Assembly (NCBI GenBank): GCA_036651955.1
Contig: JAVVWU010000002.1
Span: forward strand, 6,459 to 70,458
Source: Kiritimatiellia bacterium
Lineage (GTDB): Bacteria > Verrucomicrobiota > Kiritimatiellia > RFP12 > DVOR01
DNA: 64,000 nucleotides
Direction: 5' to 3'
Shown here: positions 1-64,000 of the stretch, piece by piece
How the letters are laid out: the number at the start of each line of letters is the position of its first letter
Position numbering within the stretch: the first letter of the stretch is position 1
Program-made: the position numbers and the translations under genes
Notes under the pieces: generated by a model
Database searches by the model: none
What the model saw: the letters and a program-made list of their open reading frames with translations, nothing else
Told to the model about the DNA's origin: nothing

Positions 1-1
1 C

Positions 2-967
2 ACGAAAGTTGTTTTGTCCGGTACGCCGATTGAAAATGGCGTGGCAGATTTATGGTCGATTATGGATTTCTTGATGCCGAAATATTTGGGAAGCTATGAG
101 GACTTTAAGATTCGCTATGAAGAGCGTGTTGCACTTGGAGGCGCCGATGCCGAAGAAGCACAAAGTCGTTTGCGCGAGAAATTGCATCCATTCTTATTAC
201 GTCGCGTGAAGAAGGAAGTCGCGAAAGATTTGCCGGATAAGATTCGCTCCATTACCTATTGTAAACTCACTTCTGATCAGCGTCGTGTATATGATGAATT
301 GCGCTCGGCGATGCTCGAAAAAATGCGCGGGTTGGTGAAAGCAAAAGGATTTGAGAAGTCGAAATTTGAAATGCTCGCATTACTGATGCGCTTACGTCAG
401 GTCTGTTGTGATTTAAGATTGTTAAAAACGCGTGTGGCGCGTCCCAATGAAGAAAGTTCCGCTAAACTGGATGCGCTTATGGAGCTTCTGGCGGAGGCGC
501 ATGCCGAACATCATCGGTTGCTCATTTTCTCGCAGTTTACAACGATGCTTCATCTGATTGCGGAACGATTGGAAGCGGAAGGGTTGACCTACTGTTATCT
601 TGATGGCGCAACCAAGGATCGGCTCGGGCAATGTTCTTTATTTAATCAAACGCCCTCTATCCCCGTGTTCTTGATTTCGTTAAAGGCAGGTGGTACAGGA
701 TTAAACTTGACCGGCGCAGATATGGTGGTGCATTTTGATCCTTGGTGGAATCCTTCCGCTGAAGAACAGGCAACAGATCGTGCACATCGTATCGGGCAGA
801 AGAAAACAGTCCATGCCATTAAATTGATTGCGGAAGACACCGTCGAGGAAAAGGTTTTGGAAATGCAACAGCGGAAACAGGCGTTAATCGAAGCTACAGT
901 AAATGCTTCGGATGCTTCTATCGCTCAAACGTTGACGTGGACGGAAATAGAAGGACTTCTTTCATGA
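2..967 (+). CDS. SNF2-family helicase, C-terminal helicase_C part. The gene starts upstream of the window.
   Basis: Frame is open from base 2. Motifs LSGTPIENG and the DPWWNP/QATDRAHRIGQ helicase-C block are present. Confidence 0.85.
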   Translation, partial: TKVVLSGTPIENGVADLWSIMDFLMPKYLGSYEDFKIRYEERVALGGADAEEAQSRLREKLHPFLLRRVKKEVAKDLPDKIRSITYCKLTSDQRRVYDELRSAMLEKMRGLVKAKGFEKSKFEMLALLMRLRQVCCDLRLLKTRVARPNEESSAKLDALMELLAEAHAEHHRLLIFSQFTTMLHLIAERLEAEGLTYCYLDGATKDRLGQCSLFNQTPSIPVFLISLKAGGTGLNLTGADMVVHFDPWWNPSAEEQATDRAHRIGQKKTVHAIKLIAEDTVEEKVLEMQQRKQALIEATVNASDASIAQTLTWTEIEGLLS

Positions 968-1668
968 GTGAACTTCCTGAAGCTTTGACACGTGTCGTTG
1001 CGTTGGTCGGGACGGAGGCGGTACAACGCCTTCGCGAGAAAAAAGTAGTGGTGATCGGGATTGGTGCGGTGGGCGGCGCCTGTGCCGAAGCGTTGGCACG
1101 GAGTGGTATTGGCACCCTTCACGTGATTGATGGAGATGTGTTTGAACGGTCTAATCTGAATCGGCAACCTTTTTCCGCAGTTTCTGTAATCGGTCATTCC
1201 AAAGCTGAAGCCACCGTTGTACGTCTGCGTGATATCGCACCCGACTGTAACGTTTCAGGTGAAACGTTACGAGTCGAATCTTGTCATGCCGAAACAATCC
1301 TCGCACGTCTTGCTCCGGATGCGGTGGTGGATGCGATTGACGATGTGGACGCAAAAGTTGCTTTGTTAACAGCCGCGGTTCGATTGGGGATTCCTGTTTG
1401 GAGTGCGATGGGAGCCGCACGAAAGCTGGATCCGCGCTCTCTGCGCGTAGCGGATATCGCCCAAACACAAGTTTGCCCTTTAGCTAAAGCGGTTCGCAAG
1501 GGGCTTCGTGAACAGGGCATTACGTCCGGTGTTCGTTCTGTCTTTTCCGTGGAAATACCGTTGCCGATGGAGAAGGGCGAATCTTTAGGGTCCTATATGC
1601 CGGTGACCGCGTGTGCAGGATTCTTCCTCGCTGCTGATCTTCTCCAGCGGCTGTTTGACAATAGATAG
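964..1668 (+). CDS. ThiF/MoeB/HesA-family adenylyltransferase-like protein (TcdA-like)
   Basis: VIGIGAVGG ... DGDVFERSNLNRQ Rossmann motif. The ATG overlaps the upstream stop (ATGA coupling). Confidence 0.7.
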   Translation: MSELPEALTRVVALVGTEAVQRLREKKVVVIGIGAVGGACAEALARSGIGTLHVIDGDVFERSNLNRQPFSAVSVIGHSKAEATVVRLRDIAPDCNVSGETLRVESCHAETILARLAPDAVVDAIDDVDAKVALLTAAVRLGIPVWSAMGAARKLDPRSLRVADIAQTQVCPLAKAVRKGLREQGITSGVRSVFSVEIPLPMEKGESLGSYMPVTACAGFFLAADLLQRLFDNR

Positions 1669-1710
1669 GGGATAAGATATAGTGCATACGTTTTCTATTA
1701 AGAAGTAGAG

Positions 1711-1736
1711 GCGTGGGCAGTGCCCGCGCTTTTTTG
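1711..1736 (+). terminator. Rho-independent terminator (GC hairpin plus T6) ahead of nusA
   Basis: gcgtgggcagtgcccgcgc followed by tttttt. Confidence 0.55.
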
Positions 1737-1760
1737 TTAGACGAAGAAGGAGACAGTGCG

Positions 1761-3035
1761 ATGGCGACAAATGCAGAGTTTGCGGCGGTGATCGGTTACC
1801 TTGAACGTGAGCGTGGGGTGGATCGTGAAACTATTTTGCAGGCCATCGAAAACTCGGTGGAGCAGGCTGCGCGTAAAAACACACGGACTTCGGCAGACTT
1901 TACGGTGAAGGTTGACCGTAAGACGCTTGAAATCAAGGCGTGGGATCTTTATGCCGTCTCGGATACAGAATCGGGTTTCGGTATTTTAACGGTTGAACAG
2001 GCACGTCGTTTTAATCCTACCGTGAATGATGGTGATACGGTGAAGGTGCCGTTCCCGGCGGAAAAGTTGGGTCGTATTGCGGCGCAGACGGCGAAGCAGA
2101 CGATTATGCAGAAGATTCGCGAGGCTGAGCGCAACAATGTTTACAACGAGTACAAGGATCGTATCGGCGATATTGTCACCGGAACGGTGAAGTTGATTGC
2201 TCGTAAAGATGTTTTCGTGGAGTTGGGTAAAACTGAGGCGTTGCTTCCGTTCAAGGAGCGTATTCCTTCTGAAGAGTACAACACGGGTGACGTGATGCGT
2301 GCGTATGTTTTGCGTGTGCAGAATGAATCTTCTGGTCCTGCGATTACGCTTTCACGTGCGTGCCCTGATTTTGTGAAGGCGCTGTTCCGCCTTGAAGTCG
2401 CAGAGATTGCTGATGGCGTGGTGGAAATTATGGGCGTGGCGCGTGATCCAGGATATCGTTCCAAACTGGCGGTACGTACCTTAGACCCTGCGGTTGATCC
2501 TGTCGGAGCGTGTGTGGGAATGCGTGGCGCACGTGTTCGTAACATTGTCCGTGAACTGAATGGCGAAAAGTTGGATATTGTTCGTTTCAGTGACAACATT
2601 GAAGAGTTTGTTCGTGCGGCATTGCAACCAGCGGAACCGACAACGTTGCAGATTGATGATGATAGCCATACGGTGTTTGCAACGGTACCAGAAGACAAGC
2701 TGTCGTTGGCGATTGGTCGCGGTGGACAGAATGTCCGCTTGGCAACGAAGCTGACGGGGTGGAAGATTGCCATCACGAAGGATGAAGTGGAAGTGGGCGA
2801 AGATGTCGAAAGCACCTTTGAAAGCAAGCGCGATCAGATGGTTCATAAGCTCGCGAAGGACTTAGGAGTCACCACGGTTGTTTCTGAACGATTGGTGGAT
2901 TGCGGATTCCATTCGATTGAAGGCGTTCTTTTCTCTGAACCGGCTTATTTCCAAACGCAGACGGGCTTAGATGAAGCCACCGTTAAAGATATTTACGAAC
3001 ACGCGCAGGCGATTGCCGACGCCAAGGGAGAGTAA
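1761..3035 (+). CDS. nusA: Transcription termination/antitermination factor NusA
   Basis: N-terminal domain, S1, two KH domains and a C-terminal acidic repeat. AAGGAG RBS ahead of the ATG at 1761. Confidence 0.93.
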   Translation: MATNAEFAAVIGYLERERGVDRETILQAIENSVEQAARKNTRTSADFTVKVDRKTLEIKAWDLYAVSDTESGFGILTVEQARRFNPTVNDGDTVKVPFPAEKLGRIAAQTAKQTIMQKIREAERNNVYNEYKDRIGDIVTGTVKLIARKDVFVELGKTEALLPFKERIPSEEYNTGDVMRAYVLRVQNESSGPAITLSRACPDFVKALFRLEVAEIADGVVEIMGVARDPGYRSKLAVRTLDPAVDPVGACVGMRGARVRNIVRELNGEKLDIVRFSDNIEEFVRAALQPAEPTTLQIDDDSHTVFATVPEDKLSLAIGRGGQNVRLATKLTGWKIAITKDEVEVGEDVESTFESKRDQMVHKLAKDLGVTTVVSERLVDCGFHSIEGVLFSEPAYFQTQTGLDEATVKDIYEHAQAIADAKGE

Positions 3036-3038
3036 CGC

Positions 3039-5693
3039 ATGAGAGTATCCGAATTTGCCAAGAGCCTTAAACTTCCTGCCGGTATCGTGTTGGGAAAAGC
3101 CAAGGCGATGGGTTGCGAGGTCACCTCAACGCTCTCCTCATTGGAGCCTGCCGAAGTGACAGAGCTTAAGAATTATTTTGCGAAGTTAGATCTGGCTACG
3201 CGCACGCAAATGCTCGCTGATTATGAGGCGGCGCATGCCGCACGTAAGGCCAAGGGCGAAACTGCGCGTACAGAAGAAGCGAAGAAAAACCGCGAAGCGG
3301 TTGATGCTGCTCACCGCCATGCGCTTGCTGCACAAGCGCATAAGGGAGAGAATGCGCTTGTCCCAGAGAGCGAACCGGTGAAGGACGCAACAACGTCTCT
3401 TACTCCTGCGGTAGAACTCGCGAAAGATTCTGAACCAGCGCCTGCTGTAAAGGTTGAACCAGCGGCGAAAAAAGTCCCCACCGAAGTTGAAATTGCGTTG
3501 GCTTCTGGACCTGCGATGCCGAGCGTCTCGGTGACGCTTTCGGATGGTGGTTCGGTTGAAGATGTGATTCCCGATTCGGGTGCGGCGGATGCCGATTTAC
3601 AACCGAAGCCAGTCACAGCTCCGAAGCGTCCTGTCGTCGAAGATGATGATGACCCGGTGGCGGGAATTTTGGTGCATGGTGCACGTGAAAAAACGCATTT
3701 GCCTTTGAAACCTCATGTTGGGGCGCGTGTCGATAATACGCGTGGCGGTGCGGCGCGTTCTCAGCGGAATGATCGCCAGAATGATCGTCGTGGAACGCAG
3801 ACAAATCGTTTCGGTAAAAAGCCGGGTGGTGTACCTTCTCGCGTAGCGCTTACAGGTACAACTGCCGCGCACGCTTCGGTCAATGGAAAAGTGTTGCAAT
3901 TGCGTGCGCCTGTCACGGTGAAGGAGCTTGCAGAATTGCTCGGAATGCGTCCGAATATGTTGATTGCCGATTTGATGCGGTTGAACGTTTTAGCCTCTAT
4001 CAATCAGCACCTTGAATTGGAAGTGACGCAGAAGATTGCTTCTAAATATGGATTTACGGTAGAGATGGAGGAACGCAGTAAGCGTTCCAGTGAACGTAAG
4101 CCTGTTCTTAAGGGAAGTGATGCGGATGATGATATTCCTGAAGATCTTCCTGAAGCAATGAAATTGCGCCCACCGGTGGTGACATTCTTGGGACACGTTG
4201 ACCATGGTAAAACGACGCTGATGGATTATATCCGCAGTGCGCACGTGGCGAATGGTGAGGCGGGTGGAATTACGCAGCATATTGCCGCTTATACGATTGC
4301 TGTACCGCACAAGGATGAAGAGGGGAACGATCGCCTCATTACGTTTATTGATACGCCCGGTCACGCGGCGTTTTCTGCGATGCGTGAGCGTGGCGCCAAT
4401 ATCACGGACATTGCCGTGATTATCGTGGCGGCGGATGACGGTGTTATGCCTCAGACGAAGGAAGCGATTAAGCATGCGCGATTGGCGGGTGTGCAGATGC
4501 TTGTGGCGATTACTAAATGCGATAAGCCTGATGCGCGCCCCGATCGTGTGCGTCAGATGTTGCAGGGCGAAGGGCTCACGCCGGAAGAGTGGGGCGGTGA
4601 TACGGTTTGTTGCGAAGTGTCCGGTCAAACGGGCGCAGGCGTTGAAAACCTGTTGGATATGATTTTGTTGCAGGCTGATGTTCTTGAACTTCAAGCGAAT
4701 CCGAATCGTCGTGCCAATGGTGCGGTAATTGAGTCGCAGTTGGAACAGGGACTTGGACCGACCGCAACGCTCTTGATTCAAGGTGGATCGTTGCACGTTG
4801 GCGACATTGTGCTTTGCGATGAATATTATGGAAAGGTTCGTGCCTTGATTGATGAACGCGGGCAACGTGTTCAGGTGGCAGGACCTTCAATCGCGGTGAA
4901 GTGTACCGGACTTTCGGGCGTACCAGATGCCGGATCGACATTCCGTGTGATGCTCAATGAGAAGCGTGCGCGTGAACTCGCGGAGCGTTCGGCGGAAGAG
5001 AATAAGATGCAGTCTCTTTCTGCCGCACAGACGGCGACGATGGCAGATTGGACCTCACGTTTGGGCGTTGATGGCATGGTGGAGCTGGGCATTATTCTTA
5101 AAGCCGATACGCAAGGGACAGCCGAAGCGGTGGAAGCTTCGCTGCGCGCAATTTTATCGAAGAAGGTCACACTCAAGATTCTTTATGTCGGTGTCGGATC
5201 AATTGCTGCCGCTGATGTACAGCGTGCCGGCGGTGATGGTGGAGCGGTCATCATTGGATTTAATGTGAGTTGCGAACCGGGTGTGCAGACGGTGGCACGT
5301 CAAAATGGCGTGCGCATTAACACATTCCGCATCATCTACGAATTGCTCGAACACGTCAAGCGCTGTATGCTTGATTTGATTGCTCCTGAATTTAAGGAAG
5401 TCGTTCGTGGTCATGCGGAGATTCGGCAAGTCTTTGATATTAGTAAGCTCGGTATGATTGCCGGCTGCCAGATGATTGACGGACTTTTCCGTTTCAAGAA
5501 TAAATACCGTATCTTCCGAGGCAAAACGATTGTCTTTGACGGTAAACTTCACACGATGAAGCACTTTAAGGATGATGTCACTGAAGTAACGGGTGCGCAG
5601 GAATGCGGTCTCGGCTTCGGTTCATATGAAGCGTTCCAGGAGGGTGACCTCATCGAATGCTACGAGATGGAAGAGTTGCCCAAGACGCTGTAA
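3039..5693 (+). CDS. infB: Translation initiation factor IF-2
   Basis: GHVDHGKTTL G-domain, IF-2 domains II to IV, and a long low-complexity N-terminal region. Confidence 0.95.
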   Translation: MRVSEFAKSLKLPAGIVLGKAKAMGCEVTSTLSSLEPAEVTELKNYFAKLDLATRTQMLADYEAAHAARKAKGETARTEEAKKNREAVDAAHRHALAAQAHKGENALVPESEPVKDATTSLTPAVELAKDSEPAPAVKVEPAAKKVPTEVEIALASGPAMPSVSVTLSDGGSVEDVIPDSGAADADLQPKPVTAPKRPVVEDDDDPVAGILVHGAREKTHLPLKPHVGARVDNTRGGAARSQRNDRQNDRRGTQTNRFGKKPGGVPSRVALTGTTAAHASVNGKVLQLRAPVTVKELAELLGMRPNMLIADLMRLNVLASINQHLELEVTQKIASKYGFTVEMEERSKRSSERKPVLKGSDADDDIPEDLPEAMKLRPPVVTFLGHVDHGKTTLMDYIRSAHVANGEAGGITQHIAAYTIAVPHKDEEGNDRLITFIDTPGHAAFSAMRERGANITDIAVIIVAADDGVMPQTKEAIKHARLAGVQMLVAITKCDKPDARPDRVRQMLQGEGLTPEEWGGDTVCCEVSGQTGAGVENLLDMILLQADVLELQANPNRRANGAVIESQLEQGLGPTATLLIQGGSLHVGDIVLCDEYYGKVRALIDERGQRVQVAGPSIAVKCTGLSGVPDAGSTFRVMLNEKRARELAERSAEENKMQSLSAAQTATMADWTSRLGVDGMVELGIILKADTQGTAEAVEASLRAILSKKVTLKILYVGVGSIAAADVQRAGGDGGAVIIGFNVSCEPGVQTVARQNGVRINTFRIIYELLEHVKRCMLDLIAPEFKEVVRGHAEIRQVFDISKLGMIAGCQMIDGLFRFKNKYRIFRGKTIVFDGKLHTMKHFKDDVTEVTGAQECGLGFGSYEAFQEGDLIECYEMEELPKTL

Positions 5694-5702
5694 GGAGTTC
5701 CC

Positions 5703-6089
5703 ATGCCACCTGTCAATCGTCTTGACCGTATCAATGCACTGCTTCTGCGCGAAATCGCTGAGGATCTCTATCGTGTGCTCGGAAACGAACCGGAAATTGA
5801 TATTGCCGGACTTACGGTGACCCGCGTGGATTGCGCCCCTAATCTGCGAAATGCAGATGTATGGGTCTCAATTATGGATGCCGAAAAGCATCCCACGTGG
5901 CTTCGTCATCTCTCGCACGTTTCAAAAGAACTGCAAACGTTAATCAATCGTAATCTTGACTTACGCTATACCCCTCATCTTCGCTTTCGGCTGGATGTGG
6001 GGATTGCCAAAGGCGATCGCGTGTTGGATCTCTTAAATCGCTTGGACTATGACGCTTCCCAAAAGGATGCGGATAACGCCGAAGTTTAA
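5703..6089 (+). CDS. rbfA: Ribosome-binding factor A
   Basis: RbfA-sized, conserved position after infB, AAGGAG RBS. Confidence 0.88.
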   Translation: MPPVNRLDRINALLLREIAEDLYRVLGNEPEIDIAGLTVTRVDCAPNLRNADVWVSIMDAEKHPTWLRHLSHVSKELQTLINRNLDLRYTPHLRFRLDVGIAKGDRVLDLLNRLDYDASQKDADNAEV

Positions 6090-6152
6090 GCTATCGCTCT
6101 ACCTCTGCGCGTGAGGCGCAGCCTTGATGCGTGATGAAGGGTATCCGCTCCT

Positions 6153-6887
6153 ATGATCGAAGTTTCACCTGATCCCGATGGGATTTTGCCCGTGGATAAA
6201 CCGGTCGGCATGGTGTCTCATGTCGTGGTTGCGACGTTACGCAGAAAATTTGGCTTTCTAAAAGTAGGACATGGCGGTACATTGGATCCCGATGCTTCTG
6301 GACTACTGTTGATTCTGCTTGGCAAGGGAACGAAGATTTCCGACCGCGTCATGGGTGGCGATAAAAAGTATATCGGCACCATTCGTTTCGGTGCGGCGAC
6401 AACGACACAAGATCGTCTCGGAGAAATTACGGAATCTCATTCGACTGAAGGGCTGACGGAGGCGGCGGTAACCGAAGCGATGAAAGCGTTTACCGGTGAT
6501 GTGTTTCAAACGCCTCCGATGTATTCGGCTGTTAAAATAGATGGTCAACCGCTTTATAAAATGGCGGTTCGTGGGGAAGAGTGTGAACGTGAACAGCGCT
6601 TTATTCATGTCTATTCTTTTCGTGTAACGGCGTTTCGCCCTTCGGCAGAACGTGCGGAGGCAGATTTTGAAGTGCGTAGTACCAAAGGTACATATGTACG
6701 AACGTTGGCGCACGATTTAGGGCAGGCATTAGGCGTAAGTGCGCATTTGTGTGCGTTGAGAAGAGTTCAATCGGGGATTGTCAATATTGAACGCGCTACG
6801 CCTTTTGCGGAACTTCTTGAAATGTCGCGCGCCGACCTTGTGGCGCGGACGATTCCTTGTGCTCAGTATCTTTCTGGAAAGTTGTGA
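6153..6887 (+). CDS. truB: tRNA pseudouridine-55 synthase TruB
   Basis: LPVDKP.G..SH, GHGGTLDP motifs. Confidence 0.9.
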   Translation: MIEVSPDPDGILPVDKPVGMVSHVVVATLRRKFGFLKVGHGGTLDPDASGLLLILLGKGTKISDRVMGGDKKYIGTIRFGAATTTQDRLGEITESHSTEGLTEAAVTEAMKAFTGDVFQTPPMYSAVKIDGQPLYKMAVRGEECEREQRFIHVYSFRVTAFRPSAERAEADFEVRSTKGTYVRTLAHDLGQALGVSAHLCALRRVQSGIVNIERATPFAELLEMSRADLVARTIPCAQYLSGKL

Positions 6888-7813
6888 AGGCTCGTTTTGT
6901 CCATTGCATTGAAGAAATTCCCTCCGATGCTGTACTTGCCATCGGGACGTTTGACGGAGTGCATACGGGACATCGCCTCATTCTCAATGCCGCGCTTGAT
7001 TTTGCTCGCCGAACAGGACGTGATGCGTGGGTGCTGACCTTTCATCAACATCCACTTTCTATTCTTGCACCGGAGCGTGCGCCACGTTCGATTTGTTCGC
7101 AGGAAGAGACGCTTGAGCAGTTGTTAGCGATGGGCTTCGTCAATCTTGCAACGGTTGATTTTACGCTTGAGCTTGCGGCAATTTCGCCTGAACAGTTCGC
7201 CGATTGTTTCCAACATGCCGTTCTTTTTTGCGGAGAGGATTGGCGGTTTGGTAAATGTGCGCAAGGGTCACCCGAATTGTTACGGGCGCATGGTGTGGAT
7301 GTGCGCGTTCAACCGTATGCGGAATACGCCGGTGTACGCGTGAGTAGTTCACGCATTCGTGATGCAATTACCGCAGGAATGTTTTCAGATGTTGCGGCAA
7401 TGCTTAGGCGTCCATGGAGATATCAAGGAACCGTGGTTCATGGGCGTGGCCTTGCGCGAAAGATGTTTGGCGTGCCAACAGCAAATGTTCTTTTTGACAC
7501 GACACGCGTTGCTCCTGCGCGAGGTGTCTATCGGGCGAAGGTTTCGGTGGAGCGGATTGGAACGTTGGACGCGTTAGTGAATTTTGGTATTGCGCCGAGT
7601 ATTAAAGGAGAGGCTTCGCCACTTTTAGAGGCGCATCTTTTAGCGTATGAGGGTGATCTTTATCAGAAGCAACTCTCTTTTTCGTTCGAGCATGATCTTC
7701 TTCGTCCCGAGCGAACGTTTAGTTCCGTGGAGATGCTTAAAGCGCAGATTTTGTCCGATTTAGCAAACGTGCAGGGCGGTTACAATGAGCACTTTCTTGA
7801 GGAGATCAAATGA
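6857..7813 (+). CDS. ribF: Bifunctional riboflavin kinase / FMN adenylyltransferase. A GTG start at 6884 overlapping the truB stop is more likely than the TTG at 6857.
   Basis: GTFDGVHTGH motif. C-terminal riboflavin kinase domain. Confidence 0.85.
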   Translation: MCSVSFWKVVKARFVHCIEEIPSDAVLAIGTFDGVHTGHRLILNAALDFARRTGRDAWVLTFHQHPLSILAPERAPRSICSQEETLEQLLAMGFVNLATVDFTLELAAISPEQFADCFQHAVLFCGEDWRFGKCAQGSPELLRAHGVDVRVQPYAEYAGVRVSSSRIRDAITAGMFSDVAAMLRRPWRYQGTVVHGRGLARKMFGVPTANVLFDTTRVAPARGVYRAKVSVERIGTLDALVNFGIAPSIKGEASPLLEAHLLAYEGDLYQKQLSFSFEHDLLRPERTFSSVEMLKAQILSDLANVQGGYNEHFLEEIK

Positions 7814-8616
7814 AAACAATTCCGACCGATTTTAATTCACCCATTGAGAAGTTGCGTTGGGTGTTGAAAGCGTTGCGTGCTCCCGATGGATGTCCGTGGG
7901 ATCGCGAACAAACACTTGCCTCTATTCAGCCTTGTTTGCAAGAGGAATGCTATGAGTTGCTTTCGGCAATGGTGGGAGAAGATCTTGAGAATCATCGGGA
8001 AGAATTAGGCGATGTGCTGTTACAAGTACTCTTCCAAAGCGATATCCGCGAAGACGCGGGGCAGTTTTGTTTTGATGACGTTGTCAAAACGTTGACGGAG
8101 AAGCTGATTCGTCGTCACCCTCACGTGTTTGGCGATGGCAAGGCTGCCGATACGGATGCGGTGCTTCGGAATTGGGAACGGATTAAGCAGACGGAACATA
8201 CCACGCCGAAGACTTCAGCGTTGGAGGGTGTACCGGCGGCGCTCCCCGCATTATTGAAAGCGCAACGCGTGCAACATAAGGCGGCGAAGGTGGGATTTGA
8301 CTGGAAAGATGCCGAAGGGCCTTTGGCGAAACTGGATGAAGAAATCGCAGAGTTGCGCACGGCAATCAAAGACGGAGATGCCGAGGCGATTGCGGATGAG
8401 TTTGGTGATGTCCTCTTTTCGTTTGTCAATGTAGCGCGTCACCTTCAAATTGATGCTGAAAGTACGTTGAGAGTGGCTACGGAAAAGTTTTCAAAACGCT
8501 TCCGCGCAGTTGAAGCAAAGGTGAAAAGTTCGGGACGCATGATGACGGCTTTATCTTTACCCGAATTGGATCGCGTGTGGGATGAAGTCAAGCAGGAACA
8601 GAATACTTTGCGTTGA
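7810..8616 (+). CDS. mazG: Nucleoside triphosphate pyrophosphohydrolase MazG
   Basis: Tandem MazG EEXXE..D motifs. ATGA overlap with ribF. Confidence 0.85.
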   Translation: MKTIPTDFNSPIEKLRWVLKALRAPDGCPWDREQTLASIQPCLQEECYELLSAMVGEDLENHREELGDVLLQVLFQSDIREDAGQFCFDDVVKTLTEKLIRRHPHVFGDGKAADTDAVLRNWERIKQTEHTTPKTSALEGVPAALPALLKAQRVQHKAAKVGFDWKDAEGPLAKLDEEIAELRTAIKDGDAEAIADEFGDVLFSFVNVARHLQIDAESTLRVATEKFSKRFRAVEAKVKSSGRMMTALSLPELDRVWDEVKQEQNTLR

Positions 8617-8641
8617 ACGTGGCGAAGAGAGGCGAATCCAT

Positions 8642-9538
8642 ATGGAGCAAGGCACAATTAAGAAACAGAATGAATCGGTAACGGTGCCCTTGTGTACGTC
8701 CTTTGTCGGATTGGATAGTGATGGTTGTGTCGTTGATACGATGGCTGCGAAACAACATGGATTTCTTCAACCGATGTTGGTGAAAAGCTTCGGACTCGAA
8801 GCGATGGCGGATGTTTATTGTGCGTGCGCAGATTTCGTTAATCTCTATTCGGTCACGCGTGGCATTACGCGGTTTAAGTCGATGCTCTTGAACTTTGAAT
8901 GTTTCAATCGTCATCCTGCTGTCATTGCGGCGGATTTTCCTCGGCTTCCGACGGAAGCTTTGCGCGCATTTACGGAGAGTGGACTTCCGATGGGTGATGC
9001 GGCACTTGTGCAATGGCTTGAGACGCACCGTTCGTCATCACTTGAGAAGCTGTTGGAATGGAGCCGTGCGGTCAACCGTGCCATTTTAGACTCGGGTGTA
9101 ACGTTCCCTGCTTATGAAGGCGCACGAGAAGCATTAAAACGGATGTGGAAACGCAGTGATACGGGCGTTGTCTCGCAATCGCCCGAACGTGTGTTGGAGC
9201 AAGATTGGGGATCGCAGCAATTATTACCTTACGTTGGGCAGATTGCGGGGCAGGAGTTAGGCGATAAGGTTCACCAATTAACCGTATTGACCGAGGGAAA
9301 GTATTTGCGTGAACGCGTATTGATGATTGGTGATGCGCCCGGAGATTTGGCAGCGGCGAAGGCGTTTGGTTGTCGTTTCTATCCGATTCTTCCCGGACGT
9401 GAAGAGGCGTCGTGGGCGCGATTCAATGAAACCATTTATGATGCTTTTTATGAAGAACGTTATACGTATGAACAGGAGGCAATTTGCGTTGCCGAGTTTG
9501 AGCGCGTTCTTCCCTCTGTTCCACCATGGGAACAGTGA
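8642..9538 (+). CDS. HAD-superfamily hydrolase
   Basis: Motif I VGLDSDGCVVDT and motif IV MIGDAPGD. Start taken at the ATG with RBS after the mazG stop. Confidence 0.6.
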   Translation: MEQGTIKKQNESVTVPLCTSFVGLDSDGCVVDTMAAKQHGFLQPMLVKSFGLEAMADVYCACADFVNLYSVTRGITRFKSMLLNFECFNRHPAVIAADFPRLPTEALRAFTESGLPMGDAALVQWLETHRSSSLEKLLEWSRAVNRAILDSGVTFPAYEGAREALKRMWKRSDTGVVSQSPERVLEQDWGSQQLLPYVGQIAGQELGDKVHQLTVLTEGKYLRERVLMIGDAPGDLAAAKAFGCRFYPILPGREEASWARFNETIYDAFYEERYTYEQEAICVAEFERVLPSVPPWEQ

Positions 9539-9602
9539 AATGAGCAGCGTGCAGAAAATAGAAGTGTGCGAACTTCCGATGCTATGAATGAGAGGTGTGG
9601 CG

Positions 9603-10658
9603 ATGTCTTTATTGGCTCAAAAACCGGCGTATAATTTTTGCGCAGGACCTTCTATGATTGCTCCTTCAATCTTGGAGGCGGTACGGGCGGATTTAACCGA
9701 TTGGGATGGACTTGGACGAACGGTGTTGGAACTATCACACCGCACGCCGGACTATGCCGAACTCCATGCACATGTGATTGCCAACCTTCATCAGCTCTTA
9801 GGTGTAGGAGATGAGGTGACGATTTTATTGCTTCAAGGCGGAGCCTCGGGGCAGTTCGCAATGTTGCCGTATAACTTTTTACGAGAAGGTGCGGCGGCAG
9901 ATTATCTCGTGCGTGGTTATTGGGGTGAACGTGCCTCACAGCAGGCCGCTCGCGTAGGATGTGTGCGGACGCTTTCGCAACCTGAGGGATGGAATGCCGA
10001 TGCCGTGTATGCTCACGTGACAACGAATGAAACGATTGCCGGAACGTGTCTCCCCGAAGCCGCCTTTGTTCCTCCCATGCCTCTTTGCGCAGATATGTCG
10101 TCGGATATTTTATCGAGACCGCGCGACTACTCGCGTTATGCACTCTTCTATGCGGGCGCACAAAAGAATTTAGGTGTTGCCGGATTAGCAGTCGTTGTCG
10201 CGCAAAAGGAATTTCTTTCCAATGCTCGTCGCAATCTTCCTGCAGCATTTTGTTATCTTGAACATGCGAAAGCGGCAGGACTGTATCACACGCCGAATGT
10301 GTTTGCGGTGGATGTCCTTTCACACGTCACCGATGCGCTTCTGACCGAAGGGCTTCCGAACGTTTTTGCTCGCAATGCGCGAAAGGCAAAGAAGCTGTAT
10401 GATGAACTTGATCGTTCAGACTTTTGGCGTCCACTCGCACCCGTTGCGGAGCGTTCGATAACCAATGTTACCTTCCGTTTGCCGACGGTTGAACTCGAAG
10501 ATCAATTTTTGCAAGGCGCAGAAGCCGAAAGCCTTTTTGCCTTGCGTGGACATCGTGCGCTTGGGGGCATTCGTGCGTCCCTCTATAATGCTTTCCCTGA
10601 AGAAGGGGTAGACGCATTGATTACATTCATGAGACAATTCGAAAAGAGTAATGGATAA
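9603..10658 (+). CDS. serC: Phosphoserine aminotransferase
   Basis: Class-V aminotransferase (SerC) architecture. GAGAGGTG RBS. Confidence 0.88.
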   Translation: MSLLAQKPAYNFCAGPSMIAPSILEAVRADLTDWDGLGRTVLELSHRTPDYAELHAHVIANLHQLLGVGDEVTILLLQGGASGQFAMLPYNFLREGAAADYLVRGYWGERASQQAARVGCVRTLSQPEGWNADAVYAHVTTNETIAGTCLPEAAFVPPMPLCADMSSDILSRPRDYSRYALFYAGAQKNLGVAGLAVVVAQKEFLSNARRNLPAAFCYLEHAKAAGLYHTPNVFAVDVLSHVTDALLTEGLPNVFARNARKAKKLYDELDRSDFWRPLAPVAERSITNVTFRLPTVELEDQFLQGAEAESLFALRGHRALGGIRASLYNAFPEEGVDALITFMRQFEKSNG

Positions 10659-10672
10659 TCAAGGAGTATTTT

Positions 10673-10921
10673 ATGGCAATTGAAACTGAAGTTTACAGTG
10701 ATGGTATTTATCAAATTCATTTGATTGAGAATATGATTCGTTTGGACTTTATGCGCCTTCAGCCAAGTCCTGAAAGTAAAACTCCTGTACCTAAACCATT
10801 TGAACGCGTCATTCTCAATCCACAAGGTTTCTTACGTACCTATGAGGCCATGGGACAAATCGTTGCAAAGCTTGAAGAAATGGGATTGGTTCATCGGAAC
10901 AATCCGCCGCCACAAGCCTAA
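10673..10921 (+). CDS. Small hypothetical protein (82 aa)
   Basis: Strong AAGGAG RBS 8 nt upstream. No recognisable domain. Confidence 0.45.
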   Translation: MAIETEVYSDGIYQIHLIENMIRLDFMRLQPSPESKTPVPKPFERVILNPQGFLRTYEAMGQIVAKLEEMGLVHRNNPPPQA

Positions 10922-11094
10922 GTCCTAATCGCTTCTCTTTATTTTACAACGTTATACGTTAATAGGCTCTGCCACATAGGTAGCGCACTTATTTCGATTG
11001 GTACTTATTTTCTGCCGTGAGGGAGACCGGTCGGTCGTCCTCTTTTTGTGCGCGTAGCTCAAATACGAGATGCAGCGTTGCTCCCAATGAGTCT

Positions 11095-11345
11095 GGACTT
11101 ACTCTGCATTAGTCCACATCGGCAGTCGGAAATGAAACACTACTTATGCAAAATGGCACAGTTGTGGCACGGTTGCTTTGAAGCCGCGCCTCACTGAGGT
11201 GAAAGTCTTACCTCAGTGAGGTAGACCTCGCACCTCATTGACCCTGACCTCGTACCTCAATGAGGTACGCAATCGAATCTTTTGGAATATCTCTTGAAAT
11301 CTGTGTGGCGTATGACTAAAGCTCTGAAAATGAATGCATAAGGTT
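11095..11345. repeat. Conserved intergenic module, copy A. It contains a TGGCAC direct repeat, two tandem hairpins, a conserved 3' box and TGCATAAGT motifs.
   Basis: About 200 bp is alignable to 23556-23755 at roughly three-quarters identity by eye. Confidence 0.65.
11154..11169 (+). promoter_or_regulatory. Sigma-54-like -24/-12 element TGGCACagttgTGGCA (GG-N10-GC spacing)
   Basis: Exact -24 TGGCAC. The -12 reads TGGCA rather than TTGCA. Copy B has 1 nt less spacing. Confidence 0.3.
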
Positions 11346-11490
11346 GCTCGCTCGGACAGCAGTTACCGGAATGTGCGGAGTGGCTCATTCTTTCTTATGA
11401 GGACTATTATCTGCGTCTAATTTCTTGCATAAGTGTTGTTGTAAGATCTCAATCCTATTTCATTTGACCTTTTTATAAAAGTTCCTTTAC

Positions 11491-11517
11491 CTCATAATAG
11501 CCTCTTCCTATTATGAG
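11491..11517. promoter_or_regulatory. Perfect 10-bp inverted repeat CTCATAATAG-N7-CTATTATGAG upstream of the DegT locus
   Basis: Seen directly. No T-tract on either strand, so operator-like rather than a terminator. Confidence 0.4.
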
Positions 11518-11659
11518 CGATGGTCTTACTCTCGCCGCGTAATCGATTGACAAAGGCTCTAAATCTGAAGCTGGATTGCTTTGATGGCTCGGATTTCGTA
11601 TCATTAGCGCTACAACTTAATTTTATAGCGAAGAGCGCCCCTGTTGAGGGTACCTTATT

Positions 11660-12805
11660 TTGAAAGTAGGGATACGAGTGAAAAAATTTGAAACGCCGAT
11701 ACTTGTTACGCGTCCATGGCTTCCTCCATTGGAGGAGTTCTCACAGGGACTAGCTGAAATCTGGAAGAATCAATGGCTGACAAATAATGGGCCGGTATTG
11801 GAACGTTTCCAAGCGGCACTCGCGCAACAGTTGGGATTGAGTACGAGGAATTTGTCGTTATTTGCAAATGGGACTTTAGCACTTGAGTTGATGTTTCAAA
11901 CGTTAGGGCTTGCCGGAGCAGAAGTTGTTACGACACCTTTTACATTTGTTGCAACCAGTCATGCGTTACGCCGGATCGGTGCAATTCCTGTATTTGCAGA
12001 TGTCGATCCGGAAACGCTATGCCTTTCACCTGAAGCGGCTGAACGAATGATTACGTCACGTACCAAGGCAATTGTTCCTGTACACGTCTACGGACATCCT
12101 TGCGATATCGATGGTTTTGCGCGATTGGGAGAAAAGTACGGGCTGAAAATCGTTTATGATGCGGCTCACTCATTTGGTGTTACGCTTGATGGCGCTTCAA
12201 TTGCGACTTATGGCGATGCGTCTATGTTTAGTTTCCATTCCACAAAACTCTTTCATAGTATTGAAGGCGGGTTGCTAACTTTTCGAGATGCAACAATTCA
12301 AGGTGGATTAGAGTGTTTGCGCAATTTCGCGATTACTTCTGAAACGACGTGTGATGCGATTGGCACGAATGCCAAAATGAACGAATTTGCTGCACTTATG
12401 GGCTGTTGTGGGCTTCGTCAATTGCCCGATCTGATTGCTCATCGCAAGGCGATTTAGGAGATTTACGCTCAAGCATTTGAAGGAACGCCAGTGAAATTGT
12501 TGGCGCGTCCAACGCATATGGCGCGGCATACGGTTGGACACAACTATGCTTACTGCCCTGTACTTCTTCCTGATTTTGAAATGCGAGAGCGCGTTTATGC
12601 GCGATTGAAAGCGTTTAATGTCTTTACACGTCGCTACTTTTACCCTCTGCTTTCGGCATTTGCTCCCTATCAAGATACGCGTGGAAATACGCCCATTGCC
12701 AAAAAAGCAGCTGATTGTGTCTTAACGCTTCCAACCTATCATGGGCTTGCCCTTGAAGATGTTCGTGTCATTGCTCAAAACGTTGTAGAGCTTGTTCAAT
12801 GTTGA
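11660..12805 (+). pseudogene. DegT/DnrJ/EryC1 (ArnB/PglE-like) sugar aminotransferase interrupted by an in-frame TAG at 12455-12457
   Basis: The two ORFs 11660-12457 and 12491-12805 are in the same frame. Conceptual read-through gives ...HRKAI*EIYAQAF..HNYAYCPVLL, a contiguous DegT sequence. Confidence 0.7.
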
Positions 12806-13620
12806 AACGTCTTATTATTGTTGGTGCTAGCGGTATGGGGCGTGAAGTCGCGTCTTATGCAAAAGAGGCTTTGCCGACACTTTCAATCGCAGGATTCTTG
12901 GATGATCGATCTGATTTATTGAACTCCTTTGATGGATTACCGCCCATCCTTGGATCTGTCGAAGCGTGTCATCCGCAAAAGAACGATTACTATCTTGTGG
13001 CTGTAGGTGATGCAGAAGCGCGTGCGCATTATGTTGATTGTCTTATGGTTCGTGGGGCGCATTTTGCAACGCTTATTCATCCGACTGCGTTTGTCGCGTC
13101 ATCAGCAACGCTGGGAGAAGGATGTATTATTTGCCCACAAAGTGCGGTTTCTACAAACGTTCTAATGGGGCGGCATACAATCCTCAATTTAGGTGCATCG
13201 GTAAGTCATGATTGTGAAGTGGCAGATTTTTGTACGCTCTCTCCGGGCGCTCGACTTACAGGCGCCTGTCATTTAGGACAAGGCTGTTTTCTTGGGGTGA
13301 ACGCGTCGCTGATTCCGAAGATTCATTTGTCCGCGTACACGAGTGTGGGTGCAGGGGCTGTTGTAATCCACGCCGTTCCAGAATGTCATACAACGCTTGC
13401 AGGCGTTCCGGCGCACGAGATTTCTCGTGGGGGGGGGTGGAATTCGTGGCAAAATCTCCATCAAAAAGAATGTAATTGCATAAAGTTTACGTCTTCTGTC
13501 AGATTACAAAGAGATTCTAAACAACACATTTATTTTGATACAAAGCGTACTTTCTCTAAGAGGGAAAGTACGCCGTCATTTTTACGATTATACAGTTCAT
13601 CAATTATGAAGGTAAGTTAA
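12799..13620 (+). CDS. NeuD/PglD-family sugar N-acetyltransferase (hexapeptide repeat). The last ~60 aa are likely an artefact of the poly-G tract at 13431-13439; the -1 frame ends at 13481.
   Basis: MLKRLIIVGASGMGRE N-terminus with left-handed beta-helix repeats. The ORF runs through an intrinsic terminator. Confidence 0.7.
   Translation: MLKRLIIVGASGMGREVASYAKEALPTLSIAGFLDDRSDLLNSFDGLPPILGSVEACHPQKNDYYLVAVGDAEARAHYVDCLMVRGAHFATLIHPTAFVASSATLGEGCIICPQSAVSTNVLMGRHTILNLGASVSHDCEVADFCTLSPGARLTGACHLGQGCFLGVNASLIPKIHLSAYTSVGAGAVVIHAVPECHTTLAGVPAHEISRGGGWNSWQNLHQKECNCIKFTSSVRLQRDSKQHIYFDTKRTFSKRESTPSFLRLYSSSIMKVS
13545..13584 (+). terminator. Rho-independent terminator (10-bp stem gcgtactttc/gaaagtacgc, then a T-run)
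   Basis: Seen directly. It lies inside the annotated 3' extension of ORF 12799-13620. Confidence 0.6.
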
Positions 13621-13621
13621 A

Positions 13622-14254
13622 ATGCGGAAATCGGTTTATATTATCGGTGCGCGTGGATTTGGTCGTGAGTGTGCGAATAATCTTCAAATGGATCAGCGGT
13701 TCAGAGAAAATTATGAACTGAAAGGATTCTTAGATGACAAAGCAGATGCACTCAATGGATTTGATAATTATCCTCCGATAGTTTCCTCGGTAGAGGACTT
13801 TATCCCACGGGAAAACGATGTCTTTGTCTGCGGACTTGGCAAAAATGAATATCGTAAGAAGTACATTGAAATAATGTTAAGTAAAAAGGCATATTTCCAA
13901 ACGTTCATTCATCCGACTGCAATTATTCATCCAACAGCAGTTCTTGGAGTTGGTGTTCTTGTTGGGGCAATGACAACTGTAAGTGCAGATGTAAAGGTCG
14001 GAGATTTTACACTTATCCACCCATACAACTGTTTAGGTCATGATACTGTTTTAGAACGGTTTTGCGTGAGTGAATGCTTTAGCTTCTTTGGCGGATTCTC
14101 ATTTGTGGGTGAAGGTGCAACGATTCATACGCGTGCAACAATTCTTCCACATATAAAGGTAGGTCGTGGAGCCGTCGTTGGGGCAGGAAGTGTTGTTCTT
14201 CGCTCTGTATCTGAAGGTACAACCGTTTTTGGTAATCCAGCGATTAGATTTTAA
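13622..14254 (+). CDS. NeuD/PglD-family sugar N-acetyltransferase, paralog B, in a low-GC block
   Basis: MRKSVYIIGARGFGRE N-terminus with hexapeptide repeats. Visibly AT-richer than its neighbours. Confidence 0.8.
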   Translation: MRKSVYIIGARGFGRECANNLQMDQRFRENYELKGFLDDKADALNGFDNYPPIVSSVEDFIPRENDVFVCGLGKNEYRKKYIEIMLSKKAYFQTFIHPTAIIHPTAVLGVGVLVGAMTTVSADVKVGDFTLIHPYNCLGHDTVLERFCVSECFSFFGGFSFVGEGATIHTRATILPHIKVGRGAVVGAGSVVLRSVSEGTTVFGNPAIRF

Positions 14255-14273
14255 GTGTATCGCTTGTGACGTA

Positions 14274-15257
14274 TCACGATTGTGCAGGCATTCTGTTGTG
14301 CCAGATTTTGGGGTGGGCTGGGAGGTTGGTAGGGGCGTAGCCGGGGAGTTGTTCGTGCATGGTTGGAACGGATGGGTGAAGCAGATCTGTCGTTGCAATG
14401 GTACGTGCCGCGTGTGGCAAAAGCTTCCATGGTCCGGTGAGGGAATCGTGTAGAACATATGAGATTTTTTGGCTCATCGGCTTACTTTCACTGGGTGCAT
14501 GATCTACGAATAAAAGCCCATGTTCGCGTGCGCGATCGCACATCCATGCAAGTGTAGTTTCGGGAAGTCCACGCCCACTATAGCCGCCACCAATGTCTGT
14601 ATGGGAACCGGCAAACCAAACTTCGGTTACGCGTGAGTCTGAAATAAAACGGGTAGGAGAGAATGCGTTGCGGCATTCGTCGATGGCGAGTGCGTGGTAG
14701 GCGGCATTGACGCAAGCCGGTAAAGTTTGAATGCCAAAATCTTCGGTGAAGGTCGTTTGTACCGTGTCCCATACGCCGAGCATCTCAATGGGGACGTTCT
14801 TGTACCCATGTTGAGTAGAGAGGCTTTTTGCCAGCGCTACATCGTGACTTCTAAAGGCTTTTATCGCAAGTTGTTCACTCTCTTTCATCGGCGGAATACC
14901 ACAGAAGTCAATGAGACTTGCTAACCATCGTGCCGCAAAAGCACCTCGGCTGAATCCGAAAATATAGAGACGCGGTGTTAATCCTTTATCAAAAGCATGC
15001 GCGCAATCGCGTTGTGCTGTACGATAGGCTTCAATGACACGGCTTTCTAAGTTTACACCGGCAACACTTCCGGGAATGAATTCATCGGGACGTGTGCCAA
15101 TGCCGGCTTCATAATGTGTGATTTGAGCTGTTACGTCTAGCACGGATACCCACCGTTGCAATCGGGCAACATTTCCCCACTGTTCTTTTATTTTCGCTTG
15201 ATCAATATCCATGTCGGTGCCATCAATGGTAAGAACGATATTAAAGAATTTAGGCAT
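14274..15257 (-). CDS. DUF2235 alpha/beta hydrolase (T6SS Tle1-like phospholipase domain)
   Basis: N-terminal IDGTDMD, a GFSRGA nucleophile elbow and WFAGSHTDIGGGY. AAGGAG RBS. Confidence 0.75.
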   Translation of the reverse strand: MPKFFNIVLTIDGTDMDIDQAKIKEQWGNVARLQRWVSVLDVTAQITHYEAGIGTRPDEFIPGSVAGVNLESRVIEAYRTAQRDCAHAFDKGLTPRLYIFGFSRGAFAARWLASLIDFCGIPPMKESEQLAIKAFRSHDVALAKSLSTQHGYKNVPIEMLGVWDTVQTTFTEDFGIQTLPACVNAAYHALAIDECRNAFSPTRFISDSRVTEVWFAGSHTDIGGGYSGRGLPETTLAWMCDRAREHGLLFVDHAPSESKPMSQKISYVLHDSLTGPWKLLPHAARTIATTDLLHPSVPTMHEQLPGYAPTNLPAHPKIWHNRMPAQS

Positions 15258-15281
15258 GGTCTCTTCTCCTTATTTTATACT

Positions 15282-15629
15282 TTAATCTTCGGGCATTTCG
15301 GGGCCTGTTGTGGAGTCTGGGATTGCCCACCATTCCACTTCTACGGGAGAATAAAGCCCCAGGCTGAGTACGGTAAGTAAGGCATCAAGGTAAGTTGTCC
15401 GATAATGAACTTTGGTAAGTCCGCCGACCGAACTCTTTGAGGCTTTCCAATCGCTGTTCCATGGATAAGTCCGCCATAGCGTCCCTTGATAATATTCGAC
15501 TTGATGTTCGCCACCGTCGGGGCCAAAGGCTTCAACTGGGACAGACATTTTACACCCATCTAAGAAAACCATTGCAGTGATTAAAGAACCACTGAATATT
15601 ATCCTAACAACTAACGAACGAATGCGCAT
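15282..15629 (-). CDS. Bor/Iss-family outer-membrane lipoprotein
   Basis: Signal peptide with an LDGC lipobox. LSLGLYSPVEVEWW resembles lambda Bor GFITLGIYTPLEARVYC. TAAGGAGG RBS. Confidence 0.6.
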   Translation of the reverse strand: MRIRSLVVRIIFSGSLITAMVFLDGCKMSVPVEAFGPDGGEHQVEYYQGTLWRTYPWNSDWKASKSSVGGLTKVHYRTTYLDALLTVLSLGLYSPVEVEWWAIPDSTTGPEMPED

Positions 15630-16096
15630 ATCGCCTCCTTACTTACGTAGGGAGTTTAGCATAAAAGCTTTGTGAGATATTCTGACGTGTCGTGAAAAGA
15701 GTGGATTGCAGTTGTGGCTTGATGCCATTACGTCGTTTGGCTTACTTTTGAATTTCTCTTTTCTAACGATTTGTAACGGCTTTTTCTTCACATTGATTGA
15801 GTGGCTGTGCTAAGATGAACCGAACGAATGAAAGCTTTGAATAATGATTTACGGAATCGCGCACGAAATATTGATGATGCCCGTTAAACCTTGTCTTTTT
15901 AAGGACGAGTTTGAGACGGTGTGCGTTCTTTTTGCTAAAGCTTCCAAAAGTAACTTCATCCTAAAAAAATACCGTAATACCACAGTGGACTCCCTGTGGA
16001 GACTAAAGGGGGCTGCGCTTTTTTCAATGCGTATTCTCAACGGATTTGAGCGGGTTTGTCTCGGCAACGAGGAAAACAAGAAAAGGGGGCATTAAG

Positions 16097-17038
16097 ATGC
16101 TTTCAATTTATCAATGGGTCAATGGAAGTTTGCGTGAAGTTGTTACTCCCGATGGCCCTTGTTGGATCAATCTTGCAGACCCTTCCACAGAAGAAATTCT
16201 CCGCGTTCAGACGCTTACAGGTGTTTCGCGAGAGTTCATCTCCGATCCACTCGACCGAGATGAACGTCCTCGTTTGGATGTGGATGATGACGGAACAGTT
16301 CTTATTGTTGTGCATGTGCCGTATCATGAACCGAATGAGAATCTTCATCCCTTTAATACGCTTCCGTTGGGCGTGGTACATACGTCGAATGCGGTGATTA
16401 CGGTGTGCAATCGCCCGACGCCGATCGCGGCTTCCTTTCTGGATCAAATTCGGCGTGTCTGTCCACCTGAACAGAAGTTCCGTTTTACATTTCATCTTCT
16501 TTGGCATGCTGCCATTCTTTATTTGCGCTATTTGCGTGATATTCGTCAACGTGCTGATATGGTTGAACAAGAACTCCATGAATCGATCTCTAATGAAGGT
16601 CTCATGCGGTTACTGAATATTGAAAAGTCTCTCGTTTACTTCACGACCTCGCTTAAAGCGGATGATATTCTTCTTGGACGTATCCGTACCACGCGCCAAC
16701 TTAACATTGATGAAGATGACATTGACGTGTTGGAGGACGTGCGGATTGAATATCAACAGGCACTTGAAATGGCGAGCATTCACAGCAATATTTTGACTGG
16801 AACGTTGGATGCTTTTGCCTCTATTATTTCCAACAATCTGAATAATGTCATGAAGTTCTTGACCTCGATGACGATTGTGCTGATGGTTCCGTCGCTGATT
16901 GCCTCCATTTACGGGATGAATACTAAATTGCCCTTTGCAAGTGAAGTTAGCACGACGGGGTTCTTTACTATTATGGGACTTTCCGCCCTTCTTGTTCTCC
17001 TGACGATTCTATTCTTTGCTAAACGTAAATTCTTCTAA
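16097..17038 (+). CDS. corA: CorA-family Mg2+/Co2+ transporter
   Basis: YGMN motif ahead of two C-terminal TM helices. AAAAGGGGG RBS. Confidence 0.85.
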   Translation: MLSIYQWVNGSLREVVTPDGPCWINLADPSTEEILRVQTLTGVSREFISDPLDRDERPRLDVDDDGTVLIVVHVPYHEPNENLHPFNTLPLGVVHTSNAVITVCNRPTPIAASFLDQIRRVCPPEQKFRFTFHLLWHAAILYLRYLRDIRQRADMVEQELHESISNEGLMRLLNIEKSLVYFTTSLKADDILLGRIRTTRQLNIDEDDIDVLEDVRIEYQQALEMASIHSNILTGTLDAFASIISNNLNNVMKFLTSMTIVLMVPSLIASIYGMNTKLPFASEVSTTGFFTIMGLSALLVLLTILFFAKRKFF

Positions 17039-18330
17039 TGGATACGGTTTCTTCTGCCGAAGTTTATGCGCATCTCCGCGAGAGTAGCGTTACTCTTTGC
17101 AGGGAAAGCGTTGGAATGCCCACGGAAGCGCAATTACAGGCGGTGTGGTTTGATTCGGCATTGCGTCCGGTAGATCTTGCGCTTCCCGATGGTACGCCAC
17201 TCACGGTGCTTGAACCGGGGGTGTGGAATCGCGTGGATGGTCCTGATTTTCACGATGCGCTTCTTTCCATTGGTGGCATTCTTCGTCGAGGTGATGTGGA
17301 GTTGCACCTTCGCCCTTCCGATTGGGACGCGCATGGTCATGCGACTGATCCTGCATATGCGAATCTAATTCTTCATGTCGTCTGGGAGGCAACGCCTCTC
17401 GCCAAAGGGCTTCCGGTGAAGCTTCCGCAACTCGTCTTGCGCCCGTTTGTGGAGCAGAACGGCCCTTATTCTTTCGATGCAATCGACTTGTCTCATTATC
17501 CCTATCAAACGTTGAGCGACAATACGCGACCGTGTTTTCTCAATCTTACAGAAAATCCCGGTGCAACCGATCGCCTGCTTGTTTCGGCTGGGTACTTTAG
17601 GTTGCAAACTAAAAGCAAAGTTTTTGCAGATGCTGTGCGCGCGGGCGATGCGTTTCAAGCCTTTTATGAAGCCCTTCTCACAACGATGGGGTATCGCCGT
17701 AATACGCTCCCTTTTCATCAACTCGCACACGAAATTTCGTTTGCAAGCATTAAGCCCTTTCCCTCTCTCCAACGTTTTGCCATCCTTGCAGGAGTCGCTG
17801 GACTTTTGAGCCCGGAAGGACAGAGCCCACTGTGGAATCTTTGGTGGCAAAGTGGTATTCAGCCTTCTTTAACAGCTTATGCGTGGGATTTCCGAACACT
17901 TCGTCCGCAAAATCATCCATTTCGTCGTTTGGCAGGTGCGGTTGGAATAGTTCATTCCATTGCCAAGCTTTTGGAGCTTCCGCTTGATAAACTTCCGGAT
18001 GCACTTGTTGACGCCTCTACACTTCTTTGTGAGCCCTTGAAATTACGTTCGGGTGCGCCCATTGGTAAAACACGTGCCAACGCGATTGTCACGAACCTTT
18101 TTATCCCGTACCGGTTAGCACTTGGATCGCTTGAACTTGATCAACTCCACGCGTTGCCAAGTGAAGATGTTTCCGCTCCCATGCGTGAGGTGTGGCATCG
18201 CTTAACAGGTGAGTCACCGAATTCATTGCCGAGGGAAGGGCTTCGTCAACAGGGATTGCTTCAAATCCACGCCGACTTTTGTCACAATCCGCGTCTCGTC
18301 TGTGCTACGTGTCCCCTTGCTAAGAAATGA
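17038..18330 (+). CDS. DUF2851-family protein
   Basis: HLRPSDWDAHGH-type motif. TAATG overlap with corA. Confidence 0.6.
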   Translation: MDTVSSAEVYAHLRESSVTLCRESVGMPTEAQLQAVWFDSALRPVDLALPDGTPLTVLEPGVWNRVDGPDFHDALLSIGGILRRGDVELHLRPSDWDAHGHATDPAYANLILHVVWEATPLAKGLPVKLPQLVLRPFVEQNGPYSFDAIDLSHYPYQTLSDNTRPCFLNLTENPGATDRLLVSAGYFRLQTKSKVFADAVRAGDAFQAFYEALLTTMGYRRNTLPFHQLAHEISFASIKPFPSLQRFAILAGVAGLLSPEGQSPLWNLWWQSGIQPSLTAYAWDFRTLRPQNHPFRRLAGAVGIVHSIAKLLELPLDKLPDALVDASTLLCEPLKLRSGAPIGKTRANAIVTNLFIPYRLALGSLELDQLHALPSEDVSAPMREVWHRLTGESPNSLPREGLRQQGLLQIHADFCHNPRLVCATCPLAKK

Positions 18331-18343
18331 ACATAAGGAATCT

Positions 18344-20440
18344 GTGAGTACGACACGTCATTTTGTTTACTGGACGATTTATCCTAATACACATCAACGT
18401 GCATGGATTGATGAATTACGTGCCGAAGGATGTGATATTGAAGTTTGTTATTTTGGACATTATGATGCCTATCGCACGGACATGGGCTGGCGTGAGCCAA
18501 AAACTTTACCGAAGCAAGAACATTTCTTCTCTACGCTTGAAGAAGCACGTCGTCAAATTTCAGACTATGCGCAACGTACGGCAATCCTTACTGGATACCA
18601 CGATAAAATTTATTGGGAGGTGCTTCACTTTTGTGAAACTCAAAATCTCCCTTGGGTTTTCTTTGCAGAAGGGTCTCAAGGACGTTGGCGTTCTTTATGG
18701 CAACGGCGTCTCTTTGCGCATCATGTTAATCGTTCTGCACTTCACGCCTTTGCAATTGGCTCAAGCGGCGTAGCTGATTTCATTGACGGTTGGGGAATCG
18801 ATCCAGATAAAGTTTCACAACTTCCTTATGTAACGCCTCGTGCCGAACATCCAACAGTGCCACTTCCACACAGCGAGTACCGTTTTGTCTTTGTCGGGGC
18901 ATTCATCTACCGTAAAGCGATTGATGTTTTAGCCGATGCGTGGCGACAGTTTGCTCCTACGCATCCCAATGCGGTGCTTCGTATCATTGGCGATGGACCT
19001 TTGCGTTCTTGTTTTGATGGGCTTCCTCGTGTCGAACGGTGTGGTGTCCTTCCTCCCGAACGTATCGCGGAACAGTTTGTGGATTGCGATTGCGGACTTT
19101 TACCGAGCCGATTTGATGGATGGGGAATGGTGTTGGCAGAATATGTGCGCGCCGGATTGACATTGATTGGTACAGACCGTTGTGGCGCGTCTGAAACGCT
19201 TATCCGTCCCGGACGTAATGGTTATATTATTCCTGCGGCGGAACTCTCGGCGCTTGTACAAGCACTTGAAGATGTACCTCTTCTTGTCGCTGATTCCGCT
19301 GTATTGACTGCTACGTCCGCGAAAACTTGTGTCCATACGTTTCTCTCAACAATCGAGAACGGTATAAAAGAAGCTCACGCTCAATCTTTTGTACATATTG
19401 CCGCCGGATGTTGGAAAGACGGTGGAGGCCTTTCGGAATCTGTTGCGCTCACAGCCCTTCATCAGGCACGGAGAGGATATCGAGTGACGCTCGCCTTCCT
19501 CGGTGGGGCAGAAGAGCATCCACTCCTTCGCGAGTGTCGCCGTGCGGGCGTGACGATTCACGTGTTCCCACGCACCGGTTCAAAGTCGTTTTACTTTTCA
19601 TGGACAATGCTTTTGCAGTTGCGTACGCTTATACGGCAAAGTTCTCGTGTCTATCTCCATGGATGTTGGACGTTCCCAATCTTTTGGGGCGCACGCTGCG
19701 CACATCGGACGGGCGTCCCATATTTTTGTTCGCCACACGGAGCTCTCAATCTTGTTTATCGGCGGTATGGACGAATCCGTAAATGGGTGGCATGGGTTTT
19801 ATTTAATCGTCACGTACTTTTAGGGGCAACCGCACTGCATGCCTGTTCGGAAACCGAGGCGCAAACATTACGTGAGGTCCTTCGTGCGCCCTGTCCTCCG
19901 ATTCGTATCATTCCGAACGCTGTGAATGGTGCAGAGCTTGATGCGGTTGCGGAACAATCGCGTACGCAGACTTTTTTATTTCTTGGACGACTACATCCGC
20001 TTAAAGGTCTTGACCTTCTTGCCGAAGCGTGGCGAATTGCGAATCTAACCACATGGACACTGGCGATTGCTGGTACAAATGAAGGTGTTCATCTCCCTTT
20101 GGCTCCACGAATGCACCTCCTGGGTGCGCTTCATGGCGAAGCAAAAGTACGTGCTCTTAAATCTGCTGCTTGTTTAATTCTCCCGACACGTTCGGAAAAC
20201 TTCGGTATGGTTGTTGCCGAAGCGCTTTGGTGCCGCACGCCTGTCATCTGTACGAAAGGTGCACCATGGTCAGAACTCGGCGACTTCTGGGTCGATATTA
20301 CGGCAGAAGCTCTTGCGGATGCCATGCGCCGTATGGCGGCTCTTACGGACTCCGAACGTGACGCTCGTTTCGCTCCACTTTTTGATGTCGCGCATGAACG
20401 CTTTTCGCCTTCAAAGATCGCCGCGATACTCGCAGAATAA
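18344..20440 (+). CDS. Tandem GT4 (group-1) glycosyltransferase fusion. The start is uncertain.
   Basis: Two GT4 C-terminal domains with (E)X7E-like motifs. The ORF-track start at 18209 overlaps the upstream gene. Confidence 0.7.
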   Translation: MSTTRHFVYWTIYPNTHQRAWIDELRAEGCDIEVCYFGHYDAYRTDMGWREPKTLPKQEHFFSTLEEARRQISDYAQRTAILTGYHDKIYWEVLHFCETQNLPWVFFAEGSQGRWRSLWQRRLFAHHVNRSALHAFAIGSSGVADFIDGWGIDPDKVSQLPYVTPRAEHPTVPLPHSEYRFVFVGAFIYRKAIDVLADAWRQFAPTHPNAVLRIIGDGPLRSCFDGLPRVERCGVLPPERIAEQFVDCDCGLLPSRFDGWGMVLAEYVRAGLTLIGTDRCGASETLIRPGRNGYIIPAAELSALVQALEDVPLLVADSAVLTATSAKTCVHTFLSTIENGIKEAHAQSFVHIAAGCWKDGGGLSESVALTALHQARRGYRVTLAFLGGAEEHPLLRECRRAGVTIHVFPRTGSKSFYFSWTMLLQLRTLIRQSSRVYLHGCWTFPIFWGARCAHRTGVPYFCSPHGALNLVYRRYGRIRKWVAWVLFNRHVLLGATALHACSETEAQTLREVLRAPCPPIRIIPNAVNGAELDAVAEQSRTQTFLFLGRLHPLKGLDLLAEAWRIANLTTWTLAIAGTNEGVHLPLAPRMHLLGALHGEAKVRALKSAACLILPTRSENFGMVVAEALWCRTPVICTKGAPWSELGDFWVDITAEALADAMRRMAALTDSERDARFAPLFDVAHERFSPSKIAAILAE

Positions 20441-20479
20441 ATTGAGTTTATGTTATTCTTATGTCACTGAGGTAAGACG

Positions 20480-21211
20480 ATGTGGAGACTAATCAATCTG
20501 AGTTTAATTGGAATTATTGGATTCTGTGGATGTGTTAGAACAACTGCAGTTGAGTCTGATAAGAGTTTGAGAACGAGCGCACAACAAGCGTTTTCAATGG
20601 GGGAGTATAATCGCGCAAAAGCATTGATTATGCAAGCGGATCGCTATCAGGTTCCATGGACGGAACTTTCACGCCGCACACTTGATTTGCGTATTGCACA
20701 AGCAGAAAATGTACAAAATGGAGAACTTCAGTTTCTTCAAGATGCTTGGCTCAAACAATATGATCGTTGGACAGCAGAGGAACGTGCGGACGCTCAACTC
20801 ACGATGATTGAAACGTTACGTCCAGAATATGCGCTTGATCAATTGCGTGACATTGATACTTATGGGTGGTCAGCCGAATTACGCGCACGTTATAATTTAC
20901 TCTTTGCACGTCTCCTTGCCGGTCGTCCCGAACTTTATGATACAACCATTGCAAAGTGGACGATGGGCATTAAGGCACTTTATAAGACCGGTAAAAAAGA
21001 CGTTGCGGCGCGTGAAGCTGAACGATGTGCAACACTGATGAAAAATGCAAATGCTGCATTGATTGCCGCGAAGATTCATAATGAGTTGCATCATATGAAG
21101 TCGAAAGAAGATGCGATCCTTCTCGGGCTTTCATTCTCATCAGAGAGCGATATCTTGCATGAGGTCAACCTTATCCGTTCTGCATCTCTTGGAACTAAAA
21201 GCCAACTCTGA
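20480..21211 (+). CDS. Hypothetical secreted protein or lipoprotein
   Basis: N-terminal hydrophobic segment with cysteines. No known domain. Confidence 0.45.
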   Translation: MWRLINLSLIGIIGFCGCVRTTAVESDKSLRTSAQQAFSMGEYNRAKALIMQADRYQVPWTELSRRTLDLRIAQAENVQNGELQFLQDAWLKQYDRWTAEERADAQLTMIETLRPEYALDQLRDIDTYGWSAELRARYNLLFARLLAGRPELYDTTIAKWTMGIKALYKTGKKDVAAREAERCATLMKNANAALIAAKIHNELHHMKSKEDAILLGLSFSSESDILHEVNLIRSASLGTKSQL

Positions 21212-21273
21212 TGAAGAAAATTCATGAGAGATGCAGTAAAAGTGCCACTTTATTATAGAAAAGAGAATTAACT

Positions 21274-22551
21274 ATGGCGGATGGAGATACACGACGTTGG
21301 TCGCTTCGCAATCCCAGCGCAGAGATTAGTAACAACAATATTCCTACGGCGATGCTTGTACAGTGGGCGTCGCAAGGAATTGTTAAGCCGGGCTATACGC
21401 TCTCCACCGATGGAATCTCATGGGTTCCTGCCGAAACACTTCCCGAGCTTAATATGACGTGGTATATCCTTGCTCCGGAACGTCCGCCCTACGGACCTAT
21501 CACTCAAGCCGCTGCAGAAAAATTTATCGCGGAAGCTCTTTTCCCTCGGAACTCTGTTCTCTCACAAAATCCGGGCGATCAGCCCGTTTCGATTGAGCTT
21601 CCTTTACATCTTGTTATCCCGGAAGAATCTCATCAACAAGAAGTGGAAGAAACGCGCAAACGTCTTGTATTACTTGAGAAAGAACTTCGGATTAAAGATC
21701 GTCGCATTAACGAATTGCGGCAAGAAGCTGAAATGCACCAATCTGAATTGAACGTTGATAATATCCCCGACGCAAAGACGCTCGCCGCTGAACTTGAACA
21801 AACGCGATTAGAATATGCCCACCTTAAGGCTTCTGCTCAAGAAGCCGAAGAAGCTTCTGCCCAGCATGAGCGTGAATTGCGTCAGCGGATCCATACGCTT
21901 GATACTGCCCTCGAAAAAGCTCAAAGCACACTTCCGCCGGAAGCACCGCCAGATGAAACGCTTTTTGCAATTCTTTCCAAAGAAGCGGAACTCCTTCGTC
22001 AAGGACAAGAAGAAGAACAACGATTGCTAGACCAAATCCGTGAACTTGCACGGATGCGTCTGGTTCAGCTTTCAGAGCGTCTCCGTGACATTTGCAAACT
22101 TACCGGAGACACGCCTCTACAGATGCGCGAAAATATTCGGCGAGAAGGTTATATTCATCCGATTACCGTTGTCCAACGTTCCAACCCTACCGGTAATGCC
22201 GAATTAGAAAAAAGCCTTTCCGCCGCCCTCGCGCGTGAAAGTGCTTTGCAAAAACAGCTTATTTCGCTTGAAGCACGTGAAACGGAATTGCGTACTAAAG
22301 TCGGTCAAGCCGAACGTCAAACGCTTGATTCCCTCACCCTTGATGAAAAGTTAAGAGAAACTGCGAAAGCTTTGGAACGCGAACGGCATTCTCGCGAAGA
22401 AGAACATCGTGAAAATGCGCATATTCAAGAGCAATTGCTTCGTCGTATTGAGGAACTTGAACGTAATGCAATTCCGGCGACCGCGCCAATTCTTGAGTCT
22501 CCGTCAGTCGAACGCCCCGCGTCGAACTTCGGATGGCTTCGGAAGAAATGA
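21274..22551 (+). CDS. DUF4339 (GYF-like) repeat protein with a long coiled-coil region
   Basis: W...GP...W repeats at the N-terminus. Heptad-rich E/R/L C-terminal half. Confidence 0.5.
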   Translation: MADGDTRRWSLRNPSAEISNNNIPTAMLVQWASQGIVKPGYTLSTDGISWVPAETLPELNMTWYILAPERPPYGPITQAAAEKFIAEALFPRNSVLSQNPGDQPVSIELPLHLVIPEESHQQEVEETRKRLVLLEKELRIKDRRINELRQEAEMHQSELNVDNIPDAKTLAAELEQTRLEYAHLKASAQEAEEASAQHERELRQRIHTLDTALEKAQSTLPPEAPPDETLFAILSKEAELLRQGQEEEQRLLDQIRELARMRLVQLSERLRDICKLTGDTPLQMRENIRREGYIHPITVVQRSNPTGNAELEKSLSAALARESALQKQLISLEARETELRTKVGQAERQTLDSLTLDEKLRETAKALERERHSREEEHRENAHIQEQLLRRIEELERNAIPATAPILESPSVERPASNFGWLRKK

Positions 22552-23471
22552 TTCCTCCTCTTTTTCTTGCACCTATGGCAGACTTTACAACGCCCGCAAT
22601 GCGGACGTTGTGTGAAGCGTTTGGTGCACAACGCACCTATACAGAAATGGTCAATGCCGAAGGCATCTGTCGTCAATCTGAAAAGACGCTTTTCTTATTA
22701 GAGACCTTTCCCGAAGAACGTCATGTGTGGGCACATCTTTATGGTGCCGAGCCCGAACGGCTTGCGGAAGCGGCACGTAGAGTTGAAGCGCTTGGACGCT
22801 TTGAAGGTATTGACATCAATGCTGGATGTCCTGTGCCACGAATTACTTCACAAGGTGCAGGATCGGCACTTCTTCACGATCTTCCACGCCTTGGACGAAT
22901 TTTGGAGGCGGTCGTCAACGCAGTTCAACTCCCCGTTACCGTAAAAACAAGATTAGGTCCCAATCCACAGTTGAAAACGGGGGCTGAAACGGTACACATT
23001 GCAGAATCAGCAGGCGTTGCAGCAATGACGTTTCATGCACGCTATACATCACAAGGACATATGGGGCCACTTGCGTTAGAAGAATTACGCAACCTTGTCG
23101 CAAGCACGCAACTCCCACTTTATGGCAACGGTTCCGTTGTTGATGTTACCAGTGCACAGACGATGGCAGAGACCAACGTTAAAGCCATTCTCATCGCACG
23201 TGCGGCGCTTGAAAGTCCTACGATCTTTTCTTTTACGCAAGGAGATCCTTGCACTTTAGCCAAACGGCATCTTGAACTTGAACTTCGATATCGCGAACGT
23301 GCTTGCCGTTTCTCCCATATTACAGCCGAAGAGGCAACGGTACTGACGTTTCGTAAACATCTTTTCCGTTATTTCAAGGGACTCCCCGGGTCGAATACGC
23401 TCCGCGGTCATCTGATGGACTTGCATACGCTTCAAGACCTCTGGACTGCGATTGACTTTTTCGCTCAATAA
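22533..23471 (+). CDS. tRNA-dihydrouridine synthase
   Basis: LAPMADFTTPAMR Dus family, TIM-barrel FMN motifs. Confidence 0.85.
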   Translation: MASEEMIPPLFLAPMADFTTPAMRTLCEAFGAQRTYTEMVNAEGICRQSEKTLFLLETFPEERHVWAHLYGAEPERLAEAARRVEALGRFEGIDINAGCPVPRITSQGAGSALLHDLPRLGRILEAVVNAVQLPVTVKTRLGPNPQLKTGAETVHIAESAGVAAMTFHARYTSQGHMGPLALEELRNLVASTQLPLYGNGSVVDVTSAQTMAETNVKAILIARAALESPTIFSFTQGDPCTLAKRHLELELRYRERACRFSHITAEEATVLTFRKHLFRYFKGLPGSNTLRGHLMDLHTLQDLWTAIDFFAQ

Positions 23472-23499
23472 AATTCGTCTTATTTTGACTCCCAAAGTC

Positions 23500-23760
23500 C
23501 TGCTTATGCACGGACTCTATTCTGCATAAGTCCACATAAGAGGTCATAACAAAAGCAGCACTTATGCAAAGTGGCACAGTCTGGCACGGTAATGAAGATG
23601 CGGCGGCCTCAGTGAGGTAAGCCCTCTACCTCACTGAGGTACGAGGTCAGGGTCAGTGAGGTACGAGCTCTACCTCATTGAGGTGCGCGACGAAACGTTT
23701 TGGAATATCTCTTGGAATCTGCGAGGAATAGTACTAAAGCTTGGAAAATGAATGGAATGG
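23500..23760. repeat. Conserved intergenic module, copy B
   Basis: Alignable to copy A. Hairpins at 23607-23639 and 23653-23681. Confidence 0.65.
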
Positions 23761-23966
23761 GCGGGTGTGAAGTCTCTTTGTGTGCCAGAAAGTTATGAAC
23801 CTATTTCAACACGCTCAGAAGGAGTACTTTTTGCAGTCACAATTCTGCATAAGTGTAGTTTCGTTTCCGACGTCTATTTAGTTTATAGGCAGCGGCTGTG
23901 TCTCTTCCGGAGGTTTTGAAGCCACGCGCCATAAGGGGAGCCCGTCAGAGGAAGGGAGGCTTTTGG

Positions 23967-23982
23967 TATACTACAAAGAATG
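23967..23982 (+). promoter_or_regulatory. TATACT -10 box 7 nt upstream of the dnaE ATG (candidate leaderless promoter)
   Basis: tttTGgTATACTacaaagaATG. No room for an RBS. Confidence 0.4.
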
Positions 23983-26900
23983 AGTGAGAAAATAAAAGAG
24001 GTCGCGGTGGATGTGCCACAAGTGCCATTTGTGCATTTGCACGTTCATACCGGCTATTCGCTTTTAGATGGTGCGTGTCAAGTGCCAGCATTGGTGGCAC
24101 GTGCTAAGGCTTTGGGGATGCGTGCGTGTGCGATTACCGATCACGGTAATTTGTTTGGTCTAAAAGAATTTTATGATAGTTGCCGGAAGGCGAAGATTAA
24201 ACCGATTTTGGGATGTGAAGCGTATGTGGCACGATTAGGACGAAAGAATCGAGAGCAACGCAGCGGCGATCATCTGATTTTACTCGCAAAGAATCTCACG
24301 GGCTATCACAATTTATTGAAGCTGATTTCGCTCGCTCATACGGAAGGATTTTATGGTCGTCCGCGGATTGACTGGGAACTTTTAGAGCGTTATCACGAGG
24401 GGCTGATTTGTTCGACGGCGTGTCTTGCGGGGATTGTTCCGCGTATGATCGAAGATGGGCGGATTGATGAGGCGGAACGGATCGCGCTTCAATATCGTGC
24501 GCTTTTCGGTGATGATTATTATTTTGAAGTGATGTTGCACCCATCGGTGGTGTCTGTCTATGCAGAGCAGTTGAATGCGCAGGTTCATCGACGCCAAGTT
24601 ATTTTACGTGATGAGCTTTTGAAATTGGGTGCACGGTTGCAGATTAAGGTCATTGCCACGAATGACGTGCATTTTCTTCGGGAAGATGATGGACCAGCGC
24701 ATGATATTCTTCTATGTGTGAGTACAGGGAAGAAGCAGGCGGAGGGAAAACGTCTCCGTTATACGCAGCAGGAGTGGTTCAAAAGCTACGAGGAAATGCA
24801 GAAGCTTTTCCCTGATCATCTTGAAGTTTTGCATAATACGCTCGAAATTGAGAAAAAGGTTGAGGCGTACGAATTAAATTCAGATCCCATTATGCCGGTG
24901 TTTCCTATTCCAGAAGCGTTTGGAACAGAAGCACAATATGCCCAACGTTTCCCCGAGGAAGTGTTGTGTAAGGAGTTTGGCGCGCGATATGAGAAATTTA
25001 AGGGGTATGAGAAGGTTGTCCGCATTAAGTTGGAGTCGGATTATCTTGCTCATCTGACGTGGAAAGGTGCGGCGTTACGTTGGCAGGGAGCGGCTTTGAC
25101 GGAGGAGATTCGCACGCGGATTGAGTTTGAGCTTGAGACGATCAAGACGATGGGTTTCCCCGGTTACTTTTTGATTGTGCAAGATTATATTGCAGCGGCG
25201 CGTGCGCTCGGTGTGATTGTCGGTCCGGGGCGTGGAAGCGCGGCAGGAAGTGCAGTTGCTTATAGTTTGCGTATTACTGATATTGATCCGCTCAAGTATG
25301 ATTTGCTGTTTGAACGTTTTCTTAATCCCGATCGTATTTCGATGCCGGATATTGACGTGGACTTTGATGATGAAGGGCGCGGGCGCGTACTTCAATGGGT
25401 GACTGAAAAATATGGTGCCGATCATGTAGGACATATTGCAACGTTTGGAATCATGGCTCCCAAAAGCGCGATTAAAGATGTTTCGCGTGTCCTTGATTAT
25501 CCGATTGCAGAGGCCAATGTGTTGGCAGGAATGGTGCCAGAAGCTCCGAAGATTACATTTGCTAAAGCGTTTGTGGAGAACCCGCGGCTGGCTGAAATTT
25601 TGGATGGTCCCGATCCGCAGAAGCGACAAATCATGGAATTGGCAATGCGCCTAGAGGGAACGACGCGTAATGCCGGTGTTCATGCGTGTGGCATTATCAT
25701 TAGTCGCGATCCTTTGATGGAGACAATCCCGATTACGCCTACCGATAATGAAGAATTGATGACGACGCAATACGGGGGGCATTTTGTTGAGCCGATTGGA
25801 CTTCTTAAAATGGACTTTTTGGGGCTTAAGACGCTTTCCGTCTTAAAAGCCTGTCTTGAATCGATTAAGGAATCCCACGGTGTCGATGTCGATATGGAGC
25901 AAATCCCTATCGACGATAAAGAAACATTTGAGCTTTTCTCCCGCGGTGAAACGGATGGTCTCTTCCAGTTTGAATCGGATGGGATGAAGGGGCATTTACG
26001 TGTCTTGAAACCGAATAGGTTTGAAGATCTTGTGGCAATGAATGCACTGTACCGTCCCGGTCCGATGCAATATATTCCGTCTTTTGTCAAACGTAAACAT
26101 GGTCAAGAAAAAATCAGCTACGATCATCCTTTGATGGAACATTATCTCAAGGATACCTACGGGATTACGGTGTATCAGGAACAGGTGATGTTGCTGTCAC
26201 GAGCCTTGGGACAGTTTACACGTGGCGAATCGGATTCCCTTCGTAAGGCGATGGGTAAGAAGCAAATTGAAACGATGGAGGAGCTTTACGGAAAATTCGT
26301 AAAGGGCTGTTTATCGAATCCCAAGTTTATGGAAGCCTGTCGCGGTGAAGCAGATGCGAAAGAGCGTATCGAAAAGATTTGGGGCGATTGGAAAAAGTTC
26401 GCCGAATACGCCTTCAATAAATCACACTCGGTTTGCTATGCCTATATTGCTTATCAAACGGGATTTCTCAAAGCGCATTATCCTGCCGATTTTATGTGCG
26501 CGCAGATTTCCTCTGAAATAGGTCATTTCGATAAGATGCCGGCGCTTGTTGCTGCGGCCTCTGAAATGGGGCTTCAAGTATTGCCGCCAGATGTGAACGC
26601 GTCACGTTCGCATTTTTCGCCTGAAGGTAAAACGGCGATTCGATTTGGACTTGGTGCGATTCGCGGTGTGGGCGTGCTTGCTGGCGATGCGATTGTTCTC
26701 GAACGCCAAAAGAATGGTCCTTATAAAGGTTTGATTGATTTCTGTAAACGCCTTTCCGGTCTTGCGGCAAAAGATATCAATGAGGGGAAAAACTTAGTCC
26801 ATAAACGCGTGGTTGATGCGCTTATTCGTAGTGGCGCAATGGCGTGTTTCTCTCATTGTCATCAGGGGCAATTATTAGCCAATATTGATTTTGCCTTTTC

Positions 26901-27732
26901 GCGTGTTGCCGAATCTGATCGTGATGGAGCGTCAGGACAAGGTTCACTCTTTGATTCATTGGGAGAAGAGGCGGATAAAGCTTTTTGTGAAGAAACATTG
27001 CCCGATGGTCCGCCGATGAGTGAGAAGAAAAAACTTCAAGAAGAACGCGATCTCTTAGGTGTTTATCTTTCGGGACATCCGTTGGATCGCTATCGTACGT
27101 TGGCGAGTTCATTCCGCACCTGTCGTATTGCCGAGCTTGCTCAACAGCCGGACGATACGTTGGTAAGGCTAACGGGATTTGTCAGTGTCTTGCGTGTCAA
27201 TATTTCAAAGAAAACGAAAGAACCATGGGCTTCGCTCATATTAGATGACGGAGAAGCGACGATTGAAGTTTTGGTGTTCCCGCGATGTTATGGGCAATAT
27301 CAATCGGCTTGTGTCCTTGATACGCCTATTCTTGTCTGTGGACGCATTAAATGTGAAGACGATCGCGGTACGAAAGTTTTTGCGAGCGAAGTTTATACGC
27401 TTCAATCGGCACCCTCACTCTTCGCAAAAGGGATTTCTCTTCGTTGTCATGTTGAGAATGACGCGGCATCTGCCAAACGATTAAACGAGTTACAGCAAAT
27501 ATTGGAAACTCACAAGGGCGGATTTAGTGTTGCCATGGCGTTAGAACTTCCCGAGAAAACGATTCTTTTCAATCCGGATAAACGGTGGAGTATTGATCCT
27601 TCTCCTGAATGTATTACTGCAATCGAAGCACTATGGGGGCATCATACGGTAACGTATCAGATGAAGAATAGTGCCATTTGCCTTGAGGCAAAAAACAATC
27701 GTCCGCGTTTTGTACCACGAGAGGGCTCATAG
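23980..27732 (+). CDS. dnaE: DNA polymerase III alpha subunit
   Basis: PHP domain, polymerase core, OB-fold. 1250 aa. Confidence 0.95.
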   Translation: MSEKIKEVAVDVPQVPFVHLHVHTGYSLLDGACQVPALVARAKALGMRACAITDHGNLFGLKEFYDSCRKAKIKPILGCEAYVARLGRKNREQRSGDHLILLAKNLTGYHNLLKLISLAHTEGFYGRPRIDWELLERYHEGLICSTACLAGIVPRMIEDGRIDEAERIALQYRALFGDDYYFEVMLHPSVVSVYAEQLNAQVHRRQVILRDELLKLGARLQIKVIATNDVHFLREDDGPAHDILLCVSTGKKQAEGKRLRYTQQEWFKSYEEMQKLFPDHLEVLHNTLEIEKKVEAYELNSDPIMPVFPIPEAFGTEAQYAQRFPEEVLCKEFGARYEKFKGYEKVVRIKLESDYLAHLTWKGAALRWQGAALTEEIRTRIEFELETIKTMGFPGYFLIVQDYIAAARALGVIVGPGRGSAAGSAVAYSLRITDIDPLKYDLLFERFLNPDRISMPDIDVDFDDEGRGRVLQWVTEKYGADHVGHIATFGIMAPKSAIKDVSRVLDYPIAEANVLAGMVPEAPKITFAKAFVENPRLAEILDGPDPQKRQIMELAMRLEGTTRNAGVHACGIIISRDPLMETIPITPTDNEELMTTQYGGHFVEPIGLLKMDFLGLKTLSVLKACLESIKESHGVDVDMEQIPIDDKETFELFSRGETDGLFQFESDGMKGHLRVLKPNRFEDLVAMNALYRPGPMQYIPSFVKRKHGQEKISYDHPLMEHYLKDTYGITVYQEQVMLLSRALGQFTRGESDSLRKAMGKKQIETMEELYGKFVKGCLSNPKFMEACRGEADAKERIEKIWGDWKKFAEYAFNKSHSVCYAYIAYQTGFLKAHYPADFMCAQISSEIGHFDKMPALVAAASEMGLQVLPPDVNASRSHFSPEGKTAIRFGLGAIRGVGVLAGDAIVLERQKNGPYKGLIDFCKRLSGLAAKDINEGKNLVHKRVVDALIRSGAMACFSHCHQGQLLANIDFAFSRVAESDRDGASGQGSLFDSLGEEADKAFCEETLPDGPPMSEKKKLQEERDLLGVYLSGHPLDRYRTLASSFRTCRIAELAQQPDDTLVRLTGFVSVLRVNISKKTKEPWASLILDDGEATIEVLVFPRCYGQYQSACVLDTPILVCGRIKCEDDRGTKVFASEVYTLQSAPSLFAKGISLRCHVENDAASAKRLNELQQILETHKGGFSVAMALELPEKTILFNPDKRWSIDPSPECITAIEALWGHHTVTYQMKNSAICLEAKNNRPRFVPREGS

Positions 27733-27736
27733 GCTT

Positions 27737-28726
27737 ATGATTAGTATTGTGATGCCTGTATATAATGCCGAGGCGACAATTCGGCAAACCATTGAAAGTA
27801 TTCGTCAACAAACCTTTTCCGATTGGGAATGTATTTGTGTTGACGACGGTTCAATCGATGACTCGTGGAATATTTTGAAGCATTATAGTGCTGAAGATAA
27901 TCGTTTTATCTGCTTGCAGCAACAGAATGCCGGACCTTCTGCGGCACGGAATGCGGCATTGCAAAAGGTGCGCGGTGATTGGTTGATGTTTGTTGATGCT
28001 GATGATCTCTTAGCATTGCGGACATTGGAACTTTCGCTGAAAGTTGCGGAAGGTGAGCGTGTGGATGCGGTGATTTTCGCTTATGAAATAATCCCATGGG
28101 AATCGACTGCGGAGTCAATGGCATGGTTGAATGCCTCTTTGGCGATGACATCAAGTCCTGAAACGTTCTGCTCGACTACGCCGGTTAAAACGGTTTTCTC
28201 GCAAGCGAACCTCCGCAGTGTTTGGGGCAAATTGTACCGTATGGACTGTGTGCGCGATGTTCGGTTTGACATTGATCAAGTCCCCGGGCGGGAAGATATG
28301 CTGTGGTTGTGTGAGGCAACCACAAAGCTTCAACGGTTGAGCGTCATGCCTCAGAAATTCTATGGATATCGTGTGGGGGAATGCTCAGTCACGCGTCGCG
28401 CAATTACCGTCGATTATTTGTTATGGCATCTTCGGAGTGAAGCGAAAGTGGGGCGCTTTTTAGTTGAACAGGGAAAGCGTTCATCCGAATGGAAAGAGGT
28501 GAAGGATGCCTATCAGAATGTCATTTTCACCGAGAATCTCAAATGGCTTTTCCAAAAGACGAAAGAGTTAAGGAAGAAAGACCTTGCGGACTTTCGTTCT
28601 TCTTTGCGTGAGATGGTAAAAGCAAAACTTTTTCAGCCTCAGTATCTGTCGATTTCCAAGAGGTTCTTGGTGATGATGTTTTTACTTGGTTGGGATGCGC
28701 CTTTGTGGCGTCGATACAGAGGATAA
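27737..28726 (+). CDS. GT2-family glycosyltransferase
   Basis: ISIVMPVYNAE...DDGSID...VDADD motifs. Confidence 0.8.
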   Translation: MISIVMPVYNAEATIRQTIESIRQQTFSDWECICVDDGSIDDSWNILKHYSAEDNRFICLQQQNAGPSAARNAALQKVRGDWLMFVDADDLLALRTLELSLKVAEGERVDAVIFAYEIIPWESTAESMAWLNASLAMTSSPETFCSTTPVKTVFSQANLRSVWGKLYRMDCVRDVRFDIDQVPGREDMLWLCEATTKLQRLSVMPQKFYGYRVGECSVTRRAITVDYLLWHLRSEAKVGRFLVEQGKRSSEWKEVKDAYQNVIFTENLKWLFQKTKELRKKDLADFRSSLREMVKAKLFQPQYLSISKRFLVMMFLLGWDAPLWRRYRG

Positions 28727-28730
28727 ATAG

Positions 28731-30815
28731 ATGAAACAGACTTTTCTTTTGTTGTTTACAATCTTTGCTGGCTTGCTGGCGGGAATAGCCTATCGTCTTT
28801 ATGGGCAGTGGACGGGAGAGGCTTCGGTGTGGGGCGTGATTGTGCCGAGTATGGTTGCTGCATTATCGTTGGCATGGTTGACGCGTCGGTGGGTAGGGGG
28901 AAGAGGTTGTGCTGCGCTGGCGGTTCTTTGTGCGGTGATGGCCTTTTCAATGTTTGGTCATACCGTGCAAATGGTTCACGACTGGACATTCCTTTCGCTT
29001 AAAATCAATCTGACGTATCGGGAGTGGTGGCTGTTCGTATTAAATCATGCCATGATGTGGTTCGTGCCATTAGCGTTCACGCTCGTTTATATTTGGCGGT
29101 GCAATGCGATTCCTCGTGGTCGTATGACGGCGTTTGTGGGTGCATGTGTCGGGCTTATTTTGGCGCGATTGATGGTGGGAAGAATGTCCACAACATTGTT
29201 GATAGACATTTGCCTTGTTGGACTTTTACTTTCGGCTCCTGCATGGTTGGCAGCGGAGTTGCGGGGGAAATGGACGCGAGGATCGGCATTTGTACTTGCT
29301 GTAGTTCTTTTAGTCGGATGGTATTTTACTTCGCGTTCTGCACCGCAAGAATTATTACGGGATGTGAATCCATTTGCAACGATTGCCACGCGCGATTTGC
29401 TTTATACGGGAATTGGTACGGAGGGAGTGACGTTGCGGGAAGGTCGTTTACTTCGACGTGTTGGATTTGATACCGCCTCCAGTTTTGCCTCGCAACTGAT
29501 TCCAACGCTGTTGAAGCCTCAGACGAATGCGCGTATTGCGGTGCGGCTTCTTGCCGGTGGTGAAGCACTTCCGACCTATGATGTGAATGAACTTAAAGGT
29601 CAATATGATGCTTTGTACGTGGAGCTTCCGCCGGCATGGGTGACTTCCGAAAGAGATTATTTTGGAACGGCGGCACTGGATGCGGCATTGACGCATTTGT
29701 TTCAGGATGGTGTACTCGTTTATGCGATGGATGCAAGATGCCTTGATGCTCGAATGATGATGGAGCGTGTGGCGATTCTTCGTCAACGATTTGGAAATGT
29801 TCAGCTTTGGATGACAGGACGTGACCAATGGCAATTAGTTGCTTCGCGTTCGCCTATTACGACGGACTTTGTGGCGGTTTCAACGCTTTTGGATCGTCCC
29901 GAATTAGCGCATGCTCTTTTTGCCGCAGAGATTGATACTGCCATAAGTTTGTTCTCCTGCTTTATCGCAGAGGCGTCGGCGTTGGATAAAGCTTTGGCGG
30001 AACCAATCTCGCCGGAAATTCGTCCACGTGAGTCTACTCTCGCACGTAAGCTCCTGTTTGATGGTATTGGGAGCCAACGTTTATCAAAGGAGTTTGAACC
30101 TTTTCGTGATTATGAAATGTCGTGGGTGAAAGTTCCGACGGAATCGGGCGAGGATCTTCGTGCGGTATTAAAGGTCTTACAAACGGCGCGTCATTTGGCA
30201 ATTGAAGGGAAGCTCAAAGAAGCCTCTGAAATGAATCCTTGTGACCCTTATTTACTCGGGCTTGCAGATCGTGAAATCTCAAATGCACGTGCATGGGAGA
30301 AACTTGCGGAGCATGAAAAAGCAATCGCGTCCTATCTCTCTGCATTTGCGATTGCAAAGCCCAGCCTCATTGATGTGTTAGCGGCAGCGAGTATTGTCGA
30401 AGAAACAAGAACTCCTGAACGTGCTGAGCTGCTTTATAAACTCGCACATGATTTGGCGCCTGATAATATGGCTTATCTCTTCCAATATATGTCCTTCTTG
30501 AAAAATCGTAAACAGTATGTGAAAGCTCAGCAGATTGCAGACCGCGTTGTCTGTTTGGCGGGATCGTTCGATCTTGCCACACGTGCGATGCTTTTTTCTG
30601 CACAGATGGTCGTGCAGCAAGGGCGTGTCAAAGAGGGATTGGAAACGGCACGCCAATTGGCGGAGGCGGCTCAAACATCAGTCGATAAAGATTATTTTAT
30701 CCTCGCTTATGCTCAACTGCTCATTGATACGGGGTCGCCTGTTTTGGGGATCAATGTTAAACGACACTATGCTGCTTATCATGAACTGTTACCGCAGAAA
30801 GAGGAGAGAAAATGA
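28731..30815 (+). CDS. Polytopic membrane protein with a spermidine-synthase-like fold and a C-terminal TPR-like region
   Basis: Many TM helices, then LYVELPP...GVLVYA, then helical repeats. Assignment is tentative. Confidence 0.45.
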   Translation: MKQTFLLLFTIFAGLLAGIAYRLYGQWTGEASVWGVIVPSMVAALSLAWLTRRWVGGRGCAALAVLCAVMAFSMFGHTVQMVHDWTFLSLKINLTYREWWLFVLNHAMMWFVPLAFTLVYIWRCNAIPRGRMTAFVGACVGLILARLMVGRMSTTLLIDICLVGLLLSAPAWLAAELRGKWTRGSAFVLAVVLLVGWYFTSRSAPQELLRDVNPFATIATRDLLYTGIGTEGVTLREGRLLRRVGFDTASSFASQLIPTLLKPQTNARIAVRLLAGGEALPTYDVNELKGQYDALYVELPPAWVTSERDYFGTAALDAALTHLFQDGVLVYAMDARCLDARMMMERVAILRQRFGNVQLWMTGRDQWQLVASRSPITTDFVAVSTLLDRPELAHALFAAEIDTAISLFSCFIAEASALDKALAEPISPEIRPRESTLARKLLFDGIGSQRLSKEFEPFRDYEMSWVKVPTESGEDLRAVLKVLQTARHLAIEGKLKEASEMNPCDPYLLGLADREISNARAWEKLAEHEKAIASYLSAFAIAKPSLIDVLAAASIVEETRTPERAELLYKLAHDLAPDNMAYLFQYMSFLKNRKQYVKAQQIADRVVCLAGSFDLATRAMLFSAQMVVQQGRVKEGLETARQLAEAAQTSVDKDYFILAYAQLLIDTGSPVLGINVKRHYAAYHELLPQKEERK

Positions 30816-31423
30816 AAAAACAGGTATTGATTCTTGGTGCGGGCGGTTTGGGGCGTGAAGTCTTTCATTGGGCACACGATTGCGGTTATGAAGTCCTTGG
30901 GCTGATAGACGACAATCAAAATGCGCTTGAAGGCTACAAAGGTTACGCCCATATTCTCGGAGGCGTTGATGATATTCCTCTTATGGCGCCTATTATTTGT
31001 GGCGTTGGTAAAAGTGCGGTGCGTCGAGCCTGTGTAGAACGGTTGCTCGTGCGCGGTGCAGAATTTGTTTCTTGTGTTCATCCGCTAGCGAAAGTTTTGG
31101 ACGGGAGTACGTTTGGGCGTGGAGCAGTGATTGCGCCCTTTGCCTATGTTGGAGCAGATGTGAACGTTGGCGATTTTCTTTTTATGCAGACAGGTGCAGT
31201 TTTAGGGCACGATGTTGCGGCAGGTGATTTTTTGCGAATGGATACCACCGCATTCGTTGGCGGTTTTTCGCAAATTGGAAATGATGTGACGCTTTATACC
31301 GGTGCAAAGGTAATGCCGGGGAAAACAGTGGGTGACCATTGTACGCTTGGGGCAGGATCGGTTCTGCTCAATAATTTATATGCAGGAGCAACGGCATTTG
31401 GTGTTCCTGCTCAAAAGATTTAA
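30812..31423 (+). CDS. NeuD/PglD-family sugar N-acetyltransferase, paralog C
   Basis: MKKQVLILGAGGLGRE with hexapeptide repeats. Confidence 0.8.
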   Translation: MKKQVLILGAGGLGREVFHWAHDCGYEVLGLIDDNQNALEGYKGYAHILGGVDDIPLMAPIICGVGKSAVRRACVERLLVRGAEFVSCVHPLAKVLDGSTFGRGAVIAPFAYVGADVNVGDFLFMQTGAVLGHDVAAGDFLRMDTTAFVGGFSQIGNDVTLYTGAKVMPGKTVGDHCTLGAGSVLLNNLYAGATAFGVPAQKI

Positions 31424-31463
31424 TATTAAGATTCGCTCATGCCGCGAGAGAATGTCTCGGCGA

Positions 31464-32312
31464 TTATCTTTTAGAGAGTAACGTTCGCACCGTATCAAGT
31501 AAGGCTTCTGGCGTTGAAGCGCCTGACGTTAACCCGAGATGTCGAACGTTTGAAAGGTCGAGTGAGGAAAGCTCTTCGGGGGAGGCGATGAGATCGGTTG
31601 GGCAGCCTGCGGACTGAGCAACTTCTGCCAGCCGCTTGGAATTAGAAGAGGTGCGTGATCCGATTACAATCATATGATCGACGTGTCGGGTCAGCGCACG
31701 GACGGCATCTTGGCGTTCTTGTGTGGCATAACAAATATCATGGTGCTTCGGGATTACAATATTGAATCCTCGCCGTTTGAGCTCGGCAATACACATTTCA
31801 TACATTTCACTACTGATGGTCGTTTGCGAAAGCACTGCAAGCGTGGCGTGGGTTGGTTCTAAAAGTTGAATGTCAGCAAGCGTTTCAATGACGGTAATGT
31901 AAGGCGTTGCTTCTCCAACGATTCCTGTAATCTCATCGTGTCCTTTATGCCCAATGAGGACAATTGGAATTTTCTGCGCGGCGAACGTTTTGGCTTCTTC
32001 GTGAACTTTCGCAACGAAAGGGCACGTGGCGTCAACAATTTCAAGATGACGTGCAAAGGCTTCCGCGCGAATGGCGGGACTGACCCCATGAGCCGAAAAG
32101 AGCGTTCGCGCTCCGTATGGGATAAGTGCTAAATCTTGTACAAACTTTACGCCACGATTTCGAAGAGCGGTTACCACATGTTCATTGTGAACAATCTCGT
32201 GGAAGCACCAAAGTGTTTCTCCGCGATGTGCCGTCAATATTTCATCTGCAATGCGAAGTGCTCTCGCAACGCCCGTACACATTCCATGAGGTTCGGCAAC
32301 AGAAATTTCCAA
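31464..32312 (-). CDS. ispH: 4-hydroxy-3-methylbut-2-enyl diphosphate reductase
   Basis: IspH/LytB fold with conserved Cys and His residues. Confidence 0.9.
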   Translation of the reverse strand: MEISVAEPHGMCTGVARALRIADEILTAHRGETLWCFHEIVHNEHVVTALRNRGVKFVQDLALIPYGARTLFSAHGVSPAIRAEAFARHLEIVDATCPFVAKVHEEAKTFAAQKIPIVLIGHKGHDEITGIVGEATPYITVIETLADIQLLEPTHATLAVLSQTTISSEMYEMCIAELKRRGFNIVIPKHHDICYATQERQDAVRALTRHVDHMIVIGSRTSSNSKRLAEVAQSAGCPTDLIASPEELSSLDLSNVRHLGLTSGASTPEALLDTVRTLLSKR

Positions 32313-33986
32313 TCAGGGAACTCCCAGAATAGCGGTGAGCTGTTCGATGAGAAGCGGGAGTAACTGTTTCTTACGCGACATTATGCCTTTGCAAAGAAAG
32401 ACATTGTCGGCACCCAATTTCGGGAAGGGAATTTTTGCAATGAACCGTTGATCTCCAGCGACGAGGAGAACGGAGTTGAGAGCGGTAATATCGGTGACCA
32501 TAAGTGCGGCAAAGAAAAGTTTTTCGGACGTTCCACGTGCCTTGAGGGCTTCGAGAAGCTCGGGAATACGGGCGTTAAGTCCATCGGAGGTGTCAATTTC
32601 AATCTGTGAAACAGAGAAGCTGACACTCCCTTCGTTATAAGCCTTCGTATCCATCGAAAGAATCTTCTCGACTGAGAGGTCGGTTAAACGAGAGGCATGC
32701 GAGAAAATATCACGGGCGAGTTCAGCGATATCAAGGTTGAGTAATCCGGAGAGATACTCAGCCATATTACGGTCAACATCGGTTGTTGTTGGCGATTGAA
32801 GCGCGAGGGTGTCGGTGATAATCGCCGAAAGTAATAGCCCGGCAATGGGTGACGTAAGCGTTGCCTTCTGCTCTTGATAAAGGCACGCGATGACCGTTGC
32901 TGTTGACCCGACAACGCGGTTAATAAAGGTAATCGGGACGTGTGTCGCAAAGTTGCCGAGCTTGTGGTGATCAATAATCTCAATGATACGGAATTGATCA
33001 AGCCCTTCTACTGCGAGGGATAGCTCATTGTGATCCACCATAATGATGTCAACATTGGGCTGCTTGTAAAGATCGCGTTCATTGATGATACCAATGACGT
33101 GATTATCTTCATCGACAACAGGAAGTGAACGTGTCGGGGAGCTTTGCACAAACTGATGAATGTCACGTACCAGATCCGAGGTGCAGACGGCGTGAATAGA
33201 CGTCGTCGCCATAGTGGATACCGGCATCGAGTAAAGCATCAGATAAATCGTGGAAGCAATGTCATAAGGTGAAATGAGGACGGAAATACCAGCCTCTTCC
33301 GCTTTCGCATACGTTTCTTTTGAAAGCGGAAGCCCACTCGTGAGAACGATGGCGCGAACTTTGTAGCGAATGCAGAGATCAAGGATAGAGGCGCGATTTT
33401 CGACTAAGGCGATGGCATTGGTCGGGAGTTCTGTCTTGAGGATTTGTTCAAATGCTTCTTTGGTGGATCCGGCGACAAGGAGTCGAGATTTTATCACTTC
33501 GTCTGCGTGAAAGGTCAGGAGCGGTTGTGCGCGGAGTGTATTGATGAGCAGGTTAATACTGGTGGGAATAATCGCCTTACGGTGCGGATCGGTTTTATGC
33601 ACCATGTTTTCCGTAAAGGTGTGGTGCGAGAGAAACGAAAGATAATGATTGTGTACATCTGTCACAGGAATGGCAGGAATCTGTTTGCGATCCATCAATT
33701 CCAAGGCATCCCAAAGTGCGGTACCTTCTTGTACCATAATGGGATCGCCTTCGGGCATGAAATATTCGACTTTCGGAAGCATGTCGGGGATAAACGTAGG
33801 CGCAGGGACAGCAAACCGTTGCAAAATGTATTCGGTTTGAGGTGTAAGTTTGCCCGCACGAGCAGGCATACAGTTAACATAACCTTGCTGCTGTTTAAGT
33901 GTGGCGTAGGCAATTGCAGAAACAATGGAATCGGTATCAGGGTTCCGATGACCAATGACAATAGTTTTACGTAAAAGATCGTTCAT
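32313..33986 (-). CDS. CBS-domain-containing family-II (DHH/DHHA2) inorganic pyrophosphatase
   Basis: HRNPDTDS DHH motif, CBS pair and DRTGG insert, DHHA2 at the C-terminus. Confidence 0.75.
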   Translation of the reverse strand: MNDLLRKTIVIGHRNPDTDSIVSAIAYATLKQQQGYVNCMPARAGKLTPQTEYILQRFAVPAPTFIPDMLPKVEYFMPEGDPIMVQEGTALWDALELMDRKQIPAIPVTDVHNHYLSFLSHHTFTENMVHKTDPHRKAIIPTSINLLINTLRAQPLLTFHADEVIKSRLLVAGSTKEAFEQILKTELPTNAIALVENRASILDLCIRYKVRAIVLTSGLPLSKETYAKAEEAGISVLISPYDIASTIYLMLYSMPVSTMATTSIHAVCTSDLVRDIHQFVQSSPTRSLPVVDEDNHVIGIINERDLYKQPNVDIIMVDHNELSLAVEGLDQFRIIEIIDHHKLGNFATHVPITFINRVVGSTATVIACLYQEQKATLTSPIAGLLLSAIITDTLALQSPTTTDVDRNMAEYLSGLLNLDIAELARDIFSHASRLTDLSVEKILSMDTKAYNEGSVSFSVSQIEIDTSDGLNARIPELLEALKARGTSEKLFFAALMVTDITALNSVLLVAGDQRFIAKIPFPKLGADNVFLCKGIMSRKKQLLPLLIEQLTAILGVP

Positions 33987-34068
33987 AGCGTCAGTATACC
34001 AAAGGCGGGCGGTACGATCTCTGCCTTTCGTGATAGGTTCGTGTCAAGAGGAGGCGCGGGGATGGGCT

Positions 34069-35454
34069 TTAATTTGCTTCAGGCGTAACGTATTTAGCGG
34101 AGTGCAAGGCTTGGATTGCTTCCTGTGCCAAGAGTTGAAGGGCTTGATGATTTGCGCCATCAAGTTGGGCGGTGTAAAGATCTTTGAGCATTTTCCCAAG
34201 GGCTTGGCTCGGAGACATTCCCATGCTAATAAGGTATTCGCCCGTAATCAGTGGCTTTGGAAGAATGGGTTCGTGCGCGAAGCTTTCGAGTTGTGCGTAT
34301 GCCAAATCATAGAAGTCGAGTTTGGCATGAGATGAAAGGCAATCTACGCGATGAAGTTCTAACTCAATCGGCATCGTGGCACGCCCGAGCATTTTGCGTG
34401 CGGTGGACGGTTTCATCTTCGGAAGTTCGACAAACTGCATATGATAACGAACCGCTGTAACGACTGAATCAACAACTTCATTACATTCTTTGAATCTGCG
34501 TAGAATGGACGCTGCCATTCGTGCGCCAATTTCTGCATGACCCGGCGTGCGGTACCAAGGCGATCCATCGGGTTTCGTACTGACAATCAAGGCGATAGGT
34601 TTCCCGATATCATGCAGGAGAATTGCCCAAACAAGCATTGGATCGCGTGGCGCAGGTGAAAGTGTCAGCATTCGAAGCGTATGTGCCCAAACATCGCCTT
34701 CGGGGTGCCACTGCGGATCTTGTAGACATCCGCGTAAGACACAGAGTTCGGGGAAGAATACGGATAGAAGTTGGCTACTAAAAAGTGCTTCAAGCGCGCA
34801 ATCGGGATGCGCGGAAATACAAAGTGTCCTTAGAAATTCGTTGCGGATTCGTTCAATACTGACAACTCCAAGCGTATGGGCTTCGTGACAGAGCGCGTGC
34901 CATGTCGTTGGTTCAATGACAAAATCGCACGTGTAGGCGAAACGAATGGCACGTAGCATACGCAACCGATCTTCACGAAACCGACAGAGCGGGTCACCAA
35001 TCGCACGAATAATTCCTGCGCGCAGATCCGCTTCGCCACCTACAAAATCAAGAAGACGTTCGGCAATCGGGTCATAAAAAAGTGCGTTAATTGTGAAGTC
35101 GCGGCGTTGAGCATCATGTTCTGCTGATGAAAATGCAATCGTTTGCGGATGCCGTCCATCTTGATAACCACCGTCTGTACGAAATGTCGCGACATCATAT
35201 GAAATGCCGTTGAGTACAACGAGCATCACGCCAAAACTTTTTCCAACACCAATGCTTTGCGAGGGGAAAAGAGCGGCGACTTCATCTGGTGTCGCGGAGG
35301 TGGCGATATCCATATCAGAGAAAGATTTTCCGCGAAGGGTATCTCGGACACAGCCGCCGGCGAAGTAAGCTTCATAGCCCGATTGTTGCAACTGACGCAC
35401 CAACCGTTGCGCTTGTTCAACGAGGTGAGGAATAGAACTTTTGAAGCACAACAT
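34069..35454 (-). CDS. CCA-adding enzyme / poly(A) polymerase family with an HD domain
   Basis: GGCVRD head domain. HDIGKP HD motif. Confidence 0.8.
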   Translation of the reverse strand: MLCFKSSIPHLVEQAQRLVRQLQQSGYEAYFAGGCVRDTLRGKSFSDMDIATSATPDEVAALFPSQSIGVGKSFGVMLVVLNGISYDVATFRTDGGYQDGRHPQTIAFSSAEHDAQRRDFTINALFYDPIAERLLDFVGGEADLRAGIIRAIGDPLCRFREDRLRMLRAIRFAYTCDFVIEPTTWHALCHEAHTLGVVSIERIRNEFLRTLCISAHPDCALEALFSSQLLSVFFPELCVLRGCLQDPQWHPEGDVWAHTLRMLTLSPAPRDPMLVWAILLHDIGKPIALIVSTKPDGSPWYRTPGHAEIGARMAASILRRFKECNEVVDSVVTAVRYHMQFVELPKMKPSTARKMLGRATMPIELELHRVDCLSSHAKLDFYDLAYAQLESFAHEPILPKPLITGEYLISMGMSPSQALGKMLKDLYTAQLDGANHQALQLLAQEAIQALHSAKYVTPEAN

Positions 35455-35479
35455 AATGAACTCAGTGTAACACAGGTTT

Positions 35480-36643
35480 TTAGATTCTACCTTTGAAATG
35501 TTTCCGAAGGTTATCCAGCGTTTTGAAAAGTCGTTCCTCTCGTTCGCGCGGATGTGTTACCGGCGTGACACGTGCGAAAAGATCATCAGGCACAGGTGGA
35601 GTGGGGGAGGAAACAAGGTTATCAACGCCAAATCCAATCAAACGAATCGGAGACTTCTCAAGATGCGTTTCCAGTAGCCGTTGTGCCAAAGCGCGCAAGG
35701 CGAAATCGTCACAGACAGGAGTGTCAAAGGTCGCTTGCCGTGTCACGGTGCGAAATCCTGTATAACGGAGTTTAAGTTTACCTGTCCTTGCCCATACACC
35801 CGCCGCGCGAAGCCGATACGCTACATCATCGGCGAGCATTCGCAAATCTTTTCGCAAACGCTCGTAATCATCGGTATCTTCCGGATAAGTCAGTTCACGT
35901 GAATAAGATTTCTCTTCACGCTCCGGTTGAACAGGTGCCGAATCTCGTCCAAAGGCAATGGCAGAAAGATGTGCGGCAAGACCGGGCGTTGTTAATGCTG
36001 TTAATGTTTCAGGTGCAGCACATTGAATGTCATGAACGGTGCGTAATCCTCCTGCTTCGAGTTGCGCGGCAAGCGTGTCACCAACGCCCCAAAGCTTGCG
36101 AACGGATTTCGATCCTAACCATCGCAACTGTTCCTGAATATTTTCCGGGACTTCAAAAAGCCCATCGGGCTTACGCTCTTCACTGGCGAGCTTTGCCAAA
36201 AACTTATTGGGCGCAATACCAACACTGGCGGTCAATCCAAGCTCATTGGCAATGCGTGCTTTGATTTTCTTCGCAAGTGTAACTGGATCACCTAATAGTC
36301 GGCGTACACCGGTGACGTCCAAAAACGCCTCATCGACACTGACACCTTCCACGAGTGGTGTAGCGTCACTAAAAATGGCAAACACCTGTTGGCTGACTTC
36401 GTGATAACGGGCGATGCGTGGGCGGATGAAAATACCTTTAGGACAAAGTTCATACGCTAAACAAGAGGGCATAGCAGAGTGAACGCCAAAGGCTCTTGCC
36501 TCATAGGAGCACGTTGAAACAACGCCACGTTGATCGGGAGGCGCACCTACAATCACCGGACAGCCTTTCCACTCGGGATGGTCGTGTTGCTCCACCGAAG
36601 CAAAAAAAGCGTCCATATCAATATGTAAAATAACTCTCTCCAT
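35480..36643 (-). CDS. dinB: DNA polymerase IV
   Basis: ILHIDMDAFFASVE, Y-family polymerase. Confidence 0.9.
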   Translation of the reverse strand: MERVILHIDMDAFFASVEQHDHPEWKGCPVIVGAPPDQRGVVSTCSYEARAFGVHSAMPSCLAYELCPKGIFIRPRIARYHEVSQQVFAIFSDATPLVEGVSVDEAFLDVTGVRRLLGDPVTLAKKIKARIANELGLTASVGIAPNKFLAKLASEERKPDGLFEVPENIQEQLRWLGSKSVRKLWGVGDTLAAQLEAGGLRTVHDIQCAAPETLTALTTPGLAAHLSAIAFGRDSAPVQPEREEKSYSRELTYPEDTDDYERLRKDLRMLADDVAYRLRAAGVWARTGKLKLRYTGFRTVTRQATFDTPVCDDFALRALAQRLLETHLEKSPIRLIGFGVDNLVSSPTPPVPDDLFARVTPVTHPREREERLFKTLDNLRKHFKGRI

Positions 36644-36696
36644 AGCGATATTATACTTCTTTGTGGAGCGTGGGCAGTGCAGAGGAGGAGTAGCTT

Positions 36697-36731
36697 CATA
36701 AAATAGCCCTCCGGGGAAATCCCAGAGGGCT
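36697..36731 (-). terminator. Rho-independent terminator downstream of pgk
   Basis: Minus strand: agccctc-N13-gagggct followed by atttt. Confidence 0.55.
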
Positions 36732-36754
36732 TATTGAATCATTCGAAGACGATC

Positions 36755-38011
36755 TTATTTCTTGTCGGTCAGTGCTGCCACACCGGGAAGGAGTTTGCCT
36801 TCAAGGTATTCAAGCGATGCACCACCACCGGTAGAAATGTGGCTCATCTGATCTGCAAGTCCTGATTTCTTGACCGCGCTGACAGAATCGCCGCCACCAA
36901 TAATGGAGATACCGCCATTGGCTTTGACCTGTGCAACGGCTTCGCAGACACCAAAGGTTCCCTTTGCAAATGCCGGCATTTCAAAACAGCCCATCGGGCC
37001 ATTCCAAACAACGGTCTTGGCACCCTTGACGGCGTCCGCGAAAAGTTGAATGGTCTCCGGACCAATATCCAGTCCCATCCAACCATCTGCGATATCATCA
37101 TTATTAATCTTGGTATTCGCATCAGGTGCGAAACGATCCGCGATAATGTTATCGACAGGAAGCAGGAACTTCACGCCTTTTTCCTTTGCGAGAGCAATCA
37201 TATCTTTCGCATACTGGACTTGATCGGGTTCGCAGAGCGAATTGCCAATCTTATGCCCTTGCGCCACGAGGAACGTATACGCCATGCCACCGCCTACAAT
37301 GAGCGTATCCACCTTCGAGAGAAGATTTTGCACCACGGCGAGCTTGTCAGAAACTTTTGCACCGCCCAAAATGGCAACGAAAGGACGCACCGGTGTTTCT
37401 ACTGCATTACCGAGATATTGGATTTCTTTTTCTAACAGGAATCCCGAAACAGCAACAGGCGCATACTTCGCAATTACTGCCGTGGAGGCATGACTGCGGT
37501 GTGCAGCACCAAAGGCGTCATTACAATAAATAGAACCATAAGAAGCAAGCTTCTCTGCCATCGCTTCACGTGCAGCCTTGAGTTCTGCTTTTTTCTGTGC
37601 GAGCACTTCATCCGTCATGCCCTCGGCTTTTTTGACCTTACCATCTTCTGCCTTGTAGAAGCGTGTGTTTTCTAACATGATGATTTCGCCCGGCTTAAGA
37701 GCCGCCGCTTCCGCTTCCGCCTTCATGCAATCAGCAACAAAAACAACGGGTTTACCAAGGCATTTTGCGAGATAGTCGGCAACAGGCTTAAGCGAAAATT
37801 CCGCTTCGTATCCATTCCCTTTCGGGCGCCCGAGGTGGCTCATCAAAACGAGCGAACCGCCGTGTTCGAGAACGTAATTGATTGAAACGAGTGCCCCTTG
37901 AATACGGTTGTCATCTGTAATGACACCATTCTTCATCGGAACATTAAAGTCCACGCGCATTACCACACGTTTACCATGGAGATCTACATCACGCAACGTC
38001 ATTTTGCTCAT
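36755..38011 (-). CDS. pgk: Phosphoglycerate kinase
   Basis: PGK signature regions. 418 aa. Confidence 0.95.
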   Translation of the reverse strand: MSKMTLRDVDLHGKRVVMRVDFNVPMKNGVITDDNRIQGALVSINYVLEHGGSLVLMSHLGRPKGNGYEAEFSLKPVADYLAKCLGKPVVFVADCMKAEAEAAALKPGEIIMLENTRFYKAEDGKVKKAEGMTDEVLAQKKAELKAAREAMAEKLASYGSIYCNDAFGAAHRSHASTAVIAKYAPVAVSGFLLEKEIQYLGNAVETPVRPFVAILGGAKVSDKLAVVQNLLSKVDTLIVGGGMAYTFLVAQGHKIGNSLCEPDQVQYAKDMIALAKEKGVKFLLPVDNIIADRFAPDANTKINNDDIADGWMGLDIGPETIQLFADAVKGAKTVVWNGPMGCFEMPAFAKGTFGVCEAVAQVKANGGISIIGGGDSVSAVKKSGLADQMSHISTGGGASLEYLEGKLLPGVAALTDKK

Positions 38012-38280
38012 TACAGTTTCCTTTTAATTGAATAACAAAGAATCGTTCAGAAGTATAGAATATTTCGATAATAAAGTCGAGTATACTCATGCCTCTGCGT
38101 TTCTTCTTCAATCTTATTATGGCTACGTCTCACGTTTTTGGAATGTAAAGTATTACAAAGGTGCTATTCTTTTGTTATTATTCTCTTTTATTGCCAATAT
38201 ACGTATTGTGGAATTGAAGCGAAAAAGCACTTGCGTATTCTTGTCCTTCTTTGATATCCTACTCGGTACTTTATTTGAAA

Positions 38281-38357
38281 CGGAGCGTAGCGCAGCCTGG
38301 TAGCGCGTTTGGTTCGGGACCAAAAGGTCGAGGGTTCAAATCCCTCCGCTCCGACCA
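38281..38357 (+). tRNA. tRNA-Pro (CGG)
   Basis: Cloverleaf by hand. Anticodon loop ttCGGga. 3' CCA is encoded. Confidence 0.8.
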
Positions 38358-38374
38358 TTACTTAAGGTAACGTC

Positions 38375-38459
38375 GCACCCGTGGTGGAATTGGCAGACAC
38401 GTAAGATTCAGGTTCTTATGTCGAGAGACGTGTGGGTTCGAGTCCCACCGGGTGCACCA
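38375..38459 (+). tRNA. tRNA-Leu (CAG), class II with a long variable arm
   Basis: Anticodon loop ttCAGgt. T-loop TTCGAGT. CCA is encoded. Confidence 0.8.
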
Positions 38460-38473
38460 CATGACTCCATGAT

Positions 38474-38548
38474 GCCCCCATCGTCTATCGGCTAGGACAC
38501 AAGGTTCTCATCCTTGGAAGAGCAGTCCGACTCTGCTTGGGGGTGCCA
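38474..38548 (+). tRNA. tRNA-Glu (CTC), with a G1-U72 wobble and a TCC T-loop
   Basis: Anticodon loop ttCTCat. The acceptor and T-loop are atypical, so this needs tRNAscan confirmation. Confidence 0.55.
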
Positions 38549-38551
38549 TCT

Positions 38552-38641
38552 GGAGAGGTGGCAGAGCCTGGTTGAATGCACATGACTCGAAATCATGCGT
38601 GCCGCAAGGTACCGTGGGTCCAAATCCCACCCTCTCCGCCA
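38552..38641 (+). tRNA. tRNA-Ser (CGA), class II
   Basis: Acceptor ggagagg/cctctcc. Anticodon loop ctCGAaa. Long variable arm. CCA is encoded. Confidence 0.75.
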
Positions 38642-38652
38642 TTTTATTATAT

Positions 38653-38686
38653 CGGCCATCTCCTCAACGAGGTGGCCGTTCTTTTG
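38653..38686 (+). terminator. Rho-independent terminator after the tRNA cluster
   Basis: cggccatctc-ctcaac-gaggtggccg followed by ttcttttg. Confidence 0.6.
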
Positions 38687-38698
38687 GAGTAAAAGACT

Positions 38699-39997
38699 AT
38701 GGCCAAACGTAAGGTCCCCACAAATGAAGAAATGCACTGTTCTTTCTGTGGACGATTGATTGATGAGATAAAAGATGAACATTATGCCGAGAGTTCGTTG
38801 ACTCATAATGTGCTGTGTGAAAACTGTTTGCAGGTATTAGCAACGGATGTCGTGGCTCATTCACCAGACTTTCAAGAGGTGCTGACGTCTTTGAAAATGG
38901 GGAAGCTACCAGCGGTTCGTCAAACGGGGAAAACAAAAGCAATCAAGGTTCCCGCACCGCCCGAAATTAAATTTTTTTTGGATCAGTATATTATTGGGCA
39001 TGATCGTGTTAAGAAGCTTTTGTCAGTTGCCGTTCATAATCATTATAAGCGGTTGGAGCAAGATCATCCCATGGAGGGGCAGTTCTCGGATGTTGAGATT
39101 GAAAAGAGTAATGTCCTTTTGATTGGTTCTACGGGATGCGGAAAGACGCTTTTTGCCAAAACGCTCGCGCGGATGTTGAAGGTTCCTTTTGCGATTGCGG
39201 ATGCGACGACAATCACGGAAGCCGGATATGTCGGCGAGGATGTCGAGAATATTCTTCTCTATCTTTTACAGTCCTGCGATATGGATGTGGAACGTGCGCA
39301 GCACGGCATCATTTATATTGATGAGATTGATAAGATTGCACGTAAGACGGAGAATACATCCATTACGCGTGATGTGAGTGGTGAGGGTGTGCAACAGGCG
39401 TTGCTCAAGATTATTGAAGGAACGATTGCGCATGTTCCTGAAAAAGGCGGACGTAAGCATCCTCAAGCCGATTATATTGCGCTTGATACGTCTAACATTC
39501 TGTTTATTTGCGGTGGCGCATTTGTCGGTCTTGATGAGAAAATTCGCAATCGGTTGGGGAAGAAAGCAATCGGATTTATTGACGATGGCGAAAAGGATCG
39601 TAAAGATCAGGATCGCATTCTTTCGCAAGTTCAACCGGAAGATTTGGTGATGTTTGGACTTATCCCTGAATTTGTTGGACGTATTCCTGTGATTGCCAAA
39701 ATGAGTGACCTTTCCGAGGCTGAACTTGTCCGTATTTTGGTCGAACCTAAAAACGCTGTCGTTTCGCAATACAAGAAGTTGCTCGCGATGGATGGTATTG
39801 ATTTGACCTTTACGGAAGGGGCATTGACTGCGATTGCACGGGAAGCGATTAAACGTAAAACCGGTGCACGCGGACTTCGTTCAATTCTTGAACAGGTGAT
39901 GTCGGACTTTATGTACGATTTGCCCGGACGTAAAGATGTGCCAGCGTTGGAAATTGATGAGAAAACGGTGGTGGATCGTATTCTTGCAGATGCTTAA
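38699..39997 (+). CDS. clpX: ATP-dependent Clp protease ATP-binding subunit ClpX
   Basis: C4 zinc finger (CSFCGR...CENC), Walker A GSTGCGKT. Confidence 0.95.
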
Positions 39998-40050
39998 CGC
40001 GGTTTCTCTCTTTTAGCGGTGTGTTACACTAAGGTCAAAAGGAGCATTGT

Positions 40051-40875
40051 ATGCGTTTTATTGGCCCAAATGTTTCCGCAACAAATCCTGTTGCAGACGC
40101 GCAAGCAGTCGGAGCGACAGGATTTGCTTTTTTCTCGAAGAGTCAACTTCAGTGGCTCGCTCGCCCTTTAGAAGAGAGCACGATTGCGGCATTTAAGCGG
40201 TCGATGAAAGAGGCTCCTTTTGGCGCAGAACAAGTTTTGCCGCACGCCGGTTATCTAATCAATCTTGCTAATACGGATGAATCGTTGCATGAGATGAGTG
40301 TGGCGTCGTTTATCGATGAAATGTTCCGTTGTGAGCAGTTGGGATTAACGATGCTCAATATTCATCCGGGAGCGCATCTGAATAAGCTTTCGGTTGAGGC
40401 GGCATGTGATCGTGTCGCGCAAAGTCTCAATACGATTCTTGCGAAAACGCATGGAGTCACGGTTGTTCTTGAAAATACCGCAGGGCAAGGCTCTTATCTC
40501 GGCTCCAAAATGGAAGAGTTGCACCGGATGATTGAAGGCGTAGAAGATAAAACGCGAATTGGATTTTGTTTGGATACAGCGCATAGTTTTGGAGCAGGAT
40601 TTGATATCCGCACGAGAGATGGCTTTTTAACGTTTATTGATCATGTAGACGCTACAATCGGTCTGTCTTTCTTACGTGGAATGCATCTTAATGATTCTAA
40701 AGTTCCTTTGGCTTCTCATAAAGACAGGCACGAGTCGCTCGGAAAAGGATTGATTGGATGGGAACCTTTCGAGACCATTGCGCGCGATTCTCGTTTTGAA
40801 AACATCCCACTGATTCTTGAAACGCCTGACGGGGCGTTGTGGGCGGATGAGATCAAGCATCTTCTGAATGTGTAA
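40051..40875 (+). CDS. nfo: Endonuclease IV
   Basis: Xylose-isomerase-like TIM barrel with Nfo His/Asp ligands. Confidence 0.88.
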   Translation: MRFIGPNVSATNPVADAQAVGATGFAFFSKSQLQWLARPLEESTIAAFKRSMKEAPFGAEQVLPHAGYLINLANTDESLHEMSVASFIDEMFRCEQLGLTMLNIHPGAHLNKLSVEAACDRVAQSLNTILAKTHGVTVVLENTAGQGSYLGSKMEELHRMIEGVEDKTRIGFCLDTAHSFGAGFDIRTRDGFLTFIDHVDATIGLSFLRGMHLNDSKVPLASHKDRHESLGKGLIGWEPFETIARDSRFENIPLILETPDGALWADEIKHLLNV

Positions 40876-41554
40876 CGGTATGGATACTGATAATTTAGGA
40901 TTTGCGAAATTGGATCTTCAACGTCTTCAGCGTCGAGGGTTCGGGGAAACAGTTTATTGCGCGGGGAAAACTGCGGAACAAGTCGCAACGATTTTCGAGC
41001 GTTTCGCGGCGAATAGGCAAAATGTCTTAGGAACACGAGCAACGCCTGAACAGGCGAAGGCGTGTCCAAAGGCTCTTTATGATCCGCTCTCTCGCGTTCT
41101 TGCTCAGACGCTTAAACCTTCTGTTCCCTGTGGTGGCATTGTCGTTTGTTCTGGTGGAACAAGTGATGCGCCAGTCGCAGAAGAAGCGGCACGTACGGCA
41201 GAATTTCTCGGCGCACGCGTGGTGCGATTGTATGACGTCGGAGTGGCAGGGCTTCATCGCTTATTGGAGCAGACGGAAGTTTTACGTAAAGCAAATGCCA
41301 TTGTTGCCGTTGCCGGGATGGAAGGTGCGCTTGGAAGTGTGGTGGCTGGACTTGTTGAGGTTCCCGTTTTTGCAGTGCCGACATCTGTCGGTTATGGTGC
41401 TTCATTTCAAGGGCTTGCGCCGCTTCTTTCGATGCTTAATTCCTGCGCAGAAGGACTTTCCGTTGTCAATATTGATAACGGTTTTGGCGCTGGCTATCTC
41501 GCGGCGCAGGTCAATCGCTTGATTGTGCGGGCGGCGTTGCCACACGAGTCTTAA
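40868..41554 (+). CDS. LarB-like (PurE-fold) nickel-pincer cofactor biosynthesis protein
   Basis: GETVYCAGKT.EQ and SGGTSDAPV motifs. Confidence 0.7.
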   Translation: MCNGMDTDNLGFAKLDLQRLQRRGFGETVYCAGKTAEQVATIFERFAANRQNVLGTRATPEQAKACPKALYDPLSRVLAQTLKPSVPCGGIVVCSGGTSDAPVAEEAARTAEFLGARVVRLYDVGVAGLHRLLEQTEVLRKANAIVAVAGMEGALGSVVAGLVEVPVFAVPTSVGYGASFQGLAPLLSMLNSCAEGLSVVNIDNGFGAGYLAAQVNRLIVRAALPHES

Positions 41555-41568
41555 CGCATTTGAGGTAA

Positions 41569-41596
41569 AGAAAAGTCTTTGGACTTTTCATTTCGT
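41569..41596 (+). terminator. Rho-independent terminator (gaaaagtc-tttg-gacttttc, then T-run)
   Basis: Seen directly. Confidence 0.55.
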
Positions 41597-41649
41597 TGAA
41601 CTTTTAGGTTCAAACATCTATTGAGTTGTTCTCTTAACCAAAGATTATC

Positions 41650-42930
41650 ATGCTAGAGTGTTTACGTATTTCAGAACTTTCCAATGGAATTAAAGTTGTC
41701 ACGCTGTCGAAGCCTGACGTTGAGAGTGTAAGTGTTGCTATTCGTGCACGTGTGGGGAGCCGGAATGAGCCAGAAGCACTCAATGGTGCCAGTCACTTTA
41801 TTGAACATATGCTTTTCAAAGGAACGCACCGTCGGAGTGCCAAGGTGATTTCTCAAACGATTGAAGGGCAAGGCGGGGTCATCAATGCGTTTACGGATAA
41901 AGATAACACCTGTTATTATGCAACGGTTCCTTACGAAAAAGAAGCTATCGCATTAGATGTGTTAAGTGATCTTTTTTATAATGCAACGTTTGATTCAAAA
42001 GAATTAGATCGCGAACGGAATGTCATCGCCGAAGAAATTCGTATGTATGATGATCAACCCGACAGTGTTGCCGCAGATCAACTGATGTCGCAATTGTGGT
42101 CGGGGCATCCGCTTGGTCGAACGGTATTAGGACCGATTGATACGATTCTTTCAATGCCACGGAAAGAGCTCCTTACTTATCGTAAAGAACAGTATGCGCC
42201 CATGCGTACGGTTTTTTCCTTTGCTGGACGCGTGAACCATGAGAAGTGCGTCCGAGAGGTTTCGCGTATTGCAGGAAAACTTCGTAATCCACGTCATTTG
42301 CGTGAGCCAGAACCGTTTACGCGTGCGATTCCATTAGATCCCTTTGCGCTTATTCGTCGCCCCATCCAACAAACGCAGATTGCCTTTGGCTGGCGTGCAC
42401 CTGGTGTTTCTTCTGGCGATGTGAGTGCGCCCTTTACGTTTCTCTCGTGTGTTCTTGGTGAGAATATGTCCTCACGTCTTTTCCAAAGTATTCGAGAGCG
42501 TCGCGGACTTTGTTATAGCATTTGCAGTGATTACACATCGTTAACGGATTGCGGATGTCTTACAATTGCCGCAGGATGTGATCCCGCCAAAGCTTATGGT
42601 GGTGCGCGTGCCATTCTTGCGGAAATACGAAAACTTGCAGAACGCCCTGTAGGTGCCGCGGAACTTCGTCGTACGTGTGATTATCTTTGTGGACGGTTCC
42701 GTTTGCGGATGGATAGCTCGCCCGCAGGATGGGTTTCCTCGCGTGTTCTCTTTGGTGTGGATGTGAATGCGGCGGCGGTACTTGAGCGTTATCGCGAAGT
42801 CACCGCCGCAGATATTCAGGCGGCAGCACAAACGTTAACTGCTGAGGCTCTTGCGATGACGGTTGTTGCGCCGGAATCTGCGCTTCATACGGCGGAGCAA
42901 TGGGCAAATCTCGCACGTGAGCTTGTATGA
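41650..42930 (+). CDS. M16-family zinc peptidase
   Basis: HFIEHMLFKGT inverted zinc motif. Confidence 0.85.
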   Translation: MLECLRISELSNGIKVVTLSKPDVESVSVAIRARVGSRNEPEALNGASHFIEHMLFKGTHRRSAKVISQTIEGQGGVINAFTDKDNTCYYATVPYEKEAIALDVLSDLFYNATFDSKELDRERNVIAEEIRMYDDQPDSVAADQLMSQLWSGHPLGRTVLGPIDTILSMPRKELLTYRKEQYAPMRTVFSFAGRVNHEKCVREVSRIAGKLRNPRHLREPEPFTRAIPLDPFALIRRPIQQTQIAFGWRAPGVSSGDVSAPFTFLSCVLGENMSSRLFQSIRERRGLCYSICSDYTSLTDCGCLTIAAGCDPAKAYGGARAILAEIRKLAERPVGAAELRRTCDYLCGRFRLRMDSSPAGWVSSRVLFGVDVNAAAVLERYREVTAADIQAAAQTLTAEALAMTVVAPESALHTAEQWANLARELV

Positions 42931-43046
42931 TTTGAGTTGTGTCTTATCGTATTCAGTGAAACGTCCAACTCGATAAAGATTGGCAATGGATGTTACGTGC
43001 GTTAGACTATTCATCATTGTTGATTACGTTTACTGAAAGGCTTATC

Positions 43047-43817
43047 ATGAAAAAAGTGTTTTTCCCGCTTCTTGTGGGACTAGTTTTCTTCGCTGCTGGA
43101 TGTATTGTAGTGCCGTGTGGTATTCCCGAAAATGCCAATACCACTGTCCCCGCACCGTCAACAGCTATTCCTCAAAGTGCCGCAACAACTCCTGCAAACC
43201 GTTTGAATATCGGATGGTGGAAGACCCGATTGGCGAATAAAGAAGGGCTTGCTACACGCCATTACGATACCGTGTTGATCGGTGACTCTATTACACATAA
43301 TTGGGATAATATCGCGCCCGATCTTCAAAAACAGTACTTTGGCGATGCATTGAATCTCGGCTTTAGTGGCGATAGGACGCAAGATGTTTTGTGGCGTATC
43401 GCGCGTATTGATTGGGAAACTGTTTCTCCCAAACGTATCATGTTGATGATTGGTACGAATAACACTGGATGGCGTCCGCCTGAAACTGCTGAAAATACAT
43501 TTTATGGGATTAAATCCATTATTCAAGTCCTTCGTAAAGAATGCCCCGACACAAAAATTACATTGCTTGCGATTTTCCCGCGTGGTGTCAATCCGGGGAA
43601 CGATTGGCGTAAAGCCAATGATGCAATCAATGTACGGCTTCAAGAACTCGCGGACGAAGAGCATGTTTATCTCCGTGATATCTCGCCGTACTATTTCTTG
43701 CCTGATGGCAAGACACTCAATCAGGGACTTCTTCCCGATCAATTACACCCGAATAAGGAAGGTCATCGCATTTGGGCTGCGGCAACAGCGCGTGACTTTA
43801 TGCGTGACTATCGGTAA
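43047..43817 (+). CDS. SGNH/GDSL hydrolase lipoprotein
   Basis: Signal peptide with an AAGC lipobox. GDSIT block. GAAAGG RBS. The ORF-track start at 42990 lacks an RBS. Confidence 0.75.
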   Translation: MKKVFFPLLVGLVFFAAGCIVVPCGIPENANTTVPAPSTAIPQSAATTPANRLNIGWWKTRLANKEGLATRHYDTVLIGDSITHNWDNIAPDLQKQYFGDALNLGFSGDRTQDVLWRIARIDWETVSPKRIMLMIGTNNTGWRPPETAENTFYGIKSIIQVLRKECPDTKITLLAIFPRGVNPGNDWRKANDAINVRLQELADEEHVYLRDISPYYFLPDGKTLNQGLLPDQLHPNKEGHRIWAAATARDFMRDYR

Positions 43818-43838
43818 CTCAAGGTCGAGTTTTGGAAC

Positions 43839-43877
43839 GGGAATGACGTGACTCTGGGCGTCATTCCCTTTTTGTTT
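43839..43877 (+). terminator. Strong rho-independent terminator (10-bp perfect stem gggaatgacg/cgtcattccc, then T-run)
   Basis: Seen directly. Confidence 0.75.
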
Positions 43878-43965
43878 CAAGACGAAATTTTGAGATGTTG
43901 TTTCTTCTGTAGTGGGCGCATCTTCTGTAGTGATATTTACTTGTACGAATCATTTGGCTTTAAGG

Positions 43966-43980
43966 TATAATGAAACCATG
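43966..43980 (+). promoter_or_regulatory. TATAAT -10 box 6 nt upstream of the rnr ATG (candidate leaderless promoter)
   Basis: ggTATAATgaaaccATG. Confidence 0.45.
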
Positions 43981-46590
43981 AATATCGAAGAACAAGCGAT
44001 TAGATACCTTTTCCAGTCAGAGCCGGAGACAACGTTTTGTGTGCCGGCAATTATTAAGACACTGGGATTGCGTGGGAAGACTGCTAAGCGATTAGGTCCC
44101 ATGTTGCGTGAGATGGTGCGCAGTGGTGAACTTATTGAAAAACGGCGTGGGTATTATCATGCGGGTGTCGGTGTCGGCATTCTTTCTGGAAAATTGCGGA
44201 TGACGCGTAGTGGTGCGGCGATTGTAACGGATGATGAGAGCGGGAAGACCGTTTTTGTCGAATCGGGAGACGTGGGAAAAGCAATTCAAGGCGATCGAGT
44301 AACGGTGTCGTATCGTCCTGGTGCGCGAACAGATCCTGTTGGCGTGATACAGAAAATTGATGAGGAAGCGGTGCGCGATGTCGTGGGTACGGTGCGTGTC
44401 GCTGGTGATCTTTACTATGTGTCTCCGCTGAATCCGATTTACCGTGGTGATTTTGCGTTGGCAGATCCGAAAGATGCCAAGGATGGTGATCGCGTGGTGG
44501 TGCGTGTGCGTCGCGGTGCAGAGAATCGTCTATCGGCAGAGTTGCTGGAAGTGATTGGACCTGAGGATAAGCCTTCGCTGGATACGATTGCCATTATGCG
44601 GCAGTACGAACTTCCAGAGTCGTTCCCGCCTGAGGTGTTGTCAGAGTCTGAAAAAGTAGCGAGCTTGCTTCATAATCCGGGTACTCGTCTTGATTTACGC
44701 GATCGTTTTATCCTAACGATTGACCCATTGACGGCACGTGATTTCGATGATGCGATTTCGTTAGAACACGATGAACAGGGGAACAGAGTTCTCGGTGTTC
44801 ACATCGCTGATGTTAGTCATTTCGTTCGTCCCGGAAGTGCGCTTGATAAAGAGGCTTTTTACCGGAATACGAGTGTTTATCTCATTGACCGCGTGATTCC
44901 CATGTTGCCGGAACAATTGTCGAATGGCGTTTGTTCGCTTCAACCGAATGAGGATCGATTGGCATTTTCGGCGTTCTTAACGTACGATAAGAATGGTAAA
45001 GTCATCGCGAAGTCTTTTGCCAAGAGCCTCATTCGTTCAAAGCAGCGTCTTGCGTATGAAGAAGCGTTTGCATTGATGATGGACTCTCCTGTAACGATTG
45101 CGGATGCTCCGCTTGATCCGCGTACAGTCCCGATGTTGAAAGAGACGCTTGATTTGACGCGTCAATTGAAGAAGATTCGAGAGCGAAATGCGTCGTTGGA
45201 ATTAGCATCACAAGAAGTGGATATTGTGTTGGACAAAGACGGGCGCATGACAGGAATTCATCAAGCCTCTAACGATGAGTCGCATCAGTTAATAGAATGT
45301 TGTATGGTCGCGGCGAATGAGGCGGTGGCAGAAGAATTATTGACGCATCAGGTGAATATTCTTTCACGGTTACATGAAGCTCCCGATGACGAGAAAATTG
45401 CGAAATTGGAAATGGAATTGCGTAAGTTGGGGATTCGTCCACGTGATCTTCGTGAACCGAAGGAGTTAGCACTTTTATTGCGCGAGACAGCCGATCATCC
45501 ATTGAAGTATCACATTCACGCATTGATTCTTCGTTCGTTGAAACGGGCAATTTATTCGGCGAAGCAACACGGGCACTTTGGTCTTGCGTTGACGTATTAT
45601 TCGCATTTCACCTCGCCAATTCGCCGATATCCGGACCTTGTGTTGCATCGTCAATTGATTGATTATCTTGTGCAGGGTGGGCATGGAGGGCGTTTGGATC
45701 AAGGCGTTCTCGATCGCGCTGCGGCACGTGCCACGGAACGTGAACAAATCGCAGATGAAGCCGAACGTGCATTGACCGAGATCAAGAAGTATCGTTTCCT
45801 TCAGCAACAGTTAGATGAACGTAAGCTGGTGGAATATAACGCCGTTGTCGTTTCGGTGAAGCCGTTTGGCTTCTTTGTCGATGTGGTTGAACTTCAAATT
45901 TCCGGTATGGTGCATATTTCTAACGTGTCTAACGCGTTTGTTCGGTTTGATCCTACGACTGAGCGTTTGCACGCCGGGCAACTGACGATTAAGACCGGTA
46001 TGAGCCTTAAGGTTTATATTGCTAAAGTTGATTTCCCCGCGCGGCGGCTTGATTTTGTCTATGTGCAAGGATCGGCTGTGGATACGTGGAATGGCGATAC
46101 GCATGCAGAAGAAAATCGGCTGTCTGCCGTTTCCAGAAAGCATGGCGGTAAACGAGGCTTGGGGCATTCAAATGCACCGCGCACGGGAGGCGTGCGGCCT
46201 CGTCGTGAGACTAGCACTGCTGCCACAAAACCACCACTTTTGTTTGAACGCCCCGATCGTGTCAAAGGGGTGGAGGATCGAATTGCAAAGAAGAGAGGAT
46301 TCTCTCCTCTAGCAACCGCAAAGAATGTGAAAAAAGCTCATGCGGTAGTTGCCATCAAGGAACATTCTGTTTCTCAAGAGCGTGCGGTTACGCCTGCGCG
46401 TCCAAGAAAAGCAGCCGTGAAAAAAGATGCTACCGTTGCTCTTACACATTCACACAAAGCGAGTACGAAAACGCAAAATTCAAATGCTCCGACACGTTCC
46501 CGTAAAGTTCCGGTGAATGCGGATCCTATTGCCGCTCCCATGCGTTCTCGTAAAGGTGCAACTTCTAAAAAACAACCGCCGACTCCATGA
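43978..46590 (+). CDS. rnr: Ribonuclease R
   Basis: Cold-shock, RNB and S1 domains, and a basic K/R-rich C-terminal tail. Confidence 0.9.
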   Translation: MNIEEQAIRYLFQSEPETTFCVPAIIKTLGLRGKTAKRLGPMLREMVRSGELIEKRRGYYHAGVGVGILSGKLRMTRSGAAIVTDDESGKTVFVESGDVGKAIQGDRVTVSYRPGARTDPVGVIQKIDEEAVRDVVGTVRVAGDLYYVSPLNPIYRGDFALADPKDAKDGDRVVVRVRRGAENRLSAELLEVIGPEDKPSLDTIAIMRQYELPESFPPEVLSESEKVASLLHNPGTRLDLRDRFILTIDPLTARDFDDAISLEHDEQGNRVLGVHIADVSHFVRPGSALDKEAFYRNTSVYLIDRVIPMLPEQLSNGVCSLQPNEDRLAFSAFLTYDKNGKVIAKSFAKSLIRSKQRLAYEEAFALMMDSPVTIADAPLDPRTVPMLKETLDLTRQLKKIRERNASLELASQEVDIVLDKDGRMTGIHQASNDESHQLIECCMVAANEAVAEELLTHQVNILSRLHEAPDDEKIAKLEMELRKLGIRPRDLREPKELALLLRETADHPLKYHIHALILRSLKRAIYSAKQHGHFGLALTYYSHFTSPIRRYPDLVLHRQLIDYLVQGGHGGRLDQGVLDRAAARATEREQIADEAERALTEIKKYRFLQQQLDERKLVEYNAVVVSVKPFGFFVDVVELQISGMVHISNVSNAFVRFDPTTERLHAGQLTIKTGMSLKVYIAKVDFPARRLDFVYVQGSAVDTWNGDTHAEENRLSAVSRKHGGKRGLGHSNAPRTGGVRPRRETSTAATKPPLLFERPDRVKGVEDRIAKKRGFSPLATAKNVKKAHAVVAIKEHSVSQERAVTPARPRKAAVKKDATVALTHSHKASTKTQNSNAPTRSRKVPVNADPIAAPMRSRKGATSKKQPPTP

Positions 46591-47393
46591 AACGAGCCTC
46601 TTACCACAATCACACCGTTTTTAGTGATGGTGCCGATACGCCCGAAGCGTTTTATCAGAATGCAAAGACTCAGGGCGTCGATATCTTAGGATTCGCTGAT
46701 CACTACTATCGCGCAAGTGCTGATGCAATTGATGCGCCCGAGTGGGCATTGCAACCGCATCTTGAGGAACGCTATTTTAATGCGATTCGGGATCTCAAAC
46801 GACATCACGAGATGGAGATTCGTGTGGGGATGGAATTTGATTGGTTAGAAGGTTCAGCCGCATGGCTTATGCCTGTTACGCAGGATCCGCGGCTCGACTA
46901 TACCATTGGGTCTGTCCATTATGTGGGTGCCGATAGTATTGATAGTACGCGAAAGTTTTGGGAAGAACGGTCACAAGAAGAGAGAGATGAGCTTTTCCGT
47001 AACTATTGGATTGCTGTGCGCGAAATGGCGGAAAGCCGATTGTTTGACATTGTCGGACATGTGGATCTTATTAAGAAATTTGATTTTTATCCCAGTGAGG
47101 ACATTACGCCTTTTATTCGCGAAGCACTTGATGCGATTAAAGCTTCGCGGATGGTGGTGGAATTAAATACATCGGGGTGGAATAAAGATTGTCGTGAATC
47201 TTACCCGAGTGAGCCCATTCTTCATGCTTGTTTTCATCGTGAAATACCAGTAACTGTTTCCAGTGATGCGCATCGAGCGCGTTTTGTTTGTGCCAATTTT
47301 TCGCGTGCTTTTGATCTTTTAACGAAGGTTGGATATAAGCATGTTGCGCGTTTTACGCAACGGCAGGTGACGTTTGAACCGATAGACCTTTAA
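46587..47393 (+). CDS. PHP-family phosphoesterase (histidinol-phosphatase-like)
   Basis: HNHTVFSDG ... GSVHY ... DAH PHP motifs. ATGA overlap with rnr. Confidence 0.7.
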   Translation: MKRASYHNHTVFSDGADTPEAFYQNAKTQGVDILGFADHYYRASADAIDAPEWALQPHLEERYFNAIRDLKRHHEMEIRVGMEFDWLEGSAAWLMPVTQDPRLDYTIGSVHYVGADSIDSTRKFWEERSQEERDELFRNYWIAVREMAESRLFDIVGHVDLIKKFDFYPSEDITPFIREALDAIKASRMVVELNTSGWNKDCRESYPSEPILHACFHREIPVTVSSDAHRARFVCANFSRAFDLLTKVGYKHVARFTQRQVTFEPIDL

Positions 47394-47408
47394 TCTGAAG
47401 AGGATGAT

Positions 47409-48764
47409 ATGACTTTGTTTTCTATATTGATGATAGCGTTTTTTATTTTAGTTGCTATTTTCTTGTTTAGTTTAGCCGTGTTTATTCATGAGTTTGGACA
47501 TTTTATTGCGGCTCGTTTACTGGGATTACGTGCGGATGTTTTTTCAATTGGATTTGGCCCTGCGCTTTGGAAGAAGCGTATTGGAAATACAGAATATCGA
47601 TTCTCGATGATCCCCTTTGGCGGTTATGTTTCCTTGCCACAGTTAGATCCCGAGGGAATGAGAAAAATTCAAGGAGATCATGGAGAAACGTATGCGGTGG
47701 CGTCTCCTTGGCGGCGAATTGTAGTTGCGATTGCCGGTCCTTTAGGGAATATTTTCTTGGCGGCCGTCTGTGCAGCATTGATTAGTTGGTTTTCGCCACG
47801 TGGAACGACAGGGGCGAGTACAGAGGTCGGATATATTGAGCCTCAATCGTCGGCGGAAAAAGCAAACTTGTGTGTTGGTGATGTTATTGCTGCGGTGAAT
47901 GGTAATCCTGTCCATACGTGGCAAGACTTTCAAACGGAATGCTATTTGGCAGGGGGGACGAATGAGGTGGTAACGCTTGAAGTCATGCGTGCCGACGCTC
48001 AGATGAATTTGACGGCAACATTGGACACTCAACTTGCAGAAGGAATTTATGCGATTGGTGGTGTGATGCCGGGACCTCTACAGCTAGGAGTAGGGGAGGT
48101 TATGCTAGAATCGCCTGCCGCAAAAGCAAAGTTAGTTGCTGGTGATGTGATTCAAACGGTGGATGGAAAGCCATTTACGCGTATTGAGCAATTGACGCAT
48201 CGCGAAAATTCGAGTGCTGAAGTCGTATTGACAGTTAAAAGCTCGATGGACGTAACGGCGCGCACAGTATCATTGACGCCGTCTATCCTTAAAGCTGGCG
48301 ATCCACCGCGTATGGGAATTGTTGTGGGCTTTATGGGGCAACGGCATTTCCAATGGATGGCGAATCGTGGTATTGGTGCACAGTTATGGTCAGATGCCTC
48401 AAGTATTTTCAGAGTGCTGAAAGCATTAACGGCTCCTAAGACAAAGGGCGAGACTTCGCGCGCAGCAAAGGGATTGGGCGGACCTTTGATGATTTTTGGA
48501 TTGTTTTTCCAAGTCGTTCAGACGGGATTTTGGGCAAGCCTTGGTTTTGTACGTCTTATTTGTGTGAACCTTGCTATTCTGAATCTTCTTCCCTTGCCTG
48601 TATTAGATGGCGGACACGTGTTGTTTGCCAGTTATGCAATTGTTCGTCGTAAGGAAGCCAGTCCGAAACTCATTGGTTGGTTAACGAATGTCTTTGCCTG
48701 TGTTCTGATTGGCTTGATGCTATTGCTTGTTTATCGCGATACGCTTCGTTTTATTTTAGGCTAG
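47409..48764 (+). CDS. rseP: RIP site-2 zinc metalloprotease RseP
   Basis: HEFGHF HExxH in TM1, two PDZ domains, LDG motif. Confidence 0.9.
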   Translation: MTLFSILMIAFFILVAIFLFSLAVFIHEFGHFIAARLLGLRADVFSIGFGPALWKKRIGNTEYRFSMIPFGGYVSLPQLDPEGMRKIQGDHGETYAVASPWRRIVVAIAGPLGNIFLAAVCAALISWFSPRGTTGASTEVGYIEPQSSAEKANLCVGDVIAAVNGNPVHTWQDFQTECYLAGGTNEVVTLEVMRADAQMNLTATLDTQLAEGIYAIGGVMPGPLQLGVGEVMLESPAAKAKLVAGDVIQTVDGKPFTRIEQLTHRENSSAEVVLTVKSSMDVTARTVSLTPSILKAGDPPRMGIVVGFMGQRHFQWMANRGIGAQLWSDASSIFRVLKALTAPKTKGETSRAAKGLGGPLMIFGLFFQVVQTGFWASLGFVRLICVNLAILNLLPLPVLDGGHVLFASYAIVRRKEASPKLIGWLTNVFACVLIGLMLLLVYRDTLRFILG

Positions 48765-48771
48765 GGATGTG

Positions 48772-49851
48772 ATGCGTTCGCAAACTCGTCAAATAAAGAT
48801 TGGCTCTGTTGCCGTTGGTGGCGGTGCGCCTGTAAGCGTACAAACGATGGCAAATGTCCCCACAACGGATGTCGCCAACGTCCTTTCGCAGATTGATCGT
48901 GCTGCCGATTTAGGATGCGATTTGTTCCGTGTTGCAGTCCCTGATAGAGACGCAGCAGAGTCGCTCAAAGTTCTTTGTGCAAAAAGTCGTCTCCCTCTGA
49001 TTGCCGATATTCATTTTGATTATCGGCTTGCGCTGGCGGCGATTGAAGCTGGTGTAGGTGCGCTACGTATCAATCCGGGTAATATCGGAGAGAAGGATCG
49101 TGTGCGTCAAGTCGTAGAGGCGGCACGTCCGCGCCAAATCCCTATTCGTATTGGCGTGAATGGAGGATCGCTTGAAAAATCAATTTTGGCGCGCTATGGT
49201 TCGGCGACAGCGGAGGCTCTTGTTGAAAGTGCGTTGGGACATGTTCGACTGTTAGAGTCGCTGGACTACTATGAGATAAAAATTTCGGTCAAAGCCTCTG
49301 ATATTCCGAGAACGCTTGCGGCGTATCGTCTACTGGCTTCAAAAGTGAATTATCCTTTACATCTTGGACTGACAGAAGCGGGAACGTTTTTGCATGGGAC
49401 GGTGACCAGTTGTGTTGCTCTTTCGGCATTGCTCAATGAGGGGATTGGCGATACGCTTCGTATTTCTCTTACCGCTCCTATTGAAGAAGAAGTCCGCGTG
49501 GGCGTTGAACTCTTACGCGCGTGCGGACTTCGTACTTCCGGTGCGTGGGTTACCTCGTGTCCAACGTGTGGACGTACGCAAGTCAATGTACAAGCGGCAG
49601 CAGAAGCAGTGACGGATGCGCTCGAATTATTCTATCGTCAACATCCTTCTGCCAAACGTCTTCACGTTGCGGTGATGGGGTGTGTTGTGAATGGTCCCGG
49701 TGAAGCACGTGAAGCGGATGTGGCTCTATGTGGAGGGCGTGGAACGTTTACGCTGTATCACCACGGGAAACAACTTGTAACGTTACCAGAGGCAGAGGCT
49801 CTTGATGCCCTTTTGCGTGTGGTGCGCGAAGATACGGCAGTAAGTTATTGA
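48772..49851 (+). CDS. ispG: 4-hydroxy-3-methylbut-2-enyl diphosphate synthase
   Basis: GcpE family. Start taken at the ATG after the GTG. Confidence 0.9.
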   Translation: MRSQTRQIKIGSVAVGGGAPVSVQTMANVPTTDVANVLSQIDRAADLGCDLFRVAVPDRDAAESLKVLCAKSRLPLIADIHFDYRLALAAIEAGVGALRINPGNIGEKDRVRQVVEAARPRQIPIRIGVNGGSLEKSILARYGSATAEALVESALGHVRLLESLDYYEIKISVKASDIPRTLAAYRLLASKVNYPLHLGLTEAGTFLHGTVTSCVALSALLNEGIGDTLRISLTAPIEEEVRVGVELLRACGLRTSGAWVTSCPTCGRTQVNVQAAAEAVTDALELFYRQHPSAKRLHVAVMGCVVNGPGEAREADVALCGGRGTFTLYHHGKQLVTLPEAEALDALLRVVREDTAVSY

Positions 49852-49884
49852 ATCACGTGTAGAGACTTTTATTTCGGAAATAGG

Positions 49885-50604
49885 ATGAATGTTCTTGTCG
49901 TAACTCCAACTTATAATGAACGTGAAAACATTGAAGCTTTTGTAAAGGCAGTTTGCACTGCACTTCCAAATGCAGATGTTTTAATTGTTGATGACAACTC
50001 TCCTGATGGCACTGGCGCTTTGGCAGAAGCACTTGCGACAGCAGATTCTCACGTGCAAGTGCTTCATCGTAAACGTAAAGAAGGTTTAGGACGCGCTTAC
50101 GTCGATGGATTTCGTTGGGCACTTACGCGAAATTATGACTGTATTGTGCAAATGGATGCCGATTTCTCTCATGACCCTAAAGAATTACCACGCCTTGTCG
50201 CAATGATAGAAACTTGTGATCTTGTAATTGGATCACGTTATTGTAATGGTATTCGCGTGTTGAATTGGCCTTTGCGGCGCTTAATGTTGAGTGTCGGGGC
50301 AGGAGTTTATGTGCGATTATTGACACGAATGCCAATTATGGATCCCACCGGTGGATACAAAGTCTTTAAGCGAAAAGTGCTTGAAGCGATTGATTTGTCG
50401 TCCATTTCATCCGATGGATATGCGTTTCAAGTCGAAATAAATCATGCGGCGTGGCGTGCTGGTTTTCATTTATGTGAAGTGCCGATTGTTTTTGCCGATC
50501 GTATCGCTGGAACGTCAAAAATGAGTCTTTCCATCGCGTGGGAAGCTTTTATCCAAGTGCTACGACTTGCCATTCATCGTCGAAGTAATAAAACTGTCGT
50601 TTAA
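49885..50604 (+). CDS. Dolichol-phosphate-mannose-synthase-like GT2 glycosyltransferase
   Basis: VVTPTYNEREN...VDDNSPDGT. Confidence 0.8.
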   Translation: MNVLVVTPTYNERENIEAFVKAVCTALPNADVLIVDDNSPDGTGALAEALATADSHVQVLHRKRKEGLGRAYVDGFRWALTRNYDCIVQMDADFSHDPKELPRLVAMIETCDLVIGSRYCNGIRVLNWPLRRLMLSVGAGVYVRLLTRMPIMDPTGGYKVFKRKVLEAIDLSSISSDGYAFQVEINHAAWRAGFHLCEVPIVFADRIAGTSKMSLSIAWEAFIQVLRLAIHRRSNKTVV

Positions 50605-50654
50605 GAATAAGCTGTTATCTAAGAGAATTGCGCATTTGCGTTTGATCGCAAACG

Positions 50655-51428
50655 TTACGCGCGATCTTGTGGGAATCTAAATTCAGAGGACAGGGAGTCG
50701 AGCGTTTTAAGCGCACGGTCTTTTGAGCGAAGATAACAAGACTCTAATGTCTTTAGAAGATCTTCTGTGCCACGCCAATAGGGAAGTGTTCCTAATCGTT
50801 TGGAAAGAAGTCCGTTGATGGTTGCAGGGGCAAGATGTAAGATTGTGTTTTCATCAAGAATTTCAGGCTTGATATGGGGCATGGGATTGGACAATTCAAT
50901 TCCACGGAAGCGTAAGAAAAGGAGCGGATCGGCACTTATCGCATCAATAAAAAGATAGAGCGTTGCTGCAAGATGCTTACACGGACGCGACCAATCTTTA
51001 CAGGTACATTCAAAATGCATATCAGATTTTTTCCGCGGGAAAAGTGAAAGCCCTTGCCGTTGAAGCTCGGTTTCAATGCTGATAGGAAGTCCATGTGTAT
51101 AAAGTTGAGCGGTGATGGTGGGATGTGTTTTTAGGAAGTTAGACATTAACGCAGCGTTTAGTTCTGGCATTGTAATGACAATTTGATAGGGTGCTTCGGA
51201 GGCTCCTTGAACTTCTGCTGTTAATTTCCCCGGAATGAGTGTAAGCGTTTTAATTTGTCCAAGTTGGGCATAGTTTCTTCCGCGTCCTAATCGCGCACCC
51301 ATTCGCAGGCTTTCAAGATAGGTAATCCATTGTTGCCGCCACCAAACATTTTTGCGTGAAGATTGAAGCCTTAGACCGCCATGAACAGTCTTTGCAATAC
51401 GAGGCGCGTAAATATGTTTTTGAGACAT
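50655..51428 (-). CDS. SWIM zinc-finger protein
   Basis: CTCKDWSRPCKH CxC...CxH motif. Confidence 0.7.
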   Translation of the reverse strand: MSQKHIYAPRIAKTVHGGLRLQSSRKNVWWRQQWITYLESLRMGARLGRGRNYAQLGQIKTLTLIPGKLTAEVQGASEAPYQIVITMPELNAALMSNFLKTHPTITAQLYTHGLPISIETELQRQGLSLFPRKKSDMHFECTCKDWSRPCKHLAATLYLFIDAISADPLLFLRFRGIELSNPMPHIKPEILDENTILHLAPATINGLLSKRLGTLPYWRGTEDLLKTLESCYLRSKDRALKTLDSLSSEFRFPQDRA

Positions 51429-52024
51429 TATTCGTTCTCAATGGTTCCGGAACAGAGAAAATCAAAAGAGATGACATCGCCACCACGACCACTTTCATCG
51501 TCTTTTTCGTGAACGCGAAGTTTGAATGGGCGCATGGTACCATTCGTACGTATCGTGATAGAAAACGTAGAGGCGGTCGTCTTTTTTTCTGTTGAAAGAA
51601 CGGAAGTACTATTTTCGATGTTGTCGGTGTAATTGAGAAATTCAAATCCGACGAGATCGTAATATTTGGTAATGGCGACTTCTTCTACACTGCCACCTTG
51701 TACGGCAGTACGCATGGAAGAGGGGGCAGAAGCTGAAGCAGGCACCGTTGAGCTTGACTTCTCTTCAATATTTGATGTTGTCACATGCGAGTCATCGAGT
51801 GGCGAAGAAAGCGCAATAGATCCAGGTGAAAATGTTATCGTTATAGGTTGCTGTGTTTGAAGTGCCATATTTCTTGCATAGCGCATGAGACGAAGTGAGT
51901 CTTTTGCCGCCATGGAAATTTGTACACTTGGAACCATCGAAAATGAGGGAACAATAATGGCCATCATCGTAGCGAGGATGGCCAGTACAATGAGTAATTC
52001 AATGAGCGTAAAACCGCGTCGCAT
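51428..52024 (-). CDS. Prepilin-type N-terminal cleavage/methylation domain protein (pseudopilin-like)
   Basis: MRRGFTLIELLIVLAILA class-III signal sequence. Confidence 0.7.
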   Translation of the reverse strand: MRRGFTLIELLIVLAILATMMAIIVPSFSMVPSVQISMAAKDSLRLMRYARNMALQTQQPITITFSPGSIALSSPLDDSHVTTSNIEEKSSSTVPASASAPSSMRTAVQGGSVEEVAITKYYDLVGFEFLNYTDNIENSTSVLSTEKKTTASTFSITIRTNGTMRPFKLRVHEKDDESGRGGDVISFDFLCSGTIENE

Positions 52025-52515
52025 TAAAGTACGTTCGCAATAAGAACACCAGCCAAAACAAGGATAACAATAACGGCAAATACGATAATGGCATTGAGCA
52101 TCTTCTTGCTCTCAGACTTCTTGGCAAATCCTTCGGTTGTACGCGTGGCTGTTGCGGGACGCATGACAATGGTTGTCCGAGGAATACTGTCAATCGACTC
52201 TGTAACTCCGGCATCGGCTTCGGGGACATCATCGCCACGAATGGAAATGGAAATATCTCCGAGCGTAATAACATCATTGCGATGAATTGTCGCTATTGTG
52301 ATTTTTTGATCGTTGACGCGTGTACCATTGGTGGAGTCCAAGTCTTTTACACGCCAACCGCCTTCACTCCGTTCAATCAGACAATGTTCGCCTGAGACAG
52401 ACGCGTTGTTAACAACAAAATCATTGGCGGCATGACGCCCGAGACGGATTTGTTCTGCCGTCCACTCATAGGTTTTGCCAATTTCATCGCCATTCAGAAT
52501 TGTGATATTCGGCAT
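52024..52515 (-). CDS. FHA-domain protein with a C-terminal TM anchor
   Basis: FHA core (GR..N, SGEH, TNGT). Hydrophobic tail. AAGGAGG RBS. Confidence 0.75.
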   Translation of the reverse strand: MPNITILNGDEIGKTYEWTAEQIRLGRHAANDFVVNNASVSGEHCLIERSEGGWRVKDLDSTNGTRVNDQKITIATIHRNDVITLGDISISIRGDDVPEADAGVTESIDSIPRTTIVMRPATATRTTEGFAKKSESKKMLNAIIVFAVIVILVLAGVLIANVL

Positions 52516-52520
52516 AAAGC

Positions 52521-52580
52521 CCTCCTTAGGAAATCAATGGAATTATAGCATAGAAAATGCAGATAAACGCAGATGTGCAT
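52521..52580 (-). promoter_or_regulatory. Sigma-70-like promoter (-10 TATAAT at 52542-52547 on the minus strand) and RBS for the FHA-pseudopilin-SWIM operon
   Basis: Reverse complement reads ctatgcTATAATtcc...AAGGAGGgctttATG. Confidence 0.5.
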
Positions 52581-52621
52581 CTTTGTTCTCTAAAATGTTT
52601 CTCCGTAAGCGTGATGAAACA

Positions 52622-53245
52622 TTACGTCATGAGAAGGTTTAAGAGATTAAAACTTCCATGCAGTAAAATCCCGGGAACTAATGAGCGTTCGCGTTGTGCA
52701 ATGGAGCCTAAGAGAAAACCAAAGAAAAAAAGAGGCAAAAAGAGTGCGAAAGAGCCATGCGCAAATGCAAAGAGTGCGGCGCTCACAGGAATGCCGAATC
52801 GCGGAAGCGATGTTTGAATAATACCGCGAAAGAGAAACTCTTCAACGACCGGAATGGCTCCACATAATAGTAGTGCCATGACAATGAACGCGCTCCCATT
52901 GAGTGCCTCCATTTGCGTCAGGGCCGGTTGCACCTGTTCAGGCAAAAGAATGCCCATGATGCCGTAGAGCCCTAAGAGTAATCCGCCGAAGTAAAGGAGT
53001 AGTCGTCCTATCAATGGAACAATCTTAAAACGTTTTTCGACCTGTCGTTTGCAGATCGTAACATCTGTCATTAACTGAACGATTGTGGGCAATGCCAAGA
53101 GTACAATTGAAACAATCGTTGAAATGAGGAAGTTGGAGAAGGTAACGGATTGTAACGGTTGTGGTGATGAGATTTGGCGCATATTTAATACGCCAAAAAG
53201 CAGTGTGATTCCACAAGCTATCAAAAAAGGTAACCGTTGAAACAT
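52622..53245 (-). CDS. CPBP-family (CAAX/Abi) intramembrane metalloprotease
   Basis: EEFLFRG motif 1 and an FxxxH block. Start chosen at the TAATG overlap with the upstream gene. Confidence 0.7.
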   Translation of the reverse strand: MFQRLPFLIACGITLLFGVLNMRQISSPQPLQSVTFSNFLISTIVSIVLLALPTIVQLMTDVTICKRQVEKRFKIVPLIGRLLLYFGGLLLGLYGIMGILLPEQVQPALTQMEALNGSAFIVMALLLCGAIPVVEEFLFRGIIQTSLPRFGIPVSAALFAFAHGSFALFLPLFFFGFLLGSIAQRERSLVPGILLHGSFNLLNLLMT

Positions 53246-53820
53246 TAAAGTAAGTCCTCTAATTCGGCATCGTTCCATGCGGGCAATGCCAGAATATGTT
53301 CCAATAAAAGTCCGCAGGCGACAGCATCATAAAAGGCATTGTGCGGAGAACGTCCCGGCACTAATTCTGTGAGACGTGGCAATAATCCAAGCATCGGAAT
53401 CAGATTTTCTAAAGCATAACTGGAAAGGTTTGGATAGACTCGGCGCATCAGTGTCAACGTATCGACCCACTGCGGATAATGTGTCATAGGCGCAAGACGT
53501 GCCAAAAGCGTTCGTTCGGTGGAAATATTATGCGCGACTGGAATTGACACGGAAAGGAGTTGGTTCAAATGTTGCCAAAGGCTTGAAAACGTCGGAGCTT
53601 CCGCAAGAACTTCACGATGAAGTTGATAATCGCCGGGAACAATTGACGCGAAAGGATGTGTCATAGGTACGTTTAGATACGTGTCTATTAAAGGGGCGGC
53701 AAGATCAATCTTACCGCCACGAAGGGAGACAACACCTAATTGCCACGGAAGATTGGGATACCCTTTAACGTTCCCCGTGGTTTCAAAATCAATTGCCGTA
53801 AACGTCTGAACAATCTTCAC
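53245..53820 (-). CDS. DnaQ-like 3'-5' exonuclease (DEDDh)
   Basis: FTAIDFETTG exo I and a H..YDA exo III motif. Confidence 0.75.
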   Translation of the reverse strand: MKIVQTFTAIDFETTGNVKGYPNLPWQLGVVSLRGGKIDLAAPLIDTYLNVPMTHPFASIVPGDYQLHREVLAEAPTFSSLWQHLNQLLSVSIPVAHNISTERTLLARLAPMTHYPQWVDTLTLMRRVYPNLSSYALENLIPMLGLLPRLTELVPGRSPHNAFYDAVACGLLLEHILALPAWNDAELEDLL

Positions 53821-55247
53821 TTCACCTCATCCAAGGGAATCCGTAAGAAGTAATGATAGCTTTCATTGCTTTCATAAAGAACGCCAATGGCATTCTTTCC
53901 AACCGGCGCCAGCGACGAATACCCCCATGTGGCGCGCGGATCGTAACAGATCCCTGCCGACCATGTCTTTCCGTCATCTGCTGAAACTTTGAGCGTCATC
54001 GTATCCCGTTTCCCTGAATTAGGATTCGAGAAATAGAGTTTATCGCCAATTCGTAACATTGCGCCTTGGCAGACCGGCTGACGCAACCGCCCTGTTTCCG
54101 TCGAGCTATTGGGATCTTTCATCCACGTAGCACCTAAATCTTTGGTAATTCCTGCTGCACGCCATCCACCTGCACCTTCACGCGTGTTAAGAACAATCGA
54201 ACCATCTTTCAATTCCGCACACGTTGATTCAGATCCGCCCATTTCCATTTCTTTAGAAGAGGTCCATGTTTTACCATGATCTTTGGAATAGACTAATACG
54301 CCATAATGCTTTTTCCCCCAAATTTGTGCAGGAAATACCAACGTGCCGTCCTTCATTGCGATACCGTTGCCGGGACCTTGAAAAACGCATCCCCACTGTG
54401 CCGTATCGGCATCTTTCATTCGTTTCACATCCGTTGTGATATTGATGGGATCGGACCACGTCTTTCCTTCATTGTCGGAATACGCGAGATAGAGTTGCCC
54501 GCATATCTCAGGCTTATCTGACCCTGCCGCCGACCAAATGGGGTTGCCTTTTTTGGAGGCGAGTACTGCGGCGATCCAAATCCGATTATTGGACGGATCC
54601 ACGAGGATACAAGGGTCTCCAATTCCTTGTCCGCCAGAAAGTCCTTTGTAATTCATTGCCGTATGAATGGGCGACCAAGTGTTGCCTTGATCTTTTGAAG
54701 TGCTTACTCCCACAGTGATATCTGCAGGCAAATCGCCCGCATGGTTATAGCGATTATCAAAAACAGCAACCAGTGTTCCCTTCATTGTTTCTACAATACC
54801 GGGAATACGAAACGCCTTACAAATTCTTTTAGTATCTTGAATCTTTTGCCCCGGACGCGTAACAATACTACCGATGCGAATGGCAGCACCTTCAACCATC
54901 ACCTTACGTGAAAGATCGGCTTTGGGAGATAATTCCAAATAGAGGTCAAATGTTGTTTCTTTGGCTGTAACAGGCATCTTAAACGAATAAACATTCCCAA
55001 TACCCGATCGCCCTTGAACTTCTCCCAAGCGGACTTTCTTCAAATCGCTTGCCATTGTTCCTTGAAATGAAACTTTTACGGTTTCAGTTTTTGCTGCACC
55101 ATCTGCTGTTACTGTAACCTTTGCGACCGATACGTCATCGCGTCCAATAAATGCGGGGATGCCTGTGGGTGCAACCTTAATGGCGGTTACTGCCGCAGGT
55201 AGAGTGGCACATACAAGAAGAGCAACGAACGTAAGTAATGTTTTCAT
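53817..55247 (-). CDS. Secreted GH33 exo-alpha-sialidase (BNR/Asp-box)
   Basis: Signal peptide, a FRIP motif, and five SxDxGxTW Asp boxes. A longer start at 55316 is possible. Confidence 0.85.
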   Translation of the reverse strand: MKTLLTFVALLVCATLPAAVTAIKVAPTGIPAFIGRDDVSVAKVTVTADGAAKTETVKVSFQGTMASDLKKVRLGEVQGRSGIGNVYSFKMPVTAKETTFDLYLELSPKADLSRKVMVEGAAIRIGSIVTRPGQKIQDTKRICKAFRIPGIVETMKGTLVAVFDNRYNHAGDLPADITVGVSTSKDQGNTWSPIHTAMNYKGLSGGQGIGDPCILVDPSNNRIWIAAVLASKKGNPIWSAAGSDKPEICGQLYLAYSDNEGKTWSDPINITTDVKRMKDADTAQWGCVFQGPGNGIAMKDGTLVFPAQIWGKKHYGVLVYSKDHGKTWTSSKEMEMGGSESTCAELKDGSIVLNTREGAGGWRAAGITKDLGATWMKDPNSSTETGRLRQPVCQGAMLRIGDKLYFSNPNSGKRDTMTLKVSADDGKTWSAGICYDPRATWGYSSLAPVGKNAIGVLYESNESYHYFLRIPLDEVK

Positions 55248-55740
55248 AAAGTTCCTAAGTAAGGCAGTTATAAAAGTCAACCTTGGCAGTCTAACAAAAT
55301 CTAAATACTTTGACACACTTTTGACATGTTATTGACAGAAGTATACTCAAGTACTCGTTATAAACGAGAGTAGTCAAATCTTCGACTTCCAGTTCCCGCG
55401 CTTCGTCCTGTAACATCCTTCTTCAACGGAGGCGCTACATATTATTTACTTTGGCACTGCGATTCTCTTGATGCCGCTTACCCTTCTAAGAGCATCATTC
55501 GTATCGGATAATGGAGGAAAGATTGTCCGAAGTGGAGTGTCTGGCTCTCTAAAGTAGGTAGGATGGATGATCACGAAGCGGAATTTATAAAAGTTGGATA
55601 TTTGAAATATTCTGTAGGGTAAGCGCAGAGTCCTGTTCCAATGAATGAAGCGGTCTGTGTCCAAGAGTGTACAGGGAAACTGTTTATTACAGGTAGTAAG
55701 AGCGTAGTGCCCTCAAAAGTTGATATAGTAGGAGAAATGA

Positions 55741-57627
55741 TTGGAGACTTTTATGAAGTACATGATGACAATGTTTTTCATCGTTATTGCTGGAGCAATA
55801 GCACGCGCCGAATATCTTTTGCCGGAAACGATTGCAATGGCTCCAAATGGGGAGCGGATTTTGATTGGAGAGCGTGGCGCAGGGCGCGTCTCTGAACGTG
55901 ATTTTACGGGTAAAGAAGTCGGGGCGATTTCGGCAACGAAAAAGGTTGGCGGGTTCCTTGGTTTTTTCGGTGAAAAAGTGACCTTGCCTGTGACAGGGGT
56001 GACCTATGCACCTGACGGAACCATTTTTTACACGGCTGAAGATGGGAACGAAGGACGCCTTTTCCGCGCAGATGGTTCGTCAGTTATTTCGGGGAATCGC
56101 CCGATGACACCCACCGTTTCGGCAGATGGGCAATTTGTATATGTCTGTAATCGATTTGATGCGAACGTTAAGAAGTTCAATGCAAAGACATTGAAAGAAG
56201 TCGCTTGTGCGAAAACGATTCGTGAGGCAACGGGCTGTGCTTTAGGTAAAGACGATAAACTTCTTTTCGTTATCAATTTATTGCCTGATGCGGCAACAGA
56301 GCCCGTGGGGTGGGTGGCGGCACGTGTAACGGTGATTGATACCGCAACGTTTAAGGTGCTGGATCATGTGCAGTTGCCAGATGGCTCAACGGGTGTTCGT
56401 GGCATTACCGCTTCACCTGACGGTAAGTACATTTATTGCACGCATACACAGGCGCGCTATCAATTGCCAACGACGCAACTTGAACGTGGCTGGATGAATA
56501 CGGCGGCACTGTCTGTTTTTGATGGTGAAACGGGACGTTATGTGAATACGGTGCTACTGGATGATGTGGATTTTGGCGCAGCGAATCCATGGGGTGTCAC
56601 GGTGACTCCGAATGGCGTGTCGATTGTTGTGACGCATGCCGGAACGCGTGAGATCAGTGTAATTGACCGTGACGCTTTGCATCGTCGCCTTGAGGCGGCT
56701 GCCGCAGGACAAAAAGTGACAGAGGTTACCTCTTCTGCAAATGAAGTGCACAATGATCTTTCATTCTTGTCGGACATTCGGCGCCGCTTTGATTTTCCTG
56801 CCGATGGTCCACGCGGCGTTGTCGCAACGAATGATAAAGCATATGCCGTTTGCTATTTTGCCGATGCGCTTGTGGAAGTCCCGTTTAATGAGCGTGTCGT
56901 TCGCCCCGTGGTACGTCCGCTGAATGGTACAGCGCTGATTGATCTTTCCAAGGATCGTGTCTTACGTGGTGAGATGTTGTTTAACGACGGATCGATGTGT
57001 TTTCAAAAGTGGCAGAGTTGTGCCACATGTCACCCCGATGGGGTGGTGGATGGCTTTAACTGGGATTTGCTGAATGATGGGATTGGTAATCCAAAGCAAA
57101 CAAAGAGCCTTTATCTTTCCGGATTTACACCTCCAACAATGATTACAGGTATTCGTAAAGATATGGCGCATTGTAATCGCGCCGGTATTCGGCATATTCA
57201 ATTTTGCGCACGTCCCGAGGAGGATGGTATTTGTTTGGATGCTTATGTAATGTCGATGAAACAGCAAGTGTCACCTTTTGCACGGGATCAAAAGGCGATT
57301 GCACGTGGTAAGGTGATTTTTGAAAAGGCTGATTGTAACCGTTGCCATAAGCCCGATTACTATTTCACGATGGCAAAGAATCCGGCGGATGGATCGCAGG
57401 TGCCGTTGTTTAATCTTGGTTTAGGAACGCGTGACGAAGTCGGACAAAAGTTTGATGTGCCGACGTTGTGCGAGGTGTGGCGGACGGCGCCGTACTTGTA
57501 TGATGGACGTGCGCGAACAATGATGGATGTTTTGACAACGTGGAATATTGAGGATATGCATGGAGTTACTTCCGATTTGTCGGAGCAGGAACTCAAAGAT
57601 CTTGAAATTTACATTCTTTCCCTTTGA
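55741..57627 (+). CDS. Secreted beta-propeller protein fused to a di-heme cytochrome c (cytochrome-c-peroxidase/MauG-like) domain
   Basis: Signal peptide, YVTN-like repeats, CATCH and CNRCH heme-binding sites. Confidence 0.65.
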   Translation: METFMKYMMTMFFIVIAGAIARAEYLLPETIAMAPNGERILIGERGAGRVSERDFTGKEVGAISATKKVGGFLGFFGEKVTLPVTGVTYAPDGTIFYTAEDGNEGRLFRADGSSVISGNRPMTPTVSADGQFVYVCNRFDANVKKFNAKTLKEVACAKTIREATGCALGKDDKLLFVINLLPDAATEPVGWVAARVTVIDTATFKVLDHVQLPDGSTGVRGITASPDGKYIYCTHTQARYQLPTTQLERGWMNTAALSVFDGETGRYVNTVLLDDVDFGAANPWGVTVTPNGVSIVVTHAGTREISVIDRDALHRRLEAAAAGQKVTEVTSSANEVHNDLSFLSDIRRRFDFPADGPRGVVATNDKAYAVCYFADALVEVPFNERVVRPVVRPLNGTALIDLSKDRVLRGEMLFNDGSMCFQKWQSCATCHPDGVVDGFNWDLLNDGIGNPKQTKSLYLSGFTPPTMITGIRKDMAHCNRAGIRHIQFCARPEEDGICLDAYVMSMKQQVSPFARDQKAIARGKVIFEKADCNRCHKPDYYFTMAKNPADGSQVPLFNLGLGTRDEVGQKFDVPTLCEVWRTAPYLYDGRARTMMDVLTTWNIEDMHGVTSDLSEQELKDLEIYILSL

Positions 57628-57640
57628 ACAGGAGATAGTT

Positions 57641-58633
57641 ATGATTACGCGTTTGAATGGAACTCTTTGGCCGACATTAGAGGCCTCTGTCCCCGCGGTA
57701 GAGCTGGCTTGTAATGGATGGGGTTCCCCCGCCTCTTTAATGAGTGTGCACACACGCGAAATTCCCGGCATTTGGCTTTGCAATGGAATGACTGGGACTT
57801 GTCCTGCCGTAGCGCAACGGGTGTTTCTTTCGGGAGCGCCAGTATCTGTCGTAATGCAAGACGGACGACCGGTTGGCACACGTTACGAAGATGAGTTTGC
57901 CGAATACATTTTGTTAATGGGAGTCTATCCCAGTGATAAAACGGCATCACGTACAGAACAAACGACCTCAGCATTTGAAAATATTGAAAGCGCATTGAAG
58001 AGTGCCGGTTTCGATTTTCATAATGTGGTGCGCACGTGGTTGTATATGGATCGTATTCTTGAATGGTATGATGATTTTAATCGTGCGCGTGATGCGTTCT
58101 TTGAAAGTCGCGGTATCTTCGGTGGATTTGTCCCTGCAAGTACCGGTATTGGAACTGCAAATATTGAAGGTGCGGCAATTGTTACGGGTGCGATTGCCAT
58201 GCGTCCGAAAATCGGACATCATGGGAGTGCGAGCCGTGCAATGGTTGAATCTCCGCTTCAATGTCCGGCGTTAGATTATAGTAGTACGTTTAGTCGTGCC
58301 GCTGAAATTGTCACACCGATGGCGCGGACAATCTTTGTCTCTGGTACCGCCAGTATTGAGCCTGAAGGCGCGACGGCTTATGTGGGAGATATCAAACGTC
58401 AAATCGCCTTAACGATGGATGTTATTGCTGCTATTCTGAAAACACGTGATATGACGCTTCGAGATACGGTGCGTGCAATTGCCTATATTAAGCATCACGA
58501 AGATCGTCCTGTCTGGCAGGCGTGGTTGAAGGAGCATGGATTGCCTGCCGAGTTTGCGCAAGAAGTGATAGCCGATGTTTGCCGTGATGATCTTCTCTTT
58601 GAAGTTGAACTGGATGCTGTAAAGAAAGTCTAA
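57641..58633 (+). CDS. Tandem RidA/YjgF-family (endoribonuclease L-PSP) domain protein
   Basis: Two RidA-like halves. AGGAG RBS ahead of the ATG at 57641. Confidence 0.7.
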   Translation: MITRLNGTLWPTLEASVPAVELACNGWGSPASLMSVHTREIPGIWLCNGMTGTCPAVAQRVFLSGAPVSVVMQDGRPVGTRYEDEFAEYILLMGVYPSDKTASRTEQTTSAFENIESALKSAGFDFHNVVRTWLYMDRILEWYDDFNRARDAFFESRGIFGGFVPASTGIGTANIEGAAIVTGAIAMRPKIGHHGSASRAMVESPLQCPALDYSSTFSRAAEIVTPMARTIFVSGTASIEPEGATAYVGDIKRQIALTMDVIAAILKTRDMTLRDTVRAIAYIKHHEDRPVWQAWLKEHGLPAEFAQEVIADVCRDDLLFEVELDAVKKV

Positions 58634-58637
58634 GTTT

Positions 58638-59255
58638 ATGCGTAAATGTGCGGCAATCCTTTTGCTTCTTCTCGCCGCGCTTGCTGTCGCACTGGCATTT
58701 CCTCCTCTTCATTGGCTGTTAAAAACGCTCACGGCAAATATTGTACTGTGGGGACTTTTAATTGCCTTTCTCGTGATTACTCTCCGTGCGCTTTATCAAA
58801 AGCGTTGGATAAGTGCACTGTTTCATATGGGAGGGCTTGCGTTGATTGTCGGCGGTGCGATTACTGCCGGATGGGCAAAGGAATCGACGCTCAATTTGGT
58901 GGATTTTGCGTATGCCGATATAACGCAACGGAGCGCAATGGTCGGCGGAGAGCAAGTTTCGCTCAAGACCTTTCGCGTTGAAAAATATCCGAATGGAATG
59001 CCTCGGCAATATTGTACGGAACTTCTGTTTGACGACGGGACGTATGAACTCTCGGTGAATCGGCCGCTAAGGCGTAAAGGGTATGCTTATTATCAAATGT
59101 CCTATGGCGTATGGGGGCAAGATTATGATGGATCACCGATTTACTTTACATCGTTGTTGATCCGCCATGATCCCGGGGTGAAGATTGTTTTCATCGGCTA
59201 TGGTTTATTGACGTTAGCGGCATTGCTGATGGCACTTCGGGAGATACGGCAATGA
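58638..59255 (+). CDS. Short ResB/CcsB-like cytochrome c biogenesis protein
   Basis: Membrane protein upstream of ccsA. 205 aa, shorter than typical CcsB. Confidence 0.55.
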   Translation: MRKCAAILLLLLAALAVALAFPPLHWLLKTLTANIVLWGLLIAFLVITLRALYQKRWISALFHMGGLALIVGGAITAGWAKESTLNLVDFAYADITQRSAMVGGEQVSLKTFRVEKYPNGMPRQYCTELLFDDGTYELSVNRPLRRKGYAYYQMSYGVWGQDYDGSPIYFTSLLIRHDPGVKIVFIGYGLLTLAALLMALREIRQ

Positions 59256-59980
59256 TGCTTAAGACCGATGCTTTGGGGTGGATCTTAAATGCGCAACTCC
59301 TCTTTGTCTTTTGTGGCGCTATTTTCCCACGACGGCTTGCACGTGTAATGTGGGTGGCGGTGCTTCCACTCGCAATGAGTGCGATTATTTTGCGCTGGGT
59401 GGCGGTCGGACATCCACCGATGCGAAATCTTTTTGAAGCTTTCCTATGGTTACCGCTTGGACTTGTTCTTTGTACAGTGGTGACAGGTTGGCGTGAAAAG
59501 TTTGCACCTGTACGTCTGGATGCTGTCTTAGGATTCCTTGTGGCATTTCCGCTCGCATTTGTTTTTTCTGCTACAGAGGGGCAACTGCCACCAGCGTTGC
59601 AGAGCCCACTTTTTGTACCGCACGTATTAGGTTATATGTTGGCATATGTTCTAATGGCAAGAGCTTTCGTTTTGGAGTGTGTAGGACAGACAACCGCTTC
59701 GCGTCACAATGTTGCAATCGGCTTCTTTCTTATTTCGTTAGCACTTGTATTGGGATCAATCTGGGGAAATGAAGCGTGGGGAGCCTACTGGCAATGGGAC
59801 CCGAAAGAACAGTGGTCGTTGGCTACGTGGTTGATTTACGCCGCATTTTTCCATGTGAGAGGTTCTCGCCGTTGGCGGCTGGTATTGCTTGGCGTCGGCT
59901 TGCTTGCTATCATTCTTACGGTGACGTGGATTAACCTTTCTAAACTTTTCCCTGGAATGCATAGCTATGCCGGACTCTAA
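59252..59980 (+). CDS. ccsA: Cytochrome c-type biogenesis protein CcsA (system II)
   Basis: WGAYWQWDPKE tryptophan-rich (WWD) motif. Confidence 0.8.
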   Translation: MMLKTDALGWILNAQLLFVFCGAIFPRRLARVMWVAVLPLAMSAIILRWVAVGHPPMRNLFEAFLWLPLGLVLCTVVTGWREKFAPVRLDAVLGFLVAFPLAFVFSATEGQLPPALQSPLFVPHVLGYMLAYVLMARAFVLECVGQTTASRHNVAIGFFLISLALVLGSIWGNEAWGAYWQWDPKEQWSLATWLIYAAFFHVRGSRRWRLVLLGVGLLAIILTVTWINLSKLFPGMHSYAGL

Positions 59981-60764
59981 TGGGACTTCGAGTCCCTTTG
60001 TTGAACTACTTGACGAGACGATTGATGCCTTGACCTATCTTCGCGAAGGCGGGGTCAAAATGACGCCGGTAGATCCTGCGGTTTGGCAGGCATTTGTAAC
60101 TCCCGTCCCAACGGTTCGTGCCTCCGTATTGCCGTCTATTCCTGAACCTGTGCGCGCGATGCGTTCTTCGGTCGTGGCTGATACACCGCAACAACGAGAG
60201 ACGGCGTTAGAGATGTTTCGTGCAGAGATTGCGCAGTGCCAGCGTTGTTCTGATTGTGCAGAAGCAGCACGTGTGCTCGGAAGCGGAAGCCCGTTTAATG
60301 CGCAAGTGATGGTGCTGAACGGCGCTTGTCTTGAAGGAGAGGATCCCGTTGCACAAGGTTCGCGTCTTGAAGGAGAGTCGGGCGAACTTTTCAACAAAAT
60401 GTTTGCTGCCATTGGACTGTCACGTTCTGATTTATATATCACATCCGTATTGAAATGCCGCGTAACGGAACGCCCCAAGGCAGCGACATTGCAGGCGTGT
60501 TCCGATTATTTACAGAATGAAATTCGTTTAGTAAATCCTAAAGTTTTGGTTCTACTCGGGGCTGTTGCGGTTAAGGCGATTTACCCGACGGGGGGCGTTT
60601 CTGCAGGACGAGTAGCGGTGTGGAACCGTCTCGGAAATGGACTTCCTACGCTTACGCTTCATCATCCGATGCGCTTACTGTTACTGGGGAAAACGATGGC
60701 GGATCCGTTGAAGCGGGAAAATTGGGCGGCGTTACAACTCTTACGCGATAAATTGAAAGATTGA
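59967..60764 (+). CDS. Uracil-DNA glycosylase superfamily protein (family 4-like) with an N-terminal extension
   Basis: GE(D)P...G.LF...YITSVLKCR and HHPM blocks. Confidence 0.65.
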   Translation: MPDSNGTSSPFVELLDETIDALTYLREGGVKMTPVDPAVWQAFVTPVPTVRASVLPSIPEPVRAMRSSVVADTPQQRETALEMFRAEIAQCQRCSDCAEAARVLGSGSPFNAQVMVLNGACLEGEDPVAQGSRLEGESGELFNKMFAAIGLSRSDLYITSVLKCRVTERPKAATLQACSDYLQNEIRLVNPKVLVLLGAVAVKAIYPTGGVSAGRVAVWNRLGNGLPTLTLHHPMRLLLLGKTMADPLKRENWAALQLLRDKLKD

Positions 60765-60767
60765 GCC

Positions 60768-62063
60768 ATGTCTAAACTTATTATTCGAGGGGGGCGTCCT
60801 ATTACAGGTACGCATCATGTTTTTGGTAACAAAAATGCCGCACTTCCGATGCTTGCCGCAACGTTGCTGACTTCTGAACCGGTAACGCTTGAAAACGTGC
60901 CCAATATCGTTGACGTTCAGATGATGATTGAAGGATTGCGTGCGTTGGGAGCCAAAGTGGTGAGTGAGCCCGAGCAACATCGTGTAACGGTGGAGGCTCG
61001 GAATCTTCGTGTCGATGCGACCGTTCCTGCGGGAATTTGCACATGTATTCGTACCTCCTTTCTTTTTGCTGCGCCGATGCTTGCCCGTAAAGGTGTGATT
61101 CGCCTCAAAGGTGCACCGGGCGGTGATAGTATTGGTCGGCGTCGTTTGGATACGCATATCAACGGTTTCGCCGCGCTTGGCGTTCGTTCGACTTTTAGAA
61201 AAACAGGGGGATGTACGCTGTCGGTAAAAGGGGGACTTAAAGGCGCTTATTTCATGTTGGATGAGGCTTCGGTAATGGCGACCGAAAACCTTGTGATGGC
61301 GGCTGTTTGTGCTGAAGGGACAACGACACTTTATAATACCGCCTGTGAACCGCATATCCGTAATTTATGCCGGATGCTCTGTTCGATGGGCGCAAAGATT
61401 GAGGGCATTGGCACAAATCGTTTAGTGATTGAAGGCGTGAAAAAGCTGAGTGGCGGAACGTTTCGTGTGGATGGCGATATCATTGAAGCCGCCTCGTATC
61501 TTGTCGCGTCCATTGTGACGCATGGCGCACTCGTTTTAGAAGGCATTGAGCTTGAAGATTTAGCGGTGCTTGAACCAGCGTTCCATAAGTTTGGCGTACG
61601 TTGGACGATAGAAGGGACAACGCTTCGTCTTTCCGCAAAACAACGATTATGTACGGCGTATGACTTAGGCGCAGCCATTCCGAAGGTTGAAGATGGTCCT
61701 TGGCCGATGTTGCCATCAGATTTGTTGAGTGCGTTAATTGTGCTTGCGACACAAACGCGTGGAACTGAACTTTTCTTTGAAAAGATGTTTGAAAGCCGTC
61801 TATATTTCGTTGATCATCTGATTGGTATGGGGGCAAAGATTGTACAATGTGATCCACATCGTGCGGTGATTACCGGTCCGACCATGCTCCAAGGCTCGGT
61901 GGTATCAAGTCCTGATATACGCGCCGGAATGGCGCTTATTATTGCGGCACTTTGTGCCAAAGGTGTGACGATTATTCACAATGCCGAATCGGTTGATCGC
62001 GGGTATGAAGCGATTGAGGAAAATCTTCGTTCATTAGGTGCAGAGATACGGCGAGAGAATTAA
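60768..62063 (+). CDS. murA: UDP-N-acetylglucosamine 1-carboxyvinyltransferase
   Basis: EPT family. Full length, 431 aa. Confidence 0.93.
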   Translation: MSKLIIRGGRPITGTHHVFGNKNAALPMLAATLLTSEPVTLENVPNIVDVQMMIEGLRALGAKVVSEPEQHRVTVEARNLRVDATVPAGICTCIRTSFLFAAPMLARKGVIRLKGAPGGDSIGRRRLDTHINGFAALGVRSTFRKTGGCTLSVKGGLKGAYFMLDEASVMATENLVMAAVCAEGTTTLYNTACEPHIRNLCRMLCSMGAKIEGIGTNRLVIEGVKKLSGGTFRVDGDIIEAASYLVASIVTHGALVLEGIELEDLAVLEPAFHKFGVRWTIEGTTLRLSAKQRLCTAYDLGAAIPKVEDGPWPMLPSDLLSALIVLATQTRGTELFFEKMFESRLYFVDHLIGMGAKIVQCDPHRAVITGPTMLQGSVVSSPDIRAGMALIIAALCAKGVTIIHNAESVDRGYEAIEENLRSLGAEIRREN

Positions 62064-62107
62064 ACTCGCTATTTCCAGCGGTCTCGGCAAGTCATCGTTG
62101 TCGAGGC

Positions 62108-63556
62108 TTATTTCATAGGCGGGATAGAGGAGTTCGCCGTGGAACTGATGACAAGTGGCTCATTCGGCGTAGCAGATTCATCTGCCCAGCCTCCGCCCAA
62201 TGTTTTATAAAGTAAGATGACATCAGAAAAAAGAGCTGCTCGATGTGTCGCAATGGTTTCTTGAAGGCTTAATAGATTACCTTGCTGTGAAATAACATTA
62301 GAGAAGTCTGCTTCACCTTCTTTATAAACGCGGAGTGCGATATCGTACGCGATCTGATGTTGGTTTTCTGCTTCAATTAAATCTGCCGTGCGTTCCGCTT
62401 CATTGTGGTAGGCATTCCATGCCGCTTCTGCCTCTTGATAGGCCTGTAATACCGTATGCGTGTAATCGGCAACAGTTGCCGTCAGCGTTTCCTTGGCTGC
62501 CGCGATCCGTTTACGATAAGTGCCAAATCCAAAGACGTTCCAACTGGCGGAAGGTCCAAATCCGACATTTCGGGTGTAATCTGAAAGCGGTGCAATATCG
62601 GGTGCCGAGAGTCCGATAGTGCCATTGAGATAGAACTTGGGATAAATTTCCGCTGTTGCGATACCGACGGCTGCCGTTTGTGCATGAATACTCTCCTCTG
62701 CGACACGGATATCTGCGCGGCGGCGAAGAAGCTCATTGGAAAGTGTTTTAGGCGTGACGGAGGGAGGGCACATGACATCTTGTGTTTCGGAGATGCGCTG
62801 TTGCGTGGCATAGGGGACTTGTCCGGTGAGCCAGTCGAGTTTGAGCATCGCTTCCGTGAGCGATTGCCGTAACGCAGGAAGCGAAGCGCGGATACGTGCG
62901 AGTTGGGCAATTGCAGTCGCAAGATCGTAACGTGTGGACGTTTGAGCGGTGTACCGTTGCCGCGCCATCTCGGCGTTTCGTTCTTGTAACAGAATACTGG
63001 TTTGAACAAGGGTGACTTGCGCCTGATACTGACGCACCATCACATAGGTGCGAGCGATTTCTGCGGCAAGCGAAACGCGTACATCTTGTAACGTATAAGC
63101 GAGCTTTCGCTCCTCTGCTTCCGCTTGCTCAACGCTTCTGCGTACACTTCCGAAAAGGTCGATTTCCCATCGGGCATCCGCCGAGGTGTTTAACGTTTCA
63201 TTCCATTTTTTCGTCGATTGGGAATTGCCCCAATCGCGCGACCAACGGTAACTCCCGTCGGCAGAGAATTGTGGCCAATAGCTTCCCTCTACACCTTCTC
63301 GCAACGCACGTGCCGCGCGTAACCGTGCAATCGCCGCTTCAACCGTAGGCGAAGTCGCAAGACCTTGTTCAACAAACTCCGTCAATAGAGGGTCATCGAA
63401 ATTACGCCACCAAAACGCGAGAGAGTCGGTGGTCGTAATTGATCCGCCCACGAAAAGCGGAGCACGTATCTCAGGTGCTACCGGCGGTTTATAATCAGGT
63501 CCCACCGTACAGCCGACGATTAGCAGAAGGACGGCTGTAATCCAGCGGAGTTTCAT
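62108..63556 (-). CDS. NodT/TolC-family outer-membrane efflux lipoprotein
   Basis: Signal peptide with an IVGC lipobox. OEP repeats. Confidence 0.85.
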
Positions 63557-64000
63557 TGCACACGCCTGACGGATTCAATAACAACCGTCGTGAGTGGCAC
63601 ATCTTGAAAGTCTCCGGAGATTCCGGTCGGAACCTGTTCAATGGCATCCACAATTTCAAATCCATCCGTTACACGTCCAAAGACGGCATATCCGTAGCCG
63701 GTCGGATTGGGCGCACGGAAGTTGAGAAAAGCATTGTCTGCCGTATTGATAAAAAACTGTGCCGTTGCCGAATGAATCGCAGGCGTACGCGCCATTGCCA
63801 ACGTGTACTTTTCGTTTTTAAGCCCATTATTCGCTTCGTTTTGGAGCGCAGCATGGGTGGCTTTCTGCTTCATTTCAGCAGTGAAACCACCGCCTTGTAC
63901 CATGAATCCGGGAATCACACGATGGAAAATGGTGCCATCGTAGAAGCCTTCCTCCATATATTTCAGAAAATTCGCGACGGTTAACGGTGCAGAACTCTCA
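63553..64000 (-). CDS. Cyclophilin-type peptidyl-prolyl isomerase. The 5' end runs off the window.
   Basis: The frame stays open upstream of the listed ATG and reads [35 protein letters not shown]. Confidence 0.85.

Follow-up and report, generated by a model that had tools for sequence, protein, structure and literature searches.

What is a gene for a Tle1-type lipase doing next to a gene for a small Bor-like lipoprotein, on DNA that offers no type VI secretion system (T6SS) context? This question is raised by two adjacent genes in the window, by which we mean the whole 64-kb stretch of Kiritimatiellia DNA that was analyzed.

Layout of the locus and its two proteins

Both genes lie on the minus strand, and the following features were located:

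14274..15257, minus strand: hydrolase gene (DUF2235/Tle1-fold alpha/beta hydrolase, 327 aa, stand-alone), second gene of the cassette
14601..14603, minus strand: codon of His219, predicted catalytic base in the G-S-H-T-D-I-G-G-G-Y motif, invariant in 37 of 37 paired homologues
14766..14768, minus strand: codon of Asp164, predicted catalytic acid in the G-V-W-D-T-V motif, invariant in 37 of 37 paired homologues
14949..14951, minus strand: AGC codon of Ser103, predicted nucleophile in the GFSRG elbow, invariant in alignment A1 and in 37 of 37 paired homologues
15258..15281, minus strand: 24-bp intergenic spacer between lipoprotein and hydrolase genes, holding the Shine-Dalgarno sequence of the hydrolase
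15271-15266, minus strand: Shine-Dalgarno sequence AAGGAG, 8 nt 5' of the hydrolase ATG (read from the sequence)
15282..15629, minus strand: Bor-superfamily lipoprotein gene (115 aa), first gene of the cassette
15552..15554, minus strand: TGT codon of Cys26, the lipobox residue predicted to be lipidated, with Cys in all 70 of 70 family members
15634..15640, minus strand: Shine-Dalgarno sequence AAGGAGG, 4 nt 5' of the lipoprotein ATG at 15629-15627 (read from the sequence)
15630..16045, no strand: 416-bp intergenic stretch from which the cassette (minus strand) and a corA-like gene (plus strand) diverge, from the ORF map

In agreement with the original prediction, the 115-aa lipoprotein with its LDGC lipobox is encoded 24 bp upstream of the hydrolase gene in the same orientation, and the strong ribosome binding sites claimed for both genes were found. 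The 416-bp divergent region presumably holds the cassette promoter; a scan for consensus promoters and terminators returned nothing better than shuffled sequence, and the promoter position is only one that we infer. The hydrolase stop codon lies 19 bp from the end of a convergent acetyltransferase gene (14254), which makes the pair a two-gene transcription unit of its own.

Assignment of the hydrolase to the DUF2235/Tle1-type domain family was borne out by a Pfam match to PF09994 (T6SS_Tle1-like_cat; E=6.2e-45, 154.2 bits versus a cutoff of 27), in which residues 6 to 241 spanned profile positions 2 to 286 of 287. The expected motifs were read directly from the sequence (LTIDGTDMD, which includes the DGT signature, GFSRG, and WFAGSHTDIGGGY). 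No Pfam domain other than DUF2235 was detected in the hydrolase, and a length of 327 aa leaves no room for a delivery domain, as had been predicted. The protein has no signal peptide, and its first beta-strand, with the DGT motif, begins at residue 4. A catalytic core (residues 1 to 245) is followed by a conserved C-terminal subdomain (residues 246 to 322) with a Y-x-P-x-N-L-P end. Profile alignment placed the GFSRG elbow on the GFSRG motif of solved Tle1 proteins, Asp164 on the G(L/I)FDTV motif of 4o5p and 9j3f, and His219 on the GVHSDVGGGY motif of the same two structures. Ser103, Asp164, and His219 are predicted to constitute an intact catalytic triad. An AF2 model of the hydrolase (pLDDT 87.5, pTM 0.90) had exclusively Tle1-type proteins as its top five Foldseek matches in the PDB, namely 4o5p (E=1e-10), 6sjl/6ski, 9j3f, and 4m0m, with generic lipases starting only at E≥7e-4. 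Only the catalytic module of the Tle1 targets (520 to 880 aa) was aligned, giving target-normalized TM-scores of 0.24 to 0.29. Neither the hydrolase nor the lipoprotein matched any NCBIfam model.

The lipoprotein carries a signal peptide (residues 1 to 25) with a ...VFLDGC lipobox (L-D-G-C26) and contains the segment LGLYSPVEVEWW, as read from the sequence. Its mature part of ∼90 aa is predicted to consist of one hydrophobic helix and four beta-strands. The lipobox (LDGC) is atypical in carrying Asp at position −2; that of relatives reads ISGC, LSGC, LAGC, and similar. Since the lipobox cysteine is invariant, the NCBI version of the lipoprotein (P0121; 88 aa, starting at Met28, 77% coverage) is probably too short. 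Lys27 and Met28 (codon 15546-15548) come directly after Cys26, and a Met no more than four residues past the lipobox Cys occurs in 35 of 59 distinct family members. An internal start that would yield a cytosolic lipoprotein was considered and set aside as weak: Met is strongly enriched after the Cys, yet an SD-like motif precedes it in only 2 of these 35 members. Some subclades have two extra conserved Cys residues (KCDNG...EWWC), consistent with an oxidizing compartment. Pfam scans at E≤1 (the window lipoprotein and five homologues) and at E≤0.01 (70 family members) gave Lambda_Bor as essentially the sole match of the family, and DUF3304 was not found in them.

The resemblance to lambda Bor, also part of the original prediction, is marginal for the single window protein, which reached 23.6 bits against Lambda_Bor (PF06291; cutoff 25) over residues 70 to 101 only. 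At the level of the family it is solid. Lambda_Bor was matched at E≤0.01 by 30 of the 70 members, and hhalign comparison of the 70-member family (A4) with lambda Bor (NP_597780, L091) gave a probability of 94.4% (E=8.9e-8) over 86 columns and Bor residues 5 to 95 of 97, a score that comes partly from the signal peptide and lipobox. A bridging related member (P0300) exceeded the Lambda_Bor cutoff with 30.2 bits and was a 98.7% match to the family profile. Bor, Iss, and the cassette lipoprotein are small lipobox-Cys lipoproteins (∼97 to 115 aa), homologous over their full length, and Bor and the cassette protein have in common a C-terminal ...L(L/V)xxx(S/T)LG(L/I)Y(S/T)P...(V/E)xx(W/Y)(W/C) motif. 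They differ in genetic setting: Bor and Iss are encoded by single genes on a prophage or plasmid without a hydrolase partner (L091), whereas the cassette lipoprotein is chromosomal, paired with DUF2235, and absent from the phage and viral collections searched. Bor and Iss have been known for some 30 years solely through their serum resistance phenotype, whose mechanism was never explained. No Bor-like domain fused to a hydrolase (Rosetta stone) was found in the best 150 of 464 representative clusters.

Pairing, hosts, and genomic neighborhood

Five of the closest hydrolase relatives were inspected, and each had the partner lipoprotein gene; starting from lipoproteins of the paired family, 7 of 7 look-ups found the hydrolase next door. 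Among 63 metagenome loci collected with a lipoprotein-only seed, the hydrolase gene lay directly downstream on the same strand in every testable locus (∼60). With stop-to-stop ORF spacing taken over all loci, the gap between the two genes in relatives was −8 to about +30 bp, the genes either overlapping or lying 4 to 30 bp apart, with called-gene overlaps of 8 bp (L088 and L092) or 4 bp (L085) and an 8-bp overlap of the ORFs at L002. Pairwise identities of the two proteins were tightly correlated (r=0.95), with a mean of 50% for the lipoprotein versus 53% for the hydrolase, and neither orphan nor tandemly repeated lipoprotein genes were seen among the paired-family loci. For a merely coincidental adjacency of two unrelated genes in the window, one can invoke only the prior that any two genes may be neighbors; the recurrence of the pair in the same order and strand, often overlapping, and the codivergence of the two proteins while all other neighbors change leave this next to no probability, and we regard it as refuted by the pairing census and the codivergence. 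Lipoprotein and hydrolase genes form a strictly conserved, previously undescribed two-gene cassette, and the functional lipoprotein-lipase pairing proposed originally gains strong support from the strict conservation of the pair, the frequent gene overlap, and the codivergence.

Cassettes were found in Kiritimatiellia, Victivallales/Lentisphaeria, Desulfobacterota, and a few Gammaproteobacteria, a patchy distribution over PVC bacteria, Desulfobacterota, and Gammaproteobacteria; one carrier is Sulfuriflexus mobilis, with its complete genome AP018725. Flanking genes differed in every lineage, and clustering of 333 neighbor proteins from 26 loci (at least 7 kb each) revealed no recurring third gene and no recurring delivery machinery. 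Because the flanks vary, no third gene recurs, and the distribution is patchy, the cassette is best explained as a self-contained, horizontally mobile two-gene module. In the window, Pfam scanning of ∼52 ORFs identified only housekeeping, glycan, and transport genes. The original prediction had tied the pair to this glycan and transport neighborhood, a link left unsupported by flanks that change in every relative.

The same scan upheld the claimed lack of T6SS context for the 64-kb window, in which we found no vgrG, hcp, PAAR, or adaptor (e.g., DUF4123) gene and no T4SS, CDI, or T1SS gene; such delivery genes were likewise absent from the Pfam-annotated flanks of 12 other cassette loci. A weak Pfam match to Tli3 in a BNR protein (53817-55316) was dismissed, as it lay inside the BNR repeats and had no independent stretch. 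One cassette lies 4 kb from a gene whose Rhs/YD-shell product carries a Colicin_M toxin domain, and another (L089) is directly followed, on its own strand, by genes for a holin (GTA_holin_3TM) and a Peptidase_M15_3 protein.

Prophage lipoproteins include Bor, Cor, and Llp, and lipases are known as abortive infection effectors, e.g., the patatin-like CapV in CBASS. Both facts, together with the homology of the partner to a lipoprotein of prophage lysogenic conversion and the holin and peptidase genes at L089, would fit a phage-related exclusion, abortive infection, or lysis/release module, in which the lipoprotein senses or blocks an envelope event and the lipase either acts as a membrane-degrading executioner or is released by a holin/endolysin (T10SS-like) route. 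We consider such a module improbable. A tblastn search of 50,697 phage records returned no relative of the hydrolase and a search of IMG/VR contigs with the lipoprotein family profile no relative of the lipoprotein, and a phage-borne origin of this family was rejected on these empty searches. Neither protein matched any defense family of PADLOC-DB at E≤1, on which ground a known antiphage defense system was rejected as well. Moreover, holin/endolysin genes adjoin only 1 of 26 loci, and no neighboring defense islands were seen.

Comparison with known lipase-immunity pairs and proposed function

Among the closest known counterparts are the T6SS lipases of the Tle1 type with their Tli1 immunity lipoproteins (PA3290/PA3291 of Pseudomonas aeruginosa, Tle1/Tli1 of enteroaggregative Escherichia coli [EAEC], 4o5p, 6sjl). 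The lipases resemble the cassette hydrolase in the DUF2235 fold and in the GxSxG, DTV, and GxHxDxGGGY motifs, and here, too, a signal-less enzyme is joined by an adjoining, cotranscribed gene for an exported lipoprotein. Tle1 of P. aeruginosa is toxic only if it is directed to the periplasm; Tli proteins, which confer immunity, have export signals of the lipoprotein or Sec type, and Tli1a is an outer membrane lipoprotein (PMC13133936). Several differences separate the cassette from these pairs. Solved Tle1 proteins measure 520 to 880 aa, and P. aeruginosa Tle1 has a membrane-anchoring module, D2-D4 (PMC13133936), whereas the 327-aa cassette hydrolase has no extra domains, D2-D4 included. At the loci examined, no vgrG, adaptor, or T6SS genes were linked, and the hosts are PVC bacteria, Desulfobacterota, and few Gammaproteobacteria. 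The partner is a 90-aa Bor-fold protein that matches no known Tli family, in contrast to Tli1 with its DUF3304 domain. A lipoprotein signal and a lipase-adjacent gene are properties in common with Tli1 but do not indicate homology.

A second comparison is offered by the X-T4SS of Xanthomonadales, whose immunity proteins (X-Tfi) are outer membrane lipoproteins and some of whose effectors (X-Tfe) carry DUF2235 lipase domains (PMC6536674). In many X-Tfis, the lipobox Cys is soon followed by a Met that was suggested to be an alternative start for a cytosolic form (PMC6536674), and the post-Cys Met is the feature also enriched in the cassette lipoproteins. X-Tfes differ in their C-terminal XVIPCD secretion domain and their linkage to a VirB-type T4SS, both of which are missing from the cassette.

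With a signal-less enzyme and an exported partner, the topology of the cassette fits that of an effector-immunity pair. From the sequences and by analogy with the known pairs, we tentatively favor, at somewhat below even chances, a cassette made up of an active lipase that does no harm as long as it stays cytoplasmic and a cognate envelope lipoprotein that neutralizes it in the periplasm. The hydrolase would be a minimal Tle1-fold Ser-Asp-His enzyme, most likely attacking membrane lipids as a phospholipase or esterase, and, being made without an export signal, would sit harmless in the cytoplasm of its producer. Its Bor-fold partner, exported and with a lipid on Cys26, would be tethered to the envelope on the periplasmic side. 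Since position +2 is never Asp in the family, E. coli sorting rules would direct the lipoprotein to the outer membrane. There, it may bind and neutralize hydrolase that reaches the periplasm, e.g., from sibling cells or by leakage. The hydrolase might leave its producer through a T6SS encoded elsewhere, lysis/holin-type release, or vesicles. The proposed logic is that of T6SS Tle lipases and Tli lipoproteins, although the partner family is a different one and no secretion system is linked. The partner is as conserved as the enzyme and no orphan or arrayed partner genes were seen among the paired-family loci, which is unusual for immunity genes. Also atypical of toxin-immunity pairs are the lack of a match to known Tli families, the partner-less short DUF2235 enzymes, and the sister Bor-like lipoproteins that accompany an unrelated enzyme (both below), and the missing delivery domain and delivery genes likewise speak against this reading.

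Effector-immunity pairs are well known to occur as orphans at a distance from T6SS clusters, e.g., Tse1 to Tse3 of P. aeruginosa, and our view of this genome was 64 kb. The cassette could accordingly be such an orphan pair, with the hydrolase riding on the VgrG/PAAR of a T6SS elsewhere and the lipoprotein representing a new Tli-type immunity protein. The hydrolase does belong to the Tle1 fold family, most characterized relatives and all DUF2235 literature found concern T6SS, and an adjoining lipoprotein immunity gene is the rule for Tle/Tli pairs. We nevertheless judge an orphan T6SS pair unlikely: vgrG, hcp, PAAR, and adaptor genes were unlinked in the window and at 26 other loci (at least 7 kb each), the enzyme lacks the additional Tle1 domains, its nearest partner-less relatives occur in Actinobacteria, which are monoderm and without T6SS, and Kiritimatiellia and Victivallales are not known as T6SS users, a literature search having given nothing relevant.

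Distant relatives and the possible role of Bor-fold lipoproteins

Short stand-alone DUF2235 proteins were found in Actinobacteria, Acidobacteria, Bacteroidota, and Legionella and on plasmids, where a dedicated search returned only distant genes (∼30% identity) with no partner. They resemble the cassette hydrolase in length (∼310 to 370 aa), in having one domain plus the C-terminal subdomain, and in lacking a signal peptide (28 to 37% identity), and differ in having no Bor-like partner gene, which was present at only the 2 closest of 80 loci. The occurrence of signal-less, partner-less short DUF2235 proteins in Actinobacteria suggests that the ancestral enzyme may have had an ordinary cytoplasmic role.

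Remote Bor-like lipoprotein genes were in turn found beside genes for signal-less FAD_binding_4 oxidases in two divergent lineages. As in the cassette, the gene for an exported Bor-superfamily lipoprotein lies immediately upstream of that for a signal-less enzyme, in one case overlapping it. The differences are that the enzyme is a flavin oxidoreductase instead of a hydrolase and that the lipoprotein has up to three tandem Bor-like domains. Such pairs are, to our knowledge, undescribed, and we know of no FAD_binding_4 oxidase that acts as a toxin. The role of the Bor-like partner may therefore exceed lipase immunity.

These relatives bear on a reading in which no weapon is involved. Bor-fold lipoproteins might be residents of the envelope that generally partner signal-less enzymes, as a regulator, sensor, anchor, or docking factor, and the pair would then serve the envelope or lipid physiology of its own cell. 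One form this could take is a turnover of lysophospholipids or acyl chains tied to lipoprotein or outer membrane homeostasis, with the two proteins in one pathway on opposite sides of the inner membrane. Several observations speak for it: the similar purifying selection on both proteins, which are always single copy and paired; the housekeeping genomic contexts; the lack of a match to defense system models; the widespread, cytoplasmic-type partner-less homologues of the enzyme, Actinobacteria included; and the sister Bor-like subfamily fixed beside a signal-less FAD_binding_4 oxidase in two divergent lineages. However, we know of no mechanism by which an outer membrane or periplasmic lipoprotein and a soluble cytoplasmic enzyme would cooperate directly, the patchy spread across phyla with unrelated flanks has the look of a mobile accessory and not of core physiology, and all characterized members of the enzyme fold are toxins. 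We estimate the chance of a physiological role at about one in four, and the neutralization of a cytoplasmically harmless lipase by its envelope lipoprotein remains the reading that we favor.

A bolder generalization, which we rate as a long shot, is that Bor-fold lipoproteins, lambda Bor and Iss included, are general envelope-anchored binders of specific signal-less enzymes, and that the cassette serves, independently of T6SS, as a lipase weapon or for handling an enzyme, by a route of release or docking not described before. If so, DUF2235 lipases would pair with one Bor-fold subfamily and FAD_binding_4 oxidases with another, and the serum resistance conferred by Bor and Iss could reflect the binding or neutralizing of a membrane-attacking enzyme.

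For annotation, the cassette has two consequences: the family name T6SS_Tle1-like_cat is no evidence of a T6SS effector in the short stand-alone clade, and gene callers shorten the lipoprotein to the Met after the lipobox. The cassette shows that Tle1-type lipases also live outside type VI secretion, and it occurs in Kiritimatiellia and Victivallales, lineages whose interbacterial weapons are essentially unstudied. For the Bor/Iss superfamily, it provides the first reproducible clue from genomic context, in that members are fixed partners of signal-less enzymes, and it opens the hypothesis that the Bor fold may be a specific enzyme-binding or enzyme-inhibiting module of the envelope.

A lipoprotein gene and a DUF2235 hydrolase gene

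The original prediction of two minus-strand open reading frames (ORFs) at 14274-15629, each preceded by a ribosome-binding site, was confirmed in the sequence, including their lengths, motifs and spacing:

15629 to 15282, minus strand: lipoprotein gene, 115 aa, upstream ORF of the pair
4 nt 5' of the lipoprotein ATG, minus strand: AAGGAGG, read from the sequence
24-bp spacer between the genes, minus strand: holds AAGGAG, 8 nt 5' of the hydrolase ATG
15257 to 14274, minus strand: hydrolase gene, 327 aa, second ORF of the pair

The lipoprotein begins with an Arg-rich n-region, followed by a hydrophobic stretch and the lipobox L-D-G-C26, and its C-terminal segment reads LGLYSPVEVEWW. The hydrolase displays the motifs LTIDGTDMD, GFSRG and WFAGSHTDIGGGY. 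Since the pair is oriented opposite to its neighbours, with a PglD-like acetyltransferase gene converging 19 bp from the hydrolase stop and a 416-bp divergent region between the lipoprotein start and a corA-like gene, it represents a separate two-gene unit.

A Pfam scan bore out the DUF2235 assignment, with PF09994 (T6SS_Tle1-like_cat) covered over its whole profile (E=6.2e-45); no second domain was found, in agreement with the predicted absence of a delivery domain. In a profile of 35 relatives, GFSRG, GvwDTV and GvHsDvGGGY aligned to the solved Tle1-type structures 9j3f, 4o5p and 6sjl. The AlphaFold2 model was confident (pLDDT 87.5, pTM 0.90), and its five best PDB matches were all Tle1-type (PaTle1, 4o5p; EAEC Tle1, 6sjl/6ski; TleB, 9j3f; Legionella lpg2422, 4m0m), with generic lipases and esterases ranking after them at much weaker scores. 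Because these targets comprise 520-880 aa, the likeness is confined to the catalytic module. The first beta-strand starts at residue 4 and the Pfam match at residue 6, leaving no room for an N-terminal signal peptide, which the hydrolase is therefore predicted to lack. The triad S103/D164/H219 was unchanged in all 37 distinct complete pairs. Together, these features firmly predict an intact enzyme made in the cytoplasm.

The proposed Bor resemblance of the lipoprotein was marginal for the single protein, which reached 23.6 bits against Pfam Lambda_Bor (cutoff, 25) over its C-terminal third only, but it did hold for the family. Lambda_Bor, and essentially no other family, was matched by 30 of 70 relatives at E<=0.01. 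Aligned with authentic lambda Bor (NC_001416), the family profile spanned Bor residues 5-95 of 97 at a probability of 94.4%, and the remote member P0300 scored 30.2 bits, above the Pfam cutoff, and matched the family profile at 98.7%. As judged from these profiles, Bor homology is clear at the family level, and the window protein is a distant Bor superfamily member just under Pfam's family threshold. It does not belong to the T6SS immunity family Tli1 (DUF3304). The lipobox is atypical, with Asp at position -2; lipidation and processing at C26 are predicted.

A Kiritimatiellia MAG carries a 99%-identical hydrolase and the same lipoprotein, annotated there by NCBI as 88 aa from Met28, a start that removes the signal peptide and lipobox (window 15546-15629). 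This match assigns the window to the PVC group. In 35 of 59 distinct family members, a Met occurred no more than 4 residues downstream of the lipobox Cys (Met background, 0.9%). As an SD-like motif preceded it in only 2 of these 35, a second, cytosolic isoform is speculative.

Conservation of the pair and its relatives

A word-indexed search with the window lipoprotein returned no match besides the same protein. Nevertheless, all three closest hydrolase relatives looked up (40-46% identity) had a homologous lipoprotein gene directly upstream; among 80 hydrolase-homologue loci of species-representative genomes, the partner occurred only in the two closest, a Desulfuromonadales MAG and a Victivallales MAG. 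A six-lipoprotein profile retrieved 100-125-aa proteins in at least 145 clusters, almost none of them named. In the reverse direction, a DUF2235 gene lay immediately downstream in 7/7 look-ups from lipoproteins of the paired family. A metagenome scan with the lipoprotein motif as sole seed returned 63 loci, and every locus with enough sequence had a same-strand hydrolase gene downstream, the apparent exceptions (L122, L134 and L151) being contig ends. The pairing is thus obligate, a chance neighbourhood is excluded, and the partner is firmly predicted to be co-expressed and exported. Intergenic gaps were short; gene overlaps of 4-8 bp, found in several lineages, suggest translational coupling. 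Pairwise identities of lipoprotein and hydrolase correlated with r=0.95 (37 distinct complete pairs), as expected from co-inherited neighbours; the informative part is their about equal conservation (mean identity, 50% for the mature lipoprotein versus 53% for the enzyme).

Short DUF2235 proteins at a greater distance (28-35% identity) also have the architecture of ~310-370 aa. Since the DGT strand lies within 15 residues of the start in 76 of 80, they are predicted to lack signal peptides. None of their genes was found beside a Bor-like partner, and their hosts include Actinobacteria (Amycolatopsis, Streptomyces and Gordonia); hence, for this short clade, "T6SS" in the Pfam name is a mere fold label.

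When the lipoprotein family profile was searched exhaustively, 464 representative clusters were obtained, the best 150 of which were all 69-272 aa and included no hydrolase fusions. A few members (P0253, P0264, P0299, P0304, P0316 and P0330; 184-272 aa) carry 2 or 3 tandem Bor-like domains behind a single lipoprotein signal. The intermediate member P0260 again had a DUF2235 partner. The genes for remote P0264 (three tandem domains) and P0300 (a single domain) were instead directly followed by FAD_binding_4 oxidase genes, whose products lack signal peptides and share 46% identity. Bor-like lipoprotein genes paired with FAD_binding_4 oxidase genes were located at the following loci:

L157:6001-8215
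L158:5745-7959
L161:1339-2881 (the two genes overlap)

This is a second, apparently undescribed gene pairing of a Bor-like lipoprotein with an enzyme. As both DUF2235 and FAD_binding_4 genes follow Bor-like lipoprotein genes, the same arrangement, with a signal-less enzyme encoded after an exported lipoprotein, exists for at least two enzyme types that are unrelated.

Genomic surroundings

Pfam scans of ~52 ORFs in the window detected translation factors, tRNA modification, glycan synthesis, DNA polymerase III alpha and isoprenoid genes, as well as a pseudopilin, an FHA protein and a TolC-like protein. No T6SS, T4SS, CDI or Rhs components were found among them, so that the predicted lack of T6SS context holds within these 64 kb. 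A BNR/sialidase-like protein (53817-55316, minus strand) gave a weak match to Tli3, a T6SS immunity family; lying within BNR repeats with no independent stretch, it was rejected as a repeat artefact. In precomputed Pfam annotation, 12 other loci each had unrelated flanking genes, among them trp genes and genes for oxaloacetate decarboxylase, Rnf, TonB receptors and ABC transporters. When 333 neighbouring proteins were clustered (26 loci, each with 7 kb or more), recurrences were limited to generic families (histidine kinases, RND and ABC transporters) or stemmed from closely related genomes. No machinery is genetically linked to the cassette. Searches of phage records and viral contigs found no copy of the cassette, and it matched no PADLOC model; a phage-exclusion or lysis-type module is highly improbable.

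Two single cases offer possible hints. In a Kiritimatiellia-type relative (L085:6547-8753; also L086), an Rhs/YD-shell protein of 2309 aa that bears a Colicin_M domain is encoded 4 kb downstream of the cassette. This polymorphic toxin could be the sign of a conflict island; the six small genes between them in L085 lack strong Pfam annotation (one weak DUF1573 match). In 1 of the 26 loci (L089:11536-12786), genes for a GTA_holin_3TM protein (weak match) and a Peptidase_M15_3 protein directly follow on the same strand, resembling lysis-type (T10SS-like) release modules.

The predicted glycan neighbourhood was found in the window, but in other genomes it has no connection with the cassette. It is sizeable, comprising PglD-like hexapeptide acetyltransferases (three paralogues, an adjacent pair among them; 12799-14254 and 30812-31423, plus strand), GT2 and GT4 glycosyltransferases, and an ORF of 743 aa (18209-20440) that contains two glycosyltransferase modules. 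A DegT/DnrJ/EryC1-family aminotransferase gene (11660-12805, plus strand) contains one in-frame TAG at 12455-12457 (...HRKAI*EIYAQAFEG...), past which homology runs on in the same frame; this is either a nonsense mutation (pseudogene) or a sequencing error. ORFs of 243, 425 and 694 aa (20480-22551 and 28731-30815, plus strand) had no Pfam match at E<=0.001. The window also contains:

38281-38641, plus strand: four closely spaced tRNA genes (Pro-CGG, Leu-CAG, Glu-CTC, Ser-CGA)

Possible roles of the lipoprotein-hydrolase pair

By fold, the hydrolase belongs to the DUF2235 family. Two defining features of T6SS Tle1 effectors, linkage to T6SS genes and extra domains, were looked for; since the window hydrolase has neither, it was not filed among them. 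Likewise, its partner differs from Tli1 in belonging to the Bor superfamily. An orphan T6SS effector-immunity pair is improbable.

In P. aeruginosa, Tle1 does no harm in the cytoplasm and kills bacteria only if it is directed to the periplasm, and Tli proteins bear lipoprotein or Sec signals, Tli1a being an outer-membrane lipoprotein (PMC13133936). X-T4SS immunity proteins are lipoproteins as well, and some X-T4SS effectors contain DUF2235 domains (PMC6536674). By analogy, such a compartment split would have just one well-precedented logic, that of a periplasm-acting toxin with its immunity protein. On these precedents, we tentatively favour a stand-alone lipase with a cognate envelope lipoprotein: the hydrolase would be made in the cytoplasm and be harmless there, and the exported lipoprotein would bind and neutralise it. 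Four points count against this toxin-immunity reading, namely, the absence of a delivery system, the unusually well conserved partner without orphan copies, the partner-less relatives in Actinobacteria and the sister sub-family paired with FAD oxidases. The same points keep alive a non-weapon role, rather unlikely in our estimate, where the Bor-like lipoprotein would serve signal-less enzymes as a general partner in the envelope.

No description of the pairing was present in 54 papers that mention DUF2235 or in 14 that name DUF2235 and lipoprotein together. Lipase-lipoprotein pairs are already known; new here are the partner family, the minimal enzyme, the phyla and the lack of a linked secretion system. 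More speculatively, Bor-fold lipoproteins may be general enzyme-binding modules of the envelope.

Follow-up and report, generated by a model that had tools for sequence, protein, structure and literature searches.

Related systems

The closest described counterpart of the SWIM gene analysed here is the pair formed by a DUF3670-SNF2 helicase and a SWIM zinc-finger protein (COG4279-type). A search of the literature on DUF3670, SWIM-SNF2, Rv2102 and FHA with pseudopilin returned no functional study of such a bacterial SNF2-SWIM pair. Single-helix anchoring of an FHA domain in the inner membrane is known from mycobacterial FhaB/FipA and FhaA, from YscD/PrgH of type III and TagH/Fha1 of type VI secretion, and from the gliding protein GltG. 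Control of a type IV filament machine by FHA and zinc-finger proteins has a precedent in ArnA and ArnB, the regulators of the Sulfolobus archaellum (PMC4307647), and the FHA-rich Kil Tad-like apparatus provides a further precedent for the control of such machines (PMC8460266).

The window, i.e. the whole 64-kb stretch of DNA that was analysed, contains on its minus strand, from 52515 to 50655, three ORFs encoding a tail-anchored FHA protein, a minor pseudopilin paralogue and a SWIM protein (Table 1). This gene association is new. To our knowledge, no link between FHA domains or phosphothreonine and type II secretion-type pseudopilins has been described, and the trio would add one. The trio SWIM protein is a full-length member of its family, 30–38% identical to the SNF2-linked members, with which it has the N-terminal domain (LGRGRxYAxxGQ), the CxC..CxH motif and the C-terminal helical region in common; unlike those members, it has a membrane FHA protein and a pseudopilin as its partners. 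The FHA domain of ArnA (5a8i) is a detectable relative of the trio FHA domain. In the bacterial trio, however, the FHA domain and the zinc finger reside in separate proteins, the finger is of the SWIM type, the FHA protein is anchored in the membrane and there is no vWA partner; the resemblance to ArnA/ArnB is an analogy only.

Table 1. Positions of the trio genes and associated features in the window.
Feature	Position	Strand	Basis or remarks
Extended -10, TGcTATAAT	52542..52550	minus	sequence read; position fits conserved orthologue promoter
Shine-Dalgarno of gene 1, AAGGAGG	52521..52527	minus	sequence; 5 nt (GCTTT) before ATG
Gene 1, tail-anchored FHA protein, 163 aa	52024..52515	minus	FHA domain aa 1-95, conserved linker, C-terminal transmembrane helix
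Linker motif P112-R113-T114-T115-I116 (PRTTI) of FHA protein	52168..52182	minus	invariant in 27 sequences
C-terminal membrane anchor of FHA protein, about aa 138-160	52036..52104	minus	hydrophobicity
Gene 2, GspH/FimU-fold minor pseudopilin paralogue, 198 aa	51428..52024	minus	leader MRRG, mature N-terminus FTLIELL
Variable Ser/Thr/acid-rich insert of pilin, aa 74-108, predicted disordered	51701..51805	minus	pLDDT <50 for aa 85-105
Gene 3, SWIM zinc-finger protein, 257 aa	50655..51428	minus	basic, without transmembrane segment
SWIM zinc-binding motif C141-x-C143-x6-C150-x-H152	50973..51008	minus	CxCxnCxH pattern, invariant in 45 orthologues
Palindrome CGTTTG-CGAT-CAAACG	50639..50654		sequence read; directly after SWIM stop codon

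Organization and conservation of the operon

The three genes are connected by TAATG stop/start overlaps at 52024 and 51428, with one base common to each gene pair. The TATAAT hexamer (52547-52542) is separated from the start codon of the FHA gene by 26 nt and is preceded, across one spacer base, by a TG. Re-reading of the ORFs and of the upstream sequence thus agrees with the first-pass annotation, which had described three TAATG-coupled minus-strand genes behind a TATAAT element and an AAGGAGG ribosome-binding site. The promoter was not called by a simple, generic promoter scanner because its -35 element is degenerate. In 23 of 26 orthologous loci a near-consensus TTGACA-N17/18-TATACT promoter precedes the trio, 25–33 nt before the FHA ATG, while the same pattern occurs in 9 of 2000 random 100-nt windows; most of these loci also have AAGGAG at the equivalent place. 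At the other end, the palindrome lies between the convergent SWIM and GT2 genes. It has no T-run and was not called in a terminator scan, and may be a terminator hairpin.

Among GTDB species representatives, 27 loci with a trio-type SWIM gene (at least 45% identity) were collected. In all 25 with enough upstream DNA the genes for FHA protein, pilin and SWIM protein are present in the same order and on the same strand. Metagenome contigs found from the FHA side give the same picture: the pilin gene follows in nine of ten, the tenth contig ending right after the FHA gene, and on the six contigs of sufficient length the SWIM gene is there as well. Intergenic distances are mostly -8 to +16 nt. Clustering of recurrent neighbours yielded only the three trio genes (26/26 loci) and gyrB (10/26), and no wider conserved cluster around the trio in these 26 loci. 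The flanking genes vary between loci; in one (L030) the upstream neighbours seen in the window lie downstream and inverted, with the trio intact. The trio is therefore a conserved operon with its own promoter, in an arrangement far beyond chance. That the three genes make up a functional unit had been proposed from their tight coupling in the window, and the proposal has held in relatives, where the linkage is complete and the flanks differ. One exception was encountered, a 4.1-kb metagenome scaffold (L109) that carries the FHA gene and a pilin gene diverging after about 120 residues, followed by def-fmt, without SWIM; it represents either a chimera of the assembly or a locus that was disrupted naturally.

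The gyrB gene lies directly upstream of the trio in its ten loci, including the basal branch L020. It was considered as a part of the unit and rejected, in view of its presence in only 10 of 26 loci and of the conserved promoter, which is also located within the 72-nt gyrB-FHA spacer.

The trio is confined to a single clade of animal-gut Kiritimatiellia, whose MAGs bear the labels Candidatus Spyradenecus, Kiritimatiellae or Lentisphaeraceae. They are uncultured bacteria of which the envelope biology is almost unknown. The trio occurs as a single copy per genome, with no recurrent mobile-element genes nearby, and apparently has been inherited vertically.

It is conceivable that three unrelated small proteins merely share one strong promoter and form no complex. 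The pilin-SWIM spacer of 80–233 nt in five loci (L013, L014, L015, L043 and L070) would permit separate control of SWIM, and prepilin-like genes are scattered in the genomes of PVC bacteria. Nevertheless, the order of the genes is fixed across lineages in which gyrB is only about 70% identical, while the other neighbours change; the genes overlap or are a few bases apart at most loci; gut Kiritimatiellia material of this kind is the only source in which members of the pilin and FHA-TM families and trio-type SWIM proteins were recovered; and the SWIM sequence changed on joining the trio. Mere co-regulation is for these reasons quite unlikely. If it were the case, the trio would be a conserved, lineage-restricted operon of unknown function.

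The FHA protein

The first trio protein matches the Pfam FHA family PF00498 with an E-value of 4.5e-18 (65.9 bits, cutoff 20.7) and Yop-YscD_cpl with an E-value of 1e-16. All canonical phosphothreonine-binding residues are kept: G26-R27, S41-G-E-H44 and S61-T62-N63-G64 are invariant in 27 orthologues, as is likewise the case for the FHA domains of kinase pathways. The closest solved relatives are mycobacterial phosphothreonine-binding FHA domains of this kind, i.e. Rv1747, EmbR, FhaA and GarA. From the intact binding residues it is predicted that the domain most likely is a working phosphothreonine reader. The linker between the domain and the membrane contains the PRTTI motif, a candidate phospho-site (pT-x-x-V/M) judged by its sequence.

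The linker is followed by a conserved juxtamembrane motif (GF.KKSE.K) and by the anchor, which has a maximum Kyte-Doolittle value of 3.39 (19-residue window, aa 142-160). Only 3 residues lie beyond the anchor, leaving no periplasmic ring-building domain after the transmembrane helix, so the protein is not of the YscD/PrgH type. The best family matches, FhaB_Rv0019c, GltG and TagH, all fall below cutoff, as does PrgH (E-value 0.014). In contrast to YscD, PrgH, GltG and TagH, the trio protein begins with its FHA domain and has the anchor at its extreme C-terminus, without a periplasmic domain. Its domain order is also opposite to that of the FhaB model, which places the FHA domain C-terminally (positions 68-152 of 158). 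In addition, the trio has no adjacent kinase or phosphatase gene.

The pseudopilin

The second protein carries an intact prepilin signal (MRRG|FTLIELL), in which G4, F5, T6, L7 and E9 do not vary across 55 sequences. It is thus a class III prepilin, including the invariant Glu5 (mature numbering), and the signal is followed by a hydrophobic helix with a Kyte-Doolittle value of 2.89 at aa 7-25. The protein scores above cutoff with N_methyl PF07963 (30.4 bits, cutoff 21.2), TIGR02532 (31.7, cutoff 16.3) and, by the narrowest margin, GspH PF12019 (21.1, cutoff 21), and has a GspH/FimU-type fold. The trio pilin most likely is a paralogue, with specialised features, of GspH, the minor pseudopilin of type II secretion. 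The differences from GspH/EpsH/FimU/FimT are that its gene is not beside gspG, gspI, gspJ or gspK, that it reaches only 51.2 bits with the GspH model TIGR01708 (cutoff 80), and that it contains a predicted disordered acidic, Ser/Thr-rich insert, differing in length and sequence among the 55 orthologues, and a single invariant cysteine, located in a DFLC motif. Its periplasmic portion has an acidic composition (median pI 4.8, net charge -9). A DNA-binding FimT-like pilin is disfavoured, since the domain is acidic, which FimT is not, and lacks a conserved basic C-terminal motif. The pilin family comprises about 105 clusters, and several of its contigs match those of the trio-type SWIM matches.

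Beyond the trio clade, the pilin has its nearest relatives in the GspH slot of a gspGHIJK-like cluster, which makes a connection with a type II secretion machine whose genes lie elsewhere likely. When the other ORFs of the 64-kb window that encode 150 aa or more were annotated with Pfam, they revealed no ATPase (GspE/PilB), platform (GspF/PilC), secretin, major pilin or GspI/J/K of a type II secretion or type IV pilus system, in line with the earlier statement that the trio is not a recognisable operon of these systems, and no kinase, PP2C phosphatase or prepilin peptidase. Nor do secretion or pilus machinery, a kinase, a phosphatase or a prepilin peptidase recur in the flanks of the 26 loci. 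Prepilin-type proteins outside secretion operons are common and scattered across PVC bacteria, so that the trio pilin might simply travel as a passenger on some general route of export.

The SWIM protein and its SNF2-linked relatives

The third protein scores 16.7 bits with the SWIM family PF04434, for which the gathering cutoff is 19.6; many of its homologues carry a precomputed PF04434 match, its zinc-binding motif is invariant and its fold agrees with those of ZSWIM8 and Shu2. A sequence search of the PDB with the SWIM profile gave no match. The bacterial SWIM family is large, with at least 3,400 clusters at 50% identity. The more distant homologues of the trio protein sit directly after a DUF3670-SNF2 helicase gene, as expected from the earlier remark that SWIM proteins usually pair with SNF2. 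DUF3670-SNF2 is directly upstream of SWIM in the outgroup loci with enough upstream DNA (one outgroup locus, L077, is cut at a contig end) and in most sister-clade loci, and SNF2 linkage appears to be the ancestral SWIM arrangement. In one SNF2-SWIM locus (L007), small ORFs between the two genes are unrelated to FHA or pilin.

In the neighbour-joining tree the trio-type SWIM proteins form a small monophyletic offshoot. They retain the 43 shared conserved positions of the family core and are distinguished by 17 clade-specific substitutions and a new C-terminal tail, RFPED. The changes in or beside the motif, which include CxCKDW in place of CSCPDW and FADA in place of LGEE, and the tail are found in the trio SWIM alone. 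Kiritimatiellia SWIM proteins that lack SNF2 linkage in other contexts retain the SNF2-type residues. A trio-type SWIM protein and an SNF2-linked one were never obtained from the same genome, and no SNF2 gene is present within 7 kb of any trio locus. A clade in which SWIM left the helicase and became locked to two membrane proteins constitutes a natural experiment: the relocated protein shows that work with other partners is possible, and suggests where a protein-adaptor role may be sought.

The window itself has a single SNF2 gene (14-967), which had been pointed out as lying 50 kb from the trio. The gene is indeed there, but it belongs to a different SNF2 lineage without DUF3670, only 35–41% identical to the SWIM-linked SNF2s, and was rejected as the missing SWIM partner. 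None of its 120 relatives among the matches listed has a DUF3670 match; most of these are from short contigs and may be partial, those from long contigs being about 440–520 aa. A SWIM neighbour is absent in two relatives checked. The gene is followed by ThiF and NusA, which are both absent from the SNF2-SWIM loci elsewhere. In locus L079 an overlapping SNF2_assoc ORF precedes the helicase gene, making the full length of that helicase uncertain.

The origin of the SWIM protein raises the alternative that the trio is a DNA-transaction module, in which SWIM would continue to assist an SNF2 helicase encoded elsewhere or take part in another DNA process (damage response, uptake), while FHA protein and pilin only tether or gate it, or a FimT-like pilin captures DNA. 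The ancestral coupling to DUF3670-SNF2 and the preserved family core are compatible with this, as are the basic character of the SWIM proteins (median pI 9.4), the gyrB genes upstream of some trios, the basal one included, and the strong induction by radiation of a SWIM gene in Deinococcus (PMC5552922). However, the trio loci have no SNF2 gene nearby and the one in the window is of the other lineage, the trio keeps its own promoter even after gyrB, the acidity of the periplasmic pilin domain and its lack of a basic C-terminal motif do not fit DNA capture, and trio-type SWIM departs from the SNF2-linked forms at positions that the latter conserve. A DNA-transaction module is thus unlikely.

Possible mode of action

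The explanation that we tentatively prefer, at somewhat less than even confidence, is that the autonomous operon encodes a phospho-dependent three-protein module of the inner membrane. From the domain composition we infer that the proteins would form a physical complex, that this would depend on phosphorylation and that it would have an output. The tail-anchored FHA protein would present its phosphothreonine-reading domain at the cytoplasmic face of the membrane. The GspH-paralogue pilin would be processed by prepilin peptidase and then become part of a pseudopilus or type IV filament machine whose genes lie elsewhere, or compete for a place in it. The basic cytoplasmic SWIM protein, the ancestors of which worked beside a DUF3670-SNF2 helicase, might act as adaptor or output. 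Ser/Thr phosphorylation may control recruitment of SWIM to, or its release from, the FHA protein at the membrane. Phosphorylation could take place in the PRTTI linker of the FHA protein itself or in a partner; the alignment of 45 SWIM orthologues contains no invariant Ser or Thr that might be a conserved FHA ligand. The earlier suggestion of a phosphothreonine-signalled pilin or envelope module would agree with the intact binding residues and the invariant PRTTI motif. In this way the state of the pseudopilin or secretion apparatus could be coupled to a SWIM-mediated cytoplasmic response.

A more specific proposal, which we regard as improbable, is that SWIM was captured from an SNF2 system resembling chromatin remodellers and is now the cytoplasmic output of a trans-envelope pathway, in which a dedicated GspH-like pilin would report on the state of a secretion or pilus machine and the tail-anchored phosphothreonine reader would relay this signal to a SWIM response directed at DNA or protein. 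If true, the trio would represent a new kind of pseudopilus-coupled signalling device and offer the first functional handle on bacterial SWIM proteins.

Parts similar to SNF2 and SWIM occur in defence islands, and an anti-phage or conflict system was therefore considered. The SWIM-linked SNF2 helicases match the DpdE, ZorD and DrmD helicase models, and one trio locus (L004) is near polyvalent-protein and RHS genes. Such a function is very improbable and was rejected, as none of the three trio proteins matches a PADLOC model. In addition, the single copy per genome, the monophyly of the SWIM proteins and the lack of recurrent mobile-element genes argue against it, and in the window and at most loci the trio is surrounded by housekeeping genes.

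Organization and conservation of the trio

The trio consists of three minus-strand ORFs spanning 52515-50655, in which each neighbouring gene pair has one base in common through a TAATG stop/start overlap. Re-reading of the ORFs, overlaps and upstream elements confirmed this arrangement as described in the first-pass annotation. The source Kiritimatiellia bacterium inhabits the animal gut, and the closest protein match (99% identity) belongs to an NCBI MAG with the label Kiritimatiellia.

Features of the window and of loci in other genomes or metagenome contigs (L handles)
Sequence	Feature	Position	Strand	Remarks
Window	SNF2 helicase gene	1-967 (ORF 14-967)	+	cut by window edge
Window	DegT/DnrJ aminotransferase ORF	11660-12457	+	profile positions 5-247 of 360 only
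Window	two tandem PglD-like acetyltransferase paralogues	12799-14254	+	
Window	T6SS Tle1-like phospholipase effector domain protein	14274-15257	-	E 6e-45
Window	CorA and DUF2851 genes	16046-18330	+	34 kb from trio
Window	ORFs of 243, 425 and 694 aa	20480-22551, 28731-30815	+	no Pfam match at E<=1e-4
Window	third PglD-like acetyltransferase	30812-31423	+	
Window	gene 3, SWIM protein	50655-51428	-	257 aa; Pfam SWIM match below threshold
Window	gene 2, pilin	51428-52024	-	198 aa; prepilin signal MRRG|FTLIELL; weak GspH signature
Window	gene 1, FHA protein	52024-52515	-	163 aa; Pfam FHA E 4.5e-18
Window	AAGGAGG	52527-52521	-	5' of trio
Window	TGcTATAAT	52550-52542	-	5' of trio
Window	CCP_MauG-like (di-haem peroxidase-like) protein	55741-57627	+	628 aa; 3.2 kb from trio
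L003	CorA and DUF2851 genes	3575-5796		~1 kb upstream of trio, divergent
L004/L005	1331-aa polyvalent protein, RHS/YD-shell gene	11540-16786		3 kb downstream of trio
L057	Stp1-type PP2C Ser/Thr phosphatase	8304-9086	-	E 4.6e-48
L060	Stp1-type PP2C Ser/Thr phosphatase	8595-9377	-	E 4.6e-48
L079	SNF2_assoc (PF08455) and helicase ORFs	5013-7359		overlapping
L109	FHA gene, diverging pilin ORF	981-1790		

Exact and homologous look-ups retrieved the same three genes in four differing genomic contexts. Scanning the SWIM alignment against one genome per GTDB species yielded 70 loci, 27 of which encode a SWIM protein at least 45% identical to that of the window (trio-type). Upstream DNA is present in 25 of these, and in all 25 the FHA and pilin genes lie directly 5' of SWIM in the same order and on the same strand. 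Intergenic gaps mostly range from -8 to +16 nt, with a pilin-SWIM spacer of 80-233 nt in five loci. In a reciprocal scan of metagenomes with the FHA protein as anchor, the pilin gene directly follows FHA in nine of 10 close relatives, while the tenth contig stops just past the FHA gene; SWIM is also present in six, i.e. wherever the contig is long enough. Identities to the window proteins are 54-75% (FHA), 39-57% (pilin) and 45-58% (SWIM), and gyrB is ~70% identical between trio-bearing members.

Apart from the trio genes themselves, present in all 26 non-redundant loci, clustering of all the flanking ORFs identified a single recurrent neighbour: gyrB, located ~72 nt upstream and co-directional in 10 of the 26. 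In L030 the trio is intact, and the genes that precede it in the window (CPBP protease, DEDDh exonuclease, sialidase) are located downstream and inverted. The sole exception to the gene order is L109, a 4.1-kb scaffold with a normal promoter and FHA gene, in which the pilin ORF diverges completely past residue ~120 and def and fmt occupy the place of SWIM; either the assembly is chimeric here, or the locus was naturally disrupted or broken by rearrangement.

A TTGACA-N17/18-TATACT sequence (at most one mismatch in 12), with its end 25-33 nt upstream of the FHA ATG, is present in 23 of 26 loci (control: 9 of 2000 random 100-nt windows), and is also found inside the gyrB-FHA spacer. The window has TGcTATAAT at the equivalent distance (26 nt), and was missed by a generic promoter scan because its -35 element is degenerate. 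Since the promoter before FHA is conserved even within the gyrB-FHA spacer, the trio is predicted to be an autonomous transcription unit. The three genes form a clade-restricted operon with its own promoter, and their conservation strongly supports the earlier proposal of a functional unit; that they are merely co-regulated is distinctly unlikely.

The FHA protein and the pilin

The domains of the three products, and their topology as predicted from sequence, are established. Among 27 FHA sequences the pThr-binding set (G26-R27, S41..H44, T62-N63-G64), the linker motif P112-R-T-T-I116 and the juxtamembrane motif GF.KKSE.K are invariant. The C-terminus is a strongly hydrophobic helix (residues 138-160) followed by only three residues. 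The nearest solved structures are mycobacterial kinase-pathway FHA domains (Rv1747, EmbR, FhaA, GarA), and ArnA is also detectable as a solved relative.

Pilin orthologues share invariant G4, F5, T6, L7 and E9, a single invariant cysteine in DFLC, a variable, predicted disordered insert and a periplasmic domain whose acidity (median pI 4.8) speaks against DNA binding of the FimT kind. The ~105 clusters of the family (90% identity) derive from gut Kiritimatiellia sources like those of trio-type SWIM, several contigs matching ones that gave trio-type SWIM hits. Similarity to the next-best relatives is confined to the N-terminal third; as one of these is flanked by a GspG-like gene on one side and GspI/J/K-like genes on the other, the trio pilin is best read as a GspH paralogue.

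Origin of the SWIM protein

The motif C141-x-C143-x6-C150-x-H152 is invariant in 45 orthologues of the SWIM protein. Distant homologues (30-38% identity) from Gemmataceae, Actinobacteria, Chloroflexota, a cyanobacterium and many other Kiritimatiellia are encoded directly 3' of a DUF3670-SNF2 helicase gene. Neighbour joining places the trio-type proteins in a monophyletic group with a mostly SNF2-linked Kiritimatiellia clade as its sister; the outgroups on the tree are SNF2-linked, which indicates that SNF2 linkage is ancestral. None of the genomes behind the 70 loci (one per GTDB species) yielded both locus types.

Trio-type proteins, which are basic (median pI 9.4), keep 43 family-wide conserved positions and have 17 residues peculiar to their clade, among them CxCKDW in place of CSCPDW and FADA in place of LGEE, as well as a C-terminal tail, RFPED, that is new; unlinked sister-clade proteins retain the SNF2-type residues. 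The sequence change hence coincides with the new trio context. Only two of 3,416 SWIM clusters (E<=1e-10, library clustered at 50% identity) are trio-type, separated from the remainder by ~135 bits (370 versus 235).

Some sister lineages have SWIM without SNF2 linkage; in five (L034, L046, L048, L063, L074) it stands alone immediately after a CCP_MauG-like gene. The CCP_MauG-like protein near the trio in the window is 52-57% identical to the orthologues in these five Kiritimatiellia genomes, an arrangement that may be a remnant of synteny with a former SWIM location.

The SNF2 gene of the window belongs to a separate lineage, with no DUF3670 match among the relatives listed; relatives on long contigs have about 440-520 aa, and the two checked lack a SWIM neighbour. 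A role of the trio in DNA transactions, with SNF2 acting in trans, is unlikely. In L079 the SNF2_assoc ORF overlaps and precedes the helicase gene, and the two may represent a split or frameshifted longer gene.

Proposed role

We infer that the three proteins constitute an inner-membrane module. The tail-anchored FHA protein would act as a pThr reader connecting the pilin, a specialised GspH-like pseudopilin, to SWIM as a re-purposed adaptor, the connection being under Ser/Thr phosphorylation. This mechanism is conjectural. Type IV filament machines controlled by FHA or zinc-finger proteins have precedents in ArnA/ArnB (PMC4307647) and in the Kil apparatus (PMC8460266), whose likeness to the trio is one of analogy only. 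A defence system is highly improbable, as none of the three proteins matches a PADLOC model. The trio brings known domain families together in a new association, which is confined to a single lineage.

Genomic surroundings

Among the other window ORFs of at least 150 aa, Pfam annotation revealed genes for housekeeping functions and envelope sugars; kinases, PP2C, prepilin peptidase and T2SS/T4P machinery were not found. In two sister-clade genomes (L057, L060) an unlinked SWIM gene has a PP2C gene, on the opposite strand, a few hundred bases further downstream, and in L006 (Gemmataceae) the genes after SWIM encode an ECF sigma factor and a Pkinase-TPR protein; such neighbours possibly hint at a SWIM-Ser/Thr signalling link, or may be due to chance.

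The Tle1-like protein lies amid sugar-modification genes, with no further T6SS genes seen in the window. The DegT/DnrJ ORF, which precedes the tandem PglD-like paralogues, is possibly truncated or frameshifted. The CorA-DUF2851 pair, separated from the trio in L003 by one 257-aa ORF, reflects reshuffled long-range synteny. The L004/L005 stretch (one genome; LPD3, ART-PolyVal and PBECR5 domains in the polyvalent protein) is a conflict or mobile-element island, with no relation to the remaining loci. Six Kiritimatiellia-type SWIM/trio contigs (L020, L056, L065, L072, L073, L075) occur in 'cleanbin' series bins labelled Agathobacter rectalis, Lachnospiraceae, Clostridiales, Methanomethylophilaceae, Alistipes and Faecalibacterium, probably through bin contamination. 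Plus-strand GC skew is positive in nearly all 2-kb bins of the window, minus-strand gene stretches (e.g. 50-52 kb) included, which fits a single replichore arm with strong strand-composition bias.
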